Origin: an uncultured Candidatus Saccharibacteria bacterium
GTDB taxonomy: Bacteria > Patescibacteriota > Minisyncoccia > Ryanbacterales > 2-02-FULL-48-12
DNA: 64,000 nt
Assembly: GCA_964479945.1 (NCBI GenBank)
Contig: CAYZNS010000006.1
Location: 1,107-65,106 of the forward strand
Reading direction: 5' to 3'
Shown here in pieces: positions 1 through 64,000 of the stretch; within the stretch, counting starts at the first letter, position 1; the number at the start of each line of letters is the position of its first letter. The notes beneath the pieces were generated by a model, which worked only from the letters and a program-made list of their open reading frames with translations, had not been told where the DNA came from and made no database searches. The translations under genes were made by a program, and so were the position numbers.

Positions 1-51
1 CAGGAGCGTTTTTCAACCAAGGAGCAAAAGTTATAGCACGTTCCTTTAGGG

Positions 52-264
52 GTGCCCAGGCGGTCAGGAGGCTACCCTTCTGAGAGCGATGTAATTAACG
101 ATAGTCTCGATCTTTTGGAAGAACGCGACCGGTACTTGCGTGAGAAAGTCAGAGAGGCCCTTGCATCGGGCGGCTCGATACCGGCCAAGGACGTGCGGAA
201 CTCCGTGCCCAGAACAACGAGCAGCGCCGGAAAGGCGTATGACTCAGGTATCCTACTCCAATAA
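52..264 (+). CDS. ParD/CopG-type antitoxin remnant (N-terminal RHH strand missing; in-frame stop at 34-36 upstream, GTG start)
   Basis: Translation SESDVINDSLDLLEERDRYLREKVREALASGGSIPAKD matches the C-terminal helix region of ParD antitoxins. It overlaps the downstream ParE-like ORF by 26 nt. Confidence 0.4.
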   Translation: MPRRSGGYPSESDVINDSLDLLEERDRYLREKVREALASGGSIPAKDVRNSVPRTTSSAGKAYDSGILLQ

Positions 265-466
265 AGCACGAGACGACCTTCGTGAAATTCGTGCCTTTAT
301 TGCTGCCAACAGTGTAGACATAGCAGACAAGTTTATAGATCGCATTGAAGAAAAATGCCACCTTTTGGCGGCCACTCCGAAAATCGGACGGGCACGGTTT
401 GATATTGCAGACGGGCTCCGTGTTTTTCCACCATCAGGACATGTGATCCACGACCGGTCACAATAA
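239..466 (+). CDS. ParE/RelE-family toxin, C-terminally short (possible degenerate toxin)
   Basis: MTQVSYSNKARDDLREIRAFIAANSVDIADKFIDRIEEKCHLLAATPKIGRARFDIADGLRVFP follows the ParE pattern. The ATG at 239 overlaps the antitoxin stop. The protein ends after VIHDRSQ, earlier than typical ParE. Confidence 0.5.
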   Translation: MTQVSYSNKARDDLREIRAFIAANSVDIADKFIDRIEEKCHLLAATPKIGRARFDIADGLRVFPPSGHVIHDRSQ

Positions 467-591
467 GGGAGATTGCTACTATTACAAGATCAATAAAGGA
501 TTGGAGGATTTCAGCTCGTTTGAGTCCATATTCTTCGATGCTCTGTATCGAAGTTGTTGATTCTGTGAGTACTTTTGCGTATATTTGAGGG

Positions 592-3500
592 ATGAAAAAG
601 AAGGAAGATATGATCATCGAGTTGCGATCTTTTTTTGAACCGCATATTTTCTCTCGAGGAAGAGTATATTTTCGAACTGGAGCGGTCGGAAAAATAAAAA
701 TAACGCCACAGTCGGCAGGGCCGGTGCATGTTCAGGCCAGCGTTCGTGGAAGTCGTACATATCGAACAGACATCTTGTTTTCGCCAGAGGACGGTACATT
801 TATGACCTTTGACTGCTCCTGTCCGTACGACGATTACTGCAAGCATGCCGCCGCGCTCGGGCTTATGTTCATTGAACACTATGCTGATCCGGGCGAAGCG
901 GGGCGAGGAGTCAATGCTCCAATTCTAGAGGATACTATTGCTTCAATACTGCGCGGCGATGCGGCGGCAGCCTCCGATATCGATCGGATCATAGAGCAAT
1001 TACAGCAGGTCAAGAAGCGGACGCAGACGGCCGCTTTTTCCCGTGACACACTACATGGTAGCCGATCGATCACATCCGTGCCAATCCAAAAGGATGCAGC
1101 ATCGGCGTTAGGAGAATACTATTTGGTGATTTCGCGATGGGACGGAAACGTATCCCTTCACCACCGCAGTAACCCATACCAAATGGCAAGCGTCGCCAAA
1201 CTTCTGAAACGTAGTGATCTTGAGGCCAAGGCGCGCGAAATGCTTGAGCTTACAAAAAGTGCGCAGAGCAAGAGCCCGCATGGGGTTGATCTTGGGCGGC
1301 TCTGTATTCTTGCACAAGAGGTTGGTATAAAAATGTATAGCGAAAACGAATACCGGTGGGGTGTGAAAGTGAAACCGCTTGTGGTTGAACCCGCTCCAAA
1401 GAAAATCTCCGCAACTTTGCGATTTGAAGAGTATCATTCCGAATCTGCGGGCCGCGTGCGTCCGCGATTTACGTTTACTTTTTATCCAAAAGATATCAAC
1501 GAAGATACATATAGTTTTATTGCAAGCACCAACCATCTTATACGGATAGGCAAGGATACGATCGCCTTATATTCGATGTCGGGGCGACTCGCCCGCTGTA
1601 TTGCGGATATGCTGCGACATCATAGGTATACTAATACTTTTGCACTCGCTGATCGGGATACAATACACATCAACGACATTATGACTGCCGCCAAGGAGGC
1701 GCTCGATCTCACGTGTGTATTGAAGGATTACGCCATCGAGCGCTATACAAATCCTAAAAAAGTATTGGTAGTTGATCTTAAAAACGACGAGGAGGTGCTT
1801 GCCATATATGCCTGCGTTGACTATTGGTTTACGCAGATCGATGTAACTGAAAGTGTTATGATAAGCAATAGCGGCGGGGGCAAGACGTTCAAGCGGCGAA
1901 ACAACCCCTATGGCGATGCGGACACGCATATAATCGAGTTTGATGGACAGACTATCCGTGCCGCGCCTATCGACGAAAAGATGGAAGAGACACTTGTTGC
2001 AGACTTGTATGACAAAGGGGTACTGCCGAATATGAAGCCGCGCGCAACCATAAAGAAGTTTTCTAATATTTTTTATTTTTACAACACCTACTGGCAGAAA
2101 TTGGAGAAGTATTGTTGCACCATTGGCTGTGAGATACGTTTTCCGCACGATCGGTTCGCCTTTAGCGAGGGTAACTTCCGCGCTGATTTTTCCGTCGATA
2201 TACATGAGAAGAACGACTGGCTCGCATTCGATGCAACTTGCTATTTAGGAGAAGATAAAGTAACACTCGACGATATCCGACGCTTACTTTCCGAAGAGAA
2301 AGAGTTCTTCCGGCATGCTGACGGTCGGATACTTCGTATTACTAATCGCGAGGAGCTTGCGCGGTTTGTCGCGATGCTCCGTCGTTTTGCCGAGCGCGAA
2401 GGGCGCTTTGAAGGCAGACTTTACAATGCGCCTGAGTTGCAATACATCGTTACCAGCTCGCCATATTACAATGCCCAACAGTCCGAAGGCTTTGATGCTT
2501 TTTGTAAGGCTATGAAACAAGGCAAACCGGTGAAGCGCGTCGCGCTTACTGCTTCTCATCGCAGGATTTTGCGGCCGTACCAGAGAGCGGGTGTCGAATG
2601 GCTCTACTTCTTGCGCTCGTATCATTTTGCCGGTATTCTAGCGGACGATATGGGACTTGGCAAAACCGTGCAAACGCTCATACTCCTTGAGCGCGAGCGT
2701 GTAGAAAAAACACCTTCGCTCGTCATCTGCCCAAAATCGCTTCTCTATAACTGGCAGGCGGAGGCTGCCCGCTTTACTCCCGCGCTCAATGTTGCCGTGG
2801 TAGACGGAACGCCGACCGAGCGCGCAGAGATTATCAAGAACGCCAAGCGGTACGACGTGCTTGTTACCGGCTACGCTACGTATAAAATCGACGCGCCCGC
2901 GTACAAAAAGTGGAACATAAAGTTTAATTATTGCGTGCTTGACGAAGCGCAATTCATTAAAAATCATGCCACCAAAAACGCGCAGATTATAAAAGAAGTG
3001 GATGCGCAGTGGCGCTTGGCGCTCACCGGCACGCCGCTTGAAAACAACGTGTCGGAGATCTGGTCGATGTTTGACTTTCTAATGCCCGGCTTCCTCGGCA
3101 CGCACAAAGAATTTTCCGAGCATTTTCATACACCTATAATGAAGCGTGGCGATACGGAAGCGCTGACGCACCTCCGCAAAAAAGTGGAATGCTTCATGTT
3201 GCGCCGCATAAAAGAAGAGGTGCTTGCAGAATTGCCGCCAAAGGTTGTGCAAGATAGTCGTTGTCATTTAAGCGCCGCGCAAAACCTGCTGTATCAAGAA
3301 GTGCTCGCGCGGGTCAAACAAGAAATCTGGGAGACAGTGGCCTCAAAGGGCTTTGATCGATCAGGTATCCACATACTCGCGGGTCTCACCAAATTGCGAC
3401 AGGTGTGCAACCATCCTAACCTTCTCCTCAAGGAACGCGACCACACCGCACACCCGTCCGCAAAGCTTGATATGTTCCATGAACTGATTGAAGAAGTGTC

Positions 3501-3963
3501 CGAAAACAAGCGTAAAGTGTTGGTATTCAGCCAGTTTACCGCCATGCTTGATATATTGGCGCTCGAGCTTAAAGCTAAAAATATCTCGTATTCGTATCTC
3601 TCCGGCAAGACCCGCAACCGGCAAAAGATGGTCGATACGTTCAACAATGATCCGGCTATTCCGGTCTTTCTCATAAGTCTCAAAGCAGGCGGAACAGGAC
3701 TCAATCTCACCACCGCCGACATGGTCATCATCTTTGATCCGTGGTGGAACCCGAGCGTGGAAAATCAGGCGATTGACCGCGCGCATCGGATCGGACAGAA
3801 ACGTTCGGTTAACGTGCACAAACTCATCACGAGCGGCACCATCGAAGAGAAGATTATTGCCTTGCAAAACAAAAAGAAAAACCTCTTTGATTCCGTTGTC
3901 GGTGAGAGTAAAGACATCTTTAAGAAACTCACATGGGATGACATTCAAGATCTGTTTCGATAG
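592..3963 (+). CDS. SNF2-family DEAD-like helicase with N-terminal SWIM zinc finger
   Basis: CSCPYDDYCKHAAALG is a SWIM finger. LADDMGLGKTVQT is helicase motif I. VLDEAQFIKN is the DExx box. The C-terminal helicase domain ends in QAIDRAHRIGQ. Confidence 0.85.
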   Translation: MKKKEDMIIELRSFFEPHIFSRGRVYFRTGAVGKIKITPQSAGPVHVQASVRGSRTYRTDILFSPEDGTFMTFDCSCPYDDYCKHAAALGLMFIEHYADPGEAGRGVNAPILEDTIASILRGDAAAASDIDRIIEQLQQVKKRTQTAAFSRDTLHGSRSITSVPIQKDAASALGEYYLVISRWDGNVSLHHRSNPYQMASVAKLLKRSDLEAKAREMLELTKSAQSKSPHGVDLGRLCILAQEVGIKMYSENEYRWGVKVKPLVVEPAPKKISATLRFEEYHSESAGRVRPRFTFTFYPKDINEDTYSFIASTNHLIRIGKDTIALYSMSGRLARCIADMLRHHRYTNTFALADRDTIHINDIMTAAKEALDLTCVLKDYAIERYTNPKKVLVVDLKNDEEVLAIYACVDYWFTQIDVTESVMISNSGGGKTFKRRNNPYGDADTHIIEFDGQTIRAAPIDEKMEETLVADLYDKGVLPNMKPRATIKKFSNIFYFYNTYWQKLEKYCCTIGCEIRFPHDRFAFSEGNFRADFSVDIHEKNDWLAFDATCYLGEDKVTLDDIRRLLSEEKEFFRHADGRILRITNREELARFVAMLRRFAEREGRFEGRLYNAPELQYIVTSSPYYNAQQSEGFDAFCKAMKQGKPVKRVALTASHRRILRPYQRAGVEWLYFLRSYHFAGILADDMGLGKTVQTLILLERERVEKTPSLVICPKSLLYNWQAEAARFTPALNVAVVDGTPTERAEIIKNAKRYDVLVTGYATYKIDAPAYKKWNIKFNYCVLDEAQFIKNHATKNAQIIKEVDAQWRLALTGTPLENNVSEIWSMFDFLMPGFLGTHKEFSEHFHTPIMKRGDTEALTHLRKKVECFMLRRIKEEVLAELPPKVVQDSRCHLSAAQNLLYQEVLARVKQEIWETVASKGFDRSGIHILAGLTKLRQVCNHPNLLLKERDHTAHPSAKLDMFHELIEEVSENKRKVLVFSQFTAMLDILALELKAKNISYSYLSGKTRNRQKMVDTFNNDPAIPVFLISLKAGGTGLNLTTADMVIIFDPWWNPSVENQAIDRAHRIGQKRSVNVHKLITSGTIEEKIIALQNKKKNLFDSVVGESKDIFKKLTWDDIQDLFR

Positions 3964-4042
3964 GATTCAGGATTCAGTGTCAGTTGGATTCAGGATTCAG
4001 AGGATTCAGGATTCAGTGTCAGGATTCAGATTCAGTGTCAGG
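3964..4042. repeat. Tandem GGATTCAG(T/A)-type short repeat array immediately 3' of the helicase stop
   Basis: ggattcaggattcagtgtcag...ggattcaggattcagtgtcaggattcagattcagtgtcagg seen directly. Confidence 0.8.
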
Positions 4043-4403
4043 TACCTTTTTCAAAAGGCGTTTGAAAGCACCTGTGTACTTTGTGTGAGTAATTAGTACT
4101 TTGGAAAATTTTCTTTGAAAAATTGGGTGCCATCGTGGAGGATGTTAGAACTGTGTTTGAGCGGAAAAATGATGCGACTGTTTATATTCCCGACTTTTCA
4201 TATTTGGTTGAACACGCGTAATCTACCCCACCCTTGAATTCACTATATAATTAAAGAAAAAGCCCGGTATTATTGGCCGAGCCGAGTGCGCTATGAGTAA
4301 CTACCTTCTATCGTCCACTCCCTTAAATCAACTACCACCGCAGAAGCCTGTCGGAGACTGCTATAGCAACTGACAAAAGTAACTTTACATAATACCTGTT
4401 CTA

Positions 4404-4917
4404 TTGGACAATTGATGTATATTATCCATAATATACACTCATTATGAATACGGTACATCAATTGTCCAAAATCAACAGATCTCTTGAAAGAGTAAAGGAT
4501 GCCGAGACTCGGGAACGCCTCATGCTATTGAAACGCTACTATCAATCAAGGTCATTACGGGATACCGCTCAAGAATATCGATGTAGTCATGGCAAAGTCA
4601 AATACTGGAAAGATCGGTATGAAACAGAAGGAGTACGGGGACTCTTGACACAGGAGAAATCAGGCAGACCGCCAGACGTAGACCACCGTACACTGGAAAC
4701 TATCAGACAAGCCGTGAAGCAAAAATGCAGAAAAGAACAATGGGTGGTTGAACAAGTGCGCGAGTTCATTAAGAAAAAAAGCGGTAAACAATATACCTTG
4801 CGGCACACCATACGCATAATCCAGAGTTGGGGATTTTCCATGATTACGCCACGCCCGCAGTATGCACATGCTGCATCAAAGGCACAGCAAAGGGCTTTTT
4901 TAAAAGAAGAACACTGA
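4404..4917 (+). mobile_element. IS630/Tc1-family insertion-sequence remnant: 16-bp inverted repeat pair bracketing the start codon, plus the transposase N-terminal HTH ORF (4444-4917); DDE domain absent
   Basis: TTGGACAATTGATGTA at 4404-4419 has its perfect reverse complement at 4454-4469. ORF QEYRCSHGKVKYWKDRYETEGVRGLLTQEKSGRP resembles the IS630 transposase N-terminus. No DDE catalytic ORF follows. Confidence 0.55.
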
Positions 4918-5026
4918 ACAATGGCGGAAATGGTTGAAAAACGGTTGGCATATTGTCACACATGTCTTTAGGTATAGCACTCATTGTGCTTTGGCGACCC
5001 GACAAAAAAAGACTGGCACATGCCAG

Positions 5027-5224
5027 TCATTTATCCTCAATCGGTTCTACCCAATATATTTGCTTGTGGGCATGCTTTTCAAGCTCCTCTTTTTTCTCTT
5101 CCGCCTCTGCCCTTGTATCATATTTCTTTTCTATATAATATTTTACCCCGTTGTCGTCCTGCCGGACGATCTGATAGCGTGTCATGGCATCCTCATTCAA
5201 TTGCGAGCGCCGCTTCAATATCAT
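5027..5224 (-). CDS. small hypothetical protein (65 aa, K/E-rich)
   Basis: ORF only; overlaps 3' end of the isochorismatase gene by ~30 nt. Confidence 0.25.
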   Translation of the reverse strand: MILKRRSQLNEDAMTRYQIVRQDDNGVKYYIEKKYDTRAEAEEKKEELEKHAHKQIYWVEPIEDK

Positions 5225-5810
5225 GCGCTATGCGTATGCGGCGCGGCGCGGCGGCAGAAGGGACCTCTTTGAGAATATTTTCTAACCAATATTCTTCCCG
5301 CCGCTCCGTCAACCTTGTATAACAGCACTGCCCAAGCAACGTTACCGCAAAACCGTTTCGTAACCCGCCAACTGCTGTCCAATACACGCAACACTCCGTA
5401 TGAAATCCTGCCAGACATATCTCGCGGACGTTGCGCTCTTGAAGGTAGTGCAAGAAAGCTTTGTTTGTAAATGCGTCGGTTGTCTTCTTGCAAAATACAG
5501 GCTCGGCGGCATGATTATGCTCCAAAAACGGAGCGAGAGAATACTCCCCATCGCAAAATACGCACGAATCAAATGCCCGAAACATGATTTCTTTCTGATA
5601 TTGATCCAGCGGATAGCCATACGGACACACAATAAATACAATTGGCATTTGTAAGCTAGATGCGCGCGCAATAGAAAGCGCTTTGGCTATATTGCCAGCC
5701 ACTACGATAGTGTCATCCGTAAACCCAAGTTTTATTTTTTCCTTGTCTATGCAATCCCAACACTCATCACTCCCTTGATGAATATCAACTATTACCAATG
5801 CCTTTGTCAT
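5193..5810 (-). CDS. isochorismatase-family cysteine hydrolase
   Basis: ALVIVDIHQG...ICLAGFHTECCV with the D/K/C catalytic arrangement typical of isochorismatase/nicotinamidase fold. Confidence 0.7.
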   Translation of the reverse strand: MTKALVIVDIHQGSDECWDCIDKEKIKLGFTDDTIVVAGNIAKALSIARASSLQMPIVFIVCPYGYPLDQYQKEIMFRAFDSCVFCDGEYSLAPFLEHNHAAEPVFCKKTTDAFTNKAFLHYLQERNVREICLAGFHTECCVYWTAVGGLRNGFAVTLLGQCCYTRLTERREEYWLENILKEVPSAAAPRRIRIAHDIEAALAIE

Positions 5811-5878
5811 AAGCGCCTCCGTAAAATATCAAAATAGCGTTCATGGTAAAGTCAAGCACGGAAAGATACGCGCGTCAA

Positions 5879-6532
5879 TCACCGTTTCCTCTTTCCAAAC
5901 ACAAGCGCCACCAGCATGCCGAAGGTAAAGCCGCCGATGTGCGCCCACCAGGCCACACCGCCTGTAGATCCGCTTGCCACGCCCAGACTTGCGGTTCCGT
6001 TGAGCAGCTGGGTCAGAAACCATAAAAACAAAACAAGCCGCGCGGGCAAATTCATAAACGTAAAGAATACAAAAATCGGCACCAACGTAGTTACCGAATG
6101 CCCCGGGAACGCGACAAAGTAATAGCCAAGTACTGCCGCCACAGCGCCGCTCGCTCCAAGTATCGGTATGGCCGCGCCCTGCAAGAACGCGAATTGGATG
6201 AGAGCCGCCACTACGCCTCCCGCCAAATAAAAGAGAAGATAACGAATCTTCCCCAACGCCGCCTCCACATTGTCTCCGAAGACCGCAAGAAACCACATAT
6301 TGGAGATAATATGCAAAAAGCCGGCGTGCAGAAACAGAGAAATGACGAACGGGTAGAGCGATGCGGCGCCTGCCGCGCTTACGCGGGCGGGTATAAGCGC
6401 CCATTGATATATAAACTGCTCGGTATCCGGCGCTATAAGCTCAAGCCAGAATACATAGGCCGTGATACCAATGAGAAGCCATGTTGCCACCGGCACTATG
6501 CCGGCCCGCTGATGATCGCGAATGGGAAACAT
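5879..6532 (-). CDS. rhomboid-family intramembrane serine protease
   Basis: Multi-TM protein with GASGAV (GxSG) and downstream AHIGGFTFG His. Start is trimmed to the internal MFPIRDHQ because the longer ORF runs through a tRNA-like gene. Confidence 0.75.
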   Translation of the reverse strand: MFPIRDHQRAGIVPVATWLLIGITAYVFWLELIAPDTEQFIYQWALIPARVSAAGAASLYPFVISLFLHAGFLHIISNMWFLAVFGDNVEAALGKIRYLLFYLAGGVVAALIQFAFLQGAAIPILGASGAVAAVLGYYFVAFPGHSVTTLVPIFVFFTFMNLPARLVLFLWFLTQLLNGTASLGVASGSTGGVAWWAHIGGFTFGMLVALVFGKRKR

Positions 6533-6572
6533 ACGTAAACAGTAAGTACTAAGATGTGCCTTTATAATAACA

Positions 6573-6612
6573 CTGACGCAAATAAGCGGCTCAACAATTA
6601 TTCTGGCTGAGC
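6573..6612. terminator. 12-bp perfect hairpin ATAAGCGGCTCA/TGAGCCGCTTAT downstream of the tRNA-like gene
   Basis: ataagcggctcaacaattattctggctgagccgcttat seen directly. Confidence 0.4.
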
Positions 6613-6626
6613 CGCTTATGCACGAT

Positions 6627-6712
6627 GTGCACCCACTAGGAGTTGAACCTAGAACCGTCTCATTAAGAGGGAGCTGCTCTGCCTCCACCGGCTGGCGGAT
6701 GAGCTATGGGTG
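6627..6712 (-). tRNA. aberrant tRNA-like gene: perfect 7-bp acceptor stem, canonical T-arm (GGTTCAACTCC), anticodon loop CUCUUAA (CUU, Lys-like) with two stem mismatches, and a 16-nt palindromic hairpin (TCCGCC-AGCC-GGTGGA) embedded in the D-loop
   Basis: Reverse complement GCACCCATAGCTCA[TCCGCCAGCCGGTGGA]GGCAGAGCAGCTCCCTCTTAATGAGACGGTTCTAGGTTCAACTCCTAGTGGGTGCA. 86 nt fits a class-I cloverleaf only if the bracketed hairpin is an insertion. Confidence 0.35.
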
Positions 6713-6770
6713 CTTAGAAAGTGTTTACAAACTCTTCAAAAGCGAAGGTTTTGTAAACACTTTCTTAAAG
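6713..6770. repeat. Palindromic repeat family F, short copy (TTAGAAAGTGTTTACAAAC ... GTTTGTAAACACTTTCTTA)
   Basis: Same termini as the 185-bp copy at 39964-40148. Confidence 0.65.
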
Positions 6771-6833
6771 CTAATTTGGAAAAGTCAGTAGGAAAAGGTG
6801 GGTAAATATTATATACATTATCTACTCTATTCG

Positions 6834-9800
6834 CTACGCGGCAGTAGGTTCCGATGCCGGCTCGCCGCCTGCGATGCCCATCAGCTTGCGAAACGTGTTT
6901 TGCTCCATGGTTTCGTGTTTGATAAGATACTCGGCAATTTCCATAAGTTTTTCCTTGCGATCGCGCACAATTCCTTTCGCTTTCTCAAGCGCCTCTTTCA
7001 TAAAACGCGCAACTTCTGTATCCACTAAGGAAGCAATTTCTTCGGAATATTTTTTCTCGTGTCCGATTTCACGCCCCAAAAACACCAAATCGCTTTGATC
7101 GTCCCATGCGACCGGACCTACTTTTTCCGACATGCCATACCGCGTTACCAAACCGCGCGCCAAACCTGTTGCTTTGCGAATGTCGTCCGAAGAGCCGGTT
7201 GTAATCTCTCCGAATACCACCTCCTCGGCGGCGTATCCGCCCAAAGAAACTGCCAATTCATCAAGGAAAAAATCGCGCGTGTACAGGTGTCGGTCTTCCG
7301 TGGGCAATTTCATGGTATATCCGCCAGCTCTACCGCGCGATACGATAGAAATTTTGTGCACCGGATCGGCGTTCGGAAGCGATGCCGCTACCAGCGCGTG
7401 CCCCGCTTCGTGAAATGCCGTAATTTTCTTTTCCTTCTCGGAAAATACTTTGCTTTTGCGCTCGGGTCCCAGCATTACTTTCTCAATAGAGACCACAAGA
7501 TCTTCCTGACTTACCGTTTTGCGGTCGTGGCGCGCCGCCAGAATGGCCGCTTCGTTCACCAGGTTCGCCAAGTCGGCGCCGGAGAACCCCGGCGTGCGCT
7601 CGGCAATCTGCCGCAAGGTTACGTCTTTGCTCATCGTCTTTTTAGCGGCATGCACCTGTAAAATTTCATCGCGCTCGGCGATATCCGGCAAATTCAATAC
7701 CACTCTGCGATCAAACCTTCCGGGGCGCAACAACGCGGGGTCCAGTACATCCGGCCGGTTTGTTGCCGCCATTATAATAACTTTGTCCGATGTTTCAAAA
7801 CCGTCCATCTCGGTTAATATCTGATTTAAGGTCTGCTCGCGCTCGTCATGTCCGCCACCCAAGCCCGCGCCGCGATGCCGCCCTACGGCGTCAATTTCAT
7901 CCACGAAAATAATCGCGGGAGCCGCTTTCTTTGCCATCTTAAATAAATCCCGTACGCGGCTGTTATGAAGCAACATCGGCTTTTCTCCGCCAAAAAACGC
8001 TTCATTTTCGCAACCAACCAGATCATACACATAATCGTTATATGGTTTTTTTGTAACTTTTTGAACGATAGGCCGCTTAAACTGATTGGGGCTTCGATAT
8101 GATAATCCGCTCCAGAAATCGCTTGTTTTTCCTACAATAATATTCCATGCCTCACCTGCCGGTAATGGTTTTTTGCCCATGCTGATTATCCTTCCCGGTT
8201 TTAAAGCCATTCTCCGCACGCCGACTTGAATGCCGTGCATGTTCAAAAGCCATGTGAGCTCGCGAATCAAGCCATGGCTAACGGATGTCATGCTTAGCTT
8301 GCCATCTTTCGTAACATACCCATCGCCGTCAGAATATCCTTTTACAAATTCACACACATACTCCCACGGAAGCTCCCATATCCACTGCGGCAGATGTTTT
8401 TGGTGACTGCCCGTCCCGCATTGCGTTTCAAAAAAACGGGCAAGCGGCTCTGCATGTACCGTGATGCGCGTGCTATTTGTAGTTGTCTCTTCCACATGTA
8501 CCGGAAGATTAAAAATCTGCTTTACCAACGAAATACAGTCGTTAATCAATGCTTTTTCATGCGAACCGAAAACAAACTGTGTATAATACGCCGTTGTGCG
8601 TCCTTCTGCCATATAATAACCCAAGATACGCATCAAATCTTTGGTAACGGCAACTTGCGCCGGAAGACCCTGCGTGATACTGCGGGACGAATACACGCGT
8701 GGCTTATGCGTGCCGTCTATCCATTTGCCAACGATTGCCTGGCTCATACCCACATGCGTGCCGATTTCTTTCTGTGTCATGGTTTCGGCATGCGCCAACG
8801 CATACGCATATTTTTCATTCGCTTGCCGGTACTGTTCCTCCCAGATCGGCAATAACGGGATCTGTTCAACATCAAACTCGTGCGCTTTTACTTTGTGTGT
8901 TGTACCAAAGCCAGGCACAAACGAAGAGCGTACTTTATAGGGAAGATTTACCAATACGTCGCCTTCCTCAAGCTCATCAGCGCGTTTTGCGCGCACGTAA
9001 TTTTTTTCCCGAACAAAAATACTATGATCCCCCGTTGTGCGAACAACGCCGCCGCGGAAATAAATCTCATATATGGAATCAACTTTATGGCGGTACACGC
9101 CTGAAAACGGTGCAAATCGGGAACCGCCCATATTAAATTTATCTTCGTTATTTTTAAAACCCCAAAAGCCAGTTCCCGCGCGTCTGGCGCTTAACGTTTC
9201 TAATCCGGAAACCTTTTTTACCATGCCGCCCTCGCCTTCCTTATAAAACTTATCCGCAACTTCCCGAATGGATAGAAGCTGCACTTTGCTGTCTTCCCGA
9301 ATAAGCACCGGCGTATCACCTGTTACAGAAGCCCCCACGCCTACAAACATTTCCACGAACTCGGAGGCCGACATATGAAAAAACGGCACGCCCGCTTCAA
9401 ACGCGACCGCTTTTGCCAGCAATGTCTTCCCCGTACCCGGCGCGCCCATCAACAGCACGCCGCGCGGAATGCGCGCTCCAATATCCAAAAACTTTTGCGG
9501 ATTTTTCAAAAAGTCCACAATTTCCAAAAGCTCTTCTTTGGCTTCTTCCGCGCCTGCCACATCCTTAAATGTTACTTTCTCGCGCGGGTCGTCCGGATTG
9601 ATAACGCGCGCGCGGGATTGCCCGAACATGAGCGCCTGCCCGTTAGAGCGCTGCACCTGGCGCATGGTAAGCCATATAAAAAGGCCGATTAAAATTATAG
9701 GCAAGAGAAACGGCAGTAGCGCCGAAAGCCAGAACGCAAGGCCGGACTGTTCTTTTACTTCAATGGTTATATCGGCAAGCATCTCGGGTGTAACCCCGTA

Positions 9801-10088
9801 ATTGCTTAATGTGTCGGACAAGGCGGCGTCCGGCTCTTTCTGCGATGTCTGCACCGTACCGTTTTTGAGCACGATTTCCAATTTATTGTTTGCCGCGGAA
9901 ATACGCAGTATCTCGCCCACGCGGATTTCTTCCACCAACCGGGAAAGCGAAACTGCTTCCGGCTTGTCCCGTTCGGCAAAAGAAGCATACAGCGCCGTGA
10001 GCACCAAGAAAATTAAAATGGCATAGAGAATATTTTTACCGAATTGCCCCATGGGGTTTTTCGGCATTTTTGGTTTTTTTAGGTTCAT
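6834..10088 (-). CDS. ftsH: ATP-dependent zinc metalloprotease FtsH interrupted by an intein (extein 628 aa + intein 456 aa)
   Basis: N-terminal TM helices. Walker A GAPGTGKT. Extein junction [10 protein letters not shown]|S...HN|SRVRDLF...[16 protein letters not shown] zinc site in the C-terminal protease domain. Confidence 0.9.
7962..9329 (-). mobile_element. Intein with LAGLIDADG homing-endonuclease domain inside ftsH (aa 254-709)
   Basis: Starts SVTGDTPV (Ser1). Block B RTTGDHS. Two LAGLIDADG motifs LGYYMAEG and [11 protein letters not shown]. Ends ...LLHN followed by Ser+1. Removing it restores the canonical FtsH sequence GVGA-SRVRDLF. Confidence 0.8.
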
Positions 10089-10265
10089 CCCGTTAGAAGC
10101 AGATTGCGATCTCCATAAAAATCTGCGTTAAAAAATTGGTAATACTTCTTTATTTTAAATAAAAATTCACTTCCCGCAAAGCAATCGCAACTTATAACGG
10201 GGTGCATAAAAGGTATGATGACATGAATTTCATAAAAAAACAAGCCCCATGACCGACATGCGCTT

Positions 10266-11246
10266 CTATACCATGGATAGCGAGCTTTCCTGCAACCCAA
10301 CTGAAAGCATATTCTTAAAATCATCCCTGGTAATACGCGTAGGAGATATATCTTTCGGGTTAATACCGCCATTCTGAAGAGAATTCGTCGCGGGGTCATA
10401 ATACCATTCCGGTACTATGTGCAATCTCCCGGAACTCATAAGCTCATATTCGTTTACCTCCGCCCGCACGCCTGCCCGCGTCATCTCTTCCGCGCGCACA
10501 AGCGCCGCCAACGCCTTTAAGCTGATGCGCTTCGCCGGGCGCGTTAAAATATTCACGTGACCGGACGGCAACCACTGCGCTACCACGTCGTACTTGCCGC
10601 CGTTTTGCGACCGCAAATAACCGGCCATGCTTGCGTTATTCGACTCAAGCATTACAACGCGCAATTTCTTTTTTTGTTGGCGTATTTCAAGTTCATCTAC
10701 TTTTCCCGTGCGCATAAGATCCTTAAATTCCCGCGGCAATTCCTCCGTACGGCGCACTTCCTCCTTATAGTGCGCCACTAACAACGGTATTATCACATCC
10801 ACGACTCGCGCGGGTTCCTTTGCAAGCACTTTATTCACATTCGCCACAAGCGCCGAGAGGCCAAACGCGCGATCAAGCGGATCGCTTGATATTGTCCCTT
10901 TTCCATAAAAATCATCTCTGCGCACGTATTCCAACAGCTTCGCCAACGCGGGATTACCAGAAACGCCAAGATACGATGAAACCAGGTCTGATGCCGTTGT
11001 TTTTTCTTTTACCGCATGATGATCAAATCGCCCGCCGCCAATGTCAATCAACACGACCCCCTCCGCATCAAGGCGTACTTCCGTAGCCCCGAGCGGCAGC
11101 GACTGCATTACTTCAATGCGTGCGTCTTTGATACACGGAAACCGTTCTCCGCCAAATTTTTTCAATATGAAAATGGCCGCAAGAGTATCCGGTTGGGGAC
11201 GTGTGGGTAAAATAATTCTATTGTAGAAAACTTGTTCTTTTTGCAT
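10266..11246 (-). CDS. hypothetical protein with degenerate DHH-phosphoesterase-like motifs
   Basis: TRPQPD (cf. DHH motif I RPDPD) and DIGGGRFDHH (DHH motif III). Weak assignment. Confidence 0.35.
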   Translation of the reverse strand: MQKEQVFYNRIILPTRPQPDTLAAIFILKKFGGERFPCIKDARIEVMQSLPLGATEVRLDAEGVVLIDIGGGRFDHHAVKEKTTASDLVSSYLGVSGNPALAKLLEYVRRDDFYGKGTISSDPLDRAFGLSALVANVNKVLAKEPARVVDVIIPLLVAHYKEEVRRTEELPREFKDLMRTGKVDELEIRQQKKKLRVVMLESNNASMAGYLRSQNGGKYDVVAQWLPSGHVNILTRPAKRISLKALAALVRAEEMTRAGVRAEVNEYELMSSGRLHIVPEWYYDPATNSLQNGGINPKDISPTRITRDDFKNMLSVGLQESSLSMV

Positions 11247-11303
11247 AAAAAAAACGAGCCCTTCTCCTCAAAGTATAAAGAAGAAGGGCTGTCAAAATCT
11301 ATC

Positions 11304-12359
11304 CTACCATCTGCGATTTTTGGAAATCGGAGGAAATTTCACCACCATATCTTTCAACTCAAACAAGGAAAAACTTGTGGGTGTTGTCTTACTATAGTTT
11401 CTCCCTCCATTCAATAACATCCCCTGATTCAGGGCATAATACCACTGACCGGGTTCCTGTGCACAAAGATGTTGTGCCAACTCTCGCAAGTCAGCCCCAT
11501 TAGTCAACACGGCGGAATGTCCCGTTGTTTTGCGAACAACGAGCACATCCCCTATTGAACGTGCTACCAATTTCACCAGCTGGTCACGATCGGTTTCCAA
11601 AATACGAACAATCAAACCGTTCCTCCCCAAAAATTGGTTCACGCCGGTTTGCCATTTAATGTTACGCGCATATTCTTCCATCCTTCCCTGTTCTTCTTTT
11701 ATGCGCTTCCATCCGGCAATCCACCACCCCGCCTTTTCGCAAATATCCTCAACTGCATACCCAAGCCGCCACATACCCCGCGCGTATGCGGCCGGCGTAA
11801 ACGGCGCCATTGAGCATTTTTTCACTTGCTCCAATAGAGCCGCGAGCCGCTCTTCACCTGCCATAGTGGCATCTTTCCGCTCAAATTCTTCCAATTCCTG
11901 CTCGGAAAGATACACTTCCACTACGTGCACCGCACGCGCAAACACTTCCGCGTCATCATACTGCGGCAGCTCATAAAGCTCCCGAAGTACCAAGGGAATT
12001 GCCATGTGCGGCTGTTTCAAGTGGCCGGTAGCATTATTCTTGTTGAGCAAGAACACAAACCTTTGTTCAGCCACATTGAGGCGCAGATAAAGCTGTGTAA
12101 CAACAGCCTCTGCAGCAGAACCAAACTGCTCTGATCGGTTGTATTTCTCGGGCCCTATGTCTATGGGAAGAATATTCTCTTCCCTCCAATGCGCCAACTG
12201 AGCAATTGTGCAGTCTGGTATCGGATCAAACCGGACATTTTCTATTGGCTCTGCCCGGCGGCGCTCCACAAGAGCTACGGCGCCGATCTTATCAATCGGC
12301 GGCTTATCGGGAACGATTACCGCAACCCAACGGCTGACATCCTCCAGATTATCCATCAC
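11304..12359 (-). CDS. hypothetical protein
   Basis: Long ORF, no recognisable motifs. Confidence 0.45.
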   Translation of the reverse strand: MMDNLEDVSRWVAVIVPDKPPIDKIGAVALVERRRAEPIENVRFDPIPDCTIAQLAHWREENILPIDIGPEKYNRSEQFGSAAEAVVTQLYLRLNVAEQRFVFLLNKNNATGHLKQPHMAIPLVLRELYELPQYDDAEVFARAVHVVEVYLSEQELEEFERKDATMAGEERLAALLEQVKKCSMAPFTPAAYARGMWRLGYAVEDICEKAGWWIAGWKRIKEEQGRMEEYARNIKWQTGVNQFLGRNGLIVRILETDRDQLVKLVARSIGDVLVVRKTTGHSAVLTNGADLRELAQHLCAQEPGQWYYALNQGMLLNGGRNYSKTTPTSFSLFELKDMVVKFPPISKNRRW

Positions 12360-12438
12360 ACACCTCCTTTTTGGTACTCAAAGATTTGCGGTGATTATAT
12401 AGCAAGATACGCGACTTGTCAATACCACTCTTCCCATT

Positions 12439-12519
12439 CCGGATGTGCCAAGCCAAGCTACCCACAATTCCGTCTATACACGGAATGTGTGAAGCTCGGC
12501 TAGTCACAATCCTGGCGCC
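12439..12519. repeat. Hairpin repeat family A copy (GGATGTGCCRAGCCRAGCT-loop-AGCTCGGCTAGTCACAATCCTGGCGC)
   Basis: Shares both arms with copies at 17395, 34932 (inverted), 53057 and the 23983-24298 composite. Confidence 0.7.
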
Positions 12520-13328
12520 TTGCCGTTTTTGTAGCTGTTCTCTTTGTTTCCATTATTGCCGAAAAACGCAATGAGCGCGTTGAGCAGTTCTTGAGATAAT
12601 GCGGTCACCTTCTCGGCCGCTATGCCATCCCGCGGATCCACCCCGGGGCAATACGGAAATACAATGCCTCCGCGCCATCCGTTTTGCTGGTCGCGAATCC
12701 GCGGCAATACCGTTTTGGTATCTATGAAACAAAATACCCCTCCGTGCCGCGGCGCAAGAACGCACCATTGGTCAACGCCGAGAGAATCAATATAACCTGT
12801 CCCGTTCTCGTACATAGCGTACCAGCCATACTTCACGACATCGCCGCGTAAGAAAAGAAGATGAAGCAAATATGTTACGAAGGCTTCTATGCGCTCCGAT
12901 AAGGCTATACGCTGCGCAACAAGAATTACAGATTTTACTTCCTCGCAAACGCTTGGCACTATAGGCAACTCAGATTCAAATCGGGTGATTTCTGTCTGCA
13001 AAAACAAACGCTTCTCTATTTTCGTTTTCTCCCAACGCCAACAATGGACTATCTTTTTTATATCCTCCGAATCATGCGGTGGCCACGGCCAGCACGGCAG
13101 TTCGATCCAATATCCTATTCCATCAAGCATTTCGGCAGTATCTGCGTTCATAAGCCAGTCCTCCAGAAAGAAATTTTTCAAAATCCAGGTTCCGTTGCTA
13201 CCATACAATACCTGTGGATAACAGACAAGTATTATTATGTAACATTTGGTATTATAGAAAGCGTATCGTCGCGCAAAAATGCGAATCCGAAAATTCCGGC
13301 ACGGCAATTCATAATAATAACAAAACAC
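12504..13328 (-). CDS. hypothetical protein (start probably internal)
   Basis: ORF only; the 3' end runs into repeat A. Confidence 0.35.
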   Translation of the reverse strand: MFCYYYELPCRNFRIRIFARRYAFYNTKCYIIILVCYPQVLYGSNGTWILKNFFLEDWLMNADTAEMLDGIGYWIELPCWPWPPHDSEDIKKIVHCWRWEKTKIEKRLFLQTEITRFESELPIVPSVCEEVKSVILVAQRIALSERIEAFVTYLLHLLFLRGDVVKYGWYAMYENGTGYIDSLGVDQWCVLAPRHGGVFCFIDTKTVLPRIRDQQNGWRGGIVFPYCPGVDPRDGIAAEKVTALSQELLNALIAFFGNNGNKENSYKNGKAPGL

Positions 13329-13398
13329 AAATTCCGAAACAAGAATAGAAAATCTATATTCGGGATTCTGGTTTGGTAATTGATGATTTTCTTACACA

Positions 13399-16300
13399 AT
13401 GCCCCGAAAGAAAAAAATTGTCTCCGATGCCAGCGACGCGCTGGAAATTCTGCGCGAAGCGTTTTCTCCGTACCATACAAAAAAATACGGAATGCCGCGC
13501 TTTGCGGAGCTGGGAAAGAAACCGCGCATACGACTCGTTGCCGCTAAGGAAAATGGATATGCAGGAGAAAAGGATCCCTATCTTGAAAATCCGGCTTCGG
13601 GGGCTGAAGAAAACAACAACACTCCCCCTGCGTCGGAACCGAAAGCAACTCTTGAACCATTAATCCGCAACGTGCAAGAAGGAACATTAAAACCGGAACA
13701 ACAGAAGAAAACCGTGGATAAAAAGCCATCGGGCGGCGCTTTATCGCTGGAAGATCTGAAAAAATACAACGAGATGCGGCTGGAACGGATGGAGGCCATT
13801 CCAAAACCGCCGCCGCAACCCTCTCCCGAAGAATTAAAAACAAAAATAGAAGTCGCCGCGCGCGGACGGGCAGAAATGCAACCCCCGGCTCAAGAAGCGA
13901 AGATACTATGGGAAAAAACACAGGAAGAACCGCAAAAGCAATCAGTTGAACAGTCATCCGCGCCCGTTCAACCGGACCGGCTTAAGATTATAGAAGAACA
14001 AGACGGCAGCTTTAGCCTGGAAGACGAGGAAGGCAATCTTAGAGCGGGCAGCCTTTCCAAAGCAGACGCGGAAAAGTATTCTGATCCCGATAAGATACAA
14101 GAATTGTACGACAAAACATATCTTGAAGAAGACATTGAGCGGGATATCGCGCAGCTGCACCGCCGGGCGCCGCGAGAGCAGACAACGCAAGACATGGTTG
14201 GAAAAGAACTTCTCAAGCGTTCCGGCATAAAAGACCTTACCGCCAAAGGCAAAGGGTTTCGCGTTGACATAGACAATAAACTCTACCAGCACATAGCTTC
14301 TGAAGAGGAAGCAAAACGGGTAGCGGATGTTATCAAATCGGGAAAAATGCCGGATCTGATAAAAGGAGAAGACGGCCCGTATCGTCTGCGAAATGACGAA
14401 TCTGCCGCGGAAAAAGAACGAGTGGCTGCTTTACATAAAAAAGCAGAAGATCTCCATGCGCAAAAATCCAAACTCTCGCCGGAAGATCAGAAGCGACTTT
14501 ATGACCTGACGGCCAAAATAAACGCGCAATTTGAAACGCAAAGTCAGGAAGGCCGAGTTCCTGCTACGGAAGCAACACCAATTCCTCCTGATGCTGATAA
14601 ACAAGCATTGGAAGTATTGCAAGAGATAGTATCGGAAGAGTCTCGTAAAAAACCGGAGCCGCCTATGGTGAGCCATAAAGAAACGCCGGTGAAAGTTGAA
14701 GCTGCCACGGGCGGACAAGCGGAAATAAAGGCCCCGGAAATGCCGCAAGCAGTTCCTGATCTTGGCACGCCATCGCTGGAGGAGGTGGAGAAACAGCTTT
14801 CCGAAAGCATGAAAACAAAAGTTGGCGCGCCGGAAAAAGCCGTGCCCACCGGCAGGCAGGCGCCGGAGCCGCCGCTGGCAGAGATCCCGAAACCGGAACT
14901 CAAAAAATCGGAGGCGGCAAAAGCGAAGGAGGCGAAGAATTTAAAACCGGAAGGCATCCGCTTGAGCGATTTGCCGCCGGAAGAACAGGAAAAGGCAAAA
15001 GTAGAAGCGGCAAAAGTTTCGTTTGAAGAAAAAACAAAATTACTGCTCAAAGAAATTGATTCGCCCGGCGGATGGTCAAGGGAAAAAGGGCAGGAAGTTT
15101 TAGCGCGGCAACTGGCACGAGAAAAAGGATACAGCGCCGAGGCAATTCAAAAGAGTATTGACGAACTGCGTTCGCGAGAGAAAGATATAAGCCACCGCGA
15201 ACGCCGCATGGTAGGACGGCTCGGGCTTGCCAAAAAACTCATTGAAGAAGAACTTGGCGCGACAACAAAAACGGAGGAAAAGAAAGAAGAAACCAAGCGC
15301 AGGCCTTACACAATAAATGAAACCGGCGACATTGAGCTTGAGAAAAGCGAGTACGCCGAAGTGAAAGAAACCGCCGTCGGCAAAGCATTTTCTGAAAAGT
15401 TCGGCATCACGGCGGAAGAATTGGCGCGCATGGAAGGTTTCCGCGATCTTTCAGACGGCCAGCAACTGCTTGTATTGCGCAACCTTGATCAGCTTACACG
15501 CGGGCGCATTGAAGAAGAAGCGGCTACCATTTACAAGGAAGGTACGCAACACAGTAAATTCCTGGGCAGAATATTCCGCGGCGTTACGGAAGGAATAACC
15601 GGAAAAGAATATAAAACACTTGCCGCCAAAAAACAAACGGAAGAAGCGATACGGACCGGCGGCATTGCCCTGCACGGCGCACACCTTGCATGGCTTACCA
15701 AAATGGCGAAAAATACTCCGGTAGAAGTAAAAGAAGATGGATCTCTGGAAATTAATTATATATATCCCGATACTTTTGGACCCGATGGCATACAAGTGGC
15801 AAAGGCATATAACACCGCTGCAACAAAATTTTCTACGATACCGCTTGCGTGGTCATGGGACACCGCAACAAATAAACAACAAAAAGAATTCGTAAAACTT
15901 GAAAAGCAATATCAAGAAGCGCGTGAAGCACTGGAGACATTGTTCGCTAAAGATTCCAATATAAAAGCGGCATCTCTTTTTGTGCACAATCTGGACAATG
16001 CCGTAAAAATGAATCAACTCCTCAACGCAAACCCGGAACTGGAAACTGCACTTCAACAAGTAGATTCAAAACGCACGTGGAAAGAATTTGCAAAAGGTGT
16101 TGGTAAATCACTTAGTGAAAAAGGTGCGTTTGCCGGAGCGGGTTACGTTACCCGATACGCCACCATAAGCTTGTTCGGACTAGCCGCCGCACCAGCCGCA
16201 GCTGGTGTAATAAAAGGCATCCGATCAACAATGAAAGGAGCGGAAAATTTCCGCGAGGAGAAAAAATTGCGCAGGAACAGCACTGCCCGAAAAGAAAAGG

Positions 16301-17388
16301 CGGGAATGGATAAGGAACTACTCGGTAAAAAAGATTTCGTTGACGCTGAAAATCTTAACGGAAGAATTGAGTTCCTTCTGGAAAAGATCAATACAGACCA
16401 TGTGCCAACCCGCCATGACCGCCATGTAGAACATCTGGACAAATTACTGCAATACACGCACGCAAAATTAAAAGATGGTTACATAAATTTCGGCACCAAA
16501 GACAAAAATCTGCAAAACCAATTTGAACTTCTTACAAACTTGAGTAAAGCCCAAGGATACCTTTTCATGCACCTCAATAATACAGGAGCTCAAGACAAGC
16601 AAGACAAGATGGTTGCAAAGGCTTTGGAACTTCACAAACGAAGAGTTTCCGGGGAAAAGAGAAAATATTTGGCGGTACAGTTTGGCAAAGGGGCTCTCAT
16701 AGGCGCATCATTCGCCGCAGGCGGTTGGATTACGCGCCATCTCATGGAAGAGAATGGTTTCTTCTCAAAAGCAGCAGAAGCTGCAAAGGATACCGCCGCG
16801 CCGCCCGAAAACCTGCCGCTAAAGCCGGAGATAGAACCAACACCCGTACTGCCAGCGGAAAAAGCGGCGAAAGCCCCCGCCTGGCAGCCGCTGGAAAAAC
16901 AAACGCCGCAATGGGAACCGTTGGATAATGCAGACGCGGGAACGGGCAGAAAAGGGCTGCCGGCATGGGAACCAGCGGAGAAAGCTTCGGACGCAATTTC
17001 CGCTGCGGAAAAAACAATGACGCTTTCCATTGCGGCGCGAGGGCCGGAGGGTACGCTTATTGATGAGCTTCAAAATAATGCAAAACTGGCAAAAGAATAC
17101 GGGTGGGATGGAACATCTGATATAAAAACATGGGCAGGCGGCGAAGCACACCGTATGTGGCTGGAACATGCGCATAAGGCCGTGAAAAATCCCGATGTAC
17201 TTAACCAAATGAAAAAACTTGGATATCTGAAAGGCCTTTCAAAAACACAAATGGAAGATGAAGATATTGTACTCGGCCGTTACAAAGAGATGATGCTTCG
17301 CATCAAAAAAGGGTCAACTCTTTCATTTGATCCTGCAAAAAAATTACTGGATTTTTCGAAAGTACTATTTTCAAAGGCGCCTAGATAA
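13399..17388 (+). CDS. very large (1329 aa) K/E/A-rich low-complexity, probably coiled-coil hypothetical protein
   Basis: Uninterrupted 4-kb ORF with strongly biased composition. A PRKKK start is followed by long charged repeats. Confidence 0.6.
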   Translation: MPRKKKIVSDASDALEILREAFSPYHTKKYGMPRFAELGKKPRIRLVAAKENGYAGEKDPYLENPASGAEENNNTPPASEPKATLEPLIRNVQEGTLKPEQQKKTVDKKPSGGALSLEDLKKYNEMRLERMEAIPKPPPQPSPEELKTKIEVAARGRAEMQPPAQEAKILWEKTQEEPQKQSVEQSSAPVQPDRLKIIEEQDGSFSLEDEEGNLRAGSLSKADAEKYSDPDKIQELYDKTYLEEDIERDIAQLHRRAPREQTTQDMVGKELLKRSGIKDLTAKGKGFRVDIDNKLYQHIASEEEAKRVADVIKSGKMPDLIKGEDGPYRLRNDESAAEKERVAALHKKAEDLHAQKSKLSPEDQKRLYDLTAKINAQFETQSQEGRVPATEATPIPPDADKQALEVLQEIVSEESRKKPEPPMVSHKETPVKVEAATGGQAEIKAPEMPQAVPDLGTPSLEEVEKQLSESMKTKVGAPEKAVPTGRQAPEPPLAEIPKPELKKSEAAKAKEAKNLKPEGIRLSDLPPEEQEKAKVEAAKVSFEEKTKLLLKEIDSPGGWSREKGQEVLARQLAREKGYSAEAIQKSIDELRSREKDISHRERRMVGRLGLAKKLIEEELGATTKTEEKKEETKRRPYTINETGDIELEKSEYAEVKETAVGKAFSEKFGITAEELARMEGFRDLSDGQQLLVLRNLDQLTRGRIEEEAATIYKEGTQHSKFLGRIFRGVTEGITGKEYKTLAAKKQTEEAIRTGGIALHGAHLAWLTKMAKNTPVEVKEDGSLEINYIYPDTFGPDGIQVAKAYNTAATKFSTIPLAWSWDTATNKQQKEFVKLEKQYQEAREALETLFAKDSNIKAASLFVHNLDNAVKMNQLLNANPELETALQQVDSKRTWKEFAKGVGKSLSEKGAFAGAGYVTRYATISLFGLAAAPAAAGVIKGIRSTMKGAENFREEKKLRRNSTARKEKAGMDKELLGKKDFVDAENLNGRIEFLLEKINTDHVPTRHDRHVEHLDKLLQYTHAKLKDGYINFGTKDKNLQNQFELLTNLSKAQGYLFMHLNNTGAQDKQDKMVAKALELHKRRVSGEKRKYLAVQFGKGALIGASFAAGGWITRHLMEENGFFSKAAEAAKDTAAPPENLPLKPEIEPTPVLPAEKAAKAPAWQPLEKQTPQWEPLDNADAGTGRKGLPAWEPAEKASDAISAAEKTMTLSIAARGPEGTLIDELQNNAKLAKEYGWDGTSDIKTWAGGEAHRMWLEHAHKAVKNPDVLNQMKKLGYLKGLSKTQMEDEDIVLGRYKEMMLRIKKGSTLSFDPAKKLLDFSKVLFSKAPR

Positions 17389-17394
17389 CATTTT

Positions 17395-17466
17395 CCGGAC
17401 GTGCCGAGCCGAGCTATCTCCCGGTACAACCGTGGATAGAGCTCGGCTAGTCACAATCCTGGCGCT
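17395..17466. repeat. Hairpin repeat family A copy
   Basis: ggacgtgccgagccgagctatctcccggtacaaccgtggatagagctcggctagtcacaatcctggcgc. Confidence 0.7.
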
Positions 17467-17516
17467 TGCTTGAATTTTAAACGTTCTTCGTTACACGTTT
17501 TACGTTCTACGAACTT

Positions 17517-18629
17517 ATGCCCTCAAAAAAAGAAATAGAACTAACACTGGAAGAGACGGAAACTGCGCTCGCTTCCGCGGCCGCGGCAGAAGCTGACCGT
17601 CTGGACGAACAGTCGTACTGGCTGGACCAGGCGCTGCGCAGCGAAGTGCCCAACAGCGTATTGGAACGCGCCTATGCGCTGCACAAGGAAACGAACGGCA
17701 TGCGCGGTTTGGCGCCCGAAGTTTTTAGCAGCGTGCCCTTTCCTTTGGAAAAGGGAGGTAGGGAGGAATTTGTTGATTCAAATAAAAAAACAGTTCCAGA
17801 AACTGCCAAAACCGGAGAGACGCTCTGGGGCATTCTCTACCGCGAATTTGCAAGCGGCAAGAATCTGGATGATCCGCATGTTGCCGACATATTCAACCAC
17901 CTGCCACCTGCCGCGCAGTGTCATTTTGTGGATGCCACTGAAGACTATATTCGCACGCGCGCTGCTGAAGAGAAACGCACAATGCACAAAACAATTTCCT
18001 TGAGCGCCCCTGAAGTTGACGCGATAAAAGACGGAGACGCGCTTAATCTGGATTCCGTATTGAAAAATGAGGAGCTGCTGCTGCACTTGGTGGATAAAGC
18101 AAAAGAAATTGCAGTTATTATGGAAGGAGTGATACAGGAACATAGCAAAAAAACAGCCGAGTGGATGCGGTACCATCAAGCGGAACCGCACACCGAAGCA
18201 AAGCTGGAAGAAATACTCTACGGCCCGGAAGCGGCAAAGACATTCGCCGAGCCGCCCGCGGACGAGATATTCAAGCTTATGCAAAAAGTAAAAAGCGGCT
18301 CTCCCGTAGGACCGCACGAAGAGAAAGCGGTTGCGGAGACATTAGCGCTCTACGAACGCAAAATCCGCGATCGTTTTACCATGACAACCAGTGAATATAT
18401 CCGTATACGAAGCCTGCCCGTACACACCCTGCTCGAAGCCGTGCCGCCCGATAAAAAACAACTCGCGTTTATTACGCAAAACGCCGTGCGGCCAGAGCTA
18501 TTGAATGTGCCGGATGCGGAATTCAGCAAGCGCGTGCGCATAGCGCAACTCATCCGCGCGTACTCATTCAGCAAGGAGCTCCGCACTATAACCATACGCC
18601 AGTTCTTCCGCGGGATTGTGGAGAATTAG
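17517..18629 (+). CDS. hypothetical protein
   Basis: ORF only. Confidence 0.45.
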   Translation: MPSKKEIELTLEETETALASAAAAEADRLDEQSYWLDQALRSEVPNSVLERAYALHKETNGMRGLAPEVFSSVPFPLEKGGREEFVDSNKKTVPETAKTGETLWGILYREFASGKNLDDPHVADIFNHLPPAAQCHFVDATEDYIRTRAAEEKRTMHKTISLSAPEVDAIKDGDALNLDSVLKNEELLLHLVDKAKEIAVIMEGVIQEHSKKTAEWMRYHQAEPHTEAKLEEILYGPEAAKTFAEPPADEIFKLMQKVKSGSPVGPHEEKAVAETLALYERKIRDRFTMTTSEYIRIRSLPVHTLLEAVPPDKKQLAFITQNAVRPELLNVPDAEFSKRVRIAQLIRAYSFSKELRTITIRQFFRGIVEN

Positions 18630-19737
18630 AGGGCACGCTATAGTATGCTCCATGCAGCGTGAGCATATTTTTGCAAATGCTCTCAACCATATACCGGAGC
18701 TTGGACCGCGCCGTCTGGCGGACCTTTATGCGCGGTTTGCCTCTTTTGAGCGCATGTGGCACGCCGCGTTATCCGATCTTGGTTTGGCTCTCCATAATGA
18801 TGCGCTCGCGCGCGCTGTCGCCGAGAAGCGCCGCGCTATCAATCCCGAACGGGAGTATGAGCGTGCCAGATCCCGCAACATAACAATCATACTGAAAACT
18901 GATCCTGCTTATCCTTCCCACCTGCGAGATCTGCCGGATTCCCCCGCTCTCTTATACATAGAAGGCGCGTTGCAGGCATTTACTCTCCCCGCGCTTGCCG
19001 TTGTTGGTACGCGTTCCCCGACACCTTACGGCCGCGAAGCGTGCCGCGCGCTGGTAGGCCCCGTAGCGGCCGCAGGCATTCCCATTATTTCCGGACTTGC
19101 TGTAGGCATTGACGCAGAAGCGCATAAAACAGCTCTTACGGAAAGTGGATATACGATAGGAGTTTTGGGATCTGGCATAGCGCGCGACGCTCTGTATCCA
19201 ACCCAAAACAAACGCCTCGCCGATGAAATAATCGCGCATGGGGGCGCACTTATTTCGGAATACCCGCCGTTTTTTAAAGCGGCAACATGGACATTTCCCA
19301 TGCGAAACCGTATTATCGCGGGGTTGAGCGCTGCCGTGCTTGTGGTAGAAGCAAAAGAAAAAAGCGGTACGCGCATTACCGCAAATTATGCTGCCGAATA
19401 CGGTCGCGACGTGCTTGCCGTACCAGGCGCTATCTTTTCCGCCAACTCATGGACGCCCCATAGCTTGATCCGGGATGGCGCGGCGGCGGTTACATCAGCC
19501 CATGAAGTGTTCGATGCTCTTGGGTTGCAGCGCCCTACCGTTGCAAGCGCCGTTGCCAATGTATCGCCGGATGAGCAGACAATTCTTGCTCTATTAGAAC
19601 ATGAACCGCGGTCAGCAAACGATTTGGCGCGCGGCTGCGCGATTGGCATCGGCGCCATACAACATATTCTCGCGCATTTTGAAATACGTGGTATGGTACG
19701 GAATATGGGAAACGGAGTGTACAGAAAAGTATCATGA
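18616..19737 (+). CDS. dprA: DNA-processing protein DprA (Smf)
   Basis: LAVVGTRSPTPYGREA...GLAVGIDAEAHKTAL...MRNRIIAGLS is Rossmann-like DprA signature. The dprA-topA order is conserved in many bacteria. Confidence 0.8.
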   Translation: MWRIRGHAIVCSMQREHIFANALNHIPELGPRRLADLYARFASFERMWHAALSDLGLALHNDALARAVAEKRRAINPEREYERARSRNITIILKTDPAYPSHLRDLPDSPALLYIEGALQAFTLPALAVVGTRSPTPYGREACRALVGPVAAAGIPIISGLAVGIDAEAHKTALTESGYTIGVLGSGIARDALYPTQNKRLADEIIAHGGALISEYPPFFKAATWTFPMRNRIIAGLSAAVLVVEAKEKSGTRITANYAAEYGRDVLAVPGAIFSANSWTPHSLIRDGAAAVTSAHEVFDALGLQRPTVASAVANVSPDEQTILALLEHEPRSANDLARGCAIGIGAIQHILAHFEIRGMVRNMGNGVYRKVS

Positions 19738-19740
19738 AAA

Positions 19741-19800
19741 CATTAAAACACAAGAACATAAAAACACTTCTGCTTTAACATTTTTGTGTTTTAATGTTTT
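19741..19800. promoter_or_regulatory. Inverted repeat CATTAAAACACAA / TTGTGTTTTAATG between dprA and topA
   Basis: Seen directly. Candidate terminator or leader hairpin. Confidence 0.3.
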
Positions 19801-19828
19801 CATGTTGTAGTGCTTTAATGAATTACCA

Positions 19829-22093
19829 ATGAAATCCCTTGTAATTGTAGAATCCCCCACTAAAGCCAAAACCATTTCCCGCTTCCTCGGGAAAGATTTT
19901 GTCGTGGAATCCAGCTTCGGCCACATTCGCGATCTGCCTTCGTCGTCGCTAGGCATTGACGTAGAGCATAATTTCACACCCAAATATGTTATTCCCCGTA
20001 AAGCATCGCCGAAGGTAAAAAACTTGAAAGAACTCGCGAAAAAGGCAGATCGTATTATTCTGGCAACTGACGAAGACCGGGAGGGAGAAGCCATAGCGTG
20101 GCACCTCACCCAGGCCCTTGGCCTGGGAAATTCCAATTTCCAAGAAACAATTTCCAAACGAATTACAAACAAAAACAAAAAATCAAATTCAAAACAAAAA
20201 AAAGAACACGCTCCACGCTCCACGCTCCACGCTCCACAAATCCAACGGATCGTTTTTCATGAAATTACCAAAAAAGCGATAGAGGATGCGCTTAAGCATC
20301 CGCGGGAGATTGATGCGCATCTAGTGGACGCGCAGCAAGCGCGGCGTATTTTGGACCGGCTGGTTGGCTATAAGCTCTCGCCGTTTCTCTGGAAGAAGAT
20401 AGTGCGCGGTCTCTCTGCCGGCCGCGTACAGTCAGTTGCCGTGCGGCTTATTGTAGATCGCGAACGCGAAATTGAAAAATTCAAACCACAGGAATATTGG
20501 TCGATTTCCGCACTACTGCGGAAATCGCAATTTCCAATTTCCAATCCACCAACTGGCGGACAATTTCCAAACGAATTTGAAGCACTGCTCATAAAAAAAG
20601 GCAACGAATCGCTGGATAAATTTGCCATAAAAACAAAACAGGCGGCGGATAATATTGTTGCTGATCTCACCGGCGCTTCCTACACCGTAAAATCCGTAGA
20701 GAAAAAAGCAACCCAGCGCATGCCCCCGCCTCCCTTTACCACGAGCACGCTTCAACAGGCGGCATCAGCGCGAATGGGATATTCCGCGCGCCAGACCATG
20801 GTATTAGCCCAGCAATTATATGAAGGCATTGATGTTGGCAACGGCGGCCATACCGGCTTGATAACCTATATGCGCACCGATTCGCTTAATCTATCCGCAG
20901 AATCGCTCACAGCAGCCGCAGTTTATATTACATCCGCGTGGGGTTCTTCGTACGCACTGTCCGCACCGCGCGTTTATAAAACAAAATCAAAGGGGGCGCA
21001 GGAAGCGCACGAGGCAATCCGTCCCACCGACGTTACGCGCGCGCCCGCGCGCATAAAACAATATCTTGACAATAAGCAATATAAATTATACGAACTCATA
21101 TGGCAGCGTTTTGTAGCAACGCAAATGCCACCCGCAATATTCGACAGTACAACTGTCGATATTGCGGCAAATCACAAAACACAAATCACAAATTCCAAAC
21201 AAATTCCAAATTCAAAAATCCAAAATCAAAACATAGAATACCTATTTCGCGCCACGGGGTCCGTTCTGAAGTTTGACGGATTTCTCAAAGCGTACCCCAT
21301 AAAAACGGAGGACAAATTGCTACCGGAACTTGTGGAAAAACAGGTACTTGATCTGGAGAAACTGGAGCCGCGGCAGCATTTTACCGAGCCGCCTCCACGG
21401 TATTCGGAAGCATCTCTTATTAAAGTGCTGGAAAAAAACGGCATTGGTCGGCCTTCCACCTATGCACCAACCATCGGCACCATTCAAGAACGCAATTATG
21501 TGCAAAAAAATGAGGCAAAACGCTTCCAACCGACTGAGATGGGCGTTATGGTAAACGACCTCTTGGCAGAACATTTCCCCGCTATTGTAGATGTGCAATT
21601 TACCGCGCGCATGGAAGAAGACTTGGATAAAATAGCAGAAGGAGAGCGCGCATGGGTGCCGACCATTCGGGAATTTTATGAACCGTTTGAAAAAACCTTA
21701 CTGGAAAAATACGAAACCGTTAAAAAACAAACCACAGACGAAACTACGGACGAGATATGTGAAAAGTGCGGCAAGCCGATGGTAATAAAACACGGGCGCT
21801 TCGGTAAATTTATTGCCTGTTCCGGTTTCCCGGAGTGCCGCAACACGAAACGTTCGTCCGAATCCTCCCCAGCCATTGGCATACCCTGCCCCAAATGCGG
21901 CGCGGAAATTATCCAAAAAAGAACGAAACGCGGTAAATTTTTCTTCGGCTGCAGCGCCTATCCCACATGCGATTTTGCTTTGTGGGATAAACCCACCGGG
22001 GAGAAATGTCCGAAATGCGGCTTGTTGATGGTAGAGAAAGGGAAGAAAGTTGTTTGTTCTGATAAGGAATGTGCTAGGGTATTAGAGCATTAG
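19829..22093 (+). CDS. topA: DNA topoisomerase I with three C-terminal C4 zinc ribbons and three in-frame low-complexity insertions
   Basis: Toprim IVESPTKAKTI. Active-site region LITYMRTDS. Zinc ribbons CEKCGKP...CSGFPEC, CPKCGAE...CSAYPTC and CPKCGLL...CSDKEC. Confidence 0.9.
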   Translation: MKSLVIVESPTKAKTISRFLGKDFVVESSFGHIRDLPSSSLGIDVEHNFTPKYVIPRKASPKVKNLKELAKKADRIILATDEDREGEAIAWHLTQALGLGNSNFQETISKRITNKNKKSNSKQKKEHAPRSTLHAPQIQRIVFHEITKKAIEDALKHPREIDAHLVDAQQARRILDRLVGYKLSPFLWKKIVRGLSAGRVQSVAVRLIVDREREIEKFKPQEYWSISALLRKSQFPISNPPTGGQFPNEFEALLIKKGNESLDKFAIKTKQAADNIVADLTGASYTVKSVEKKATQRMPPPPFTTSTLQQAASARMGYSARQTMVLAQQLYEGIDVGNGGHTGLITYMRTDSLNLSAESLTAAAVYITSAWGSSYALSAPRVYKTKSKGAQEAHEAIRPTDVTRAPARIKQYLDNKQYKLYELIWQRFVATQMPPAIFDSTTVDIAANHKTQITNSKQIPNSKIQNQNIEYLFRATGSVLKFDGFLKAYPIKTEDKLLPELVEKQVLDLEKLEPRQHFTEPPPRYSEASLIKVLEKNGIGRPSTYAPTIGTIQERNYVQKNEAKRFQPTEMGVMVNDLLAEHFPAIVDVQFTARMEEDLDKIAEGERAWVPTIREFYEPFEKTLLEKYETVKKQTTDETTDEICEKCGKPMVIKHGRFGKFIACSGFPECRNTKRSSESSPAIGIPCPKCGAEIIQKRTKRGKFFFGCSAYPTCDFALWDKPTGEKCPKCGLLMVEKGKKVVCSDKECARVLEH
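20128..20240 (+). repeat. In-frame insertion 1 in topA (AATTTCCAA / CAAAAA motifs, then CACGCTC x4)
   Basis: Encodes GLGNSNFQETISKRITNKNKKSNSKQKKEHAPRSTLHAPQ, between conserved AWHL and RIVFHEITK blocks. Confidence 0.55.
20521..20577 (+). repeat. In-frame insertion 2 in topA carrying CAATTTCCAATTTCCAATCCACCAACTGGCGGACAATTTCCAAAC
   Basis: Near-identical to tsaD segment 60317-60366. Confidence 0.6.
21168..21236 (+). repeat. In-frame insertion 3 in topA (AAATCACAAA / AATTCCAAA / CAAAATCAAAA motifs)
   Basis: Encodes NHKTQITNSKQIPNSKIQNQN. Confidence 0.5.
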
Positions 22094-22254
22094 GTTTTAG
22101 AGCATTATTGAGCTTTCATAAACAGCTTAACATGGTCGTCTTCTCAAAAATGCTTTAAAATAGGCATTTTACGGGGCATGCGCCTGTTAAGTGAATAGTG
22201 AAAGGTCAATAGAAAATGGGAATCCTACTAACCTAAAGCTCTAATGCTCTATTC

Positions 22255-23982
22255 ATGGATTGGAAACAATTTAACCAAATACTAACAGACCTCGGCTATT
22301 CCGAGAGTGATCGCGAATTCATATCGCAGGCTTTTTCTTTCGCCCGGAATGCTCATGAAGGACAGAAGCGCGCATCCGGCGAGCCGTATTTTACCCATTT
22401 AGCAAACGTCGGCGCATATATAGCGGAGATGAAGCTGGACGCGCATACGATAGCGGCCGCCCTTTTGCATGACGTACTGGAAGACTGCGCCGTGCCGCAG
22501 GAAGAGCTCGCGCGCCGTTTTGGAGAAGATACGGCATTTCTTGTTGAGGGTGCCACAAAACTTGGCACCGTGCGGTACCGCGGCATACAGCGCAAAGTTG
22601 AGTCGCTGCGCAAAATGTTTCTTGCAGTGGCCCAAGACGTGCGTGTAGTCCTTATCAAACTTGCCGACCGCCTGCACAATATGCAGACAATCCAATATCT
22701 TCCGCCGAAAAAACAACAACGCATCGCAACTGAAACGCTGGAGATCTATGCGCCTATTGCGTACCGCCTCGGCATGGGCGGCATGAAAGGCGCGTTGGAA
22801 GACCTCGCGTTTCCTGTTACGAATCCGGACGAATACGCATGGGTATGCCGCGAAGTGAAACACCGTGTACCGGAAGGCGAACAGTATCTCCGAGAAGAGG
22901 TAAAACCAGCGCTGGAAGAATTCCTGCATGCGGACGGCATACACCCTATTGCCATTGATTTTCGTAAAAAACATCTCTATAGCTTATGGCAGAAACTGCT
23001 TCGGTACAATATGGACTTCGGCCGCATTACGGATCTCCTTGCCATGCGCGTTATTGTAGATACTGTTGAGGATTGTTATCAGACGCTTGGCATCATTCAT
23101 CAACTCTGGAAGCCGCTTCCCGGCCGCATCAAGGATTACATAGCGCTTCCAAAACACAATGGCTACCGAAGCCTGCACACCACCGTGTTCTGCGGTGAAA
23201 ATAAAATAACGGAGTTCCAGATACGAACGCAGGAGATGCACGACGAAGCGGAGCGCGGCGTTGCCGCGCACTGGATGTACACGGAAACCGGCAAGCCGAA
23301 ACGAGGAGCGGCCGTGGAGCGGCAAACTGCATGGATACAAAAACTCTCCGCATGGCAGCAGGAGGTGGGCGCGGCTGAAGACGATGATGAATTTTTAGAA
23401 TCCTTAAAGATAGATTTCTTCAAAGACCGCATTTTCGTCTTGACGCCGAAAGGAGAAGTAATAGACCTCCCTGCTGGGGCAACGCCCGTTGATTTTGCGT
23501 ATGCAATACACTCAGAAATTGGGGACCATATGATGGGGGCCAAGGTAAACGGCAAACTCTCACCCTTTGACCGCGAGCTCGCCTCCGGCGAAACAATAGA
23601 AATTCTCACGCAAAAAAATAAAAAACCGAACGCCGAGTGGCTTTCGTTCATAAAAACGTCGCTCGCCCGCAACCGCATACGTGCCGCCGTCCGTAAAGAG
23701 CCAGAGGGCGCTTCTTCAGGCGCCACCCGCAAAAAGCAGCATCAGCAATATCAATGCGTCATTACCGGCCGCGACCGCGTGGGCTTGCTCAAAGATATAT
23801 CCGCGATATTTTCCGAATTCCGCATTAACATTCAGCACATCGCCATGAATACGAAGAATAAACAGCAATATCCGGATATCGTCATATCGTTTCAGGCACG
23901 CGATGAGCGGCAAGTGCACAGCGTCGCCACGCGCCTCAAAGGTGTCCCTGATATTGAAGAAATTGCAATGAAACGGGTGTAG
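22255..23982 (+). CDS. rel: RelA/SpoT-family (p)ppGpp synthetase/hydrolase (HD + synthetase + TGS + ACT domains)
   Basis: HD motif LLHDVLED. Synthetase core RVIVDTVEDCY...KDYIALPKHNGYRSLHTTV. TGS block IFVLTPKGEVIDLPAGATPVDFAY. C-terminal ACT-like region. Confidence 0.85.
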   Translation: MDWKQFNQILTDLGYSESDREFISQAFSFARNAHEGQKRASGEPYFTHLANVGAYIAEMKLDAHTIAAALLHDVLEDCAVPQEELARRFGEDTAFLVEGATKLGTVRYRGIQRKVESLRKMFLAVAQDVRVVLIKLADRLHNMQTIQYLPPKKQQRIATETLEIYAPIAYRLGMGGMKGALEDLAFPVTNPDEYAWVCREVKHRVPEGEQYLREEVKPALEEFLHADGIHPIAIDFRKKHLYSLWQKLLRYNMDFGRITDLLAMRVIVDTVEDCYQTLGIIHQLWKPLPGRIKDYIALPKHNGYRSLHTTVFCGENKITEFQIRTQEMHDEAERGVAAHWMYTETGKPKRGAAVERQTAWIQKLSAWQQEVGAAEDDDEFLESLKIDFFKDRIFVLTPKGEVIDLPAGATPVDFAYAIHSEIGDHMMGAKVNGKLSPFDRELASGETIEILTQKNKKPNAEWLSFIKTSLARNRIRAAVRKEPEGASSGATRKKQHQQYQCVITGRDRVGLLKDISAIFSEFRINIQHIAMNTKNKQQYPDIVISFQARDERQVHSVATRLKGVPDIEEIAMKRV

Positions 23983-24298
23983 GTGACTAGCCGAGCTCTA
24001 TCCCGGTGCAACCGCGGATGGATATGGATATCTCATCCAGAAAACGCATCATGTCATTCCCGCGTAGGCGGGAATCCAGTTGTCCGCCCGAGGCGGATCA
24101 GCATCCGGATGAAAAAACATATATACCTTCAATGGTAATGGATCCCGCATCAAGTGCGGGATGACAAATTATGTCGCATGTGGTGCGGATTCATAATGTT
24201 TTATCTATAGCCGGGCTCAGCACCGGAAATGCTTACCGGTGCCGTATTCCGGAATGTGCCGAACCCCGGTGGAACCTGAATTAGTCACAACCTTGCAC
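23983..24298. repeat. Composite ~315-bp copy of repeat family A with internal hairpins (ATTCCCGCGTAGGCGGGAAT, CCCGCATCAAGTGCGGG)
   Basis: Left end is GTGACTAGCCGAGCTCT, the inverted family-A arm. Right end has CCGGAATGTGCCGAACC ... TAGTCACAACC. Confidence 0.6.
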
Positions 24299-25987
24299 TT
24301 ATTCAGTCAAGAACTCAATTCCTCCTGCATCTTTTTGCACACACAATTTCCCATTCTTGAGCGTTATAGCACCTTTTCTTATAGGATCATATAAATATTT
24401 TTTTCCTTGTGGATGGTTTTTTTGGTATTTAATGAAATCTACAAGGATATCTTTAAATGTGGGTATATTTTTTAAAACATGTTTAACTATCCCATCTATG
24501 TAAGCAGTCGCATCGCCTTCCCTGCCTCGCATACTGTCCTCAAATGAAGCCAGTTCCTCTCTTGTCATTCCATTCCTAACTAAAAGGATGAATCTATTCA
24601 TTGCGTCCAAAGATTCTGGTTTATAGAGAGGATCTTTTGGCGCCTGCTTTTCCATTTTTTCTCGCCATTCTTTCAAGCCAATTTCCGGATCGGTGCTAAT
24701 AGTAATACCACTTTGCATGAGTTCCTTTTCAACAGCAAGTAGTCTGCGCCATATATCAGCGCTATTCTGCACAGCATCTACTACACGATTATTAATAACA
24801 TCCATGTACAATTTCTCTTTTTTTGGGATCTCCACTTTTATACGGCTCAAAACTTCTTTAAAAAAGAAAACATTTTTGATGTTCTGTTTGCAATCACGAA
24901 TCATATGCTTTAAAGTGAAATACCGCTTAACATCCACGTTACTGTCATCCTGAATGTCCTCTTCGGAGACCATACCATCCAATCGTTTATCAACTTTCTT
25001 GGCCTCAAAAAGAATATTTTGCACTTGTGGTAATAATTCCACATTCTCCATTATTGCATTATGTTCTTCTCTGTCTATCTTTTTTAGCGTTCCTGATAGA
25101 TAAATTAAATTCAACTCATCACTCCTGGAATCTATGGCTATGTTTTGTAAAATTTGATCCATTTCGTGAGTACCAAATCCTTTGCTCTCTGCTTTTTCAA
25201 CCATCGCCGCATAATATTCTATTTTCTCGGGTATCTCAAGTTTATTAAACTCAAGCACTTGCTCCAACCGCAACTCTCGCAACTGCTCAGGCGTTAATGG
25301 AAGTTGTTCCTGCACGCCACCAAAACGATCAACTCTCGATAGCGGCGACCCTTCATTTGTCTTTTCTTCGTATTCTGCCAACTCTTCCTCTGAAGAAGTT
25401 CTTGGTATTGATTGAATAAATTCTTTATACGTTTTCGCTTTTTCGGGATACTGGCTCGCAAATTCATTCCACATATGGATTGAATTTGCTTCGTATGTCC
25501 GATTCCAGACTTCATTGAATTGAAGTGTCGGTTTCTCAAGTGCTTGCCGCACACCAGAATCGGCATTTGTTTTTCTTAGTATTTCATTTTCCAAATTTTG
25601 AACAGCGGGATCATCAATAGGGTTATCGTAGATACGTTTCTCCTCTCGTGCATCATACATCTGTGCTACTTCACTAAATTTCTCTCGAAAGAGATTTTCG
25701 GCTCGATCATCCAAAGTAACCGGCTTCTCATGTTTTTTAAAAGCAGTTGGATCGCCAAACATATAATCTTGAAACTCGGAACGCAGTTCATTTCCATTCC
25801 ACCTATTACCATTCTGTCTTTCCCAATCAGCGATCAATTCATCTTTTATTGACTGAAATCTTGGATCATCAATTAATTTCCTCGTCAGACTCAACTCTTG
25901 CGTCTCGATTTTCTTATCCATACTTTCATCCTTATCTGGTTCAATTATTCGCGGCTGTTCGTATAAAATTTTTTTTTCGCCTTCCAT
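24299..25987 (-). CDS. hypothetical acidic protein (562 aa)
   Basis: ORF only; AT-rich relative to its neighbours. Confidence 0.5.
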   Translation of the reverse strand: MEGEKKILYEQPRIIEPDKDESMDKKIETQELSLTRKLIDDPRFQSIKDELIADWERQNGNRWNGNELRSEFQDYMFGDPTAFKKHEKPVTLDDRAENLFREKFSEVAQMYDAREEKRIYDNPIDDPAVQNLENEILRKTNADSGVRQALEKPTLQFNEVWNRTYEANSIHMWNEFASQYPEKAKTYKEFIQSIPRTSSEEELAEYEEKTNEGSPLSRVDRFGGVQEQLPLTPEQLRELRLEQVLEFNKLEIPEKIEYYAAMVEKAESKGFGTHEMDQILQNIAIDSRSDELNLIYLSGTLKKIDREEHNAIMENVELLPQVQNILFEAKKVDKRLDGMVSEEDIQDDSNVDVKRYFTLKHMIRDCKQNIKNVFFFKEVLSRIKVEIPKKEKLYMDVINNRVVDAVQNSADIWRRLLAVEKELMQSGITISTDPEIGLKEWREKMEKQAPKDPLYKPESLDAMNRFILLVRNGMTREELASFEDSMRGREGDATAYIDGIVKHVLKNIPTFKDILVDFIKYQKNHPQGKKYLYDPIRKGAITLKNGKLCVQKDAGGIEFLTE

Positions 25988-26004
25988 AATTTTAAATATT
26001 TATA

Positions 26005-27108
26005 TTACACCGTAAAAGTAGTAAGATCCTCAGGCCGCGCCATACCTTCCTCTTCCGGCTGTTCGTTCTGTGACTCATGTATGGTAACCGCGCTTCCGCT
26101 TGTATCTTCTTCCGGCATTGCGCCGCTTGCCGCCGCGTTGTCAGCCGCCATGCGCACCAATAAATTCTGCAACTCTTCTTCCGAGAAAAATTCTATGGAT
26201 ATTTTACCTTTCCCTTCCCTGTTCCGGCGCACGGAAACGCGCGTACCAAGCGCGTTAGCAAGTTTTGTCTCAAATGTGCGCGTTGCCACATCAAATGTTT
26301 CATTATCAGATTTTTTTGTCGCCTTCAGCGCCGGACCTATGCGTGCGAGCACCTGCCGCACCGAGTATTCTATGTCCCGCGATACCAACCCCTCCGACAA
26401 TATCCGGCGAAATAACACACGCTGTTCATCTTCATTATGAGAAATGCCCAGCAAAGGACGCGCCTGCCCTTCCGTCATACGCCCATGCGCAATAGCTTGC
26501 TGAATATAATCCGGCAATGCAAGCAAGCGCACGGTATTCGCCACCGCTTCCCTGCTTTTTGCCACGCGCATGCCAACTTCCCGCGCCGAGAGGTGAAACT
26601 CGCCCATAAGGCGCTTGTATGCCTGTGCTTTCTCCATCGCATTTAAGTCCTCGCGCTGTAAGTTTTCAATAAGGGCAAGCTCCAGCTTTATTTTATCGGA
26701 CTCCTCACGCCGTATCACAGCCGGAATATGCGCCAAGCCGATCATGCATGCCGCGCGGTACCGCCGCTCGCCCGCGATAATCTGGTATTCCACCTGCGTA
26801 CCGGTCGGCACGTCAAACTCCCGCTTGGAGACTACAATGGGCTGCAGCATGCCGTATTGCCGGATTGATTCGGCAAGCGCGCGGATTTTCTCTTCATCAA
26901 AATGGGTACGCGGCTGTTCCGGGTTGGGCTTTATCTTTGTGGTCTCAACCCAAAACACGCTTTCTTTTGGCCGCTCATTGGCCGGCGGCAGATTACTCGA
27001 CGCTGCCGGAGGAGCACTGATTTCTACGCTGCTTTGAGAAGAAGCCGCCGTTTCTTCGCCGCTTCCCCCCAGAAGAGCGTCAAGCCCGCGTCCTAATACG
27101 TTTGCCAT
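26005..27108 (-). CDS. parB: chromosome partitioning protein ParB/Spo0J
   Basis: ParB box IAGERRYRAACMIGLAHIPAVIRR plus HTH region. Confidence 0.85.
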   Translation of the reverse strand: MANVLGRGLDALLGGSGEETAASSQSSVEISAPPAASSNLPPANERPKESVFWVETTKIKPNPEQPRTHFDEEKIRALAESIRQYGMLQPIVVSKREFDVPTGTQVEYQIIAGERRYRAACMIGLAHIPAVIRREESDKIKLELALIENLQREDLNAMEKAQAYKRLMGEFHLSAREVGMRVAKSREAVANTVRLLALPDYIQQAIAHGRMTEGQARPLLGISHNEDEQRVLFRRILSEGLVSRDIEYSVRQVLARIGPALKATKKSDNETFDVATRTFETKLANALGTRVSVRRNREGKGKISIEFFSEEELQNLLVRMAADNAAASGAMPEEDTSGSAVTIHESQNEQPEEEGMARPEDLTTFTV

Positions 27109-27180
27109 ACTATCATTCTACTAAATTATTCTTTAAACATCAAACAAAGTTAATTACATGAGCGCTTGCGCCGTTTTTTT

Positions 27181-27253
27181 AATGAATTATGAAGATAGAA
27201 TTATGAATTATGGGAAAAAATCTTGTTCCATAATTCCTGATTCATAATTCATC
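27181..27253. repeat. Palindromic element family I (GAATTATGAA ... TTCATAATTC) in the parA-parB intergenic region
   Basis: aatgaattatgaagatagaattatgaattatggg...ccataattcctgattcataattcatc. The same motif class is inserted in tsaD at 59752-59832. Confidence 0.6.
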
Positions 27254-27276
27254 TCTCACCCAAGCAATCCCATAGA

Positions 27277-27305
27277 ATATGTTCGAAACGCAGTTTTGAA
27301 CATAT
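27277..27305. promoter_or_regulatory. Imperfect 13-bp-arm palindrome ATATGTTCGAAAC-GCA-GTTTTGAACATAT between parA and parB (candidate parS/operator)
   Basis: Seen directly. Related palindromes TGTTCGAAAC-N3-GTTTCGAACA occur in the family-G repeats. Confidence 0.3.
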
Positions 27306-27307
27306 GT

Positions 27308-28069
27308 CTATCCAACTAACCCAAGTATCTCTTCCGTAAGCTGCCAATATGCTTTGGCGCCATGCGAACGGGGCGCGTAGCGGAGTATTGTTTTTCCGAA
27401 ACCCGGCGCCTCGGCGAGCTTTGCGTTGCGGGGTATTACGGACTGAAACACGTAATAAGCTGATTTTTCCCGCACTTCTTTGAGTACCGCGTTCGCAAGG
27501 CGCGATTTTCTATCGTACATGGTACATAAAACGCCCAAAATGCGGGTTTTCCTGCGCGGAGCCTGATTTAGTTTCTGGATCGTACGAAATAGTTCCGACA
27601 TTCCTTCCAGCGCATAATACTCGCACTGAACCGGCACCACCACAAATTGTGAAGCGGCGAATCCGTTCACCGTAAGAACGCCAAGGCCCGGCGGCGCATC
27701 AATATAAATTACGTCATACACGGCAGCGGGCGGCATAAGCGCGCGATCAAGAAAGGTATTGCGCATATGCATATGCGTAAGCTCAATGGCAGTTGCCGCT
27801 AAATCCGGCGTTGCGGGAAGCAGCGACAAGTTGGGTATGGAAGTCTCAATAATTCCTTCGCGCGCGGGCACTTTCCCTATAAGCGCCTCGTACGTTCCCG
27901 GCACCCCCTTGAGCCGCGTCTTCCCCAGCAGCGCGGAGGTGGCATTCGCCTGCGGATCAAGATCAACCAGCAAAACTTTTTTGCCGAACGCCGCCGTGTA
28001 CGCCGCTACGTTTACGGCAGTAGTGGTTTTCCCCACGCCCCCTTTCTGGTTTGCGAAAATAATGGTCAT
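27308..28069 (-). CDS. parA: chromosome partitioning ATPase ParA/Soj
   Basis: Deviant Walker A QKGGVGKTTTAVN. Confidence 0.9.
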   Translation of the reverse strand: MTIIFANQKGGVGKTTTAVNVAAYTAAFGKKVLLVDLDPQANATSALLGKTRLKGVPGTYEALIGKVPAREGIIETSIPNLSLLPATPDLAATAIELTHMHMRNTFLDRALMPPAAVYDVIYIDAPPGLGVLTVNGFAASQFVVVPVQCEYYALEGMSELFRTIQKLNQAPRRKTRILGVLCTMYDRKSRLANAVLKEVREKSAYYVFQSVIPRNAKLAEAPGFGKTILRYAPRSHGAKAYWQLTEEILGLVG

Positions 28070-28166
28070 GCGCTTTAGTATAGGACAACAACAAGAGCTT
28101 GTCTAAAACTTGCACAAATAGGACATATTATGTATACTTTAGAAAAGATATATACAAGGAGGCGTT

Positions 28167-28397
28167 ATGGCAGATGTTAAAGGGGTGTTCTTCAGTTTGT
28201 TGTATCAAAGTTTTTTAAATGAAGTTGACTTGGGAATGCTTGATGAGAATATAATCACCCAAGTCGCAAATAACTTTTGGATAGAGGCCAAAAAGGAAGC
28301 AAAGGGCGGAAGGATTACCAATACAATCTTGGATAAAAAAATCCACGCCGCCACCGAACAGTTAAAGCTCCTTGCGGAGCTTGAAACTACGGTGTAA
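28167..28397 (+). CDS. small hypothetical protein (76 aa)
   Basis: ORF followed by an intrinsic-terminator-like hairpin. Confidence 0.35.
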   Translation: MADVKGVFFSLLYQSFLNEVDLGMLDENIITQVANNFWIEAKKEAKGGRITNTILDKKIHAATEQLKLLAELETTV

Positions 28398-28423
28398 TAA
28401 TTTTATCCTGTTCCCCGTTCCAT

Positions 28424-28447
28424 GCCCCATCCCAAGGGGCGTTTTTT
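28424..28447 (+). terminator. Rho-independent terminator GCCCCATCCCAAGGGGCG + T6
   Basis: Seen directly, downstream of the 28167 ORF. Confidence 0.5.
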
Positions 28448-28448
28448 C

Positions 28449-28477
28449 TTGAAAAAAGAAGAAAAATAAGGTATAAT
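28449..28477 (+). promoter_or_regulatory. sigma70-like promoter TTGAAA-17bp-TATAAT, 10 nt upstream of tRNA-Leu
   Basis: ttgaaa aaagaagaaaaataagg tataat. Confidence 0.5.
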
Positions 28478-28487
28478 TTTCATATGT

Positions 28488-28571
28488 GCCGCGGTGGCGG
28501 AACTGGCAGACGCGTTGGACTCAAAATCCAATGATCGCAAGGTCGTGTGGGTTCAACTCCCACCCGCGGCA
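28488..28571 (+). tRNA. tRNA-Leu (anticodon CAA), class II with long variable arm; CCA not encoded
   Basis: Acceptor GCCGCGG/CCGCGGC. Anticodon loop CUCAAAA. T-loop GGTTCAACTCC. Confidence 0.85.
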
Positions 28572-28604
28572 CTAGTACCCCATTAAATTAATTTTGTCGT
28601 TGTT

Positions 28605-28650
28605 TTTCTGCGTTTTTCTGCGTAAAGTCTGCGAATTTCTGCGAGTACTT
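28605..28650. repeat. Four direct TTTCTGCG-type repeats (iteron-like)
   Basis: tttttctgcgtttttctgcgtaaagtctgcgaatttctgcg. Confidence 0.4.
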
Positions 28651-28763
28651 CCGACAAATTTATTTTAAGGAAGTACTAGCACTTCTCTGTAAAGAAAATG
28701 CAATCACATAACGTAGCGGCGGGAGTTGAAGGGAATGCCGGGGGCATTCCCGGGCCCGAAGGG

Positions 28764-28781
28764 AACTCCCACCCGCGGCAC
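28764..28781 (+). repeat. 18-bp exact duplicate of the tRNA-Leu 3' end (AACTCCCACCCGCGGCAC), att-site-like direct repeat
   Basis: Identical to 28555-28572. Confidence 0.55.
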
Positions 28782-28786
28782 CATTT

Positions 28787-28858
28787 GCCCTCGTCGTTCA
28801 ATGGATAGGACGCAAGATTCCGGATCTTGTAATAGGGGTTCGAATCCTCTCGAGGGCA
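28787..28858 (+). tRNA. tRNA-Arg (anticodon CCG)
   Basis: Acceptor GCCCTCG/CGAGGGC. Anticodon loop UUCCGGA. T-loop GGGGTTCGAATCC. Confidence 0.8.
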
Positions 28859-28880
28859 CAAATGACAAAAGGAGTTATTT

Positions 28881-29162
28881 TTATAGCCGCTTCCTCGTAT
28901 TTTTATACACCACGGACCGATGCTGAATGGCAAATATTTTTACCGTTAATTTCTCTATGCGAAAAATAACGCGATAATCTCCTACACGCAGTTTGCGGTA
29001 TCCGGCAAGAGATTTTCGCAGCGGTTTTCCATACGTCTCAGGATATATTGCAAGCTTTTTCTCAATAGCAAGCCGTATCTTCTTTTTCCATGCGGCAGGC
29101 AAGCGCAGAATATCCTCGCGCACAGCCAACGCATGATACGTTATGGAAAATTTTATTTCCAT
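28881..29162 (-). CDS. relE: RelE/ParE-family mRNA interferase toxin
   Basis: YRKLRVGDYRVIFRIEKLTVKIFAIQHRS is canonical RelE/StbE. Confidence 0.8.
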   Translation of the reverse strand: MEIKFSITYHALAVREDILRLPAAWKKKIRLAIEKKLAIYPETYGKPLRKSLAGYRKLRVGDYRVIFRIEKLTVKIFAIQHRSVVYKNTRKRL

Positions 29163-29380
29163 GCGTTTTTATGCGGTATAAATGTAGCGCCGCGCGTATC
29201 GCGCATACCCGCAACGGCATCCCAAACCTGATCTTCTTCCAGTTCAATAGCCTCTTGCAAAAGTTCCGTTATTTTAGTAGCTTGCGGCGTCTTGTCCCGT
29301 ACGGCAAGCCGCGCCACCGCTTCTTCCAAAGCAGGGGAAAGACTGATATTAAGGCGTTTTTTTGTGGTGGGCATATGCAT
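29153..29380 (-). CDS. relB: ribbon-helix-helix antitoxin paired with relE (10-nt overlap)
   Basis: Small ORF upstream and overlapping the toxin. NISLSPALEEAVARLA is an RHH strand-helix. Confidence 0.6.
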   Translation of the reverse strand: MHMPTTKKRLNISLSPALEEAVARLAVRDKTPQATKITELLQEAIELEEDQVWDAVAGMRDTRGATFIPHKNAWK

Positions 29381-29501
29381 AGTGTATCAAAAGTGTATCA
29401 CACTTGTCAAATACAAAAAAGGGCAGAAATTCTGCCCCGACAGCATCATGCTTACGCAAGCTGCAATGTGCCGACGCGCTGGCGGAACTCCCTAAAATAA
29501 A

Positions 29502-29520
29502 TAATCCCATTTTGGGATTA
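29502..29520. promoter_or_regulatory. Inverted repeat TAATCCC-N5-GGGATTA ~17 bp upstream of the C-protein gene (candidate C-box/operator)
   Basis: taatcccattttgggatta. Confidence 0.3.
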
Positions 29521-29536
29521 TACCACAATAGGATAT

Positions 29537-29773
29537 ATGATACAAACAAGCATGAGCAAATCGGTTTACTCAAAAGACTACAAAGCCATCATAGAACGCC
29601 TAAAGACGGCGCGTATTGAGGCCGATCTATCTCAACAGGCGGTGGCTGATAAACTTGGCAAACCGCAGTCTTATATTTCCAAAATTGAGTCCGGCGAAAG
29701 ACGGCTTGATGTGGCAGAGATGAAAAAATTTGCAGCGATTTACAACAAACCAGCTGACTATTTTTTGAAATAA
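29537..29773 (+). CDS. XRE-family HTH protein; likely controller (C) protein of the restriction-modification module
   Basis: LSQQAVADKLGKPQSYISKIESGERRLDV is an HTH_3 motif. The stop is 1 nt before the start of the downstream nuclease gene. Confidence 0.7.
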   Translation: MIQTSMSKSVYSKDYKAIIERLKTARIEADLSQQAVADKLGKPQSYISKIESGERRLDVAEMKKFAAIYNKPADYFLK

Positions 29774-29774
29774 T

Positions 29775-30386
29775 ATGTTCGATAAATTTATAAAATTCTA
29801 CGAGCGAACAATACGAAAAATGTGGCACATTCGTGCCGGCGGCACTTTACGTTCGCTGAAAGGCACGCTCGTTGAGACGATGGCCGAGGAGATGGTTTTA
29901 CTCGCATGGAAAAATATCGGCGGCAAATCTTCGCGCATCAAAATCAACAAAACAAAATATCCTATCAGTGATGGAAGGGGAAATGTTTATAAGCTGTCCC
30001 AAGATAAACAGGTTTATATTGATGATGAATTTGTGCTGTCAATCGAGTGTAAGGCATATGCAGAGGTCGCGATGTATAAACGTATATTAGTTGATGCCTT
30101 TTTGCTCAAAAAGCATTTTCCAAAACTCAAATTCTGCCTTTTCCAATTAGAAAGTATGCTTGGCGGTGATTACTCCATTGCCGTTGATCATCCGAACGAA
30201 AGCCCATCGGTCAAAGTTCTTGAGCATCATTTTCCAAATCTCGACATTGAGATCATCACTATGCTGGATGGAGAACGAAACATCAAAGGGGAAATACATA
30301 AAAAGCAGTTTTATAAACCACTTCGTCCCGAAAGATTAGACCACGCAATCAAATACTTTGAGCGCGCATTAAAAGAGCATCTCTAA
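29775..30386 (+). CDS. putative type II restriction endonuclease (PD-(D/E)xK fold)
   Basis: YIDDEFVLSIECKAY gives D...E-C-K. The ORF is translationally coupled to the C gene and convergent with the MTase (4-nt stop overlap). AT-rich. Confidence 0.5.
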   Translation: MFDKFIKFYERTIRKMWHIRAGGTLRSLKGTLVETMAEEMVLLAWKNIGGKSSRIKINKTKYPISDGRGNVYKLSQDKQVYIDDEFVLSIECKAYAEVAMYKRILVDAFLLKKHFPKLKFCLFQLESMLGGDYSIAVDHPNESPSVKVLEHHFPNLDIEIITMLDGERNIKGEIHKKQFYKPLRPERLDHAIKYFERALKEHL

Positions 30387-31885
30387 AATAACTTCGCCGG
30401 AATTTCCTTTATTCGTTTCTCGGAGATTTTGCAGTATTTTGGTGAGATATCTATTCCGATATATTTTCTGCCTGTTTCTGCGGCGCAAAGTGTGGTTGTT
30501 CCCGCGCCGTTGAACGGATCAAGTACAATATCGTCTTGATAGCTAAAGAGTTTCATTAGTCGCGTTGCTAACTCCTTTGGAAACATTGCAGGATGATCAT
30601 ATTCTTTCATGTTTCGTTCGGGAGCGATGGACCATTTTGCATAAACCCATTTCTTGAATTCGTCGCCTGTTATATCGGCTTTTGACGAGTCGCCAGCCTT
30701 TTTGTGTGTATCTTTTGAGAAAACTTCAACAAATTCCCATGTGTATTTTAGATATGGCATACTAGGGCTTTTCCAACTGCCCCATGCAGTATACTTGCAG
30801 TTATAGTTATTTTTCTCCCACAAAATTTCTCCCTTCCAGATCAACCCATGATTAAGTAGTTGTTTTGACATCAAATGATGTGTCGGAATGTAATCTGAAA
30901 ACAACGGCTGCACGTTAAGGCAGAGCCGCCCTCCGGGTTTTAGAATGCGCGCGCACTCTTTCCAAATTGCGTCTATCTTCTTAAAATACTCGTCCCAGTG
31001 AATCGCGTCATTTTTCTCATCGTCTTTATATTCTAGGCCGAAATTATACGGTGGAGATGTAATGATAATATCAATCGAACCAGTTGGGATTTTACGCAAA
31101 ACTTCTTCACTGTCGCCACATATAATTTTGTCTGTAAACTTCTCAATGCCATTTGCTTGTGTAACCGCAAAAGCTTCTTTTTGAAATTTTGTGCCGCCCC
31201 GTGCTCTTTCTTTCGCCTCTCTATTTTTGACTTTTCTTTCTCGATTAAGAAGTTTTGCGTCTGGATAAATTTCTACTGGAGACATAAAACCGCCATCACG
31301 AATAACATCAAGCACTATGCCCTGAATTGAAACATCCCGCCCATTTCTAAAAATAAGTGGCTCCATAGTTTTGTTTGCCGGCTGTAAGCGGATATACTCC
31401 CTCTCTTTGTAAAATTTCTTTAAGGTTGCTTCGTGATTGTCGATGAGAGCTACTACCTTTTGTCCGTTCTCGGCTGTTTCCTGCTGACGCACCAAAACTA
31501 TATCGCCATCATTTATATTTTCATCAACCATGCTACTGCCGACTACACGGAGAGCATAAACTTCTGATGAAGAAGGGATTTTACTTTTTGGGACAGCGAT
31601 CATTTCCTTGTCTTGTATTGCTTCGATTGGTTGTCCGGCGGCAATAGTCCCCAAAAGAGGAATTTTTACCATTGTTTCACGACCAAATGCTTCAATAGAG
31701 CGCGGTTTATTTTCTTCTTTAGACAAAAGTCCTAAATCGCGGAGTTTTGAGACATGAAAATGAGCCGTAGAAACGGATGAGAGTTTTAATTTCTTGCGTA
31801 TCTCGTCAAGAGAGGGAGCGTATCCTTTGCGCCCCTGATAATCGGTTATGAAATCGAGAGCTTGTTTTTGCCTTTTTGTTACCAT
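30383..31885 (-). CDS. Fusion protein: complete LexA-type repressor (wHTH + Ala-Gly site + S24 peptidase Ser/Lys dyad) joined to an N4/N6 DNA methyltransferase
   Basis: N-terminal LexA DNA-binding domain at aa 1-65. Cleavage site LLGTIAAGQPIEA with A83-G84. Peptidase motifs VVGSSMVDENINDGDIVLV (Ser118) and EATLKKF (Lys156). MTase motif IV IIITSPPY. MTase motif I VLDPFNGAGTTT, at the C-terminus. Confidence 0.8.
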   Translation of the reverse strand: MVTKRQKQALDFITDYQGRKGYAPSLDEIRKKLKLSSVSTAHFHVSKLRDLGLLSKEENKPRSIEAFGRETMVKIPLLGTIAAGQPIEAIQDKEMIAVPKSKIPSSSEVYALRVVGSSMVDENINDGDIVLVRQQETAENGQKVVALIDNHEATLKKFYKEREYIRLQPANKTMEPLIFRNGRDVSIQGIVLDVIRDGGFMSPVEIYPDAKLLNRERKVKNREAKERARGGTKFQKEAFAVTQANGIEKFTDKIICGDSEEVLRKIPTGSIDIIITSPPYNFGLEYKDDEKNDAIHWDEYFKKIDAIWKECARILKPGGRLCLNVQPLFSDYIPTHHLMSKQLLNHGLIWKGEILWEKNNYNCKYTAWGSWKSPSMPYLKYTWEFVEVFSKDTHKKAGDSSKADITGDEFKKWVYAKWSIAPERNMKEYDHPAMFPKELATRLMKLFSYQDDIVLDPFNGAGTTTLCAAETGRKYIGIDISPKYCKISEKRIKEIPAKLF

Positions 31886-32071
31886 GGTTATATTATAGAA
31901 AATAAATCGAAAGTGTAAAAGGGCAAGTTATCCACATATGTTTATGTTCAGATCAAAACCAGAAGCAATTATAAAAAGATCGAAACCGTCTATTGGTTTT
32001 TGGACAAATGTAGGCGGGATAATAAAAATAAAAAACTATCCAGCCATAAGCGGAATAGTTTTATGTATGCT

Positions 32072-32788
32072 TCATCCTGCAAGCACATTGGCAATCACGC
32101 GATATGCTTGCAGGTTTACAATCAGACCCGAGTGTCCGCCGGTTACTTCTTCGTATCGCTCGTCAGAACGCATCTGGGCAAACCAGCCGACAATGCGGTC
32201 CTCTTTGGAAAAAATGGAGCAGCAAGATACTCCTGTTGGCATTGCTTCAAACACGGCCGGAAACAATCCACAGGAACAGGTAATACTTCTCTGTCCCTGC
32301 AGCCGCATACATGGCATCCAAACTCTTGCAAACGCCTCCACCACCCTCGCGAGACCGCTTTTTATAACCCCCTCTTGCTTTACAGGAGTTCCCAGTGTAA
32401 TAATGCGCTTTATTTTCTGGGGGAACACGTGACCCAATTGCCGCGCAAGAATACCGCCCAGGCTGTGGCCTATGAGAGACAACGGCCCCGCCTTATTATA
32501 CAAATACTCAATGCGCCGGCCGAGATTATCCGCGGTCTCGCGCGGACAGCGCCTGTTGCAATATATACCGGAGAGATACGGCGCATACCCGATGCGCTTG
32601 AGCCATTTAGCAAGCACCATCAACGTCCAATCTCCTCCGAGAAATCCGGGTATCAATACTACCGGCTCTCCATTTCCTTTTGCAATACCTCCGCCCGTAT
32701 ACACATCACTGCGTATAAGTTTAAAGAAATTATTCCAACAATCCATCCACTCCGCCCCCGCTTCCGACATGATTAACGCCATACTCAT
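32072..32788 (-). CDS. alpha/beta-hydrolase (lipase/esterase-like)
   Basis: Nucleophile elbow LIGHSLGG (GxSxG). Confidence 0.7.
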   Translation of the reverse strand: MSMALIMSEAGAEWMDCWNNFFKLIRSDVYTGGGIAKGNGEPVVLIPGFLGGDWTLMVLAKWLKRIGYAPYLSGIYCNRRCPRETADNLGRRIEYLYNKAGPLSLIGHSLGGILARQLGHVFPQKIKRIITLGTPVKQEGVIKSGLARVVEAFARVWMPCMRLQGQRSITCSCGLFPAVFEAMPTGVSCCSIFSKEDRIVGWFAQMRSDERYEEVTGGHSGLIVNLQAYRVIANVLAG

Positions 32789-32817
32789 GGGGTGCTCCTC
32801 CGGGTGAAGTTTTGAAA

Positions 32818-33690
32818 TTAAAACTGGTTTTCTTCTGCAGCTGCCGCATTTTCTGTCAATCTCGTGCGGAGTGTATTTTCCATAAGCATTGCTACCGCAA
32901 TGGGTCCCACACCACCCGGTACGGGCGTAATGATAGCGGCTTTTTGGGCAACGGAATTAAAATCAAAGTCGCCGTGCAACTTGCCGTCTTCTCCTGTTGA
33001 CATTCCCACATCAATGGCAATAACGCCATCCTTTACCATATCCCCCGTTATAATTCCCTGTTTGCCCACGCAAGAAACAATAATGTCGGCGTGGCGCGTA
33101 TAAAAAGACACATCGCGGGTATATTTATTAACAGGAGTAACAGTCGCTCCCTCACGTATGAACCAAATACTTACGGGCCTGCCGGCCACGGGACCTGTTC
33201 CGACCACCACAACTTCTTTTCCTTTCACATCTACCACGGGGGGATTGCCATAGGAAAGTATTTTCCGTACCGCGCTTACCAAAGGCGGAAGCCATTTCCC
33301 CTTTCCCGTAAGAAAATCACCGTTCGCATCACTGGACAACACATCAACATCCATTCCCAGCGGCACGGCATCAAGCGCTCGTTGTATATTCTCAACTCCG
33401 TTCCGCCCCGTCAATTGAATAATCATGGCATCATTTCCCTTCAACAACTCGCCTACACGCGCTCGCAATTTGTTTGCGGAATTCTTATATGTAAACTCTT
33501 TATAAATCCGGACTTCTATGCCGGCCGCCTCACCCGCACGAACTTTGCTTCTGACAAACGAATTGGTTGCCGGATCCTCCGCGGTAATAACAATACCAAG
33601 CCGCAATTTAAGATTGCGTTCATCCACTTCTCTGCGTATAGTTGCTAACAATTCTCGCGCAATTTGTTTTCCATCAATAATTATAGCCAT
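32818..33690 (-). CDS. folD: bifunctional methylenetetrahydrofolate dehydrogenase/cyclohydrolase
   Basis: Full-length FolD-like sequence, GTGPVAGRPV NAD(P) site. Adjacent to glyA. Confidence 0.9.
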   Translation of the reverse strand: MAIIIDGKQIARELLATIRREVDERNLKLRLGIVITAEDPATNSFVRSKVRAGEAAGIEVRIYKEFTYKNSANKLRARVGELLKGNDAMIIQLTGRNGVENIQRALDAVPLGMDVDVLSSDANGDFLTGKGKWLPPLVSAVRKILSYGNPPVVDVKGKEVVVVGTGPVAGRPVSIWFIREGATVTPVNKYTRDVSFYTRHADIIVSCVGKQGIITGDMVKDGVIAIDVGMSTGEDGKLHGDFDFNSVAQKAAIITPVPGGVGPIAVAMLMENTLRTRLTENAAAAEENQF

Positions 33691-33706
33691 ATTTGCTCCT
33701 ATTTCA

Positions 33707-34882
33707 TTATTTCAACGAACGTTGCTTTTCTAAAATATCATCAATCTGCCCGGCAATCTTTTTCATATCCTTCTCCTTCTTACCCTGCGTGGTAACGGCC
33801 GCGGTACCGATGCGGATACCAGAGGGACTAAACGGGCTCCGCGTATCATACGGAATGGTGTTCTTATTTACAATGATACCATGTTTCTCTAGCGCGTCGC
33901 TCGCGTCCGCCCCCGTAACGCCGCGCGCCCAGGTATCCACCAACAGTAAGTGATTGTCCGTGCCGCCCGAGACAACGCGCCAGCCCTTTTTTTGAAGCTC
34001 TTCCGCGAGGACCCGCGCGTTCTTTACAACTTGCGCCGCATACTTCCTGAAATTCGGCTGCATGGCTTCCTCTAATGCAACGGCAATGGCGGCTATCTGA
34101 TTTAAATGCGGCCCCCCCTGCATACCGGGAAATACGGCTTTGTCTATGAGTTCCTGAAACTTGAAATTTGAAAAAATCATGGCCGCGCGGGGACCACGAA
34201 GTGTTTTATGGGTAGTTGTGGTAACAACGTCCGCATATGGAAACGGCGACGGATGCGCCCCGCCGGCAACCAGTCCGGCGATATGCGACATATCCACCAT
34301 CAAGACCGCGCCGACCGTATCCGCAATGCTCCGAAACCGCTTCCAGTCAATAATGCGCGGATATGCCGTAAAGCCCGCGACAATAAGTTTCGGCCGCTCG
34401 CGCAATGCTATATTTAAAAGTTCATCGTAATTCAGGCGCTCGGTTTTTTTATCCACCACAAAAGGCACTTGCTGCCAGATTTTCCCCGATGCGCTTACCT
34501 TGTGCCCATGCGTCAAATGCCCGCCCATGGCAAGCTGCATACCCATAATCTTCTCGCCTATCGGCACGAGTGCTAAGTACACGGCAATGTTTGCAGGCGA
34601 GCCGGAGTATGGCTGCACATTTACCGCCCACTTTTTCGGCGAGAGCTTAAAGAGCTTGAGCGCCCGCTCCCGCGCCAGATTCTCAATTTCGTCCGCCACC
34701 GCGTTCCCGCCGTAATACCGCTTCCCCGGATACCCCTCTGCATATTTATTGGTAAGCACGGAACCCAAAGCGTCCACTACCGCATCGGATACATAATTTT
34801 CCGAAGCGATTAAGTTGATAACGCTCTTTTGGCGTTTTTCTTCTTTTTTGATGAGATTGAATAGTTGTGTGTCTTTTTTCAT
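33707..34882 (-). CDS. glyA: serine hydroxymethyltransferase
   Basis: Full-length SHMT with PLP site TTTTHKTLRGPR. Confidence 0.95.
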   Translation of the reverse strand: MKKDTQLFNLIKKEEKRQKSVINLIASENYVSDAVVDALGSVLTNKYAEGYPGKRYYGGNAVADEIENLARERALKLFKLSPKKWAVNVQPYSGSPANIAVYLALVPIGEKIMGMQLAMGGHLTHGHKVSASGKIWQQVPFVVDKKTERLNYDELLNIALRERPKLIVAGFTAYPRIIDWKRFRSIADTVGAVLMVDMSHIAGLVAGGAHPSPFPYADVVTTTTHKTLRGPRAAMIFSNFKFQELIDKAVFPGMQGGPHLNQIAAIAVALEEAMQPNFRKYAAQVVKNARVLAEELQKKGWRVVSGGTDNHLLLVDTWARGVTGADASDALEKHGIIVNKNTIPYDTRSPFSPSGIRIGTAAVTTQGKKEKDMKKIAGQIDDILEKQRSLK

Positions 34883-34931
34883 AAGAGTAATCGCGAATAA
34901 TGCGAATTAAGGCGAATATACGAATAGAATA

Positions 34932-35005
34932 TGGCGAACAAGCGCCAGGATGTGACTAGCCGAGCTCTGCACATGAGCGAAGCGAGATGTAAATAGCTCG
35001 GCTCG
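34932..35005. repeat. Hairpin repeat family A copy (inverted orientation)
   Basis: gatgtgactagccgagct...agctcggctcggcacatccgg. Confidence 0.7.
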
Positions 35006-35249
35006 GCACATCCGGAATCGCGAAATACCGTTTATATATCGTGCGCATTCGACTGTCAGTGTCGCTCCTTACAACATTCTTCCACTCTACCCTAAAAAAG
35101 CCCTTTATTGCTTTTGACTTCCAATAAGAAAGTCTACGTAATAGTGATAGTGAGTTATTCCCCTAATAGAACCATTATCTCATGACCACTACCCAGAATC
35201 AAAAATCGAGGGCAAACGCGTAAGTCCTAATATTATTTTATTGTCAAGT

Positions 35250-36947
35250 TTATTTATAGTATGGTGTTTTTTTATCCAAATATTTCAGTACCTCTTCTAT
35301 ACTGCCACCCCCCACTTTCTTTCCAGGATTAAATATGTTTTCCGGATCAAAAATGCGCTTTGTCTCTTCAAACATTCCGTACACCTCCCTGCCAAACATA
35401 TCTTCCACATACGCTCCGCGCACCATGCCATCGTTGTGCTCGCCGCTGATGGAACCGTGATATGACAACACTAACTCATACACGCGATGTCCTGCTTCCT
35501 GAATTGTTTTTTGCAATGTTTTATCTTTGGGATCCATGAGCGGGATGATGTGAAAATTACCATCGCCCATGTGCCCTGCCACCGTGTAGATCATATTGTC
35601 GTATTCATCCAGTATCGCTTCCAATTTCGGAAGAAATTCCGTAAGGTGTTCCGGCGCGACGACAATGTCATCAATAAAGGGCGCGGTGCGGAGGCCGCGT
35701 ATGCGCTTGCGCAGCAGGTTAAAACTTTCCCGCCGCATCACCCAATACTTTTCTGCTTGTGCCTTCGTGCGCGCAATTTTAACCGCAACATCAAAGTTTG
35801 TGCGAATATCGCGCGCCGCTTGTTTTGCTTGGCTTCCCGCCTTTTCCTGTGTATTGCCGGTAAACTCCGCCAAGAGCACCAGCTTCGGTATGCCCCCCGT
35901 TATAACCATCCACAATTCAGGAAGAAAGGAAAACGCAAGCTTAAAAAAATTGCTTTTGAGCCGCGTTGCGAACTCCGGAAAAAACTTAACCGCAACTTTA
36001 AATGTATGGTCATCGTACGACTCAAAACTCTCCGGCTTATAGCGCATCACATGGGTAATAACCTCCCCTAACCTTTTGGTATCTTTCAAAAACATGACCA
36101 CCAGCGATGAATACGGCGCAGGATGCACCAGGCGGAACGTAACATCCGTGATAATGCCCAGTGTTCCCTGCGAGCCGACTATCGCTTTGGTAAGATCAAA
36201 TGTTCCCTTTTCTTCGTCCATTATATTCCAGAGATAATACCCTGAAGAATTTTTAGACACGCGCGGCCGCGCCTTTTCAATTATTTCGCGATTGCGCAAA
36301 ATCAGATCATGCATGCGGCGGTATATGTCCCCTTCAATGCCGTCTTGCTGCATTTTCTTCTCAAGTTCTTTTTTTGTGAGCGCCTGGAAACTATGCGGCT
36401 TGCCGTCGCGCAGTATCATGGTGATTTTTTTGACATATCGTTCCGTTTTGCCGTATTTTAAATTTTTCTCGCCCCCCGCATTATTCGCCACCATGCCGCC
36501 CACGGCGCATATCTCGCGGGAGGCGGGATAGCTCGGCAGTATCATGCCATGCTTTTTCGTGTGAACGTCAAAGTCGCGGTAATACATCCCGGGCTCCACC
36601 GTAATATAGTCGCCCAAAAACCCTTTGAGGCGGTTCATGTGGCGCGTGAATACCATCACAATGGAATCCGAAAGCGGCCCGCCCGTCATGTCGGTACCTC
36701 CCGCGCGCGCGGTCAGCGAAATATCCGCCCCTTCCTGTTTTTTCTTCGCTGCAAACCGGACAAGGTTCTGCACATCGTCCGCATCCCGGGGGAATACCAC
36801 AATCTCCGGCTGTATGCGGAATAAACTCGCGTCCCGGCTATATTCTTCGCGCACAAGAGCAGACGTTTCCACATCACCCTTAAAAAATAAACGGATTTCT
36901 TTAGCAAGGTTCATGTTGTTAGTATACCGCACTCTTCTTACATACAA
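35250..36947 (-). CDS. FAD-linked oxidase (GlcD/D-lactate dehydrogenase-like)
   Basis: FAD-binding PCMH-type N-terminal domain with the C-terminal FAD-oxidase domain. Confidence 0.8.
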   Translation of the reverse strand: MYVRRVRYTNNMNLAKEIRLFFKGDVETSALVREEYSRDASLFRIQPEIVVFPRDADDVQNLVRFAAKKKQEGADISLTARAGGTDMTGGPLSDSIVMVFTRHMNRLKGFLGDYITVEPGMYYRDFDVHTKKHGMILPSYPASREICAVGGMVANNAGGEKNLKYGKTERYVKKITMILRDGKPHSFQALTKKELEKKMQQDGIEGDIYRRMHDLILRNREIIEKARPRVSKNSSGYYLWNIMDEEKGTFDLTKAIVGSQGTLGIITDVTFRLVHPAPYSSLVVMFLKDTKRLGEVITHVMRYKPESFESYDDHTFKVAVKFFPEFATRLKSNFFKLAFSFLPELWMVITGGIPKLVLLAEFTGNTQEKAGSQAKQAARDIRTNFDVAVKIARTKAQAEKYWVMRRESFNLLRKRIRGLRTAPFIDDIVVAPEHLTEFLPKLEAILDEYDNMIYTVAGHMGDGNFHIIPLMDPKDKTLQKTIQEAGHRVYELVLSYHGSISGEHNDGMVRGAYVEDMFGREVYGMFEETKRIFDPENIFNPGKKVGGGSIEEVLKYLDKKTPYYK

Positions 36948-37100
36948 AACAAAAAGGCGCCATCAAGACGCCTTTCTTTGTTACCAATTCACCCAGCCGT
37001 CTGACCAAACCTTTCGCGATTTAATTTTCTTGCCACTCTTTCGGTGTTTCATAAAACCCTCCAATGAACAGTTGTTTTCTATACAACGCCGTTCACTACA

Positions 37101-37140
37101 TTCTGGTTTCAGGTTCCAAGTTCCAGGCTTCAGGTTTCAA
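37101..37140. repeat. Tandem GG(T/C)TTCA(G/A)-type repeats right after the stop of the 37144 gene
   Basis: tctggtttcaggttccaagttccaggcttcaggtttcaag. Confidence 0.7.
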
Positions 37141-37143
37141 GCA

Positions 37144-37896
37144 CTACCCCTTGCTGTCATGCGCCTCCACGCGGAGCGTTACCATATAATCAGCGCCATC
37201 CAATTCTGGACCTGATTTCGGATGAGGACTTACTTCCAGAAGAGTTATAATATAGCTTCCTGTTACTGCGGCATTCGGTATGCCACTGTCGCCCGGGAGG
37301 CGCAACCGCAACTCCTCGCCGCCCGCCTTGATATGCACGGTAACCCAACCTGCCTGTATGCATTGCACATCCTGCGGACAACGGCTATCATCTTCCACAC
37401 CTGTGAACGCAATTTTCAAATCCTCCACCCATTTGACTTCCCCGAATGCGAGCGTAAATGTATTTCCTTCTTCCGCGCTTACCCGTTCCCGACGTTCAAC
37501 ATCCAATACAAACGGCGTGTTGTTGATCGTCGCGGACAATACCGCATTATTCGCAGCGTCAAACGATACGCGGAACGGCGCCTCAAAAATAACCTGCGCG
37601 CAGATATCGGCGGTTTGCTCGGCAGTAAAGCGCAATACAACTTCTTCCGGGCTGCCCCCATGATTCTCGGCCGACACGGAAAGCGTATAGCACGGGTTAG
37701 GAAGCGTCACGGTCCCCTCCACGGTATGCATGCCGTTACCCGCGTAATCCACGCCGGTAGCTTTCTCCGCAAGCGGCTGCGCGCTTGCTTCCTCTTCACT
37801 CCGCCAGCCGGCGGAGCGGAACATAAGCCACGCGCCGAGGCCAAGCAACACTATGATAAGTATTCCCCAGATTGTTTTTTTGGTTGTCATATTCAT
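37144..37896 (-). CDS. hypothetical membrane-anchored protein
   Basis: N-terminal TM IWGILIIVLLGLGAWLMF. Confidence 0.5.
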   Translation of the reverse strand: MNMTTKKTIWGILIIVLLGLGAWLMFRSAGWRSEEEASAQPLAEKATGVDYAGNGMHTVEGTVTLPNPCYTLSVSAENHGGSPEEVVLRFTAEQTADICAQVIFEAPFRVSFDAANNAVLSATINNTPFVLDVERRERVSAEEGNTFTLAFGEVKWVEDLKIAFTGVEDDSRCPQDVQCIQAGWVTVHIKAGGEELRLRLPGDSGIPNAAVTGSYIITLLEVSPHPKSGPELDGADYMVTLRVEAHDSKG

Positions 37897-37960
37897 TATA
37901 CGCTCTTTGCTTTCCTGAAATTTGTTCTATGATGGCCTTGATTATACATGGGGCGTTACC

Positions 37961-38863
37961 CTACTCCTCCACAATCAACTTCCCTACCATTCCCATGGCA
38001 CGGTGATTCCCCACATTGCAGTAATACTCAAACGTACCTGCTTTATCGGCAATGAAATCCACCGAGGATCGGTTGCCGGAAGCCACCTGTTCCGTATGCG
38101 CGTTAAACTCGTCTATTGTCCAATCGTGAAAACCGCCGGCGCTGGTAAAATTGATACGGACGAAATCCTCCTTCTTTACGCGAATTTCGCCCTGCGAGAA
38201 TTCAAAATTACGGCCAGAGATGTCAAATTCCTTAAAAGAGCGAGCTTCCACCGCACTATCCTCTGCCGTATTTGACGACTGACTGCCGCTTGTAGTACCG
38301 CTTCCACCCTCCGGTACCGTCAGCATCTCATCTTCCGCGCCAATCTCCACCATGGGCGCGGCCTCCACAATTTCACCGCAAGCAACCGACGGCGATGGCA
38401 GCGACGGTCCCGCGTGCACTACCACAATCCGCGGCGGGCTTCCCACCACCTCGTCAAATAAAACGGAGAGTATGGTATGCGACAATCCGCCTATAACATT
38501 TTCCAGATTATACACAACGCTGCCCAATGCACCGCAAGTTCCTTCATGAATGTGAGCCGCCATGGAAATAGATTCACGGTTTGTCGAATCGGGAATGGAA
38601 AATTCAATATCCACTGAGGTAGCGCCATCTTCGCGCGTGATAGCAGCCACGCCCGCCATATTGCTTCCGTTCATAGGCTCCAGCGCCAAAAGCCGAATCT
38701 GGGAATTGAACTCCTCGAAGGTCGGCGAAGGAGGAAATTCCGGCGAAGGAATATCCGCGTCTAACGCGCTCTGCTGCAGCCGCGCCCCGCGGTATAAAAC
38801 CGCGCCAAGTGATATAACGGCTATCACAATAAGAATGATGGTGCGTGTGGAAAATTGCTTCAT
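37961..38863 (-). CDS. membrane-anchored cupredoxin-domain (type-1 copper) protein
   Basis: C-terminal FHDWTIDEF...YYCNVGNHRAMGM (H...C-x4-H-x2-M) copper ligands. N-terminal TM. Confidence 0.6.
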   Translation of the reverse strand: MKQFSTRTIILIVIAVISLGAVLYRGARLQQSALDADIPSPEFPPSPTFEEFNSQIRLLALEPMNGSNMAGVAAITREDGATSVDIEFSIPDSTNRESISMAAHIHEGTCGALGSVVYNLENVIGGLSHTILSVLFDEVVGSPPRIVVVHAGPSLPSPSVACGEIVEAAPMVEIGAEDEMLTVPEGGSGTTSGSQSSNTAEDSAVEARSFKEFDISGRNFEFSQGEIRVKKEDFVRINFTSAGGFHDWTIDEFNAHTEQVASGNRSSVDFIADKAGTFEYYCNVGNHRAMGMVGKLIVEE

Positions 38864-38894
38864 ATAACAAGTATACGTTTTAAACTACGCTTGA

Positions 38895-39923
38895 TCAAGA
38901 GCCCGACGGCGGTGACGGTGGAGGCGCTGTACTATCAGGTGTTGGTTCCGGCGCTGATGAAGACGGGCAAGGCGCGAATTCGCAGGTTGGTCCCGTGCGC
39001 CCGACTGCCGAGCCATCCGGACATATTTTTGCTTCCTGCGTACATGCCCCATTTGTTACCGGATCTTCTGTGCCACCTCTGACGAGCGGCCGCGGAGGCA
39101 AATTTTTCAGCAATGCCCTGCCTGAAAGCGCGCGCACTTGATTTACCGCAAGAAGCAGCTTCTCGTCCATAACCGGCGTAAGACGTTCATAGACCCCGCC
39201 TAATAATGTCTCTTCATGCCCACGGACCGCGCCTTCCAGATATAAGGCCGGTGACACGCCGTCATTAGAATCCGCGCGCCATTCATGAAGAATCTTCTGG
39301 GTCTCCGACAGATAGGCGCTGTATTCTTCCAGCGCTTCCTCGTTATTTTCATGATCAATGGCAACTTCGCGCACGCGATTCATCCGCCGCCCCAAAGCAT
39401 CCGCGAAAATCATCAATGCTTCATCCGGGTACCGCTTCGCAAAAGAGGAAAGCGTCTGAAGCTGTTGGTTGATGAGAAAAATTTTAGTAAAAAGAATAAA
39501 CCGCTTTTTGTCAGCATCCGTGCGCTCGGAAATATGATCAAGCGCCTGCATGTGATCCGATGCCAGCGTGAGCGCGTCTGACAGCGGCGCCTTGTCCCCC
39601 AGACGCAGCGCCGCCGCATATAAAAACGGCATATCGGCGCGATACTGATCCAACGCTTTTTGCGTGGCGGAAATGCCCCTGCCCGCAAGCTTATCCGCTT
39701 CGGCAAGCCGCTCGGATACATTCGCGGTATAGCGTTCCAGGCGCTTCCTATCCGAGCGCGTAAAAAATAACCGCAGGCGCTCTTCCCAGATGTCAAGAAA
39801 ATACACCGGACTCTCCGGCGTCAATCCCGGGTCCGGTAATATAAATTGCTGGGCGTGTGTAGGAATACCAACCCCGAACAAAAAAACAAAAAGAGCTGCT
39901 GGCGCTAAAAATTTTTGTATCAC
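38895..39923 (-). CDS. hypothetical secreted protein with Pro/Ser-rich C-terminus
   Basis: Signal peptide MIQKFLAPAALFVFLFGVGIPTHAQQ. Confidence 0.5.
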   Translation of the reverse strand: MIQKFLAPAALFVFLFGVGIPTHAQQFILPDPGLTPESPVYFLDIWEERLRLFFTRSDRKRLERYTANVSERLAEADKLAGRGISATQKALDQYRADMPFLYAAALRLGDKAPLSDALTLASDHMQALDHISERTDADKKRFILFTKIFLINQQLQTLSSFAKRYPDEALMIFADALGRRMNRVREVAIDHENNEEALEEYSAYLSETQKILHEWRADSNDGVSPALYLEGAVRGHEETLLGGVYERLTPVMDEKLLLAVNQVRALSGRALLKNLPPRPLVRGGTEDPVTNGACTQEAKICPDGSAVGRTGPTCEFAPCPSSSAPEPTPDSTAPPPSPPSGS

Positions 39924-39963
39924 TCTTTTAGTATATATATTTATTGATAACCTGGGAAGTAAT

Positions 39964-40148
39964 CCTTTAGAAAGTGTTTACAAACCCTTCGTAGCGAAGC
40001 TTTCCTGCTTTGAGCTGATACAAGGAAGGCAAGTAAAACGGCATAAGGCGTAGCAACGCTACGGTGAAATGCTGTTTTACGCAGCCTGACGCCGTAGCAG
40101 CCAAAGCAGGAAAGCTGCAGTAGAAGGGGTTTGTAAACACTTTCTTAT
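39964..40148. repeat. Palindromic repeat family F, long copy (nested inverted repeats, ~185-nt hairpin)
   Basis: Termini TTAGAAAGTGTTTACAAAC/GTTTGTAAACACTTTCTTA. Inner palindrome CGAAGCTTTCCTGCTTTG/CAAAGCAGGAAAGCTG. Confidence 0.65.
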
Positions 40149-40159
40149 AGAACGCACAG

Positions 40160-40300
40160 TATGAAATAGCGCTTACAGTTGTCATTGCGAGGAGCGAAGC
40201 GACGTGGCAATCCCGTCATTTTCAAGCAACTCTCGGGATTGCTTCGTCCCGGTGTAACCGGGGGGACGAAGCAATGACAGAGTACCGAAACTTCTATTTC
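40160..40300. other. Cluster of nested stem-loops (GTCATTGC..GCAATGAC outer; GGCAATCCCG/CGGGATTGC; CTTCGTCCC/GGGACGAAG), candidate structured ncRNA or MITE
   Basis: Complementarity seen directly; no family assigned. Confidence 0.3.
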
Positions 40301-40597
40301 GTTTCCCTATAATTGTCTGGTTTGCAGCATCTTTTTCAGGTGATACAACACCCTTTCAATTGGTATTCCTTGATTTTTAGTCATCATTGACCCGCCCAAC
40401 ATAACAACGGATAGTTATTTCAGTTTTACCACTAATCCTTCATACGGATGAAGTTTTAGTTGGGTCGTCTGAATTTTTTCGCCGCCGCATTTGCCCAGGC
40501 GCGTATTACAAAAGAGTGTTCCTTCTACAGATATATTTGTTGTTTGTTCCAAGCTGGAAAAATATTGAGTATGCTACTATTTTTGTTTTCCATACTT

Positions 40598-43000
40598 TTA
40601 TACTTTATGCCCGCCGAATACGGCGCGGAGCGTTGAAAGAATTTTTCCGGTAAACGAAGGATTGTTTTTTGAACGCAATCGAAAAAGATATGAACCTTTT
40701 ATGATTGGTGCGGAAACGCCTAACTCCTTGGCGGTTTTCACCGTCCATGCGCCTTCACCTGTATGTGCTACTACACCAGATGCTTTTTTTAAATCCTCCC
40801 CGTATTCCTTAAAGCCTTCTTCGAGCCACCCCGTTAGACGCGAGGTAATAATACTATTCTGATTGTACACATTAGCGACATCTTTCAGGCGAAACTTAAT
40901 CGGAGATTTTTTTAGTATCGTAAATCCTTCCGCGAGCGACTGCATCATTCCATACTCAATGCCATTGTGAACCATTTTTGCAAAATGTCCGGCGCCGGAA
41001 CGCCCCATATATCCGGAAGGCGTATCGGACATCGCGTCAAAAATCGGCCTGCTTTTCTCGTATATTTCTTTTTCGCCACCGGCCATGATGGCAAATTTTC
41101 CGAGTTGAATAGAAACAGGCCCGCCGGAAACGCCGACATCAAGAAAATGTATTCCTTTCGCTTTGAGCTTTTTTGCGCGACGGACAGAATCCTTATAGAA
41201 AGAATTGCCTCCGTCAACGACGACATCTCCTCTGTCTAAGACGTATGCGAGGCCTCCTTCCCCAAAAATTACTTCATCCACGGGCTTACCGGCTGGAACC
41301 ATAAGCCATACGGCGCGCGGCGCGTGAATTTTGTCCACGAAATCTTTTAGGGAATATGCGCCGACAACGCCTTCTTTTTCAAGCGCTCTGGTGGGATCGG
41401 ACGTTTTGTTGAATCCAACGACTCTCCATTTTTTTGCGGCTAGACGCCGCGCAAGGTTCCCGCCCATTTTTCCCAAACCAATGATTCCGATTTCTCCGGC
41501 GCCGGTATCAGTTTTTTTATCTTTGGTATCTGTTCCTTCCCTCACAAAAGACGGACGTGGAATTGTGCCGGATTTGTATTCTATCAAAGGAACAAAATTG
41601 CGTTTCCAGCCATTAACAACCGGGTCAGTAAATTTCCATAAGGCCTCTACTTCTCTAGGCGAAACAAAGAAATCCTGCCTGCCCTCCATCGCCGCGAAAA
41701 GAATTTTCGCATATTCTTCCACGTATTGCGCTTTCGCTTCTTTTTCATACAAGAAGAACGAGAATGTTCTTTCTTCTACCACATGCTCAAATCCCGGCTT
41801 TTTCGTCCAGAAATGAATGATTATTTCATCGTTCGGTTCAAGGCGGAACACAATTTTATTCGGTTCATGAGGTCCGGTTTCGCAAAGATGGCAAACCTTT
41901 GGGTGCTTTAAGGTGAGCACTATTTCCTTTCGCGCCTCAGCCATTCGTTTGCCTGCCTCCATATATATCGGAATTCCTTTCCACCGCGCCTGAGCAAGCT
42001 CCGTTTGCAAGGCAAAATACGTTTCCGTCTGCGAATGCGCTTGTACGCCCTTAATGCTGTCATAGCCCGCGTACCGGGCACGATAGGTTCTGTCCTTAAG
42101 AAGCGCGTCATTCCACGGCGCGAGAGATTCAAGAATCACCGCGCGATTCTCTCGTACCGCATCCCCTCCTCCATTGGGATAGTCCATGGTTAATAGAGAA
42201 AGCATTGAAGGAATGTGATTTTGTCCGACGTCGCGCAGCGCTCCGACTGCGTCATAAAAACTCCCCCGATCTTCCACGCCAATCGTCTCGTGCAGGCGGA
42301 TGTCAATGCGGTCAATAGTGGCGTTGTCCCACGTATTTTCGAAAAGATTATTGGAAAATCTGAAATTCTCCATCCCTTGAACAATCTCCTTAAAAAGATA
42401 GTGGTCAATGCGGTATAGCTGTTCTTCTTTGAAATAAAAGGAAAGCAGCACCTGGAGTTTCCGCGCGCTTTCTAAATCCGTGCCAAAAGGTTTTTCAATA
42501 AGCATGCGGCTCCATCCAAGATTTCCCCCGCACGGCAGATTCAGTTTTACCGCCGCAAGGTTTTTAAAGATATCCCCATATGCCGCAGGCGGCACGGCCA
42601 GATAAAAAAGCTTGTTTGCGCAAACGCCCCAAGAACTCTCCATCTTGGTGATTTTTTCTGTAAGCGCGGAAAAGGATTCTTTATTTTCAAATGTTCCCGC
42701 GTGATATGAAAAATGCTCAAAAAAACGAGAAAAATCGCTTTCATTTATCCTGTCGCCGCCGCGCTTATCCACGGAGTCGCGCAGCAGTTTTTTGAACTGT
42801 TCAAGAGAAAGGTCACTCCGCGAAAAGCCGATAACCGAAAAGCGGTCGGGTAGGCGCTTTTGCTGGAACAGGCGCCAAAGCGACGGAAAAATCTTTTTTG
42901 CCGCCAAATCACCGGTTGCCCCTAAAATGACAAGAATGGAGGGTGTATGTACCCCATTAGAAGTTCGCTTTGTAGAATTGTATTCATTATTTTTTGTCAT
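40598..43000 (-). CDS. zwf: Fusion: glucose-6-phosphate dehydrogenase (N-term ~490 aa) + short 6-phosphogluconate dehydrogenase-like domain (C-term ~300 aa)
   Basis: N-terminal G6PD NADP site ILVILGATGDLAAKKIFPSLWRL and ...RIDHYLGKE-like block. C-terminal GIIGLGKMGGNLARRLAAKKWRVVGFN Rossmann plus 6PGDH C-terminal domain. Confidence 0.85.
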   Translation of the reverse strand: MTKNNEYNSTKRTSNGVHTPSILVILGATGDLAAKKIFPSLWRLFQQKRLPDRFSVIGFSRSDLSLEQFKKLLRDSVDKRGGDRINESDFSRFFEHFSYHAGTFENKESFSALTEKITKMESSWGVCANKLFYLAVPPAAYGDIFKNLAAVKLNLPCGGNLGWSRMLIEKPFGTDLESARKLQVLLSFYFKEEQLYRIDHYLFKEIVQGMENFRFSNNLFENTWDNATIDRIDIRLHETIGVEDRGSFYDAVGALRDVGQNHIPSMLSLLTMDYPNGGGDAVRENRAVILESLAPWNDALLKDRTYRARYAGYDSIKGVQAHSQTETYFALQTELAQARWKGIPIYMEAGKRMAEARKEIVLTLKHPKVCHLCETGPHEPNKIVFRLEPNDEIIIHFWTKKPGFEHVVEERTFSFFLYEKEAKAQYVEEYAKILFAAMEGRQDFFVSPREVEALWKFTDPVVNGWKRNFVPLIEYKSGTIPRPSFVREGTDTKDKKTDTGAGEIGIIGLGKMGGNLARRLAAKKWRVVGFNKTSDPTRALEKEGVVGAYSLKDFVDKIHAPRAVWLMVPAGKPVDEVIFGEGGLAYVLDRGDVVVDGGNSFYKDSVRRAKKLKAKGIHFLDVGVSGGPVSIQLGKFAIMAGGEKEIYEKSRPIFDAMSDTPSGYMGRSGAGHFAKMVHNGIEYGMMQSLAEGFTILKKSPIKFRLKDVANVYNQNSIITSRLTGWLEEGFKEYGEDLKKASGVVAHTGEGAWTVKTAKELGVSAPIIKGSYLFRLRSKNNPSFTGKILSTLRAVFGGHKV

Positions 43001-43140
43001 AGTTTGGTTTCAGGACAGACGCCCTATTTAACCAAGCTTCTAACAGGGTTCGTAAACTTATGTATGTACGCGTCGCTTTGCTCAATCGCTTTTAACAGCT
43101 AATCCTGAAGATTCTATCTGTGTTACTATAGTTAAATGAA

Positions 43141-43375
43141 TTACCAAACTGCCCCAAGAGCAAATGGCAACTGGACAAATGGCAACTGGACAAATGGCAA
43201 ATAGCAAATGGGGTCAGTCCCTTTTTTTAAATAAATATCAACATGTGGCCTTTACTTTTAAGGTTAGCATGCGTGTGCCTTTATGAGAATGCGGAATTAT
43301 TAATAAAGCTCTGCAACAGAATTAATGGGGACTGACCCCATTTTCCATTTTCATTTTCATTTTCCATTTTCCCAA
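43141..43375. mobile_element. MITE-like element: tandem CAAATGGCAA(CTGGA) arrays on the left and their inverted complement on the right, flanking ~120 bp AT-rich core
   Basis: caaatggcaaatagcaaatggggtcagtccc ... ggggactgaccccattttccattttcattttc. Confidence 0.5.
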
Positions 43376-43403
43376 AAAAAGCGGCTTTTTTGCAAGAGCT
43401 TCC

Positions 43404-44312
43404 ATGTATTTATTTGCCTCAACGAATACATATGATATTCTATACTACATGAAGCATGCCTCCCAAGAACAATTCGGACCATACACCGCGACGGAAGAAA
43501 ACATGGAAGAACCCTCGAGGCACCAAGGTGTAGAACTCTTAAAACAAACGCCTCCCGGCAATATACCCGGAAGAAAATATGAACGTAGCGATAAAACTCA
43601 TATTCCGATTGATGAAATTGTAACCGCACTCAACAGCGGACCAGACGCGCTTGATCACTCGCTTAGCAAGGCAAGCCATGAGTTTCGGGAAAAAATATCA
43701 TCCACACGCTGGGGTAACAAAGTTTTCCGCTTTTTTGAAAAATGCGCCACCGCCGAAAACCCCGACTGGCCCGTCTACACATTTCAAATTCAACGTGACA
43801 TAAACCAATTAGACAACACCGTAAAAAATCGATTTTCAAGTGTTTTGGCTGAATGGCACGCAGCACAGCTTCTAGAAAGACTGGATAAAAACGTGCAAAG
43901 CGCGCAAGCTCATTATGCGCTTGACGCCGGCGCAGGGGTAGATCTTTTGTTCTACATTCCTGAAGAAAACTCGGAGGGATCTTTTTTTGCAGTCCAGGTG
44001 AAAAAAGATACAACAAGATTAACCCCGAAAGTTGAAAGCATAGAAGAAGCAATCAGCGCTGAAGCTGATGACAGAGTACGGAAGGGATTTGAAAACTGCC
44101 GCATGGCAGCAATCCAAATGGGCAAACAGGCTTCAAAAAAATATATTCCTCTTGTTATGCGCGTACCCACGTACGATAAATTACTTGAACAAAAACTTGT
44201 TGACAACCGAACACTTGCATTTACTAACACACCCGGTGTTGACAAATGGAATGCTGAAATGATATCGTATTTTAGAAATAAAAAATACAAAAAGGAAACG
44301 TATGGAAAATAA
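43404..44312 (+). CDS. hypothetical protein
   Basis: ORF only. Confidence 0.45.
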   Translation: MYLFASTNTYDILYYMKHASQEQFGPYTATEENMEEPSRHQGVELLKQTPPGNIPGRKYERSDKTHIPIDEIVTALNSGPDALDHSLSKASHEFREKISSTRWGNKVFRFFEKCATAENPDWPVYTFQIQRDINQLDNTVKNRFSSVLAEWHAAQLLERLDKNVQSAQAHYALDAGAGVDLLFYIPEENSEGSFFAVQVKKDTTRLTPKVESIEEAISAEADDRVRKGFENCRMAAIQMGKQASKKYIPLVMRVPTYDKLLEQKLVDNRTLAFTNTPGVDKWNAEMISYFRNKKYKKETYGK

Positions 44313-44538
44313 CAAAAGCAAAAAAAGGACGGCCGAAGAACTCTTTGCGCCTTATGCTGACGACAGCGAGAAAATGACTGCAGAAGAAGTGGAGAAATTC
44401 ATGAAAGAGTGGCCGCAGATTATCGAAGAATTAGAAAAAGGTGCGAAAGAATAATCCACCTCCATTCTTCTACCTTCCACAAAAAAACGAAGGCCCGTAG
44501 ATATGCAGGCCTTTTTCTTTTTTACTCAAAAAAAACAG

Positions 44539-45576
44539 CTACCCGAACGTAAACGTGAATACGCGCAAGCCCGCGCTTTTAATTTTAAGCTCCAACACAT
44601 GTTCTCCGGAATCCAACCCTTCAATTACCGTATATAAGCCCTCTTCTAAAATCGTAATATCTTTAACTTTGACATTATTATCCATGAAGATTTCCACATC
44701 AACCGGCGTGTCCGATCCGGCAACCATATAGACATCTTTTGCCCGATACTTAAAAATGATCCCGCTTTCTTTTTTACTCTCGGCATATTCTTCATGTATT
44801 GCCCATAGCCCAGCCAAATATAATGTATTGAGTTGAATACTTTTCGGCGCAATAAATGTTTGTTCTCCGCGCGATAAGGATTTCCCATTACCCAGATATT
44901 CGTTTCGATGCGCCCCAAAATATATTTCCGGACTTGCAGGCGCTTTTGGCGTCTCCGGCATGCGGGAGGCAACAAGCGAACCGTCCCTTTGCGAGCTTGC
45001 CTCGCCCAATACACGCGCACGATCTTCCAAGAGTTCACGTATTTTCATTTCCGTTTCTTGATACGCTCCTTCTCCAATGTGGTCATAGACAATAACACCA
45101 TGTATATCTATGAGATACTTTCGGGGCCAAAAACGGTTGCCGTACGCCCGCCATGTTGCATAATCGTTATCAAGAACAATCGGATGCATAATCCCATAGC
45201 GCCTCATCGCTTTCTGCACGTTGCCGATATCTTTCTCGAACGCAAACTCCGGCGTATGTATGCCGATTATTTCAAGCCCCTGATCACGGTACGCCTCATA
45301 CCAAGCGTTCAAATATGGAAACGTGCGCTGGCAATTGATGCAGCTATAGGTAAGAAAATCCACCAGTATCACTTTTTTTCCAACAAGTTCGCCAATGGTA
45401 ATGGGAGGAGTGTTTACGAAACCTGATGGATTTACAATTTCTTTGTACGGCTCTCCGCTGGTTTCATCTGCCGTTTCCCGGCCGATCATGGAAGTACCGG
45501 GGGAAAAGAAAAGAAACGCAAGTCCTATACCTACAAGCCCCAATACTATACTTCCAATGATATATTCCGTTCTCAT
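44539..45576 (-). CDS. membrane-anchored thiol-disulfide oxidoreductase (TlpA/ResA/DipZ-C-like redoxin)
   Basis: FLTYSCINCQRTFPYLNAWYEAY contains the CxxC motif in a thioredoxin fold. Confidence 0.7.
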   Translation of the reverse strand: MRTEYIIGSIVLGLVGIGLAFLFFSPGTSMIGRETADETSGEPYKEIVNPSGFVNTPPITIGELVGKKVILVDFLTYSCINCQRTFPYLNAWYEAYRDQGLEIIGIHTPEFAFEKDIGNVQKAMRRYGIMHPIVLDNDYATWRAYGNRFWPRKYLIDIHGVIVYDHIGEGAYQETEMKIRELLEDRARVLGEASSQRDGSLVASRMPETPKAPASPEIYFGAHRNEYLGNGKSLSRGEQTFIAPKSIQLNTLYLAGLWAIHEEYAESKKESGIIFKYRAKDVYMVAGSDTPVDVEIFMDNNVKVKDITILEEGLYTVIEGLDSGEHVLELKIKSAGLRVFTFTFG

Positions 45577-45579
45577 GTT

Positions 45580-46305
45580 TTATTCAACTTTTTGCAATAG
45601 AAACAGCTCAATTTTTGTAATATCAAAGTATCCGCTCTCAAGAATGGCGGTTTCGAGTTTTTTCTCGTATCCGGTAGCGACAAATAATCCAAGTACAATG
45701 AACAAGGCGCCAATGCCGCGCTTCAGATAACTGTGCGGATCAGAAACATGCGCTAATTTGTTGGCAAACCGCTGACCGAGAAGCGCGATGAGAAGAAGCA
45801 TCAGCGAAAGGCCCAAAACATAAGCAAGAATATACGCCGTCCCCAATGCAAACGATACGGGAAGTACGGATGCCAGAATAACAAAATATGTCGGCGAGCA
45901 TGTGGAAAACACGGGACCGAGTGCCGCACCTATGAGTATATCGCCAAAAAAACTTTTTCGCTGATATCCTGCGCCGATCAGTTGGTTAGACTGAATGGAT
46001 ACCTTAGAGAGGCCGGGTAATTTTTCCCACAAGATCGGAAACAAAAGCGTGAGGCCGAAAAGAACAAGAATGCCGCCGGAAAGATACATCCAAAATTCCG
46101 GCGGCACCATAATAAGCGCCGCGGATGCCTTAAGAATGTAGGTAAATAAAATAACGGAGAGCGCCAACGACCCCACCACCACATAGGGTGTGTAACGGCT
46201 TCTGCCGGAAGCAGCAGACCCGACAACCACCGGAAGCAGAGGCAGAATGCACGGGGCAAGCACCGTCAATACGCCAGCAATAAATGAAACAATGAGGAGC
46301 GCCAT
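45580..46305 (-). CDS. ccdA: cytochrome c-type biogenesis / disulfide transport membrane protein CcdA (DsbD TM domain)
   Basis: MALLIVSFIAGVLTVLAPCILPLLP and a second conserved Cys; six TM helices. Confidence 0.85.
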   Translation of the reverse strand: MALLIVSFIAGVLTVLAPCILPLLPVVVGSAASGRSRYTPYVVVGSLALSVILFTYILKASAALIMVPPEFWMYLSGGILVLFGLTLLFPILWEKLPGLSKVSIQSNQLIGAGYQRKSFFGDILIGAALGPVFSTCSPTYFVILASVLPVSFALGTAYILAYVLGLSLMLLLIALLGQRFANKLAHVSDPHSYLKRGIGALFIVLGLFVATGYEKKLETAILESGYFDITKIELFLLQKVE

Positions 46306-46306
46306 G

Positions 46307-46843
46307 TTATTGAATATGCGCTATCACATCGCCCAGCGTCGGGGAACTCGACCACTTGGTAATCAAACTGCCGTCGGTATTCACCTGCACAAGCGTGTGC
46401 TGATACGTAACGCCGTATTTCTGCTTTAAAACCGTTGAAGCATCATAATCAACATTCAGTATAGTAACGCCGGCGGGAATGGCATCAAGATTAGCGCGTA
46501 TATTCGCATCCAGCGCGCGGCAGGTAGGACACCACGAAGCGCGGAAAAAGAGCACTACACTGCCATTTTCCGCGCGCGCCAATTTTTCCGCGCTGTATGC
46601 CTCATACGATCCTTTTTGCATCATGGAATCCTCGTTTTCCATCATCATGCCGTCTTCTTTCTTTTCCATCATTGCGCCGTCTTCCCGCATCATGGCGCTG
46701 TCGTCTTTTTCCATCATCGTCTCATCGCCGGAATTCATCATTTCCCCCTCTTTCAAGTCATCTGATGGAGTTTCTTGATTTGAAAGCGCAAACCAACCCG
46801 CCGCAACAATAACTATAAGCCCTATAATTAAAAACTTTATCAT
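46307..46843 (-). CDS. membrane-anchored thioredoxin
   Basis: FFRASWCPTCRA (WCxxC). Confidence 0.7.
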   Translation of the reverse strand: MIKFLIIGLIVIVAAGWFALSNQETPSDDLKEGEMMNSGDETMMEKDDSAMMREDGAMMEKKEDGMMMENEDSMMQKGSYEAYSAEKLARAENGSVVLFFRASWCPTCRALDANIRANLDAIPAGVTILNVDYDASTVLKQKYGVTYQHTLVQVNTDGSLITKWSSSPTLGDVIAHIQ

Positions 46844-47257
46844 AATGATATTTCGTATTGCTTATAACTTTTTTATAACCGCATCTACAATGTCAACTAT
46901 ACTTTACAATATGCTAAAGCAAAATACGAATGCAAAAAGAAAAAGAGCTGGTTAGGCTCTTTATTGTTATAAAAAACATCGGGTGCGCAATCCCAACCAG
47001 AAGCATCTAGAATTCCGGTTGGGTTCACATGCTTTTTCAGTGCCCATGCGTTATAACACGTTCAACTGCATGCGAGGCAATTGCGCTTCACCTCATAACT
47101 CTCAACAATCTCCCACCAAAATCTTCCGTTCTATTTGTGCAACACCGAGTGTTGCACTGTCAAACACTTAGTGTTTGACAGTGTTTGACAAGATCAAAAA
47201 CTTTGATGAGAATTCTTTCTCTTGTATAGCACTGCAAACCGTGATATCCTGCGCACA

Positions 47258-47434
47258 TGCCAACAGTTTCAACAAAAACAAAAAACGTACGGACACCACA
47301 GCCCTTAAAAATGCCAAAGCAGCAATTACCGGAAAGCATGTTAAAAGCGGCAGGTCTTTTACGAAACAAACGAAAAGCGCTTGAACGCCATCTTCAAATA
47401 GTCCGCAAAGAATGGAGTCGCAGTTCCAAGTAAT
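47258..47434 (+). CDS. small antitoxin-like ORF (58 aa) immediately upstream of vapC
   Basis: MPTVSTKTKN...LKAAGLLRNKRKALERHLQIVRKEW. Its stop is 1 nt before the vapC ATG. Below the ORF-track size cutoff. Confidence 0.35.
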
Positions 47435-47806
47435 ATGACAATAGATGCCAATATTGTCATTGCATACCTCGCGGGTGAGCAGTCTGTTACACAAACCATT
47501 ATTTCTTGGCGTACACAAAACACGCCGCTTTTTCTATCTTCTGTAGCAGAATCAGAAGTGTTATCGTTTTCCAAATGGACGGATGAAGAACTTCTTCTTA
47601 CCGAACAATTTCTGCAAGAAAATTTTACAACCATACCCTTTGATAGAACTCTTGCAAGATTTGCCGCCGAAATTCGGCGTACCACAAGAATGAAATTTCC
47701 AGATGCCGCAATCGCAGCAACTGCTGTTTTTACTCACTCTGCCGTTGTTACAAGAAATGTCCGAGACTTCAAACGTATTCAAGGACTTCAAGTTATAACC
47801 ATTTAA
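47435..47806 (+). CDS. vapC: PIN-domain toxin VapC
   Basis: MTIDANIVIAYL...AESE...AAIAATAVF...VTRNVRDF carries the PIN acidic residues. Confidence 0.8.
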   Translation: MTIDANIVIAYLAGEQSVTQTIISWRTQNTPLFLSSVAESEVLSFSKWTDEELLLTEQFLQENFTTIPFDRTLARFAAEIRRTTRMKFPDAAIAATAVFTHSAVVTRNVRDFKRIQGLQVITI

Positions 47807-47807
47807 A

Positions 47808-47905
47808 AGAACTCCCACCAAAATCTTCGCCTCACAAATTGTTCAAAGCTTAGCTTTGAACAATCGAAAACTTTGGTAGGAGTCCGATTATAGTAATCGG
47901 ACACA
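47808..47905. repeat. Repeat family G copy (CTCCCACCAAAATCTTC ... TGTTCAAAGC-TTA-GCTTTGAACA ... GAAAACTTTGGTAGGAGTCCGATT)
   Basis: Shares both ends and a central palindrome with 49738-49838. A partial copy sits at ~47100-47125. Confidence 0.65.
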
Positions 47906-47954
47906 ATTGATCCCGACATTTTTTAACGCGGTTGCCGGTTTCCGCGGTTAAAAG

Positions 47955-48317
47955 TTAATCTCGTTCTAGGAACATTTCATTCTCTAGCTTTGCCCAGAAT
48001 TCCCGCACCTCATCCTCGGAGATGCTTTTCGCACGTCTTACAATCAACCTCCTTTCTTGCACAGTTAATCCTTCCGGGTAGATCCGCATAGCATGCAGAC
48101 CATACCACGGGCCAAACCCCTTCACCTCTATCCCCAGCTTTTCCGCCGCTAACAAACATGCCCCCACCTCTCTCCGGTTCCGCACCCCATCCTCTCCCTC
48201 ATTGTAGGACCGCTTATCGAACACATCATCGGTAATTTTCATATCTCCTCCTTCTTTTCTAGTTAGGAATTTGGATACAACGAGCACATAAATACTCGTC
48301 ATTAAACCACCAATCAT
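47955..48317 (-). CDS. hypothetical protein (GC-rich cassette gene 4)
   Basis: ORF; 4-nt overlap with the upstream gene. Confidence 0.5.
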   Translation of the reverse strand: MIGGLMTSIYVLVVSKFLTRKEGGDMKITDDVFDKRSYNEGEDGVRNRREVGACLLAAEKLGIEVKGFGPWYGLHAMRIYPEGLTVQERRLIVRRAKSISEDEVREFWAKLENEMFLERD

Positions 48318-48859
48318 TCCTCCTTTGCTTTTCTGTTGGCTAACCAGCGTTTTGTCGCCTCCTTCGCTTTTACCTTGTTTTCAGGCTTCGCATGCCACCG
48401 AGCACTTCTGCGTTTCTGGCTCTCCTTCGCCCGCACCTCCCTACACATATCACAGAATTTGCGAGTGGAAGGAACGAGATTCAAGCAAGAAGTAGTGCCA
48501 CAACGACGGAGCACCGGTGGCGGAAGCGGAGGCTGTTCGTTCACCAATTCTCTCCAAATTTTTTTGAAGCCGCGGGCACGCAATGTTTCTAACGCGGCGT
48601 TGGAAATATCTTGTTGAAAATCAATCGGATTTTCCCGGTAGTGGGCGATAACCCACTTGCAGTTACCGGGGTACCGACGACCCGCCGCTTCCACTGCGCG
48701 CCGCCATGAACCAAAAACGCGATGCGCCGCCATTACCACCACATCCCCCAAATGCCTGCGTGCTTCCGTGTAGCGAAGATGCGCATCGGGGATAGACTGT
48801 ATGAACCGAACAACCGTCTGTTCATTCCATCCTTCGAGGGGAACAATCTTTCTTTTCAT
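48314..48859 (-). CDS. hypothetical protein with Cys4 cluster (RCGTTSC...CDMC) and basic C-terminal tail
   Basis: ORF only. Confidence 0.5.
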   Translation of the reverse strand: MKRKIVPLEGWNEQTVVRFIQSIPDAHLRYTEARRHLGDVVVMAAHRVFGSWRRAVEAAGRRYPGNCKWVIAHYRENPIDFQQDISNAALETLRARGFKKIWRELVNEQPPLPPPVLRRCGTTSCLNLVPSTRKFCDMCREVRAKESQKRRSARWHAKPENKVKAKEATKRWLANRKAKEE

Positions 48860-48931
48860 TTCAGAACTCTCCTTTCTTCAAAAAAGAAATCTGGGCTTCG
48901 GTGGGCTTCGTTCCTGACATACTTTCTCTCC

Positions 48932-49360
48932 TTAACTTCTTTTCGCTGGCGTAAGAGATTCGCCGACATCACTTGTTGGGTCCGGGTTGTTCCAGACTTT
49001 CTCCATGAAGCCGAAATGAACAGTCTTGGGATTACGTCGTGAATCTAAACAGTCAGTGGTTGGATACATGTAGACATGGTATACGGCCGAAAGTCCGAAT
49101 ATGCCGTCTTGCCGCTTTTGAGGGTGGTTTTCAAAGAAACCAAAGCTGCACCCTTTGAGAGCTACATCCATGCAATGAGATAATCGGGCTACCACATATA
49201 CGAAGCCGTCCACATGACTGCGGATATACTCCGCAAGACCACCACCTGAAAACTCAACGGGATCCTTCACTACATCCACATTCTCGCCGTGAAGTGTGCG
49301 GATTGCTGTCTGCTGCGCAGACGACAAATCATGTCGAGAAATCCAATAAACTTTTGCCAT
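48932..49360 (-). CDS. hypothetical protein
   Basis: ORF only. Confidence 0.5.
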   Translation of the reverse strand: MAKVYWISRHDLSSAQQTAIRTLHGENVDVVKDPVEFSGGGLAEYIRSHVDGFVYVVARLSHCMDVALKGCSFGFFENHPQKRQDGIFGLSAVYHVYMYPTTDCLDSRRNPKTVHFGFMEKVWNNPDPTSDVGESLTPAKRS

Positions 49361-49737
49361 GCTTCACCTCCGTGCTTTATAAATTTGTAAAATTTTAAAG
49401 GTACAACTTCCATTCGAAGCTACTGCGCGTCGTGCCGTAATAGCTTCGAAAAGAAGGGCGAAGGGTTTTGCGCCTTCGCCACAGTAAGGCGGGAATTATC
49501 CTCCTTCACTGGACTCGTGATTGGCTTCCCGCGCGCTTTATGCGCACCAACCACGCGTTCCTGCCTCCTAAAACAGAAACACCAGTTCCCTCTTATAACC
49601 GACCCTAAATTGATCGGCGAGGTTTCCCGGATAGTACGCTGGGAGGAGCGTCGCTCACCGCACGATGTACGGCGTCCGGGAACTCTTGCGTGCTACAAAG
49701 TGTAGCTAAACACAAGAGTGGAGGATAAAATTTTGGG

Positions 49738-49838
49738 AAAGAACTCCCGCCAAAACTCTCGATATGCATTGTTCGAAACTCGGTTTCGAACAATCGAAAA
49801 CTTTGGTAGGAGTCCGATTCTTGGGTTGAATCGGACTG
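49738..49838. repeat. Repeat family G copy containing perfect palindrome TGTTCGAAAC-TCG-GTTTCGAACA
   Basis: aactcccgccaaaactctc...ttgttcgaaactcggtttcgaacaatcgaaaactttggtaggagtccgatt. Confidence 0.65.
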
Positions 49839-49885
49839 GTTTGGTGGGTCCGGCAGGGAGGCAACTGCCAGACCCGGTTAGGAGG

Positions 49886-50530
49886 TTACGCGCCATGGTC
49901 GGCCCAGCCAACGCGCCGGTCCTTGTCCCGACGACCCCCGTTGTGGACTTTTTTGCTCTTTGGCTTGGAAGCCGCGGGGCTAGCAAAGTCCCGACCCTTA
50001 CCCTCAAACGGGATGGGGGCCTTCAACGGAGCCGGTTTCGGTTCACCGGCGGCGGAGGACTTGTTGGCAAGAGGGGTGGGGCGTTTGCCGTAGTCGCCAA
50101 CAAAAGCATCCACACCTTTGTTGCCGGCAATCCTCTCCTCCAGAAACCGCACGGAGTTGAGGTACCGGTAGCAACGGACACCACGATCCTCCAGAGCGTT
50201 GGCGTGCTTGCGGCACACCAGGAAGCTCCTTAGATCCTCCGGCACGGCCTTCTTCCCCAACTTTGCCTCCACGAAGTTAAGGTTGGGAACGATTGCCTGC
50301 TCTTCCCGTATCCCCCCGCCCTTTTCTCCACAAAGAGCACAGGAGAACTGTACAACCGGCGACTGTTCGGCAGGTTTCGGCAGTTCAATCTTGCCGAGGA
50401 CCCGACCGTTCGTCTCGACTGTCTGTTGTTCGGCCTCCAATTTGTCGGCCGCGGGCGCGGTCAGAACAGCGCCGTTTGCAACGGTTTCGATGGTCTCGGG
50501 GGTGCCAGTGGTGATCACATCTGTGGTCAT
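49886..50530 (-). CDS. hypothetical protein (GC-rich; CALCGEKGGG motif)
   Basis: ORF only. Confidence 0.5.
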   Translation of the reverse strand: MTTDVITTGTPETIETVANGAVLTAPAADKLEAEQQTVETNGRVLGKIELPKPAEQSPVVQFSCALCGEKGGGIREEQAIVPNLNFVEAKLGKKAVPEDLRSFLVCRKHANALEDRGVRCYRYLNSVRFLEERIAGNKGVDAFVGDYGKRPTPLANKSSAAGEPKPAPLKAPIPFEGKGRDFASPAASKPKSKKVHNGGRRDKDRRVGWADHGA

Positions 50531-51535
50531 AAAAACCTCCTGAAAAATTTGTACCAGACGAATTCGTCTGGGTAGTTTAAAGAACTTTCAAAAATTTTCC
50601 TCCCGCCACAGACGACCACCCTATGCCAGAACTTTTTTTGTCCTTATGATCGTCTTTGGTAGGAAAGGAAACTCATCAGCGTATTTATTCGAAATGATTC
50701 GAAATGGCCCGCTTACATGCCTTTAACGTGGGTTAGCTTCCTTACAGCCCCACGACACATTCAATGTTTTCTCTGCACGATAATCCCCCGCCGCCGCGGC
50801 TGCTTCCCCGTTGGAACAAGAAGCATCTGCCACTCAAACGCGGCCTGCTTCGAGTCCGCCTCTTTCCGAGGCAAACCGTTCCAACTGAACCCTCCCTTAC
50901 GAAGGATGGTGTTAGCCACCTTGTGCAGTTCGTGAGACATGTTACCTCCTTTTTCTTTTTTGTCTCTTATCCCTCCCGAATGTGCGGGCCGTGATGGGAG
51001 ACTAGACAGCCCGCATACTCGAGAGAGAAAAACCTTTTCAAATGCAACTATTCGCCATTATACTCGGCTATAAAATTTTGTCAAGTGTTCATGACATATA
51101 ATACCATTATATTTCAGAAATATGTTGTAATATAAGGATATTTTACATGTTTTATTTAATATGTATTTCTAACATATTTTGTTATACAACGCATGTCTGT
51201 AAAAAATATTTCTGTCAGTGGCATTTGACAAATATTTGAGTACGTGCTATGTTTCAGGCGGGTGCACCTTGAACAAGAATCTTAAACCGGCGGCTCTCGG
51301 CCGAGAACGAGAGCGCAAATCTGGTTTCAGGGGGATTTTAAACGAAAAAGGGAGCTCTGGATTCCCGCCTCCGCGGGAATGACACTCTGATGGTGCGCCT
51401 GCTTGGTTCATTTTGCTCCCACTCCCAAAAAAGAAATCCTCCTGAAGAATAGGAGGACAAGATGGGCGGACATTAATCTAATTTAATGATTCTCTTGTCT
51501 AAATACGACAAAGGCCGCTTTAGCAACAAAGCGGC

Positions 51536-52285
51536 CTAAATTTTTTCTGCGGCCATCCAAAGAATCTCAAATATACCCCGAAAAGAATTAGCTATTTCCT
51601 TGTGACTAATAATGGCGCCTGAAATATTTCCTTTTAATGCGGCAATGGCAACATTGTCATCAAATATTGTAATATCAGCAGAAAACGGCATCTTTTTCGG
51701 TGAGATATACCTAGTTTCGCGTAACATTTTCTCATCTTTTCTTGGGTAAACAGAATTTTCCGTGGAAGTATATATAAGGCGTGATTTAATTCCTTTTTTT
51801 ACGCGCCGCGGCGTATAAGTATTTTTATGATCCGGAAATACAGAGAACACTTCATCAACTGGTGATATGGCCAATATCTCTTTTCGTTTTGCTTTTAAAA
51901 AATCCTCCTGCATCTTTAACAAACCCTCCTTCCCCTCAAAATACCGCACTACCGGCTTCTCTTCCGCCAAATCAAACATCGCTTTTAACTCCGGCAGCAC
52001 GCTTTTTAACTCCTCCTGCTTCTGCTCCAGTTCTTTCTTTTCATGTCCCAGCAAATACTCCAACTGCTCCGGATCTTCGGCGATGTAGAGCTGTTTTTTG
52101 CCTTTGGTCTGCATGCTGACTAACCCCTTTTTCTTTAAGGATTCAATTTGTACATACGCCGTGGGGCGGTTGATGGCGGCTTTGGCGGCAATTTCAAGCA
52201 CGGACGAGGGCCCAAGCTCTAGCATAGCCAAATACACTTTGGCTTCATTGTCTGAAAGACCGATATGTTTTAATTGGGTAAGCAT
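51536..52285 (-). CDS. TrmB-family transcriptional regulator
   Basis: N-terminal TrmB HTH LSDNEAKVYLAMLELGPSSVLEIAAKAAINRPTAY. Confidence 0.7.
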   Translation of the reverse strand: MLTQLKHIGLSDNEAKVYLAMLELGPSSVLEIAAKAAINRPTAYVQIESLKKKGLVSMQTKGKKQLYIAEDPEQLEYLLGHEKKELEQKQEELKSVLPELKAMFDLAEEKPVVRYFEGKEGLLKMQEDFLKAKRKEILAISPVDEVFSVFPDHKNTYTPRRVKKGIKSRLIYTSTENSVYPRKDEKMLRETRYISPKKMPFSADITIFDDNVAIAALKGNISGAIISHKEIANSFRGIFEILWMAAEKI

Positions 52286-52296
52286 GGCTGCGATTT

Positions 52297-52713
52297 TTAC
52301 ATGTCTCCGAGTAATTCTACATTGATTTCTTTTATTTTTTTGAGGGTCCTATCGTTGGTAACAAACGTTTGTGCGCCAAAATCCAACGCCGTTGCAATGT
52401 GTATGGCATCGGGTGTTTTGATGCCATAGTGCGCGCGCAAGTCAGACGCAATATCCACAATTTGCTCGCTCATGCCCATAATAGTAAGATGAGGAAACCG
52501 AATCAAAAGATTTTTATATTGTACCGCAAGCTCATGCCGATTCAGTTTTTTAGGTCCCGTCAAAATCTCTATAACGCCGATGCTTGAAAATACGGCTTCC
52601 CGCGCGCCTGCTTCCACTTGCTGTAATAATTTTTCGGCAAGGCGCGCGTGAATTCCCGTCCCTTCAAAAAGATATATAAATACTGCCGTATCAATTCCTA
52701 TTTTTTGCCCCAT
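52297..52713 (-). CDS. vapC: PIN-domain toxin VapC
   Basis: IGIDTAVFIY...IGVIEIL...DAIHIATAL...VTNDRTL. Confidence 0.8.
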   Translation of the reverse strand: MGQKIGIDTAVFIYLFEGTGIHARLAEKLLQQVEAGAREAVFSSIGVIEILTGPKKLNRHELAVQYKNLLIRFPHLTIMGMSEQIVDIASDLRAHYGIKTPDAIHIATALDFGAQTFVTNDRTLKKIKEINVELLGDM

Positions 52714-52943
52714 GACGCGCGCTCTTGCTTAATATAACGCACCGCGCCGCCTAACCGGCGCCACACGTCTTTTCCAAGGCCTTTCATTGCCTGAACTCTG
52801 TTCTGCTTATATTTCAAAAGAATTGCCCGATCTTCGTCCAGAGGATATATCTCCAAGCGCGCGCCAGCTTCCAAGCGCATTTTCCTGCGCACTTCTTTCG
52901 GTACTACTATTTGATATTTTTGCGAGAGGGTGGAAGTTTCCAT
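52698..52943 (-). CDS. vapB: AbrB/MazE/SpoVT-family antitoxin VapB
   Basis: QIVVPKEVRRKMRLEAGARLEI is a swapped-hairpin motif; overlaps vapC start. Confidence 0.7.
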   Translation of the reverse strand: METSTLSQKYQIVVPKEVRRKMRLEAGARLEIYPLDEDRAILLKYKQNRVQAMKGLGKDVWRRLGGAVRYIKQERASWGKK

Positions 52944-53056
52944 AAACGTTTTACTATTATATATATGCTTTACATTTTATCAAGAAGTAAAATAATGTCA
53001 AGAGCGGTATTTGTAAGAGCTCACAAACTCGGATAATTGTGTAACATTTGCTATCT

Positions 53057-53128
53057 CGGATGTGCCAAGCCGAGCTCCACATCGCCCTACGGGCGTGTGT
53101 AGAGCTCGGCTAGTCACAATCCTGGCGC
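53057..53128. repeat. Hairpin repeat family A copy
   Basis: cggatgtgccaagccgagct...agagctcggctagtcacaatcctggcgc. Confidence 0.7.
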
Positions 53129-53207
53129 TTACTCAAGTTTGTGAGTTCTTACCGGTACTTTCTTGAAAATTATAAGGGGAGGCGATTGCTCGTCTCCCCT
53201 TTTTTCT

Positions 53208-53375
53208 AATGCACAACCGGCATCTGCACAATCGGGGCGTCGGAGTTTGCCTCCGCATACTTCTCAAGCTTTTGCCGAATCTCCGCGGCCCAGCGCTGTG
53301 CCTTTTCCGCATCTACTTCTCCCGCATCCAGCTTTCGCTGGATTTCATCCAAAAAATGCTCAAAAAAAGTCATAA
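53208..53375 (-). CDS. small hypothetical protein (55 aa, MTFFEHFLDEIQRKLDAGEVDAEKAQRWAAEIRQKLEKYAEANSDAPIVQMPVVH)
   Basis: ORF below the track cutoff; helical, charged. Confidence 0.25.
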
Positions 53376-53710
53376 AAAAACCTCCTTAAAGTACATTCAC
53401 TAAACTCTCGAATGCCCTGATTTCAAGACCTTGGTGAATGGGAGGAGAACGATCTTTATTTGTGTTCTCCCCCGTGGCAGGATTTTATTGGGCTTGTTTT
53501 GTATAAGCCCTGCGGTTACCTGCCGTCCGCTTGTCTTTTGTCGGAGACCTATGCGTTCACTCTCACCTTTCTCGTCTGATGCGCCCGCGATTGCTAGTAC
53601 CTCCCAAAATTTTTCAACGCGAAGCGTTTGATGTTTTTTCCGGCCTATTCGATAGCCGGGTTAGAGGTTAATTCAAAAAAATTGATATGACACTCACCCA
53701 TCCTTTCTAT

Positions 53711-54238
53711 CTACTCACTCATGAGATGCATGTATGCCCGTGCCGCCGCCACGCTATCGTATAACGGATGGTGCGTAGACAGACCTTCGGCCTCGGACAC
53801 TTTGTCCATTAGGCCGAACACCATGTTGTAGGAGTCCACGCTGGTGGGGTCGAAACCCTTTGCCTTCAGCACGCTGGCGACATCGAGGAACGGATACGGT
53901 CCGTCCCAGTCGCCAATCAACCCCTTCTGGTGCATGTCGATCAAGAGTTTGCTCTCGACCGGCACGCCCATGTGAGCGATCACGTCGGCGCCGTCCTTGT
54001 TTGCCTTGTAAAACTCGGCGAGGGCCGCCAACATGGCATCGTACGAGTCGTGGGTCTTGTCGAGGTCACCGAGCTTGGGCAGGACATTTTCCCGCACCCA
54101 GCCGTCGGTCACTCCGTCGGGACCGAGGTAGGCGGTGAAGCTGTTGACCAGCTTACCGTCCTCATACACCGCCGCCGAGATGGCGAAGGCATCGCCCCAT
54201 AGACCATTTGTTTCCGCATCAAACGAAAAAACTTTCAT
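53711..54238 (-). CDS. DEDDh-type 3'-5' exonuclease (oligoribonuclease/RNase T-like); GC-rich relative to flanks
   Basis: Exo I FDAETNGL. Exo III HHPLYDSVAAARAY (H-x4-D). Confidence 0.55.
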   Translation of the reverse strand: MKVFSFDAETNGLWGDAFAISAAVYEDGKLVNSFTAYLGPDGVTDGWVRENVLPKLGDLDKTHDSYDAMLAALAEFYKANKDGADVIAHMGVPVESKLLIDMHQKGLIGDWDGPYPFLDVASVLKAKGFDPTSVDSYNMVFGLMDKVSEAEGLSTHHPLYDSVAAARAYMHLMSE

Positions 54239-54321
54239 TGCAACACCTCCCTACGAGTTGTTTAAGAATTTATCGCGTTCCCAATTTCCTTCAGGAGAGC
54301 AGGTACACGGGCCCTCCTTTC

Positions 54322-54831
54322 TTATTTCGTAGCATTAACAATCTGTCCAACAATGGAGTCAATCCCCTCCGACAGATCCAGTAACGTGCCACGTCTAGAG
54401 GGATCAGTCTCCCCTTCCTCCGCCTCGTACCCCTTTGCAAAGATCTCCTTAATCTTGGACAAGAGGCCTTCCGCCTCTGTCCTGCGGGGGAGTTCCTTGC
54501 TGTAGAGCTCGTCCCCGAAATAAGCCTTGTAAAAAGGGACCCCCACAACATCCTCTATCTCGGTCGGCGTCATTGGCCAAGCTATATGGCCTACAAACGC
54601 CCCACGAAATGGAGCAATCCGTACGACGTGACCCTGATCGGACGAACGGATATAGGGCTTGACGAGCCAAGCCTTCTTTTTCATAGCTGCCGTAGTCGCT
54701 GAAAACTCCATTTTACACCTCCTGTGTGGAATTATTGAACTCAAAGTACTAAAAAATTTGAGAGAAGAAACAGAGACGCGATGTGTAGCGCGTACACATC
54801 TGACCTTGAGCGGCCCTTTCTGTTTTTTCAT
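54322..54831 (-). CDS. hypothetical protein (GC-rich; start may be the internal Met at ~54711)
   Basis: ORF only. Confidence 0.4.
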   Translation of the reverse strand: MKKQKGPLKVRCVRATHRVSVSSLKFFSTLSSIIPHRRCKMEFSATTAAMKKKAWLVKPYIRSSDQGHVVRIAPFRGAFVGHIAWPMTPTEIEDVVGVPFYKAYFGDELYSKELPRRTEAEGLLSKIKEIFAKGYEAEEGETDPSRRGTLLDLSEGIDSIVGQIVNATK

Positions 54832-54845
54832 TGCTCAAACTCCTC

Positions 54846-54912
54846 TCATCAAAGCTTTCCAAGAGCTACCCCATGTATTATATAAAAGGGTTCTGGAAAG
54901 CTTTGATGAGAG
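54846..54912. promoter_or_regulatory. Inverted repeat CTCATCAAAGCTTTCCAAG / CTGGAAAGCTTTGATGAG with ~25-nt loop, followed by G5T5
   Basis: Seen directly between the 54322 gene start and brnT. Confidence 0.35.
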
Positions 54913-55128
54913 GGGGTTTTTCCGGATACCCCCCAGACACGGATTTGGAAATCCGAGATTTATAATATTAGAAGTATAAGATCACCCCCTTTTTTTGATT
55001 TGCAAGAAGTATAGCATGTTTGGTTGTCTGTGTCAAGCCCTGCACGGATGGGCTAAAAGCTGTGGACAAATATTGACAAAACATATCTATTGTCTATACT
55101 TATACCATAAGAGCTTGTTCGACATGAT

Positions 55129-55419
55129 ATGAAATACTTTGACTGGGAAAACTCAAAAAACGAGCAGCTCAAGAAGGAACGCGAAATCAGCTTTGAGGAC
55201 ATTGTAATTGCAATAGATGAAGGGCGGTTGTGTGACATTCTTGTCCACCCCAATCAAAAACGATACCCCCATCAGCAGATTTTTGTCGTTGCAGTATACG
55301 AATATGCGTATCTTGTGCCATTCGTTGAAGATGATGAAAAAGTATTTCTTAAAACTATTATCCCTAGCCGCAAAGCAACCAAGAAGTATGTTATTGGCAG
55401 TAAAAATAAAAAACCATGA
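55129..55419 (+). CDS. brnT: BrnT-family ribonuclease toxin (DUF497)
   Basis: FDWENSKNEQLKKEREISFEDIVIAI matches the BrnT N-terminus. Confidence 0.75.
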   Translation: MKYFDWENSKNEQLKKEREISFEDIVIAIDEGRLCDILVHPNQKRYPHQQIFVVAVYEYAYLVPFVEDDEKVFLKTIIPSRKATKKYVIGSKNKKP

Positions 55420-55676
55420 AATACTATGAACTTACAAAAGAAGAAGAACGGCTTATTGAAGACTACGAGGAGGGTGAGCTTCGAAGCATCCCTGATCAGC
55501 TGCAAGAAACAACGCGGTACCGCTCGTACGCTAAATCTTCCCTTAATAGGGAGCGGAACATTAACATTCGCCTTTCCGAGAGAGATTTACAAAAAATCAA
55601 AGCAAAAGCTGCCGAAAAAGGATTGCCATACCAAACGCTTGTTTCCTCAATTCTGCATCAGTACAGCCTTCGATAG
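55416..55676 (+). CDS. brnA: BrnA antitoxin
   Basis: Overlaps brnT stop by 4 nt. C-terminal LPYQTLVSSILHQYS is typical of BrnA. Confidence 0.7.
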   Translation: MKYYELTKEEERLIEDYEEGELRSIPDQLQETTRYRSYAKSSLNRERNINIRLSERDLQKIKAKAAEKGLPYQTLVSSILHQYSLR

Positions 55677-56327
55677 CTCTTTGAGAGTATCCTCTAACTC
55701 ACTCGGAAGCTCAGCTTCCAAGCGGAGTCGTTTACCGTCTTTTGCTACAAACTCTAGCCCGGCCGCGTGCAAAAATTGTCTTCCTAACCCGTTCGGGCAC
55801 ATATATTTCTTTCCTCCGTAGAGTTTGTCACAGGCAACCGGATAGCCGATGCTCGCAAGATGCGAGCGAATTTGATGAGTTCTCCCTGTTTTTGGAGATA
55901 CTTCAAGCAACGTGTACTCTTGGAATCTTTTCCGTACCGTAAAATGGGTCTCCGCGGAACGCGCGCCGTCCACCATGCGCGGAGACGCTATGCGTTTTCG
56001 AAAATCTTTTTTTGACCGCGCGATAGGAAGCGAAATAACGCCTTTGTCTTTGGAAACATGTCCCGAGACAAGTGCAATATACGTTTTTTTGATTTTACGA
56101 TCATGAAATAACTTTTTTAGATACTCGTATGCCGCGTGGTTTTTCGCAATTAAAAGCAGGCCGGAAGTATCTTTATCCAGCCGGTGCGCCAGTTCGGCAT
56201 CCGGGTATGTTTTCCGGATTTCCTGCAACAGCGTCCCTTCCGCACGATGCTCATCAGGATGCACGGAAACGCCCGCCGGTTTGTTGACCGCAAGAATATC
56301 ACTGTCTTCGTAGATAATTGTATACAT
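55647..56327 (-). CDS. RluA-family pseudouridine synthase (start trimmed to MYTIIYEDSD to avoid the tRNA)
   Basis: HRLDKDTSGLLLIAKN catalytic Asp motif. Confidence 0.8.
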   Translation of the reverse strand: MYTIIYEDSDILAVNKPAGVSVHPDEHRAEGTLLQEIRKTYPDAELAHRLDKDTSGLLLIAKNHAAYEYLKKLFHDRKIKKTYIALVSGHVSKDKGVISLPIARSKKDFRKRIASPRMVDGARSAETHFTVRKRFQEYTLLEVSPKTGRTHQIRSHLASIGYPVACDKLYGGKKYMCPNGLGRQFLHAAGLEFVAKDGKRLRLEAELPSELEDTLKELSKAVLMQN

Positions 56328-56402
56328 TGGTGCGCCCATGAAGGATCGAACTTCAGGCCTCGTCGATGTCAACGACGCGCTCTACCACTGAGCTATGGGC
56401 GC
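56328..56402 (-). tRNA. tRNA-Val (anticodon GAC), CCA encoded
   Basis: GCGCCCATAGCTCAGTGGTAGAGCGCGTCGTTGACATCGACGAGGCCTGAAGTTCGATCCTTCATGGGCGCACCA. Confidence 0.85.
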
Positions 56403-56575
56403 ATCTTTAAACAGGCAATAACAAAGAAAGTAGTGCGAGCGGCAAAGCAATGTAACTATTAATCACGCAAAACCAGGCATGCTTGATATAATCCGGCGGA
56501 GATCCAAACGGGGGAGTTGTAGTAAGTTGATGTAGGGCAAGAACTACCAACAAGATAATTGCAATAGTTTTCATA

Positions 56576-56650
56576 GGCGCCGCCAACGGGGATCGAACCC
56601 GTATTGCCGGATTGAAAGCCCGGTTTCCTAACCAATTAGAAGATAGCGGC
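56576..56650 (-). tRNA. tRNA-Glu (anticodon UUC)
   Basis: GCCGCTATCTTCTAATTGGTTAGGAAACCGGGCTTTCAATCCGGCAATACGGGTTCGATCCCCGTTGGCGGCGCC. Anticodon loop CUUUCAA. G-U in acceptor. Confidence 0.75.
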
Positions 56651-56987
56651 TTATGTGTAATACTACCAGATAACGCACAATTTATCCACACCTTTCGCTA
56701 CTCCCTTGTAAAAAAGTTCGGCTGGGTGTATAATATTGCTAGATTGCAAAGGGGGACAAATTATGTCATGCAGCGGGAACATAAGAGCAACACCAGTTGA
56801 CGCTTCACGGAAGCCCACATTATCAAAAAGTGGATTGCCGCGAGGTATCAACAATACATCCTCTTCCCGCCTTGCAAAAGGGCGGCGCTTTGTTCCGGCA
56901 CAACCGGAAAAGAGCATGCCCGTGTCTGCATTTTTTATATGAGAATGCAAATGCGGTTTTTATTTATACAAATATACAATTAACTCA

Positions 56988-58418
56988 ATGAAACAAATTT
57001 TTTATACCGGCGCTGTTCTCGCGTTACTTATATCGCTTGGTGTTACACCTTTTGCGCTTGCCGCCGAAGACGCGGTAGCGGCCGATACAGAGCATGGCGG
57101 ACCCGCCATAACCTTCCTGTGGATTGCGGTTATTTTACTGGCCGCCAAGTTCTCCGGCCTTATTGAACGCTTCGGCCAGCCATCGGTCCTGGGCGAGCTG
57201 GTTATGGGCGTTATCCTTGGTAACTTGGTGCTTCTGGGCATTACGGTATTTGAGCCCATTAAGTACGATTCCATCATACGCTTCCTAGCAGAGTTGGGCG
57301 TGGTAGTGCTTCTCTTTCAAATAGGCCTTGAATCCAACATATCCAAGATGCGCTCCGTGGGAACCAGCGCATTCTTAGTGGCTGTTGTCGGCGTGGTGGT
57401 ACCCTTTCTTTTGGGCACATATCTCGTGGGGCCCTATTTGCTCCCCGGCCTCTCGCAAAATGCGTATCTCTTTTTGGGCGCCGCGCTCACCGCTACATCG
57501 GTCGGCATTACCGCGCGCGTATTCCGCGACCTGGGTAAATTACAGGATAAGGAAGCACAGATTATTTTGGGAGCCGCCGTTATTGACGATGTGCTGGGCT
57601 TAGTTATACTTGCCGTAATATCCGCACTGGTAACGCTGGGCGCTATAACATTCGGCGCTATCGGCTTGATTGTCGCCAAAGCGGCGCTGTTTCTTGCCGC
57701 GGCCGTGTTCTTGGGGCAAATCTTTGCCGACAAAATCGGGTATCTTTTCTCATTTATCAGCACCGGAACCGGTATGAAGTTCACATTAGCGCTCTCGTTT
57801 GGCCTGGTGTTTGCGTTCTTGGCGCACATAATAGGGCTTGCTCCCATTGTGGGCGCGTTTGCGGCAGGCCTTATCTTGGACCCCGTGCACTTCCGATTCT
57901 TCCGTAATCCGCACATTGTGGACGAAATAGACGAATGCATGCATGACTGCTCGGACGCGGCATCCCGCAAGCGCGTGGGCGACGTCATCGCCGCACATGC
58001 CAGTAAGCACGTGGAAGACTTGTTGGAACCCGTAAGCATTCTGCTCGTGCCGCTCTTCTTTGTGGTAACCGGCATGGATGTAAATCTTACCGTGCTATTT
58101 AACGGACCAATTCTTCTGGTTGCTCTTGGTATCACAGCAGTTGCCTTTATCGGCAAAATATGCGCGGGGCTTGTCGCGGGCAACGGCGTCAACAAATCCC
58201 TCATTGGCTGGGGCATGGTACCACGCGGCGAAGTCGGCCTGATATTTGCAACCGTAGGCCGCTCGCTCGGCGTTGTTACGGAGGAAGTGTTTTCGGTAAT
58301 TGTCATTATGGTAATTCTTACCACGCTTCTGACGCCGCCCATCCTTACATTCCTCTTAAAACGCGGCGTGGCAAAACACGCGCAACAAGCAGAAGCGCAA
58401 TTATCGCACGCGCATTAA
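56988..58418 (+). CDS. monovalent cation:proton antiporter (Na+/H+ exchanger, CPA family)
   Basis: Signal peptide plus ~12 TM helices. Confidence 0.75.
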   Translation: MKQIFYTGAVLALLISLGVTPFALAAEDAVAADTEHGGPAITFLWIAVILLAAKFSGLIERFGQPSVLGELVMGVILGNLVLLGITVFEPIKYDSIIRFLAELGVVVLLFQIGLESNISKMRSVGTSAFLVAVVGVVVPFLLGTYLVGPYLLPGLSQNAYLFLGAALTATSVGITARVFRDLGKLQDKEAQIILGAAVIDDVLGLVILAVISALVTLGAITFGAIGLIVAKAALFLAAAVFLGQIFADKIGYLFSFISTGTGMKFTLALSFGLVFAFLAHIIGLAPIVGAFAAGLILDPVHFRFFRNPHIVDEIDECMHDCSDAASRKRVGDVIAAHASKHVEDLLEPVSILLVPLFFVVTGMDVNLTVLFNGPILLVALGITAVAFIGKICAGLVAGNGVNKSLIGWGMVPRGEVGLIFATVGRSLGVVTEEVFSVIVIMVILTTLLTPPILTFLLKRGVAKHAQQAEAQLSHAH

Positions 58419-58484
58419 ATGTCGTAATCAAAACACCTCCGATCCAGATCAGAGGTGTTTTGATTGACTTTGTAATTCCACTTG

Positions 58485-58715
58485 CTATTGCGATTCGCTG
58501 ATTGCCGCTTCCAGCTCTGCGTCTATCTCGGCAAATTCTCCATCGAGATTCTCCAGATCAGTTTCATCCAATTCTCGCTCAATGGCGGAAACCGAGGCAT
58601 CGTTGCTTGCGGCGGGAAACGTATCTATCGGTTCCCGCTGTGACAAAGACATGAAATACACAATTCCTAAAATCACAACGGCGATACCAATAAAAATAAG
58701 GAGATTTTTATTCAT
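58485..58715 (-). CDS. small membrane protein with acidic tail
   Basis: MNKNLLIFIGIAVVILGIVYF TM. Confidence 0.4.
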   Translation of the reverse strand: MNKNLLIFIGIAVVILGIVYFMSLSQREPIDTFPAASNDASVSAIERELDETDLENLDGEFAEIDAELEAAISESQ

Positions 58716-58742
58716 ATACCTTGATTTTTATGTTATGTACTG

Positions 58743-59495
58743 CTAATTTCCTTCACTCTCTCCGCCACCATCTTCGTCATCAGCACTGTCATTGTCTTCC
58801 TTTTCCATCAATTGACCTTTTTTGATTTCTTTAACTACTTCTACCAGCGCGGCGTGCGCTTCGCGGAGCGCTGCTTTAACGTCTTCAAACGCCAGTCGCG
58901 CGTTGCCAATTGCTTCCGCAGGGTTGTCTGATTCGGGCGCGGCGCGCAATTCTGCCGCAGCTTCATCTAATTCCGCTTGCGCTGTCGCTATTGCCTCGCG
59001 CGCGTCTGCAAGAAGCGGCCGCAATGTGCTCACATCCGCGCCATCACCTTCCAGTACGTCAACACGATCCTCAATTTTATCCGCAAGCACGGATAGGCGG
59101 TTTATCGCCGATTGCATCCGCTGAATAAGGCGTTCTATATGGTTTTTAATAACCTGCTTTCGGCGCTCGGAAAGCTGCACTTTACGCTCCGCCCATTGCC
59201 GACGCAATTCTTCATGGCGATCCTCAATCTGCTGTTTCATTTTATCTCTTCGCTCGAGGGCTTCCGCTTTGCGCGCTTCAAAATTCTCGCGCATTTCTTC
59301 TCTCTGTTCCTGCATCCGCGCGCGTTGCGTCTCCATCCGCATGCGCTGTTCTTCCGATAACCCCTGTGTTACCGGATCAGGCGGCGGCGACGCATCCTGC
59401 GCGAACACAACGGCTCCATTTCCGCTCACAAAAAACAATGCAAGCAAAATGGCAAGTATTGATTTCTTGCTTTGTATGTTTATCATATAAGCCAA
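58743..59495 (-). CDS. secreted coiled-coil protein (R/E/Q-rich)
   Basis: Signal peptide ILLALFFVSGNGAVVFAQ; heptad-like charged repeats. Confidence 0.5.
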   Translation of the reverse strand: MAYMINIQSKKSILAILLALFFVSGNGAVVFAQDASPPPDPVTQGLSEEQRMRMETQRARMQEQREEMRENFEARKAEALERRDKMKQQIEDRHEELRRQWAERKVQLSERRKQVIKNHIERLIQRMQSAINRLSVLADKIEDRVDVLEGDGADVSTLRPLLADAREAIATAQAELDEAAAELRAAPESDNPAEAIGNARLAFEDVKAALREAHAALVEVVKEIKKGQLMEKEDNDSADDEDGGGESEGN

Positions 59496-59530
59496 CCATT
59501 AATTTATAATAATCTTATTATAACCATACC

Positions 59531-60865
59531 ATGATAATTACCGCAATAGAAACATCGTGCGATGAGACGGCAATTGCCGTTATTCAAACCGCCGGCGGAG
59601 GACGCGGCTTTCGCGTACTCTCCAATTTGGTGCTTTCGCAAGCTAATCTTCATGCCGAATGGGGCGGCGTGGTACCGAATTTGGCTAAACGAGAACACGA
59701 AAAAGCTTTGGTACCCATGCTTTTACAGGCATTGGACGAAACAGGGCTTTTTGAATCAAGAATCATGAATTATGAATCAAGGAAAAAAAACAAAACCCAT
59801 AATTCAAAATTCATAATTCATAATTCAATTCTAGAAAAGAATGAAGAACTTAGAAAATCTTTTGAAGCGCATATTACAAGCATCTCGCGCCCAAACATAG
59901 ATATAATCGCCGTAACGCAGGGGCCGGGGCTGGAACCGGCATTATGGGTAGGCGTTAATTTCGCGCGGGCGCTCTCGGCGCTGTGGAATATTCCGTTGTT
60001 AGGTGTAAACCATATGGAAGGACACATCGTCTCGGCGAGAATCGCCGAGACGGACGCAAAACGTAAAACGCAAAACGTAAAACTACAACTCAAAACTCAA
60101 AAACCTAAAACCTATCACCTAAAACCTATCACCTGCCCCGCGCTTGCATTGCTGGTCAGTGGTGGTCACACGGAATTGGTACTTATGAAAAAGCCGCTGC
60201 ACTATGAAATTATCGGCGAAACGCGGGATGACGCGGCAGGCGAAGCGTTTGATAAGGTGGCACGGCTTCTCGGCCTTCCCTATCCTGGAGGACCCGCCAT
60301 AGCTCAGCAAGCTGATCTATGGAATTTCCAATTTCCAATCCGCCAGCTGGCGGACAATTTCCAAACAAATTCCAAAATCAAAAATCAAAATTCCAAACAA
60401 AAATTACGAGTTACGGATTACGAGTTACGGATTACGCTCCCTAGGCCGATGATAAACACAAAAGACTTTGACTTTTCGTTTTCCGGCTTAAAGACTGCCG
60501 TTCTTTATCTCATACGAGACTTAGAAAAATGCGGTGAAAACATCAAAAAACTTCGTCCTGCCATCTGCAAAGAATTTCAAGATGCCGTGGTAGATGTGCT
60601 TGTTGCAAAAACCATCCGCGCGGCAAAGGAATATAAGGCAAAAACGATTCTTCTTGGCGGCGGCGTCGCCGCAAATAAGGAACTCCGCAAGCGCCTTGCG
60701 GAAGAAATTAAAACTCAGCTACCACGTTCTACGTTCCACGTTCCACGTTCTACTCTTACGGGTGACAACGCGCTCATGATAGCCGTCGCGGCAATGGAAC
60801 GCGCAAAACAAGCAAAAAAAACAACATGGAAAACGCTCAAACCGGACGCAAATATGCGATTTTGA
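59531..60865 (+). CDS. tsaD: tRNA N6-adenosine threonylcarbamoyltransferase TsaD (Kae1/YgjD) with four in-frame low-complexity insertions (~100 extra aa)
   Basis: MIITAIETSCDETAIAV. GVNHMEGHI metal site. LVSGGHTEL. GGGVAANKELR. Confidence 0.9.
   Translation: MIITAIETSCDETAIAVIQTAGGGRGFRVLSNLVLSQANLHAEWGGVVPNLAKREHEKALVPMLLQALDETGLFESRIMNYESRKKNKTHNSKFIIHNSILEKNEELRKSFEAHITSISRPNIDIIAVTQGPGLEPALWVGVNFARALSALWNIPLLGVNHMEGHIVSARIAETDAKRKTQNVKLQLKTQKPKTYHLKPITCPALALLVSGGHTELVLMKKPLHYEIIGETRDDAAGEAFDKVARLLGLPYPGGPAIAQQADLWNFQFPIRQLADNFQTNSKIKNQNSKQKLRVTDYELRITLPRPMINTKDFDFSFSGLKTAVLYLIRDLEKCGENIKKLRPAICKEFQDAVVDVLVAKTIRAAKEYKAKTILLGGGVAANKELRKRLAEEIKTQLPRSTFHVPRSTLTGDNALMIAVAAMERAKQAKKTTWKTLKPDANMRF
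59752..59832 (+). repeat. In-frame insertion 1 in tsaD: palindromic GAATTATGAA/TTCATAATTC element (family I)
   Basis: Encodes ESRIMNYESRKKNKTHNSKFIIHNSIL. Confidence 0.55.
60052..60134 (+). repeat. In-frame insertion 2 in tsaD (AAAACGTAAAACG / CTCAAAACTCAAAA / CCTATCACCTAAAA tandem motifs)
   Basis: Encodes DAKRKTQNVKLQLKTQKPKTYHLKPIT, right after conserved HMEGHIVSARIAE. Confidence 0.55.
60322..60440 (+). repeat. In-frame insertion 3 in tsaD: CAATTTCCAATCCGCCAGCTGGCGGACAATTTCCAAAC + CAAAATCAAAA + (TTACGAGTTACGGA)x2
   Basis: Encodes NFQFPIRQLADNFQTNSKIKNQNSKQKLRVTDYELRITL. Contains perfect palindrome CCGCCAGCTGGCGG. Confidence 0.6.
60721..60755 (+). repeat. In-frame insertion 4 in tsaD: (CCACGTTCTACGTT) tandem motif
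   Basis: Encodes PRSTFHVPRSTL. A similar ACGTTCTTCGTTACACGTTTTACGTTCTACG lies intergenic at 17480-17515. Confidence 0.5.
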
Positions 60866-60906
60866 AAGCATCTATTTGCCAAGCTTTATGGTACAGTAGA
60901 AGTGTT

Positions 60907-61137
60907 ATGAGAAAAAAGAACAGGTCACTTCCAGGGACCGTTGCATACTTTGCCAAAAACTTCAGCATTGTGATGAGTCTTGTGCTTATCTGGCGCGGCG
61001 TGTGGTATGTTCTGGACGCGTTTGACATATTTGCGTTTGCAGGCAACCATATTTTCTCGGCCGTAGGCGGCATCATCATCGGCTTACTGCTTCTCTATCT
61101 GCCGGATAAGGATTTAAAAGAGATTGAAAAGTTGTGA
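60907..61137 (+). CDS. small two-TM membrane protein
   Basis: Track ORF 60826-61137 trimmed to MRKKNRSLPG. Hydrophobic helices. Confidence 0.4.
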   Translation: MRKKNRSLPGTVAYFAKNFSIVMSLVLIWRGVWYVLDAFDIFAFAGNHIFSAVGGIIIGLLLLYLPDKDLKEIEKL

Positions 61138-61260
61138 AAATATCAAAATACATCCATTCATGCATCCTTGTGGAATCAGGGGATGTGAAAGTATTGTTTG
61201 ATCCCGGCTGGCGGAGGTGGGGATAACCCAATTCCCCTTGTCTTCCTGCGTAGACATGGT

Positions 61261-61515
61261 ATGATGCAGCGTATGGTGCAAGTAACAGAAACAACGAAAA
61301 TAAAAAACGGCTCCGTTGTGCTTCCGCGCGAACTGCGCGCAACGTGGAAAGACGCCGAAGTATTTCTGCGTTCCTCCGATGATACGATTGTTATCAAAAA
61401 AATGCAGAAAGCGCCATTTTGGAACACCTGGAAAAAGCTTGGCGCCCTGAAAACGAAAATTAACCGCAAAGATATTGATGACGCGATAACGTGGGCACGG
61501 AGACGATCAAAGTAA
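61261..61515 (+). CDS. AbrB/MazE-like antitoxin
   Basis: GSVVLPRELRATWKDAEVFLRSSDDTIVIKK is SpoVT/AbrB-type. The 3' end overlaps the PIN gene start. Confidence 0.5.
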   Translation: MMQRMVQVTETTKIKNGSVVLPRELRATWKDAEVFLRSSDDTIVIKKMQKAPFWNTWKKLGALKTKINRKDIDDAITWARRRSK

Positions 61516-61925
61516 TCTTGGACACGAATGTTCTCATATCAGCGCTTCTTTGGCAAGGAACTACCAAAGAAATATTTCAGCTTTCAAAAGATGAACAGAT
61601 TGTCATCTGTATATCGCGAGAAACGTTTGATTAATTTCAACGCGTTCTTACTTATCAAAAATTTAAAGAACACCTTGCAACCATCGGCAAATCGCCGCAA
61701 CAGGTAGCTGATGAACTTCTTGAGATAGCATCCTATTATGCGACAAATGATATCCCGCTTACCGTTATTAAAAATGATCCATCAGATAACGAATTTCTCA
61801 AGTGCGCTGCTGTTGCAGAGGCAGCATATATTGTCTCCGGCGACGCGCATCTGTTTAAGCTCAAAAAATTCCGTGGAATCCCCATTGTTCCGCCGAATAC
61901 GTTCTTAAAAATCCTCAAAGTTTGA
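61491..61925 (+). pseudogene. PIN-domain toxin gene (PIN_3/TIGR00305-like) interrupted by a single in-frame TAA at 61632-61634
   Basis: GTG start, then TETIKVILDTNVLISALLWQGTTKEIFQLSKDEQIVICISRETFD * FQRVLTYQKF...IVSGDAHLF...PNTFLKILKV. Both halves are in the same frame. Confidence 0.6.
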
Positions 61926-62025
61926 GCTCCAAATACAACTAGTCCTTCACCTTCTATATCATCCACATCCTCCCTGTCCTAGGAAAGCGGGAAGGTGGGG
62001 ATAAAATGTATGCTATACTAACCAC

Positions 62026-62709
62026 ATGCCGGATCAGGAATTGCCAAGGCGTGCGCGGAGGCGCAGAAACGGTGGACGTCTTTCAGCGCTCCTTACCAAA
62101 CACCGCGTGGAGACGTTAAGCGACAGCGTGTTCGCCATTGTAATGACCATCCTGGTACTTGATATCAAAGTGCCGGTGTTTTATTCGCCGCTTACCGATA
62201 CGCAATTGCAGCAAAGCCTGCAGAAACTCTGGCCGGTGTTCGGCGGATATGTCGTGAGCTTTTTGGTACTTTCCATGTTCTGGATGAGCCATCATGTGCT
62301 GTTCCATGCATTCTCCAAAAACGTAAACCGCCAGATCGTTTCTATCAATACGCTGTTTCTCCTGTTCGTCGCTTTCATTCCCTTCTCCACGCACCTGCTC
62401 GGCGTGTACCATGAACACCGCACCGCCATATTTATATATGGCACGAATGTGGTGATAATCGGATTGATGCTTGTCTCCATGTTCATCTATGCGCTCAACT
62501 CGCGGGAAATTAAAAACGGCCGGTTGAGCGAAGAGACCGTCCGCAAAGTAAAAACGCGTATTATGCTGCCGCCCGTATTTGCCGTGCTTGCCATGCTGGC
62601 ATCGCCCTACTCCATACCGGCAAGTTTGTTTCTGTTCGCGTTTCCTATCGTATTCAATATTATTCCCGGATCGCTAACCGCGATTGAACGAATGTTTCAG
62701 CGAAGCTGA
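62026..62709 (+). CDS. DUF1211/TMEM175-family membrane protein (putative K+ channel)
   Basis: RVETLSDSVFAIVMTILVLDIKVP is the family hallmark; 6 TM. Confidence 0.65.
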   Translation: MPDQELPRRARRRRNGGRLSALLTKHRVETLSDSVFAIVMTILVLDIKVPVFYSPLTDTQLQQSLQKLWPVFGGYVVSFLVLSMFWMSHHVLFHAFSKNVNRQIVSINTLFLLFVAFIPFSTHLLGVYHEHRTAIFIYGTNVVIIGLMLVSMFIYALNSREIKNGRLSEETVRKVKTRIMLPPVFAVLAMLASPYSIPASLFLFAFPIVFNIIPGSLTAIERMFQRS

Positions 62710-62710
62710 A

Positions 62711-64000
62711 TTATACTACCGCAATGGTCTCTGCGGCTTCATGCATCTCCGAAATCTCCGGCAGTTCCACACCAGCAGGTATTTTTTCGTAGATATGATA
62801 CTTGTTCATAAGCGTCAGCAACACGCCGTTGGTCCAGCCGAACCCGTCCTGCAACTCATACTCGCCGCCCGCGGCAAGCGATTCTAAGTCCTCTATATTG
62901 TACTTTTCAAGAAGAAGCCCCGTTTTTTCAAACACGGAAATATTAAGCGTGCACCAGCGCAGGGCAATTTCTTTGGCAAGTTCATGCGCGCCGTACCGCT
63001 CTAAACCCATTACGGTCATATAAACCATGGGCGCCCAGCCATTCGGCGCGTCCCACTGCTCGCCGGTGGTTTCCAAAGTGGTGGCCACGCCGCCCGGACG
63101 CAGAAACTTCTCTTCCACCGCCTCAATTACCCGCGCGGCCTGTTCGGTGGTAGCAGCGCCGGCAAAAAGCGGGTAGAGACCGGCAATAGTCGGCTTCGTA
63201 TTGAGTCGCTTCTCGGAGTGAATATAATCGCCGTACCAGCCCGCATCTTCGTCCCATAGGTATTTCTGAATTGCGTCTCTACGCGCTTGAGAGAGCTTAT
63301 CGTACCGTGCTGAGAGATTAAACTTGCCTTCCCGCTGATACACGCGCGAAAGCAGCTCTTCGGTGAGTAATAAGAGGCAATTTAAATCCACCGGCACCAA
63401 ATCCGTAACGCGGATGCTCTCGCGCCCGCCGCCATCCGCAAACCAGCGGGAGCTGTAATCCCAGCCCGTCTCCGCGCCCGCGCGCATGTTGCGGTAGAAA
63501 TTCGCGGACTCGTCAATGCGCCGGCCAACAGCCACATCCTCGCCAAAACTCTCCTCGCGCGGGGAGATGGAGGAATCCCAGTAGCGGTTCAGAAGCTCGC
63601 CGCCGGGCATGCGCACGACGTGCTCCGAGGTATGCGAAATTCCTTTGACAAACGCCTGCCGCTCGCTGCCCCGCATCCAATATTTGTACTCTTTGACCAT
63701 AAGCAGCCGATATTCGTCAAAAACCTGCTCGCCGCGAATCTCCGCAAGAAGCGCTACCATAAGGGAAAACACCGGCGGCTGGGAGCGCGTAAGGTAATAC
63801 GTGCGATTGCCGTTCGGTATAAATCCGTAGCGGCTGATCATATACGCGAAATTTCGAACCATGTCCTCAATAAGGTCATCCTTGCCGCTCTCACGCAGGC
63901 CCAGCATGGTAAAATACGCGTCCCAGTAATAAATCTCGCGGAAACGGCCACCCGGCGTGACGTAATTGTGCGGCAAGTCCAACAGCGACGAAAACCTGTT
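62711..64000 (-). CDS. treA: alpha,alpha-trehalase (GH37), N-terminus beyond window edge
   Basis: GGRFREIYYWDAYFTMLGL and RSQPPVFSLMV are GH37 signatures. The ORF is open to position 64000. Confidence 0.8.
   Translation of the reverse strand, partial: NRFSSLLDLPHNYVTPGGRFREIYYWDAYFTMLGLRESGKDDLIEDMVRNFAYMISRYGFIPNGNRTYYLTRSQPPVFSLMVALLAEIRGEQVFDEYRLLMVKEYKYWMRGSERQAFVKGISHTSEHVVRMPGGELLNRYWDSSISPREESFGEDVAVGRRIDESANFYRNMRAGAETGWDYSSRWFADGGGRESIRVTDLVPVDLNCLLLLTEELLSRVYQREGKFNLSARYDKLSQARRDAIQKYLWDEDAGWYGDYIHSEKRLNTKPTIAGLYPLFAGAATTEQAARVIEAVEEKFLRPGGVATTLETTGEQWDAPNGWAPMVYMTVMGLERYGAHELAKEIALRWCTLNISVFEKTGLLLEKYNIEDLESLAAGGEYELQDGFGWTNGVLLTLMNKYHIYEKIPAGVELPEISEMHEAAETIAVV

Follow-up and report, generated by a model that had tools for sequence, protein, structure and literature searches.

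A 209-bp insertion in the 3' end of a tRNA-Leu gene of a CPR bacterium, possibly the stub of a site-specifically integrated element

Introduction

In the 64,000-nt stretch of CPR/Parcubacteria DNA analyzed here (the window), a tRNA-Leu gene is followed by a second copy of its own 3' end, and beyond that copy lie a tRNA-Arg gene, a toxin-antitoxin pair and a set of restriction-modification genes. A preliminary description had read this whole 28.5-32 kb interval as one AT-rich, decayed integrative element, anchored at tRNA-Leu and stabilized by the toxin-antitoxin and restriction-modification genes. The question is how much of the interval entered through the tRNA gene, and by what route.

Results

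A duplicated tRNA-Leu 3' end marks an insertion

The window contains just two occurrences of the 18-mer AACTCCCACCCGCGGCAC, at 28555-28572 (copy 1) and 28764-28781 (copy 2), on the same strand and with 18/18 identity; their starts are 209 bp apart, which leaves 191 bp in between (Table 1). The chance expectation for the window is about 0.07 matches, and two matches were obtained in 0/100 shuffles: the exact direct repeat is non-random. The third copy that the preliminary description had suggested searching for is absent from the 64 kb, even with three mismatches tolerated. The repeat consists of the last 17 nt of tRNA-Leu plus one nucleotide, and its tRNA portion covers the 3' part of the T-loop, the 3' strands of the T-stem and acceptor stem, and the discriminator. 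Copy 1 runs on into TAG and encodes no CCA. After copy 2 comes CA, so that ...GCACCA is encoded, and the same CA continues the 18-mer in 22/27 metagenomic loci that carry it. A promoter-like site upstream probably drives tRNA-Leu and probably tRNA-Arg too; neither a second promoter nor a terminator was found between this site and tRNA-Arg.

Table 1. Positions of the features discussed, in window coordinates
Feature	Position	Strand	Evidence or remark
Promoter-like site TTGAAA-17-TATAAT	28449-28477	+	11/12 consensus match
tRNA-Leu(CAA), intact	28488-28571	+	ARAGORN; Rfam tRNA 59 bits
Repeat copy 1 (attL-like core), completes functional tRNA-Leu	28555-28572	+	
191-bp insert, no ORF	28573-28763	+	absent from L086, L087, L088
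Four in-phase direct repeats (TTTTTCTGCG x2, AAAGTCTGCG, AATTTCTGCG)	28603-28643	+	shuffles
Perfect 9-bp inverted repeat AGTACTTCC-N16-GGAAGTACT	28644-28677	+	sequence; repeat search
GC-rich structured insert end plus copy 2	28713-28783	+	folding
Repeat copy 2 plus CA (attR-like), 3 nt upstream of tRNA-Arg	28764-28783	+	
tRNA-Arg(CCG)	28787-28858	+	ARAGORN; Rfam
ParE/RelE-family toxin	28881-29162	-	Pfam ParE_toxin 2e-8, 35 bits (cut-off 23 bits)
75-aa putative antitoxin ORF	29153-29380	-	upstream of toxin, 10-nt overlap
Palindrome AATCCCA-TTT-TGGGATT	29503-29519	.	18 nt upstream of HTH gene
78-aa HTH_3 protein, like restriction-modification controller proteins	29537-29773	+	Pfam HTH_3 6e-16; PADLOC Control_protein 2e-6
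REase+MTase mobile cassette, extent	29756-31678	.	nucleotide homology to other Parcubacteria
Type II restriction endonuclease (REase), 203 aa	29775-30386	+	PADLOC REase_II 1e-52
LexA (HTH + S24 peptidase) fused to N6/N4 DNA methyltransferase (MTase), 500 aa	30383-31885	-	Pfam

The tRNA-Leu(CAA)/tRNA-Arg(CCG) pair also stands beside parA in L086, whose ParA is 81% identical to that of the window, and in L087/L088 (70%). In these relatives tRNA-Leu is followed by tRNA-Arg with neither the duplicate nor the insert, as at an empty site; the spacer between the two genes measures 47 bp in L086, 86 bp in L087/L088 and 215 bp in the window. Judged from these genomes, the pair next to parA is the ancestral arrangement, and tRNA-Arg is the ancestral neighbor of tRNA-Leu and lies outside any insert; a fragment with its first 15 nt persists in the spacer of L087/L088 (E = 0.007). 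The junction with tRNA-Arg reads CCCGCGGCACCA-cgtaact-GCCCTCGTCGTTCAA (7 nt) in L087 and CCCGCGGCACCA-ttt-GCCCTCGTCGTTCAA at copy 2 of the window. Because it has the same tRNA-Arg junction as L087, copy 2 is the native tRNA-Leu 3' end in a displaced position, and copy 1 together with the 191 bp (28573-28763) is therefore the insertion. These comparisons show that the chromosomal tRNA-Leu(CAA) gene received a 209-bp insertion in its 3' end, and the duplicated end had rightly been taken for an insertion footprint. Same-species contigs from five other samples carry an identical scar, and the metagenome scan contained no same-species empty site.

The toxin-antitoxin and restriction-modification genes lie outside the insertion

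The toxin belongs to the ParE/RelE family, and its putative antitoxin matched no family in Pfam, NCBIfam or PADLOC. In the restriction-modification module, the palindrome ahead of the HTH gene is possibly its operator. The REase shares 183 of its 203 residues with a protein of L129 that adjoins an MTase homolog there, and the LexA-MTase scores 179 bits against NCBIfam lexA (cut-off 111 bits) and 1e-69 against PADLOC MTase_II; from these predictions, the REase and its adjacent MTase qualify as a Type II restriction-modification system. The cassette is 83-85% identical in nucleotide sequence to L129-L133, where the REase+MTase pair occupies unrelated loci, and the HTH gene is not part of what is common to these genomes. 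By this comparison, the REase+MTase pair is a self-contained, independently mobile cassette.

A single old island anchored at tRNA-Leu, comprising tRNA-Arg, the toxin-antitoxin pair and the restriction-modification module, with its integrase lost and the remainder stabilized by those genes, is contradicted by the arrangement, and we regard it as highly improbable. In its favor are the absence of both gene sets from the tRNA-Arg-folD interval of L087/L088, which bears out their accessory character, and the restriction-modification genes being the window's GC minimum. However, the repeats bracket only 191 bp, the ancestral tRNA-Arg lies between the scar and the other genes, there is neither a third 18-mer nor a duplicate of the tRNA-Arg end, and the cassette stands alone at other loci, with homology ending at 29756 and 31678. 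Restriction-modification alleles also vary among otherwise identical strains: the 40 differences that separate strain L081 from the window are all confined to 30165-30524. The supposed AT-richness of the interval holds for the restriction-modification genes (GC 0.40-0.42, against a window mean of 0.476, sd 0.025, in 2.5-kb windows) and for ParE (0.43), but not for the antitoxin (0.49) or the spacer's final 51 nt (0.71), with FolD at 0.475. The corresponding interval of L089 carries a different restriction-modification system. Together, these data indicate that the interval between tRNA-Arg and folD is variable and acquired the toxin-antitoxin pair and the HTH/REase/LexA-MTase module independently; neither belongs to the scar element. 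Since both lie outside the repeats and the REase+MTase pair is self-contained, stabilization by these genes does not apply to the scar.

Content of the 191-bp insert

The window and related loci contain the insert in single copy only, and it matched nothing in phage, plasmid and viral collections. AT-rich sequence (GC 0.34) makes up its first 140 nt, and its last 51 nt form GC-rich hairpins. Four in-phase direct repeats start 31 nt past copy 1; within them, three exact TTTCTGCG and one GTCTGCG occupy 28605-28643 with a period of 10/11/10; four TCTGCG fall within 37 bp, where the shuffle maximum was two and 0/200 shuffles had three. These are the four iteron-like repeats of the preliminary description, and every one lies between the two 18-mers. 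We infer that the phased TCTGCG repeats are candidate arm-type recombinase-binding sites. A MITE or IS-derived insertion, judged by terminal inverted repeats, a target duplication of 2-14 bp and multiple copies, was rejected: neither of the ends TAGTACCCC... and ...CCCGAAGGG is an inverted repeat of the other, the duplicated stretch measures 18 bp, and the insert is single copy in window and relatives.

At the downstream end, GGGAGTT (28721-28727) pairs with AACTCCC of copy 2 in an irregular 13-bp helix. Its exact termination in A-CCA would suit a functional tRNA-like minihelix RNA (28713-28783), freed from the co-transcript by RNase P at tRNA-Arg, and the spacer is probably transcribed because no terminator or promoter lies between the two tRNAs. 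We consider such an RNA extremely unlikely: the fold energy of -36.2 kcal/mol corresponds to a z-score of just -2.0, an Rfam search gave no match, and the analogous scar of L122 (described below) does not preserve the helix, whose 5' strand is missing there. All copies are same-species and identical, so covariation evidence is nil, and the CCA is simply inherited from the native tRNA end.

Routes to the insertion

The best reading of the insertion, to which we give an even chance, is an integrase-type att scar that has been stripped to a stub. A tyrosine-type integrase would have integrated a mobile element site-specifically, crossing over in the tRNA gene's T-loop/3' end; the block of identity begins within the T-loop and extends just beyond the discriminator. 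As the comparison with relatives shows, the incoming DNA brought a copy of the tRNA's last 17 nt with it, such that the gene stayed intact, and the original end of the gene (20 bases, including the encoded CCA) moved 209 bp downstream, where it still abuts tRNA-Arg. Integration would have produced attL at 28555-28572 and attR at 28764-28781, and a later internal deletion would have removed integrase and cargo, leaving a 191-bp integrase-less stub that retains the AT-rich stretch and the four helically phased TCTGCG repeats beside attL. In lambda-like attL sites, arm-type integrase sites are located there. A regenerated gene with a displaced, direct-orientation 3' fragment is the textbook signature of an island endpoint (PMC4383910, PMC9897764).

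Domain searches and tblastn found no recombinase or integrase in 24-35 kb, in agreement with the preliminary description, nor could one be detected in the rest of the window. The att-bounded segment, at 191 bp, is well under the size of any autonomous element. The donor was not found: the 18-mer is absent from IMG/VR, the metagenome scan contained no attP-type junction GGG-core-TA among the 8/64 possible preceding trinucleotides covered, and there was no phage or plasmid similarity. Beside this tRNA end, the 26 other metagenomic loci held 0 tyrosine integrases and only one serine recombinase.

The serious rival is illegitimate recombination, which makes an integrase unnecessary, and on balance we think it unlikely. 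Under this proposal, the resident allele would have been replaced through homology-facilitated illegitimate recombination by a tRNA-Leu with the same 3' end and no CCA from a related CPR donor, together with a 191-bp spacer; the left join would be homologous (in the 5' part of the tRNA or on the parA side), and the right join would be illegitimate, in the resident T-loop, leaving the 3'-end stub. Complete tRNAs with a nearby fragment of an older tRNA do recur, with variable breakpoints and tiny spacers: in L111 the spacer is 37 nt and the tRNA fragment begins at the variable arm, in L117 it is 17 nt and the fragment begins at the anticodon stem, and in L086 and L087 tRNA-Arg 5' fragments precede the replaced tRNA-Arg. 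The differing breakpoints of these scars suit non-site-specific recombination better. Allele replacement also accords with a distribution of tRNA-Leu and tRNA-Arg alleles that is incongruent with ParA identity, with the lack of an integrase nearby, and with the existence of possible donors, as L100, L106, L109 and L110 have an intact CPR tRNA-Leu with the 18-mer and no CCA. It leaves the phased repeat cluster beside the junction unexplained, however, and the donor sequence itself was not found.

The breakpoint also weighs against allele replacement. L122, a distant syntenic relative, has a separate scar with an unrelated insert that breaks the 18-mer+CCA at the identical base (...|AACTCCC), about a 1-in-80 coincidence under random breakpoints. 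This shared breakpoint argues for a site-specific cut or crossover. Because the 3' end of the upstream tRNA-Leu differs in L122, its scar is not a simple attL/attR pair.

In L122, a GIY-YIG ORF (Pfam 4e-15) occupies the space between the new tRNA-Leu and the old 3' fragment with its identical break base, and in L128 the tRNA-Leu is immediately preceded by a GIY-YIG-like C-terminal remnant. Phage T4 SegB is a free-standing GIY-YIG homing endonuclease within a tRNA gene cluster. A homing-type enzyme of this kind could have cut the T-loop region of tRNA-Leu in the window, repair then copying in a donor-allele cassette whose nuclease gene has since been lost. We judge this very unlikely, as tblastn detected no GIY-YIG remnant in the window, its insert has no similarity to that of L122, and an 18-bp duplication is not a normal outcome of homologous repair; small GIY-YIG genes are, moreover, common in CPR genomes, and their adjacency may be coincidence.

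A broader and rather improbable proposal is that tiny tRNA-targeting insertions form an undescribed class in CPR/Parcubacteria, made by an enzyme acting at a fixed T-loop position (...TTC|AACTCCC...). If so, the enzyme would be an unrecognized recombinase or the GIY-YIG nuclease of L122, and resident tRNA genes would be repeatedly overwritten or extended by cassettes that bring a whole tRNA or just a new 3' end and that may or may not include a nuclease gene. Such events would leave CCA-ended stubs behind, the parA-tRNA-folD interval would be a recombination hot spot, and the 191-bp insert would be a minimal non-autonomous member of the class.

Comparison with known systems

The restriction-modification genes resemble Type II systems with a C protein: REase and MTase are convergent with a 4-bp overlap, and a palindrome precedes the small HTH gene, which itself immediately precedes the REase. 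Like other Type II cassettes, this one has low GC, varies between strains and occupies different loci in different genomes. Unlike C-protein systems, the MTase has a complete LexA (HTH + S24 autoprotease) as its N-terminus, and the HTH gene stands outside the common cassette.

For an integrase-type att scar, the closest likeness is to the genomic islands and prophages that enter tRNA 3' ends through P4- or lambda-like tyrosine integrases, the principle used by Islander (PMC4383910; Williams 2002 and Reiter 1989 cited therein). The scar shares with them an intact regenerated tRNA and a displaced 3' fragment in direct orientation, a block of identity from T-loop to 3' end, phased direct repeats at the attL-like end, and an insert that relatives lack. 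These islands have an integrase and kilobase-scale cargo, whereas the 191-bp scar has neither, with no donor or attP detected. CIMEs, the att-flanked, integrase-less remnants of ICEs and IMEs (PMC5704250), are similar in that attL/attR-like repeats flank DNA devoid of recombination and transfer genes, presumably after internal deletion. They are usually kilobases long, compared with 191 bp here, and their cognate ICE or IME on the same att site is known; viral, metagenome, phage and plasmid searches returned no cognate integrase-bearing element for the att site of the scar. In archaea and bacteria, tRNA gene fragments are footprints of integrated elements, with examples that flank 9-121 kb of foreign DNA (PMC9897764); as in those cases, a partial tRNA (attR) here accompanies a complete gene, although the fragment is only 209 bp away. 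The insertion scar itself is of an ordinary integration type, and its host is a CPR/Parcubacteria bacterium, a setting in which tRNA-integrated elements have been little described.

Duplication of the tRNA-Leu 3' end and polarity of the insertion

We read the window as a Parcubacteria (CPR/Patescibacteria) chromosome, and its closest named ParA homolog belongs to 'Parcubacteria group bacterium Gr01-1014_29' (70% identity). The preliminary description had reported a downstream duplicate of the tRNA-Leu 3' end, and we confirmed two exact copies of the 18-mer AACTCCCACCCGCGGCAC, with no third copy in 64 kb when 3 mismatches were allowed. Only ~0.07 matches are expected by chance, which rules out a fortuitous repeat. 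The 18-mer spans the 3' part of the T-loop, the 3' strands of the T-stem and acceptor, the discriminator and one further base. TAG directly follows copy 1; copy 2 continues with CA, so that ...GCACCA is encoded, and then with TTT and tRNA-Arg. A tmRNA or cryptic tRNA was considered and rejected: ARAGORN returned none, and no T-loop precedes copy 2. Feature positions are collected in the table.

Same-species contigs from other samples (L081, L083, L084, L105) share the identical arrangement. Graded relatives were found through ParA homologs; the nearest (85%, 79%) lie on contigs too short to extend to the tRNA, and a ParA scan of GTDB returned only relatives at <=50% identity, which were not useful. 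In L086 (ParA 81%) and L087/L088 (70%), the same tRNA-Leu(CAA)/tRNA-Arg(CCG) pair adjoins parA with spacers of 47 bp and 86 bp, respectively, while L089 (ParA 64%) carries tRNA-Leu without tRNA-Arg. The 18-mer duplicate is absent from L086, L087 and L088, and the earlier proposal of an integration-type footprint at this tRNA-Leu 3' end was right. In L087, tRNA-Leu ends in ...CCCGCGGCACCA, and 7 nt further on lies GCCCTCGTCGTTCAA, which matches the 5' end of the window tRNA-Arg at 15/15 positions (E = 0.007). Since the copy 2 junction in the window, CCCGCGGCACCA-ttt-GCCCTCGTCGTTCAATGG, is the same junction, copy 2 with its CCA is the original tRNA-Leu 3' end, its ancestral neighbour tRNA-Arg still attached. 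The inserted DNA is copy 1 plus 191 bp, 209 bp in total.

In the L086 and L087 spacers, 21 nt from the 5' end of an older tRNA-Arg survive (acceptor + D arm); in L087 the fragment is the window's tRNA-Arg allele, broken up by two GC hairpins. Both fragments are followed by the same linker, CCTGCCCGCYCTTGCCTTM, and then by a complete but different tRNA-Arg(CCG). These spacers record the replacement of one tRNA allele by another, with a 5' stub left behind, and the distribution of alleles is incongruent with ParA identity. A degenerate sequence resembling a T-arm and acceptor, GTCGGGATTCGAGTCCCCGTGGAGACGCA, lies just downstream of the replaced tRNA-Arg in L087 and may be a further tRNA 3' fragment.

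Features of the window and of compared contigs
Feature	Sequence	Position	Remarks
ParE-family toxin, second	window	140-466	Pfam 2.5e-11
562-aa ORF	window	24299-25987	between ParB and RelA/SpoT
ParB, ParA, 76-aa ORF	window		in this order, then tRNA-Leu
tRNA-Leu(CAA)	window	28488-28571	
18-mer, copy 1	window	28555-28572	
Four TCTGCG-containing repeats	window	28603-28643	period 10/11/10
Perfect 9-bp inverted repeat	window	28644-28677	
GC-rich hairpins	window	28713-28763	
18-mer, copy 2	window	28764-28781	
tRNA-Arg(CCG)	window	28787-28858	
ParE/RelE-family toxin, overlapping 75-aa ORF (TA)	window		after tRNA-Arg
tRNA-Leu-like sequence	window	29466-29489	between TA and RM modules
HTH_3 protein	window		after TA
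Type II REase	window		PADLOC 1e-52
LexA-S24-N6/N4 methyltransferase fusion	window	30383-31885	
Homology of REase+LexA-MTase pair	window	29756-31678	83-85% nucleotide identity
alpha/beta hydrolase, FolD, GlyA	window		after RM
Leu-Arg spacer	L086	1073-1119(-)	
Leu-Arg spacer	L087	9754-9839(-)	
T-arm/acceptor-like sequence	L087	9610-9680(-)	
parA-tRNA-Leu...folD interval	L089	5090-7564	
tRNA-Leu insertion	L122	1336-1725	
~100-nt post-tRNA motif	L086	860-1004(-)	
~100-nt post-tRNA motif	L121	5874-6015	
~100-nt post-tRNA motif	L111	3268-3410	
~100-nt post-tRNA motif	L098	4695-4837(-)	
~100-nt post-tRNA motif	L108	1-98(-)	

Content of the 191-bp insert

The 191 bp separating the copies contain no ORF; they include an AT-rich stretch and the sequence TAGTACCCCATTAAATTAATTTTGTCG. 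The TCTGCG array is far from random, as 0/200 shuffles reached even three copies, and the five TTTCTGCG-repeat matches in IMG/VR had nothing else in common with the insert. A multicopy MITE was rejected because the insert is single copy and without terminal inverted repeats, as was a casposon-like or other long-TSD transposon, there being no TIRs, Cas1 or transposase. The reported absence of an integrase held: no recombinase gene occurs in 24-35 kb, and none was among the matches listed for the rest of the window (Pfam, 25/54 families). Remnants of a serine recombinase or GIY-YIG gene were likewise not found in the window, the lone weak tblastn match being tRNA sequence overlapped by an ORF of the CPR contig L121.

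Folding gives the 3' portion of the spacer an irregular 13-bp helix that terminates in A-CCA, as a functional tRNA-like RNA derived from the spacer might. Such an RNA is highly improbable: the fold z-score is only -2.0, the spacer has no Rfam match at a permissive E-value threshold, and the analogue from L122, a distant relative, lacks the helix's 5' strand. A near-consensus promoter (11/12) lies immediately upstream of tRNA-Leu and no promoter or terminator was found within the Leu-Arg spacer; therefore tRNA-Arg is probably still co-transcribed, with the spacer transcribed as a by-product.

Scars in other CPR contigs and the mechanism of insertion

L122, syntenic with the window (TopA...FolD-GlyA-Sua5), carries in order a complete but different tRNA-Leu(CAA), a 90-aa GIY-YIG nuclease ORF (Pfam 4e-15), two GC hairpins and AACTCCCACCCGCGGCACCA. 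The latter is the old tRNA-Leu 3' end (18-mer + CCA), and it breaks at the very base where window copy 2 does. Because the two inserts share no similarity, the L122 and window scars are independent events at one breakpoint. In L111 and L117, a complete tRNA-Leu is followed after 37 and 17 nt, respectively, by a 3' fragment of another tRNA-Leu, and these fragments begin at positions other than the window breakpoint. A GIY-YIG-like C-terminal remnant lies just upstream of tRNA-Leu in L128. Three metagenomic contigs from relatives (L127, L128, L091) stop within tRNA-Leu, after 40-65 nt of the gene, which fits assembly breaks at a junction that is repeated or varies between strains.

Metagenomes were scanned with a degenerate pattern for the attL, attR, attB and attP forms, covering 8/64 preceding trinucleotides. 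The 27 loci recovered were mostly intact CPR tRNA-Leu genes with the same 3' end, the 18-mer being followed by CA (encoded CCA) in 22/27 and by TA in 5/27; within this scope, neither an attP-type junction nor a same-species empty site was found. IMG/VR contains no instance of the 18-mer, and the region shows no similarity to phages or plasmids.

A site-specific, integrase-type event followed by internal deletion of nearly the whole element could account for the scar, and we give this reading about an even chance. The attP would be arranged as CCCGAAGGG-core-TAGTACCCC, and an empty allele without the insertion would read TTCAACTCCCACCCGCGGCACCATTTGCCCTCG. The integrase-type reading is favoured by the breakpoint identical with L122, the identity block running from T-loop to 3' end, and the repeats that lie in phase next to the attL-like end. 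Homology-facilitated illegitimate recombination is a serious rival, if a less probable one: neither integrase nor donor was found, and breakpoints vary among relatives. A nuclease-driven route is conceivable but weak.

A conserved motif of ~100 nt directly follows the CCA of tRNA-Arg, tRNA-Leu(TAG) or tRNA-Leu(CAA) in five CPR contigs and is absent from the window. It consists of GAAAAGTCAATG, a variable hairpin with compensatory changes, and GACCAAATYGTAYGGAWTTTTCGGGGCAAAAA..AATTC.CGATTCCG, and has no Rfam match. The motif abuts a 502-aa large serine recombinase in L121 and lies upstream of a truncated serine-recombinase N-terminus (MKYILYARKSTEEDDRQVLSIEAQ...) in L086; it may represent either the terminus of a serine-recombinase element adjoining the tRNA or a novel RNA motif.

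The tRNA-Arg-folD interval and the RM cassette

The preliminary description had joined the scar, TA pair and RM genes into one decayed integrative island at 28.5-32 kb. The evidence does not support this model: the repeats bracket no more than 191 bp, the ancestral tRNA-Arg stands between the scar and the TA/RM genes, and neither a tRNA-Arg end duplicate nor a third att copy bounds those genes. Its AT-richness held in part, for the RM genes (GC 0.40-0.42, the window minimum) and ParE (0.43), but not for the antitoxin (0.49); the window stands at 0.476, the hydrolase at 0.51 and the flanking FolD at 0.475. The TA and RM genes were correctly taken as accessory: in L087/L088, folD lies no more than ~300 bp beyond tRNA-Arg, without TA, RM or hydrolase genes between them, and L089 has a different RM system, comprising Vsr, an NgoFVII-like REase and a C5 methylase. 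The L089 interval also encodes a glycosyltransferase and a PHP protein. The parA-tRNA-Leu...folD interval is a defence-gene hot spot.

The REase+LexA-MTase pair also occurs at unrelated loci in other Parcubacteria, between thiolase and LeuRS genes in three contigs (L131-L133), with L129 as a further case; homology is limited to 29756-31678 of the window. L081 is identical to the window over 18167-30164 (12 kb); all 40 differences fall within 30165-30524 (~10% divergence), where the convergent REase and MTase genes have their 3' ends and where the contig stops. The pattern is a recombination mosaic within the cassette. With its unrelated loci, confined homology and strain difference, the RM pair is thus a cassette that is autonomous and moves horizontally. 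The HTH gene and the TA pair make up additional, distinct pieces, and the tRNA-Arg-folD interval is a variable region, not a single element.

The fusion protein joins a full-length LexA (HTH + S24 autoprotease; 179 bits for the NCBIfam lexA equivalog) to a Type II N6/N4 DNA methyltransferase. In Patescibacteria, full-length homologs form dozens of clusters (53-91% identity); sister forms, some in other phyla, have the LexA HTH only or no N-terminal domain. Sequence suggests that RM expression or activity may be coupled to RecA-stimulated self-cleavage.

A second ParE-family toxin and two PIN-domain proteins lie elsewhere in the window; TA genes being common in this genome, the pair adjoining tRNA-Arg is not special. 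A sequence that separates the TA and RM modules, ATGTGCCG-acg-CGCTGGCGGAACT, is similar to the 5' end of tRNA-Leu and the 4 bases before it. Its 15-mer at 29475-29489 was rejected as a further scar, being at chance level (BLAST E ~2); the likeness is probably chance, its position at a module boundary suggestive. The 562-aa ORF has no family match and very low GC (0.378, GC3 0.34), and L086, L087, L089 and L090 all lack it there. Beside the parAB-tRNA block it forms a second AT-rich insertion.

Significance and comparison with known insertions

The scar, TA pair and RM cassette arose separately, as three events within a single variable interval, and the feature is a tRNA-gene insertion scar, or integrase-less remnant, adjoining an independently mobile RM cassette in a CPR genome. 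tRNA 3' ends act as insertion points also in these ultra-small genomes, where integrative elements are poorly catalogued, and for annotation a tRNA-end duplicate does not bound adjacent defence genes into one island. Something new might come only from the tRNA-fragment scars that recur in related CPR contigs: several independent tRNA fragments, an identical breakpoint, a GIY-YIG gene in one scar and a post-tRNA motif by serine recombinases possibly merit a survey of tRNA-locus turnover in CPR bacteria. A regenerated gene with a displaced fragment is the signature used for mapping islands in tRNA genes (PMC4383910; also PMC9897764), and the window scar matches it exactly. The kind of feature is already known, and the scar taken alone is a routine footprint.

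Follow-up and report, generated by a model that had tools for sequence, protein, structure and literature searches.

To our knowledge, what is understood of the regulation of restriction-modification (RM) systems comes down to three devices, namely C proteins, antisense RNAs and short helix-turn-helix (HTH) extensions on C5 methyltransferases. PvuII, BamHI, AhdI and Esp1396I are type II RM systems controlled by a C protein. M.SsoII, M.Ecl18kI, M.EcoRII, M.MspI and M.ScrFIA are C5-cytosine methyltransferases without a protease, whose short N-terminal HTH represses their own gene; M.SsoII also controls the restriction endonuclease (R). How self-killing at unmodified sites is avoided has, as far as we know, been answered so far only for type I systems, in which restriction alleviation after DNA damage corresponds to a ClpXP-dependent loss of HsdR. 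For LexA itself, the structures that we take to be relevant for comparison are 1JHH, 3JSO and 3K2Z.

The RM locus described here lies in a 64-kb stretch of DNA, analysed as a whole and called the window. Its methyltransferase gene (M) is a 500-aa open reading frame on the reverse strand (30383..31885, stop codon at 30383-30385), identified by homology as a genuine and complete LexA joined in frame to a beta-class methyltransferase. Residues 3-62 (31700..31879, reverse strand) correspond to the LexA winged-HTH DNA-binding domain (LexA_DNA_bind, PF01726, 2.9e-12 in a Pfam search); they line up with the helices of E. coli LexA and contain the recognition helix SVSTAHFHVSKL. Residues 76-191 (31313..31660, reverse strand) correspond to the S24 peptidase and dimerisation domain (Peptidase_S24, PF00717, 1.3e-28). 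Against the NCBIfam lexA equivalog TIGR00498, the protein scores 179.2 bits for a cutoff of 110.95, residues 2-197 covering model positions 4-201 of 203, and a sequence search of the PDB matched residues 2-196 to the LexA structure 3k2z (9.6e-34). The motifs AAGQP, GSSM and TLKK start at residues 82, 116 and 154, respectively, and their A83-G84, S118 and K156 align to A84-G85, S119 and K156 of E. coli LexA. The Ala83-Gly84 codons (31634..31639, reverse strand) are thus the predicted self-cleavage site, and Ser118 and Lys156 the predicted catalytic dyad. The S24 assignment is based on sequence homology (3k2z), the AF2 prediction (mean pLDDT of 60, 32-65 in the S24 region, with a shallow alignment of 35 sequences as input) being too poor to reveal the S24 fold or how the domains are arranged.

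The C-terminal part (residues ~206-500; 30386..31270, reverse strand) is assigned to the beta-class N4/N6 DNA methyltransferases by its Pfam, PADLOC and PDB matches. Briefly, residues 271-490 match the full N6_N4_Mtase model (PF01555, 5.7e-39) with motif IV (SPPY, at 277) placed before motif I (DPFNGAGTT, at 456), the PADLOC model MTase_II matches with 1.5e-69, and the PDB matches include 2zie (3e-31) and the N4C enzymes 8s9n (1e-22) and 1boo. Both the SPPY motif and these N4C matches suggest that the modification is probably m4C. The domain order and residue numbering agree with the earlier note, which had read in this frame a full LexA followed by a beta-class N4/N6 methyltransferase (SPPY ... 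DPFNGAGTT); the LexA/S24 and N6_N4_Mtase models both match, and the alignment with E. coli LexA leaves the numbering unchanged. Judged by palindrome avoidance, GGCC (observed/expected ratio 0.67), GCCGGC (0.62) and CCWGG (41 observed vs 77 expected) were considered as recognition sites of the system; their depletion is mild and none was assignable to it.

A frameshift, an assembly error or a mis-called frame could in principle merge two separate genes, and some NCBI entries of the same 90% cluster are indeed annotated as 327-aa methyltransferases. However, these entries begin at Met174, inside the S24 domain, the contig that underlies them (L028) has a single unbroken 500-aa frame, and numerous independent contigs, coming from many projects, have the same fusion; this recurrence refutes the frameshift or assembly explanation, and we regard an artefact as practically inconceivable. 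Standalone methyltransferase homologues of ~300 aa start at the YPDAKLL segment of the fusion. Among the relatives, no conserved Met was found at the junction between LexA and methyltransferase, which indicates that the latter has no separate synthesis; its translation alone from an internal start was rejected on this ground, Met174 being inside the S24 domain.

The fusion is a widespread architecture of Patescibacteria, in which LexA is joined to methyltransferases of at least 13 lineages. A comparison with the 80 nearest relatives (species-representative genomes) gave 77 complete fusions, whose methyltransferases, all of them PF01555, fall into at least 13 clusters with less than 40% identity. 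The fusion, an architecture not recognised in the earlier note, is thus recurrent and filed in databases under ordinary names: the entries are called 'LexA' or 'methyltransferase' and some start at an internal Met. As this annotation hides the fusion, SOS-regulon reconstructions and RM censuses in the phylum are likely miscounting both LexA proteins and methyltransferases. No description of a LexA-methyltransferase fusion was found in the literature searched, a set that did not comprise the study of the Patescibacteria SOS network by Sanchez-Osuna et al. (2017).

Flanking genes differ at every fusion locus, and some genomes hold two fusions (L008; L017 with L062; L016 with L079). Between loci otherwise at background, the cassette from -56 to ~+590 retains 82-92% DNA identity, and the ~55-bp promoter of the fusion gene is almost invariant. 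A83, G84, S118 and K156 are invariant in all 80 S24-bearing relatives, the identity of the LexA module going down to 47-61%. Viral contigs (IMG/VR) gave no close relative of the LexA module, the matches being distant S24 repressors with 32-46% identity; a phage origin of the cassette, considered on this basis, is unsupported.

The promoter of the fusion gene is of the sigma-70 type (TTTACA, 16 nt, TATAAT; 31892..31919, reverse strand), matches the consensus at 11 of 12 positions and is invariant across the loci L001-L005. Its -10 hexamer ends 6 nt ahead of the ATG, so that the mRNA is probably leaderless. A putative LexA operator, the direct repeat TTTCGAT-N4-TTTCTAT with an 11-bp period (31895..31912, reverse strand), fills the -35/-10 spacer and reaches into the -10. 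A palindromic LexA box had been suggested for the segment 31886-31940; no such palindrome was found there, the inverted-repeat search gave weak AT-rich pairs further upstream, and it is instead the direct repeat that overlaps the promoter. Its period equals that of the alphaproteobacterial LexA motif GTTC-N7-GTTC, an established direct repeat (PMC8565304).

The exact repeat occurs once in the window, and its motif class matches 70 times across the related loci (609 kb; 3.65 expected after shuffling), with 67 of these matches at promoters of LexA-methyltransferase genes. Helices and operators co-vary: HFH is found with TCTAT/TCGAT, HQH with TCGGT and HEH with CTCGGG/TCGGG. Part of this co-variation could be due to shared descent, the promoter and the LexA module being inherited as one cassette. 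Five loci (L067, L072, L073, L075 and L077) have it as an inverted repeat placed downstream of the -10, a behaviour expected of an operator. We suggest that the fusion putatively autoregulates its gene by binding this operator in its own promoter. An exact-match scan of the window gave no operator at the C/R promoter; neither the window nor the 609 kb of related loci (partial genomes) contains additional sites beyond chance, and within these sequences the fusion was not found to control a regulon of SOS repair genes.

Just upstream of the -35 lies another element, TGTGGATAAC (31927..31936, reverse strand), the reverse complement of the DnaA-box consensus TTATCCACA. The exact 9-mer occurs 3 times in the window (0.46 expected) and 74 times in the related loci (4.6 expected for the 609 kb), and it is located at most 140 nt upstream of the fusion gene start in 59 of 85 loci. 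The box stays constant while the recognition helix changes. It is also found ahead of unrelated genes in the window. It was rejected as the primary LexA operator, being non-palindromic, in single copy, invariant against a varying helix and not restricted to LexA genes.

The confinement of the operator to the gene's own promoter would suit a LexA module that is an autoregulator only, i.e. a DNA-binding and dimerisation device setting the level of M, whose self-cleavage has no physiological role or does not depend on RecA. Variants reduced to the winged HTH do exist with the same promoter layout, and no RecA is encoded in the window or in the flanks of the related loci. Against such a reduced role, none of the 80 relatives deviates at the Ala-Gly site, the Ser or the Lys, although they span at least 13 lineages of methyltransferases and the identity of the module drops to about 50%; this is not expected of a dispensable catalysis. 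Moreover, the score of the fusion is that of a LexA equivalog. The winged-HTH-only variants keep both the TGTGGATAAC box and the repeat, which shows the S24 domain to be dispensable for DNA targeting; its strict conservation nevertheless argues that cleavage matters. A purely autoregulatory LexA module is therefore unlikely in our opinion.

A separate clade of standalone LexA proteins (~203-215 aa, conserved synteny) exists in Patescibacteria, and the LexA of the fusion is a paralogue about 65% identical to it. A housekeeping lexA (L113) and the standalone gene L077 have the same box and repeat as the fusions. Neither RecA nor a second LexA was found in the window or in the 609 kb of related-locus flanks. 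The operator class is thus common to the fusion and the free-standing LexA, which probably places the M promoter within the host SOS regulon as well. One might propose instead that the fusion is the genome's real lexA with an RM system grafted onto it, so that loss of the RM system would deregulate SOS, an addiction strategy. The equivalog score above threshold, the operator class and upstream box common to housekeeping lexA genes and the lack of another LexA in the window agree with this proposal, but it fits poorly with the existence of the standalone clade, with the genomes holding two fusions, with flanking genes that vary from locus to locus and with the lack of further operator sites beyond chance in the 64 kb and 609 kb. 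We consider it highly improbable.

At the other end of the locus, convergent with M, lies the R gene, encoding a predicted type II restriction endonuclease of 203 aa (29775..30386, forward strand) with a PD-(D/E)xK site (D77, E91, K93). The R and M frames overlap at their stops and share 4 nt, and a PD-(D/E)xK endonuclease thus adjoins the methyltransferase, as in type II RM systems. The assignment to this nuclease family had been made before and stands, with the catalytic acid moved from the DD of 'IDDEF' to D77 (SQD); a search of the PDB with the R sequence gave nothing meaningful. Directly upstream, a controller (C) gene of the HTH_3 family (29552..29773, forward strand; PF01381, 5.7e-16) encodes 73 aa from a conserved ATG. 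Between its stop and the start codon of R lies a single base, so the coupling of C to R described in the earlier note holds, while the start is the conserved ATG at 29552 and not the alternative ATG at 29537. The PADLOC Control_protein models match C weakly (1.4e-6 and 4.2e-4), generic HTH models ranking higher.

The arrangement of C upstream of R is kept in at least 24 loci. C homologues with up to 73 of 78 identical residues adjoin unrelated R genes, and three loci (L008, L009 and L010) have no C gene and retain the LexA fusion. A putative C-box and C/R promoter (29501..29541, forward strand) consists of ATAATCCCA-N3-TGGGATTAT, then ATACCACAATAGGATAT, then the -10 TATGAT; the box is a perfect 9-3-9 palindrome (29501-29521) overlapping a -35-like hexamer, and more than 20 loci have it conserved ahead of their C gene. 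Read from its genes and sites, the locus is classified as a C-protein-type type II RM module.

These observations are explained most economically if the expression of M is coupled to DNA damage. We consider it rather probable that the methyltransferase of this cassette is made only as a LexA fusion and is derepressed upon damage through self-cleavage, restoring protection. The fusion would dimerise via its S24 domain, and the winged HTH would occupy TTTCGAT-N4-TTTCTAT between its own -35 and -10, keeping M transcription low and steady by negative autoregulation. In a naive cell, M would be produced immediately, as the repressor is absent, and R would be delayed until the separate C protein builds up. 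When DNA is damaged, S24 self-cleavage at Ala83-Gly84 would be stimulated by RecA filaments, and such damage would comprise double-strand breaks introduced by R itself where sites are under-methylated; we infer the RecA dependence of the cleavage, and with it the SOS coupling. Self-restriction and unbalanced RM activity are known to induce SOS (reviewed in PMC3874152). Loss of the 83-aa DNA-binding domain would derepress the promoter and lead to more enzyme. With protection restored in this way, a type II system would have its own, transcriptional equivalent of restriction alleviation. The release of a free methyltransferase, proposed in the earlier note, is not what this cut would give: it would detach the 83-aa winged HTH and leave the S24 domain on the methyltransferase, a product that probably stays active.

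Degradation of the cleaved S24-methyltransferase would turn protection into its opposite: methylation would fall, the endonuclease would persist, and the damaged or phage-infected cell would be killed by its own R. RM systems do behave like toxin-antitoxin modules (PMC3874152), a property in line with such a suicide. Cleavage of the fusion would also expose a C-terminal ...GTIAA. In E. coli, the LexA fragments are removed by ClpXP and Lon, and the degron of the N-terminal fragment ends in ...VAA, which the exposed end resembles. However, this IAA end would sit on the winged-HTH fragment and there is no sign of a degron on the S24-methyltransferase; the promoter derepressed by cleavage would raise synthesis, and the ~300-aa standalone homologues indicate that the catalytic domain works without LexA. 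A damage-triggered suicide is very unlikely in this light, and we retain damage-inducible protection as the preferred reading.

More tentatively, the locus may represent a swappable RM chassis of Patescibacteria, in which a promoter-LexA cassette sensing damage via RecA and self-cleavage at one end and a C-gene cassette at the other enclose interchangeable M-R cores that differ in specificity. If this possible scheme is true, the conserved ends would also serve as homology arms when specificities are exchanged, the LexA fusions, by sharing an operator class with the host LexA, would form a damage-inducible modification regulon shielding the chromosome against self-restriction during repair, and the DnaA-box-like element could add an input from the replication cycle. 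Patescibacteria have small genomes and rely heavily on RM systems, and here a single architecture extends across many species. It suggests that more methyltransferase is made upon DNA damage in these bacteria. An RM methyltransferase that includes a complete and catalytically intact LexA would add a fourth device to RM regulation, and the first that could take a physiological signal (damage via RecA) and respond irreversibly. It also offers a directly testable account of how type II systems spare their host when repair or replication leaves unmodified sites.

Compared with LexA (TIGR00498), the fusion has the same complete winged HTH, Ala-Gly site, S24 Ser/Lys dyad and operator in its own promoter, but differs by a ~300-aa C-terminal methyltransferase, by travelling with RM cassettes in varied contexts and by an operator seen only at its own promoter (in the 64 kb and 609 kb). 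Lambda CI and SetR likewise provide a mobile element with its own RecA-sensitive S24 repressor, a sensitivity presumed for the fusion; these proteins and the IMG/VR matches are, however, free-standing, and their S24 part shares only 32-46% identity with that of the fusion. As in the M.SsoII type, a DNA-binding domain is placed at the N-terminus of an RM methyltransferase with a putative operator in the M promoter. Unlike that type, the enzyme belongs to the beta-class N4/N6 family (PF01555) and not to the C5 family, and its regulator is a whole LexA, predicted to be autoproteolytic, which a signal could inactivate irreversibly; unlike M.SsoII, the fusion has no operator at the C/R promoter. 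With PvuII, BamHI, AhdI and Esp1396I, the locus shares a small HTH_3 controller directly upstream of R and a palindromic C-box over the promoter, and with Esp1396I a C-R unit convergent with M; in contrast to these systems, M is fused here to its own, separate and putatively signal-responsive regulator, and the C gene is optional among the relatives. Finally, the outcome proposed here is that of type I restriction alleviation, a chromosome spared its own restriction at unmodified sites after damage and repair, but it would be reached in a type II system by induction of the modification enzyme instead of proteolysis of the restriction subunit.

The ORF of 500 aa on the minus strand (30383..31885), which an earlier note had read as a full LexA followed by an N4/N6 methyltransferase (M), was confirmed, with small corrections to the note; Pfam and TIGR00498 agree with that reading. 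From the N- to the C-terminus, the protein is composed of a LexA_DNA_bind domain (aa 3-62), a Peptidase_S24 domain (aa 76-191) and an N6_N4_Mtase domain (aa 271-490), and aa 2-197 match the NCBI lexA equivalog TIGR00498 end to end (179 bits vs a cutoff of 111). The residue positions proposed in the same note were all correct on checking the sequence: A83-G84 in LLGTIAAGQP, S118 in GSSM and K156 in TLKK, aligned to A84-G85, S119 and K156 of E. coli LexA, with the methyltransferase motifs SPPY at 277 and DPFNGAGTT at 456. The closest solved relative of the LexA part (aa 2-196) is T. maritima LexA (3k2z, 9.6e-34) and those of the enzyme part are N4-cytosine/beta-class methyltransferases (2zie, 8s9n, CcrM and M.PvuII). 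The junction lies precisely at the natural C-terminus of LexA, and the segment that follows it (YPDAKLL...RERKVKNR) corresponds to the start of standalone methyltransferase homologues of ~300 aa. No conserved Met was found at this junction among related fusions; the methyltransferase is therefore produced solely as a fusion.

A search of 5.8 billion proteins recovered the same three domains in dozens of clusters (478-507 aa, 53-91% identity) from independent projects. An artefactual origin of the fusion has next to no chance of being correct, given this recurrence of the same three-domain proteins across independent projects: the fusion is neither an artefact nor rare. Scanning one genome per species with an alignment of the LexA module gave at least 495 relatives, the best 80 of which share 61-96% identity with the module and are labelled nearly all as Patescibacteria (Parcubacteria/Paceibacterota and a few Saccharibacteria), with a handful of other bin labels. 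The 80 best loci, the other related loci examined and the window together provide 77 complete fusions (435-613 aa), whose methyltransferase parts form at least 13 clusters below 40% identity, all PF01555, with SPPY, DPPY or DPPF as catalytic motif. Some genomes have two fusions: this was seen at L008, and in the MAGs DeMMO5_22 (L017 and L062) and SRP269290_co1_320 (L016 and L079). At L008 (523-kb contig Ga0315277_10000002), the two differing fusions lie ~4.4 kb apart (5001-6524, 10941-11524), the second (616 aa) beside a MwoI/SfiI-like nuclease, with a NERD-domain gene in between. Variants without S24, combining the wHTH with the same methyltransferase (375-417 aa), also occur (P0037, P0039, P0041, P0054, P0065, P0070; L011 5001-6128). 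Public collections already contain the exact protein of the window, where its cluster mates go under "SOS regulatory protein LexA" or "site-specific DNA-methyltransferase". Among the NCBI entries, several are 327 aa long with a start set at Met174, within S24, such as MBI2099422.1 and PJA33572.1 (L028 1259-2761, PFXE01000030.1), both called methyltransferases, whereas the ORF on contig L028 is continuous over 500 aa; because public annotation starts genes at Met174, the fusion is partly hidden in databases.

In full-length protein alignments, the LexA part is ~90% identical while the methyltransferase part may be unrelated. At the DNA level, identity between the window and three related loci (L001, L003, L005) is 82-92% from -56 to ~+590 and falls outside this interval to background (40-55%); the ~55 bp preceding the fusion ATG are almost invariant and the flanking genes differ at every locus compared. 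Of the 74 loci whose downstream sequence is long enough, 57 have a convergent ORF that adjoins the fusion gene at its 3' end or overlaps it, the overlap being exactly 4 nt in 24 of these 57, as in the window. There the convergent gene is the restriction endonuclease gene R (29775..30386, +), and the HTH_3 gene directly upstream of it is the controller C (29552-29773, +; 73 aa from ATG 29552, a start conserved in comparison with >20 homologous loci). A close C-protein homologue (up to 73/78 residues) with the same operator-like upstream sequence is present in at least 24 loci, adjacent to mutually non-homologous R proteins (110-365 aa). The conserved C and its upstream palindrome (29552-29773 and 29501-29541 in the window) are also seen at L003, L012, L015, L016, L025 and others, and the C gene is absent from L008, L009 and L010. 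The promoter-LexA and C ends being conserved, two regulatory modules therefore bracket a variable M-R core, and they could serve as homology arms for specificity exchange. On the minus strand, the C-box palindrome (29501-29521) was picked up as a terminator-like hairpin as well, which could stop M transcripts reading antisense into R and C. The G+C content of the restriction-modification (RM) cassette (0.39-0.41 over 30000-32000, vs ~0.49 in the flanks) is consistent with horizontal acquisition; parA/parB lie on one side and folD/glyA on the other. The cassette is abutted by a ParE-toxin/small antitoxin-like pair (28881-29380, -); a tandem repeat with an 11-bp unit, AGTGTATCAAA / AGTGTATCACA (29381-29402), overlaps the promoter of the pair (TTGACA-18-TACACT) and is probably the pair's own operator.

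The LexA-box-like palindrome that the earlier note proposed to look for is absent: no palindrome was found upstream of the fusion gene, which has a direct repeat instead. The sigma-70-type M promoter TTTACA-16-TATAAT (31919-31892, -) matches the consensus at 11 of 12 positions, and the putative operator TTTCGAT-N4-TTTCTAT (31895-31912, -), which has its sole exact match in the 64-kb window here, fills the spacer and the start of the -10. Across lineages, the layout is constant and the heptamers differ (TTTCTAT, TTTCGGT, CTTCGGT, GCTCGGG, GTTCTAT) along with the recognition helix, H-F-H going with TC[T/G]AT, H-Q-H with TCGGT and H-E-H with CTCGGG or TCGGG. The degenerate pattern matches 70 times in 609 kb of related loci (shuffled expectation 3.65): 64 matches lie at most 135 nt upstream of a fusion gene, 3 more are of the same kind and the remaining 3 are at chance level. 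At five loci (L067, L072, L073, L075, L077) the pair is inverted and downstream of the -10, a placement in keeping with a repressor site, not with an element of the core promoter. A direct-repeat LexA motif, GTTC-N7-GTTC, is established in Alphaproteobacteria (PMC8565304); the repeat of the window has the same 11-bp period, and the repeats of L011 and L091 match the GTTC-N7-GTTC motif exactly. We strongly infer that the fusion binds this operator, and keep to that wording since the co-variation of helix and heptamer could partly be co-inheritance of promoter and module. In promoters with a ~40-nt leader (L038, L041, L043-L048, L052, L062 and others), AAAGTCAA, the inverted form of the operator-flanking TTGACTTT, occurs 10-20 nt 5' of the ATG; its role could be that of a second half-site, or it could base-pair in the mRNA with the copy further upstream.

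The -35 is directly preceded by TGTGGATAAC, whose reverse complement, TTATCCACA, is the classical DnaA-box consensus. This exact 9-mer has 3 copies in the window (0.46 expected) and 74 in the 609 kb (4.6 expected); it is found, in either orientation, at most 140 nt upstream of the fusion gene in 59 of 85 loci (70 if the TGGGGATAA variant is counted too), and is constant while the recognition helix varies. The other two copies in the window (13213-13221, -; 56682-56690, +) precede unrelated genes, namely a 1329-aa low-complexity ORF (13399..17388) and an antiporter-like ORF (56988..58418), at both of which TTATCCACA lies ~30-40 nt upstream of -10-like hexamers; related genomes have it in their housekeeping lexA promoters too (upstream of L077 and L113). 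The box has the look of a rare site that accompanies promoters in general and serves a conserved factor, presumably one separate from LexA, for which DnaA is the obvious candidate, as a lead and not a result.

Patescibacteria carry a large clade of ordinary LexAs of 200-215 aa, at least some of which have a conserved neighbourhood of RRF, AI-2E transporter and AAA-kinase genes. To these ordinary LexAs the fused modules are paralogous; L077, a standalone member, is 66% identical to the module of the window. Since L077 and the housekeeping lexA L113 share with the cassette both the upstream box and the repeat (TTTCTAT or TTTCGAT), the cassette probably originated in the lineage's own autoregulated lexA. 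The host LexA would probably recognise the M promoter too, which favours cross-talk and leaves only a slim chance that the fusion is a master SOS regulator grafted onto an RM system. At L112 (3001-4384), a LexA of 211 aa, unfused and with the same promoter as the cassette, directly precedes a NmeDI_C-like nuclease gene, and at L111 (2046-3609) a more divergent standalone LexA lies beside Pycsar genes (cyclase and PycTM) and a DUF2290/UvrD-like pair; regulators of the LexA type may also be linked to other defence modules of the phylum.

From these sequence data, the best-supported model is a damage-induced M. The fusion would dimerise via S24, bind its own promoter and limit M synthesis; in a new host, M would be made first and R would await C. 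Upon DNA damage, active RecA would lead the fusion to cut itself at A83-G84, and the loss of the wHTH would raise M transcription. Double-strand breaks due to self-restriction would act as such damage; SOS is indeed induced by self-restriction and unbalanced RM activity (PMC3874152). Cleavage would not release a free methyltransferase, as the earlier note had suggested, the A83-G84 cut leaving the enzyme joined to S24; that damage triggers suicide via loss of the enzyme appears improbable. Variants with the wHTH only (P0065 at L011, with its exact GTTC-N7-GTTC repeat, and others) still carry the box and repeat, so that S24 is dispensable for DNA targeting. Ala83, Gly84, Ser118 and Lys156 are kept in 80/80 S24-bearing members, a perfect conservation that is best explained by functional cleavage; an autoregulator without signalling is unlikely, if the least so of the alternatives to damage-induced M.

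Compared with maximal-order Markov expectation, the window is mildly depleted in CCWGG (41 observed, 77 expected), GGCC (O/E 0.67) and GCCGGC (O/E 0.62), which may reflect RM pressure and is not assignable to this system. The SPPY motif and the N4C-methyltransferase matches, together with the fold of R (CCGG/CCNGG family), are hints of a recognition site containing C, short of an assignment.

Our literature search found no LexA-methyltransferase fusion, a 2017 paper on SOS in Patescibacteria being outside its scope. The fusion bears every sequence-level character by which a LexA is recognised, but differs in not being free-standing and in having no repair regulon under its control in the sequence examined (64 kb of this genome and short flanks of other genomes); it is a LexA paralogue, not the LexA. 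The CR unit of the window has the conventional arrangement of C-protein systems. In its working, the fusion resembles the SsoII-type HTH-methyltransferase autoregulators, from which it differs in enzyme class, in regulator and in having no site at the R promoter. Its parts and the logic of an autoregulated M are therefore known, whereas an irreversible switch responding to a signal would be new, along with the unusual modularity of its evolution.

Follow-up and report, generated by a model that had tools for sequence, protein, structure and literature searches.

In the early and late mRNAs of phage T7, RNase III hairpins between cistrons leave stabilising 3′ hairpins and defined 5′ ends; these sites, which contain an internal loop, belong to one phage. 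In the rrn operons of E. coli boxB is dispensable, and the boxA of Firmicutes and Mollicutes is of the type GUUCUUUGAAAAC. Short palindromic repeats of the REP/BIME, ERIC and Correia type are transcribed and able to stabilise mRNA. In rrn leaders, boxB is followed by boxA (PMC6614801), and boxA can be searched for with the pattern GYTCTTTAANA (PMC5725501).

CPR bacteria represent a large, mostly uncultured share of bacterial diversity with tiny genomes rich in orphan genes. Little is understood of the ways in which they take up, arrange and express accessory genes. The repeats analysed here lie in a 64-kb stretch of DNA (the whole of it is called the window below). With moderate confidence, they are regarded as copies of a conserved intercistronic module which acts at the RNA level, separates the small, exchangeable accessory genes of an array that is driven by a promoter and lies behind a TrmB-like regulator, and recurs across CPR/Patescibacteria. 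Four ORFs in the window would be cassettes of one such array, which is not delimited by the two repeats. The original prediction had described these minus-strand ORFs (120, 181, 142 and 214 aa) as a GC-rich cassette between two ~100-bp repeats that may be a transferred module. The ORFs are indeed real (the first one in a probably shorter form of 95 aa), two of them contain Cys clusters, and none has a recognisable domain in the form of a significant Pfam, PHROG or PADLOC match. Two ~100-bp direct repeats are present as well (47806-47905 and 49736-49838; 88% identity over a 52-nt core, mutual nhmmer E 1.5e-13), each with a perfect 10-3-10 palindrome. They do not bracket all four ORFs, as ORF214 is located outside the pair, which encloses three ORFs and a 378-nt ORF-free stretch. 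An excess in GC exists and is modest (0.518 for the region vs 0.476 as window mean; 7th among 205 windows of 2.7 kb), but it does not extend to all ORFs: ORF142 is average (0.476), only ORF214 stands out (0.60), and housekeeping genes are equally GC-high (parB 0.54, glyA 0.52). What holds of the transferred-module idea is that the genes are accessory cassettes, that they lie in a variable region and that repeats mark their junctions; the repeats are not the two ends of one module, as the unit recurs before or after single genes in many CPR genomes.

The array, like the regulator gene in front of it, is encoded on the minus strand. It is headed by a consensus sigma-70 promoter (TTGACA-16-TATAAT, 51057-51084), the only 12/12 match within 46.5-55.5 kb, which is followed by ORF59, unit D, ORF214, unit B, a noncoding stretch, ORF142, ORF181, ORF95 and unit A. 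The surroundings of this promoter (51255-50857) are conserved with regions downstream of TrmB in two related loci (L027 and L016), and its -35 box is overlapped by a TGTCA-N8-TGACA palindrome. Directly upstream, a winged-helix regulator of 249 aa is encoded (51536-52285; Pfam TrmB, E 3.6e-16) that shares 40% identity with a homologue in locus L011. TrmB-like proteins form the largest family common to the hairpin loci, with 13 members in the window and 11 other loci; in these 12 loci the regulator gene is located upstream.

ORF59 (50761-50940), the first small ORF past the promoter, is equipped with a strong Shine-Dalgarno (SD) site, aaggaggtaacATG, and has no family match in Pfam, PHROG or PADLOC. 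ORF214 (49886-50530) combines a zinc-ribbon-like core (C-x2-C ... C-x2-H, then R-Y-L) with a basic disordered tail; its family is found only in CPR (at least 64 clusters, all hypothetical and CPR-derived) and has members in six hairpin loci. Between unit B and ORF142 lies the ORF-free structured stretch (49361-49737), whose minus strand folds with -157.7 kcal/mol at z -8.0 against z -4.7 for the plus strand and, for which no Rfam match and no homologue in the fetched loci was obtained. ORF142 (48932-49360) belongs to a ~120-aa family that occurs in varied contexts in CPR genomes (54 homologous clusters, E down to 8e-54, all unnamed). AF2 models of the ORF214 core (pLDDT 80) and of ORF142 (pLDDT 87, alpha/beta fold) had no significant match in the PDB, nor had that of ORF142 in BFVD. 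ORF181 (48314-48859) is a near-orphan with a single homologue (56% identity) among 5.8 billion clusters; it has a Cys4 cluster and a weak HNH-repeat-like N-terminus (Pfam HNH_repeat E 0.0016, below cut-off). ORF120 (47955-48317), also a near-orphan, has one real homologue (72% identity) among 1.84 billion representatives. As an SD site, gaaggaggagatATG, precedes codon 26, its true start is likely at 48242, which corresponds to the 95 aa of ORF95. On the plus strand, between units C and A, a vapB-like gene and a PIN (VapC) gene form a toxin-antitoxin pair (47257-47806; Pfam PIN E 1e-11) that is absent from the syntenic relative L045.

A search with the covariance model R1 yielded five copies of the module in the window, every one on the minus strand and together spanning 47.1-54.9 kb. 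Unit A (47779-47909; 42.7 bits, E 5.7e-10), which contains the first of the two direct repeats, lies ~50 nt past the stop of ORF95/120 and consists of the hairpins H1 (47882-47902) and H2 (47813-47881), the latter with an inner palindrome (47840-47862), and the boxA-like motif GUUCUUU (47806-47812). Its minus strand folds with -48 kcal/mol (z -8.9) vs -36.7 for the plus strand. Unit B (49710-49843; 37.4 bits, E 2e-8), containing the second repeat, is positioned ~50 nt past the stop of ORF214 and has the same parts (H1 49812-49836, H2 49745-49811, inner palindrome 49770-49792, GUUCUUU 49738-49744), with a minus-strand fold of -45.3 kcal/mol (z -8.0), which again surpasses that of the plus strand. 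Both units are atypical in having an extra palindrome in the H2 loop, no H3 hairpin and no gene directly after them. Unit C (47102-47211; E 0.034), already listed in the original prediction as a partial third repeat, is a diverged copy that contains only the H2 arms and no H1. The palindromes of its enlarged loop, TGCAACAC-CGA-GTGTTGCA and TGTCAAACAC-TTA-GTGTTTGACA, overlap a plus-strand promoter-like site of vapBC (TTGACA-17-GAGAAT, 47185-47213), and its downstream flank is 90% identical to 14725-14849 of L045. Two copies had been overlooked. Unit D (50568-50696; 20.3 bits, E 0.0017) is a diverged copy upstream of ORF214 with GUUCUUUAAAC at 50579-50585 and is homologous to 9627-9703 of L045, while unit E (54819-54945; 30.7 bits, E 1.7e-6) is a perfect 25-nt inverted repeat which heads a second small-gene operon (ORF129, the exonuclease-like ORF175 and ORF55) and is homologous to 6995-7084 of L045 (84%).

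The similar palindrome that had been reported near parA was confirmed: the window contains exactly three instances of the pattern TGTTCRAARCNNNGYTTYGAACA (at 47840, 49770 and 27280), where 0.06 would be expected. The isolated 23-nt copy, TGTTCGAAACGCAGTTTTGAACA (27280-27302), is located 5 nt past the parA stop, resembles the inner palindrome of unit B and lacks H2 arms. The inner palindrome of unit B is also present at 15048-15070 of L045, and this element is confined to the lineage of the window. The 23-nt palindromes share only TGTTC...GAACA with parS and are 7 bp longer, and the 16-bp parS palindrome TGTTNCACGTGNAACA has no match in the window at up to two mismatches.

Read in gene sense, the module starts with a variable GC-rich hairpin (H1), which is followed by the long hairpin H2 and by GUUCUUU, sometimes with the short third hairpin H3 between the latter two; in relatives, an SD site and a start codon lie ~20 nt beyond the motif. 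Among 64 units, 58 have H1 immediately next to H2, 47 have an H3 and 41 a GTTCTTT-like motif. The conserved stem of H2 has the sequence UCCYAYCAAAGUUUU / AARRUUUUGRYGGGA. In an alignment of 53 sequences, 97.3% of its cells are paired (slid-partner controls: 41-66%) and compensatory changes are found at 10 of 18 pairs; as the instances were gathered by a pattern covering both arms, the paired percentage is inflated, whereas the compensatory changes are unaffected. RNAalifold recovers the helix independently, and one G·U pair is conserved in 49 of the 53 sequences. The strong conservation of the stem sequence is a feature that boxB does not explain. G·U pairs are distributed asymmetrically, with gene-sense stems being perfect when G·U is allowed and the other strand being mismatched; in locus L030, for example, one strand has no mismatch and nine G·U pairs and the other nine mismatches and no G·U pair. 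Single-stranded DNA hairpins tolerating G·T would show an identical strand asymmetry. Matches of the covariance model are full length on the sense strand (23-92 bits) and partial on the antisense strand. The covariation of H2 together with the restriction of G·U pairs to the gene-sense strand suggests a single-stranded, probably RNA-based function. In addition, the inner palindromes of units A and B differ by compensatory changes in both arms, which is predicted for a hairpin and not for a dimeric operator.

The motif at the end of the module has the consensus WGTTCTTT[G/T/C]ARRA and is tied to the start of a following gene, being present in 31 of 40 units with such a start vs 10 of 24 without (p 0.007). 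Its distance to the ATG, in units with a detected downstream start, has a median of 20 nt and a mode of 19 nt, and it is retained where the H2 sequence has diverged. GUUCUUU matches the 7-nt core of boxA, the target of NusB/S10 through which RNA polymerase is helped past terminators, and is a candidate boxA site by its sequence. In its placement it resembles boxA as well, as it lies in gene sense, 3′ of a 12/12 promoter, with a hairpin preceding the motif on the presumed transcript. The leader that precedes the ORF142 homologue of L008/L009 contains a perfect GTTCTTTAATA ~25 nt past a promoter, and GCTCTTTAAAA is present in L034. Of 49 core motifs (41 from the 64 units and eight more from L045), only 12 fit GYTCTTTRA and a single one fits the full gamma-proteobacterial boxA pattern. 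Neither the window nor the fetched loci contain an rrn leader or spacer for comparison; in L029, the rRNA part is limited to the 3′ end of 23S and a 5S gene. As the purine run after the motif is largely an SD site, the fixed spacing of 19-20 nt to the ATG could equally mean that the motif is a translation-initiation or standby element.

A pattern scan of 185,579 species genomes returned 32 loci, of which 28 were confirmed by the covariance model. The module loci all derive from CPR MAGs or from contigs of probably misbinned CPR origin, and three to eight co-oriented copies are often present between small orphan genes. Searches of the window and 36 related loci against Rfam 15 at gathering score had no matches other than tRNA, rRNA, a group I intron and one LOOT RNA, none of them at the units; at E up to 10 a unit gave only miRNA-type noise, and searches of the literature did not turn up the hairpin module. 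The syntenic relative L045 keeps the flanking genes RluA and ORF302 and shares between them only the TrmB-like gene and ORF214, which indicates that the locus is hypervariable. Homologues of ORF142 and ORF181 elsewhere have different neighbours.

From these observations we infer polycistronic transcription and an action of the module at the RNA level. The array would be transcribed as one mRNA from the promoter at 51084-51057. GUUCUUU could be a boxA-like loading site for NusB/S10, with the RNA GUUCUUUGA as putative CPR NusB-S10 target, and together with the preceding hairpin it may form an rrn-type nut-like signal (boxB, then boxA) that would allow RNA polymerase to resist termination while it transcribes foreign or poorly translated cassettes. 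Alternatively, this signal might tune the ribosome-binding site next to it. Another potential role of the long perfect helix is that of a hairpin for processing and stabilisation, comparable to the RNase III sites that separate T7 cistrons. The repeated modules of 40-130 nt may, as a side effect, provide homology for the gain, loss and shuffling of cassettes. A more far-reaching possibility, which can be put forward only tentatively, is a cassette platform of CPR/Patescibacteria that combines a TrmB-like regulator, a strong promoter and exchangeable small genes, each with a three-hairpin and boxA-like RNA module. Such modules might represent an undescribed class of structured RNA and the platform an integrase-less analogue of integrons, in which Nus-type antitermination and processing signals, reloaded at each junction, would make foreign arrays expressible. 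The zinc-ribbon ORF214 family, which is conserved adjoining the TrmB-like gene in Parcubacteria-type arrays, might provide a module-binding factor, comparable to phage N or Com.

It appears unlikely that the units are instead attC-like single-stranded DNA hairpins of an integron-like system with GTTCTTT as core site and a recombinase encoded elsewhere. The arrays do consist of promoterless, co-oriented, small orphan cassettes with one site each, conserved at its ends and variable in its centre, and their content varies between strains and between conserved flanks, with toxin-antitoxin cassettes interspersed. GTTCTTT flanks some units on both sides and is fused to stop codons as TAGTTCTTT, the comparison of L016 and L036 places mosaic breakpoints inside the units, and large serine recombinases are encoded near the arrays in L013, L015 and L024. 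However, these three, all of the serine type, are the only recombinases in ~30 related loci; no tyrosine recombinase, integrase or HUH enzyme is present in the 64-kb window or in most loci, and Pfam scans of 40 ORFs (the larger ORFs of the window and those around the array) detected no catalytic domain of an integrase, recombinase or transposase. The R''/R' consensus (RYYYAAC / GTTRRRY) is absent, with the H2 base UCCYAYCAAAG / UUUUGRYGGGA fitting neither box, and the flanking GTTCTTT copies are direct and not inverted repeats. Moreover, the stems are near-perfect (97% paired) without the conserved bulges or extrahelical bases that define attC, and the fixed motif spacing of 19-20 nt to start codons suits an expression signal.

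That the module is a selfish or neutral mobile repeat (MITE, REP/BIME or ERIC-like), which spread through intergenic regions of CPR without a role in the arrays, is improbable. Such an origin would fit arms that look like the conserved terminal inverted repeats of elements whose interiors vary, copies that stand alone in ordinary surroundings (L026, L029, L037 and L040), near-identical units in MAGs labelled as different CPR classes (L023/L025) and assemblies that break at the repeats. It does not fit units whose orientation is always that of the flanking genes, with a fixed position relative to stop codons, SD sites and ATG, nor a stem that is upheld by covariation across very divergent copies and has strand-specific G·U pairs. 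The strong association with TrmB-like genes and the absence of a transposase or RAYT partner from the loci argue against it as well.

An exclusive function as attenuators or intrinsic terminators, with a hairpin and the U-rich GUUCUUUU stopping or dampening transcription between cassettes and causing polar expression, is quite improbable. In units of the window and L045 type, the base of H2 is GC-rich and immediately followed by GUUCUUUU, and in other lineages H3 overlaps the GGGA of H2, which would allow alternative pairing. However, the 20-55 nt between a unit and the next start codon leave no room for a promoter, and the array would be silenced if termination were efficient. In L003, L037 and L029, genuine GC-rich intrinsic terminators are located behind the terminal unit, which implies that H2 is not itself the operon terminator, and a generic terminator has no need for a conserved stem sequence. 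A scan for intrinsic terminators did not call the units, as their loops are too long for the tool. A role as double-stranded DNA sites, whether ParB/operator-like as suggested in the original prediction or for TrmB-like or antitoxin regulators, is very improbable: the palindrome past parA starts and ends like parS (TGTT...AACA) and others overlap the vapBC promoter-like site and the -35 box of the array, but canonical parS is absent, the H2 arms are spaced by 4 to >70 nt and change compensatorily, the strand asymmetry would be meaningless for duplex DNA, and the inner palindrome is restricted to a single lineage.

R1 and the pattern TCCCRYCAAAA-N12-42-AAAACTTTGRTRGG provide a single signature by which hypervariable arrays can be recognised in Saccharibacteria and in several lineages of Parcubacteria. 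The favoured reading as an intercistronic RNA module additionally supplies a candidate regulator, the TrmB-like protein, and a mechanism open to testing, in which boxA-like Nus loading, RNA processing or both would take part. Should this mechanism hold, Nus/boxA control would extend beyond rRNA, suhB and CRISPR leaders to entire arrays of protein-coding cassettes, and a portable expression module would become available for organisms in which genetic work is just becoming possible. If the units were recombination sites instead, they would define a new cassette-capture system.

With rrn and lambda nut sites, the module has in common a hairpin that is followed by a short motif, whose GUUCUUU core fits the boxA pattern (PMC5725501), and with rrn leaders the order of hairpin and boxA (PMC6614801). 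As at the BoxA sites that precede suhB and other genes, the motif is on the presumably transcribed strand, past a strong promoter and at most 50 nt from start codons. Unlike nut sites, which occur once per leader or spacer, the module stands before many genes of one operon, and its conservation concerns the stem of the hairpin instead of the loop. SD sequence mostly takes the place of the 3′ half of boxA (AACAA/GAAAAC). Integrons and CALINs (attC clusters without integrase) likewise have co-oriented, mostly orphan small ORFs that are expressed from a single promoter upstream, and each cassette has an imperfectly conserved hairpin whose centre varies between conserved ends. Toxin-antitoxin pairs are scattered among these cassettes, and the content differs between relatives. 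The arrays described here differ in that they lack IntI and have a TrmB-like regulator as platform gene, and their modules have neither RYYYAAC/GTTRRRY boxes nor extrahelical bases, favour wobble pairs on the mRNA-sense strand and are placed just 5′ of the next ribosome-binding site with a fixed spacing. The RNase III sites of T7 are also related long hairpins between small-gene cistrons, whereas the predicted helix of the module is part of the chromosome, pairs almost perfectly and is conserved throughout a whole radiation. REP/BIME, ERIC and Correia-type repeats share the short palindromic form, the intergenic or intra-operon location and the assembly breaks. The module differs from them by having no RAYT or transposase partner, a strict gene-sense orientation and a fixed spacing to SD site and ATG, and its occurrence is closely tied to a single regulator family and to arrays.

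The two repeats of about 100 bp which, according to the original prediction, bracket a GC-rich cassette of four minus-strand genes are direct repeats (copy A, 47806-47905; copy B, 49736-49838) with a 52-nt core that is 88% identical (nhmmer E 1.5e-13), and each of them includes a perfect 10-3-10 palindrome, a pattern found three times in the 64 kb compared to 0.06 expected occurrences. The four ORFs (ORF214, ORF142, ORF181 and ORF95/120) are present as well, and searches of Pfam, PHROGs and PADLOC with these ORFs and their neighbours yielded no significant match (an HNH_repeat Pfam match with E 0.0016 is below the cut-off). The bracketing applies to only three of them, as the interval from A to B comprises ORF142, ORF181, ORF95/120 and a 378-nt ORF-free stretch, with ORF214 lying outside the pair. 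The GC-content is indeed elevated (0.518 versus a window mean of 0.476, the seventh highest of 205 windows), but the excess is modest; ORF142 has an average GC-content, and parB and glyA are as GC-rich as the cassette region. The repeated unit itself is far more general than a local repeat pair: it is a CPR-wide, covariation-supported module of intercistronic hairpins and a boxA-like motif, which occurs in hypervariable arrays headed by a gene for a TrmB-like winged-helix regulator.

Read in gene sense (minus strand), copies A and B start with a small hairpin, H1 (GUCCGAUU...AAUCGGAC), directly followed by a long hairpin, H2, whose base is formed by CUCCUACCAAAGUUUUCG and CGARRRUUUUGGYGGGAG and whose tip is the palindrome, and the heptamer GUUCUUU is located directly 3' of H2. 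The minus-strand RNAs of A and B fold with -48 and -45 kcal/mol (z -8.9 and -8.0), the plus-strand RNAs with -37 and -42 kcal/mol; the better-folding strand is the sense strand of the ORFs, and C·A mismatches of the plus strand are G·U pairs on the minus strand. A covariance model of the unit found five copies in the window, all on the minus strand and within 47.1-54.9 kb, namely A (E 5.7e-10), B (E 2e-8), E (E 1.7e-6), D (E 0.0017) and C (E 0.034). Copy C (47102-47211) is diverged, having kept the H2 arms with different palindromes in the loop. The third palindrome of the 10-3-10 pattern (TGTTCGAAACGCAGTTTTGAACA, 23 nt, 27280-27302) lies 5 nt past the parA stop codon and closely resembles the tip of unit B; it lacks the H2 arms, and its single wobble pair points to the plus strand, which is opposite to parA. 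Two further repeats were observed in the window. An AT-rich 70-nt repeat (TGAATTATGAAGATAGAATTATGAATTATGGG...) occurs between parA and parB (27183-27252) and ahead of tsaD (59752-59821) and is kept in the related locus L045 (4085-4149). A second, unrelated intergenic family with internal inverted repeats (TTCCGGATGTGCCAAGCCGAGCT ... GAGCTCGGCTAGTCACAATCCTGGCGC) is found at 12431-12530, 17387-17477 and 53013-53152, inverted at 23962-23999 and 34931-34968, and also in L045 (16628-16747).

A relaxed pattern (TCCCRYCAAAA-N12-42-AAAACTTTGRTRGG), scanned in 185,579 species with one genome each, yielded 32 loci, of which 28 were confirmed by the covariance model; an earlier, stricter DNA pattern had given no locus in genome contigs and a single one in metagenome contigs. 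The other four loci (L019, L020, L039 and L044) are chance matches inside ORFs, with poor stems and without a match to the model. All 28 confirmed loci belong to Patescibacteria/CPR MAGs or to small, probably misbinned, contigs, and the groups represented are Saccharibacteria, Zambryski-, Yanofsky-, Kaiser-, Sung- and Niyogibacteria and Minisyncoccia. A search of 2.9 million IMG/VR viral contigs gave no unit match, which leaves a phage origin of the unit unsupported. Rfam searches of the window and 36 loci at the gathering score, and of 46.8-51.6 kb of the window at E values up to 10, returned nothing relevant. The unit is thus new to Rfam, in which no family covers it, and our literature searches found no description of it.

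In total, 64 instances of the unit were collected. H1 is GC-rich, variable in sequence and ends 0-2 nt from H2 in 58 instances. In 47 instances there is a further short hairpin, H3, which begins at the GGGA with which H2 ends. In an alignment of 53 H2 sequences 97.3% of the positions are paired, with compensatory changes in 10 of 18 pairs (77 cells) and one G·U pair kept in 49 sequences, whereas controls with slid partners reached 41-66% pairing and 12-24 compensatory cells. As the collecting pattern required both arms, the percentage of pairing is inflated, but it does not give rise to the independent Y/R covariation. RNAalifold predicted the same H2 helix. The stems are perfect, with wobble pairs, on one strand and mismatched on the other, as in L030 (no mismatch and nine G·U pairs on one strand versus nine mismatches and no G·U pair on the other) and L017 (none and seven versus seven and none). 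Full-length matches to the covariance model (23-92 bits) occur in gene sense only, antisense matches covering the bare hairpin with far lower scores.

The related loci often have three to eight units per 8 kb, placed between small ORFs of the same orientation. The stop codon of the upstream ORF is typically 2-30 nt ahead of H1, and an SD-preceded start codon follows the unit in 40 of 64 instances (17 of 64 in the antisense control), typically 30-55 nt past H2. The array proteins are extremely diverse, and their sole large common family is the TrmB-like regulator (246-280 aa; 13 members, encoded in the window and in 11 other loci), whose gene is usually upstream of the array and in the same orientation where orientations are comparable. 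The 0.6-1.2 kb past this gene are conserved in DNA between loci, including 51255-50857 of the window, and the window's conserved stretch holds a perfect sigma-70 promoter (TTGACA-16-TATAAT, 51084-51057, minus strand), the only one in this region. Inspection of the unit itself revealed no -10 element at usable spacing past the TTGAAA of the 3' arm, which rules out an internal promoter. Past the TrmB-like gene, the transcription unit of the window would therefore consist of the promoter, ORF59, copy D, ORF214, copy B, the 378-nt structured spacer, ORF142, ORF181, ORF95 and copy A; past A follow an inverted vapBC pair and then copy C. A second promoter at about 55036 heads copy E, ORF129, the exonuclease-like ORF175 and ORF55. 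The ORF-poor region past the TrmB-like gene (0.6-1.1 kb; L011 3595-4225, L033 2017-2770, L027/L034) has a DNA identity of 72-76% across genomes and a folding z-score of -4.6; it possibly represents a long structured leader, or else a non-coding RNA. Further long ORF-free stretches of the variable region are located at 53375-53710 and 50941-51535, the latter of which includes a GC-rich segment immediately 3' of the TrmB terminator as well as the array promoter. The 378-nt spacer between unit B and ORF142 (49361-49737, minus strand) folds in gene sense with -157.7 kcal/mol (z -8.0); it matched nothing in Rfam, nhmmer found no homologue among all fetched loci, and a decayed gene or a cassette encoding a non-coding RNA could account for this stretch. 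In a Saccharibacteria MAG a three-unit array is followed, at a distance of about 750 nt, by a LOOT RNA (RF03000, 81 bits; L013 5632-5749).

How variable the arrays are becomes evident from the syntenic locus of Parcubacteria Gr01-1014_29 (L045). The flanks are kept (RluA 83%, ORF302 80% amino-acid identity), but of the genes in the approximately 12 kb that they enclose, only those for the TrmB-like regulator (62%) and ORF214 (67%) occur in both, and about 15 window genes are replaced by at least 12 different small ORFs separated by at least eight units, one of which has the inner palindrome of window copy B. Between L016 and L036 two cassettes differ; the breakpoints are located within the repeated H1/H2 and within a repeat of 28 nt that comprises the RBS and the first codons. 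The original idea of transferred accessory DNA with repeats at its junctions hence fits the array as a whole, but not a single four-gene module. The locus L011 is also syntenic with the window, having a TrmB-like regulator (40% identical), a consensus promoter, a long leader, an ORF214-core homologue (E 7e-9), a hairpin, an ORF142 homologue and a second hairpin; these hairpins share the stem sequence of window H2 with a loop of 4-5 nt. ORF142 has about 54 homologous clusters, none named, and homologues are also located behind an ATP-synthase operon, beside HigB or in other arrays. ORF214 represents a CPR-only family (at least 64 clusters) whose core is Zn-ribbon-like (C...C...C..C/H) and which has an R-Y-L helix; it occurs in six hairpin loci, always together with the TrmB-like gene, and this low number rules it out as an obligatory partner of the unit. 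The models of ORF142 (a small alpha/beta domain, confident with pLDDT 87) and of the ORF214 core (pLDDT 80) have no significant neighbour in PDB or BFVD. Both ORF181 and ORF95 are near-orphans; the single homologue of ORF181 has another gene upstream of it, and the sequence following this homologue is the same as that past window ORF95. Elsewhere in the window, one minus-strand ORF (30383-31885) fuses a LexA DNA-binding domain and an S24 peptidase to an N6/N4 DNA methyltransferase, an unusual architecture, FtsH (6834-10088, minus strand) is split by an intein with a LAGLIDADG domain, 18616-19737 encodes DprA, a processing protein of DNA uptake, and 4444-4917 an isolated HTH fragment that is IS630-like.

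A GTTCTTT-like heptamer was found in 41 of the 64 instances, usually 10-21 nt past H2, but 0 nt past it in the window and L045. Its aligned consensus is WGTTCTTT[G/T/C]ARRA (49 instances), continuing 3' mostly into the SD sequence, and its distance to the ATG has a median of 20 nt and a mode of 19 nt. It is commoner where a gene follows (31 of 40 units versus 10 of 24; Fisher p 0.007) and is kept in L006 and L008 despite a diverged H2 sequence. Upstream ORFs often end in a stop codon fused to the motif (TAGTTCTTT; L024, L030, L031, L041, L026 and L004), this fusion preceding either H1 or the next SD, so that GTTCTTT occurs on both sides of ORFs and of hairpin units.

The most serious rival explanation is that the unit is an attC-like recombination site. 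The logic of the arrays would fit, as would the GTTCTTT copies that lie as direct repeats on both sides of some units and the fusion of stop codons to the motif. However, no integrase is present in the window or in most loci (a scan of 40 window ORFs revealed no intact integrase or transposase), the R''/R' consensus and extrahelical bases are absent, and a start-codon spacing of 19-20 nt better suits an expression signal. Binding of ParB or of an operator protein to the palindromes, as suggested in the original prediction, is disfavoured. Between A and B, each palindrome arm has two changed positions, and these changes are compensatory, which is a mark of base pairing and not of a dimeric operator; the arm spacing is variable, the strands are asymmetric and a canonical parS is absent from the window. 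Yet the inner palindromes of copy C overlap a promoter-like site of vapBC and may be an antitoxin operator. The strict orientation and positioning of the units speak against a selfish repeat of the MITE/REP type. Units acting only as terminators would silence the array, and GC-rich terminators 3' of the last unit in L003, L029 and L037 indicate that H2 does not serve as the operon terminator. Interpretations as a DGR, retron or CRISPR fail for lack of a reverse transcriptase or cas gene and because the copy differences are compensatory and not adenine-specific.

The G·U asymmetry in gene sense, the strict co-orientation and the fixed position relative to translation signals together suggest that the unit acts single-stranded, most simply as RNA. 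GTTCTTT is the core of boxA, the binding site of NusB/S10, and the heptamer of the unit, which resembles boxA over these 7 nt, is a candidate boxA. A perfect GTTCTTTAATA lies about 25 nt past a promoter (TTGACT-17-TATACT) in the leader of one ORF142 homologue, and one unit of L034 contains the E. coli-type GCTCTTTAAAA. Given this consensus, placing and leader examples, we propose that the units are nut/rrn-like modules, which would load Nus factors at every junction, so that the polymerase could stay termination-resistant through foreign, weakly translated cassettes. Alternatively, the unit might modulate the adjacent ribosome-binding site, as at suhB. Hairpins of the T7 RNase III type serve in processing and stabilising, and the long perfect H2 helix could additionally be of this kind. 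As for the proposed Nus-loading modules, an rRNA-spacer boxA is presumably where the Mollicute primer GTTCTTTGAAAACTGAAT is located. This primer contains the GTTCTTT string (PMC3019172), and the boxA search pattern of Baniulyte et al. is GYTCTTTAANA (PMC5725501). In rrn leaders a boxB hairpin precedes boxA (PMC6614801), and this order of hairpin and then boxA is the same as that of hairpin and heptamer in the unit.
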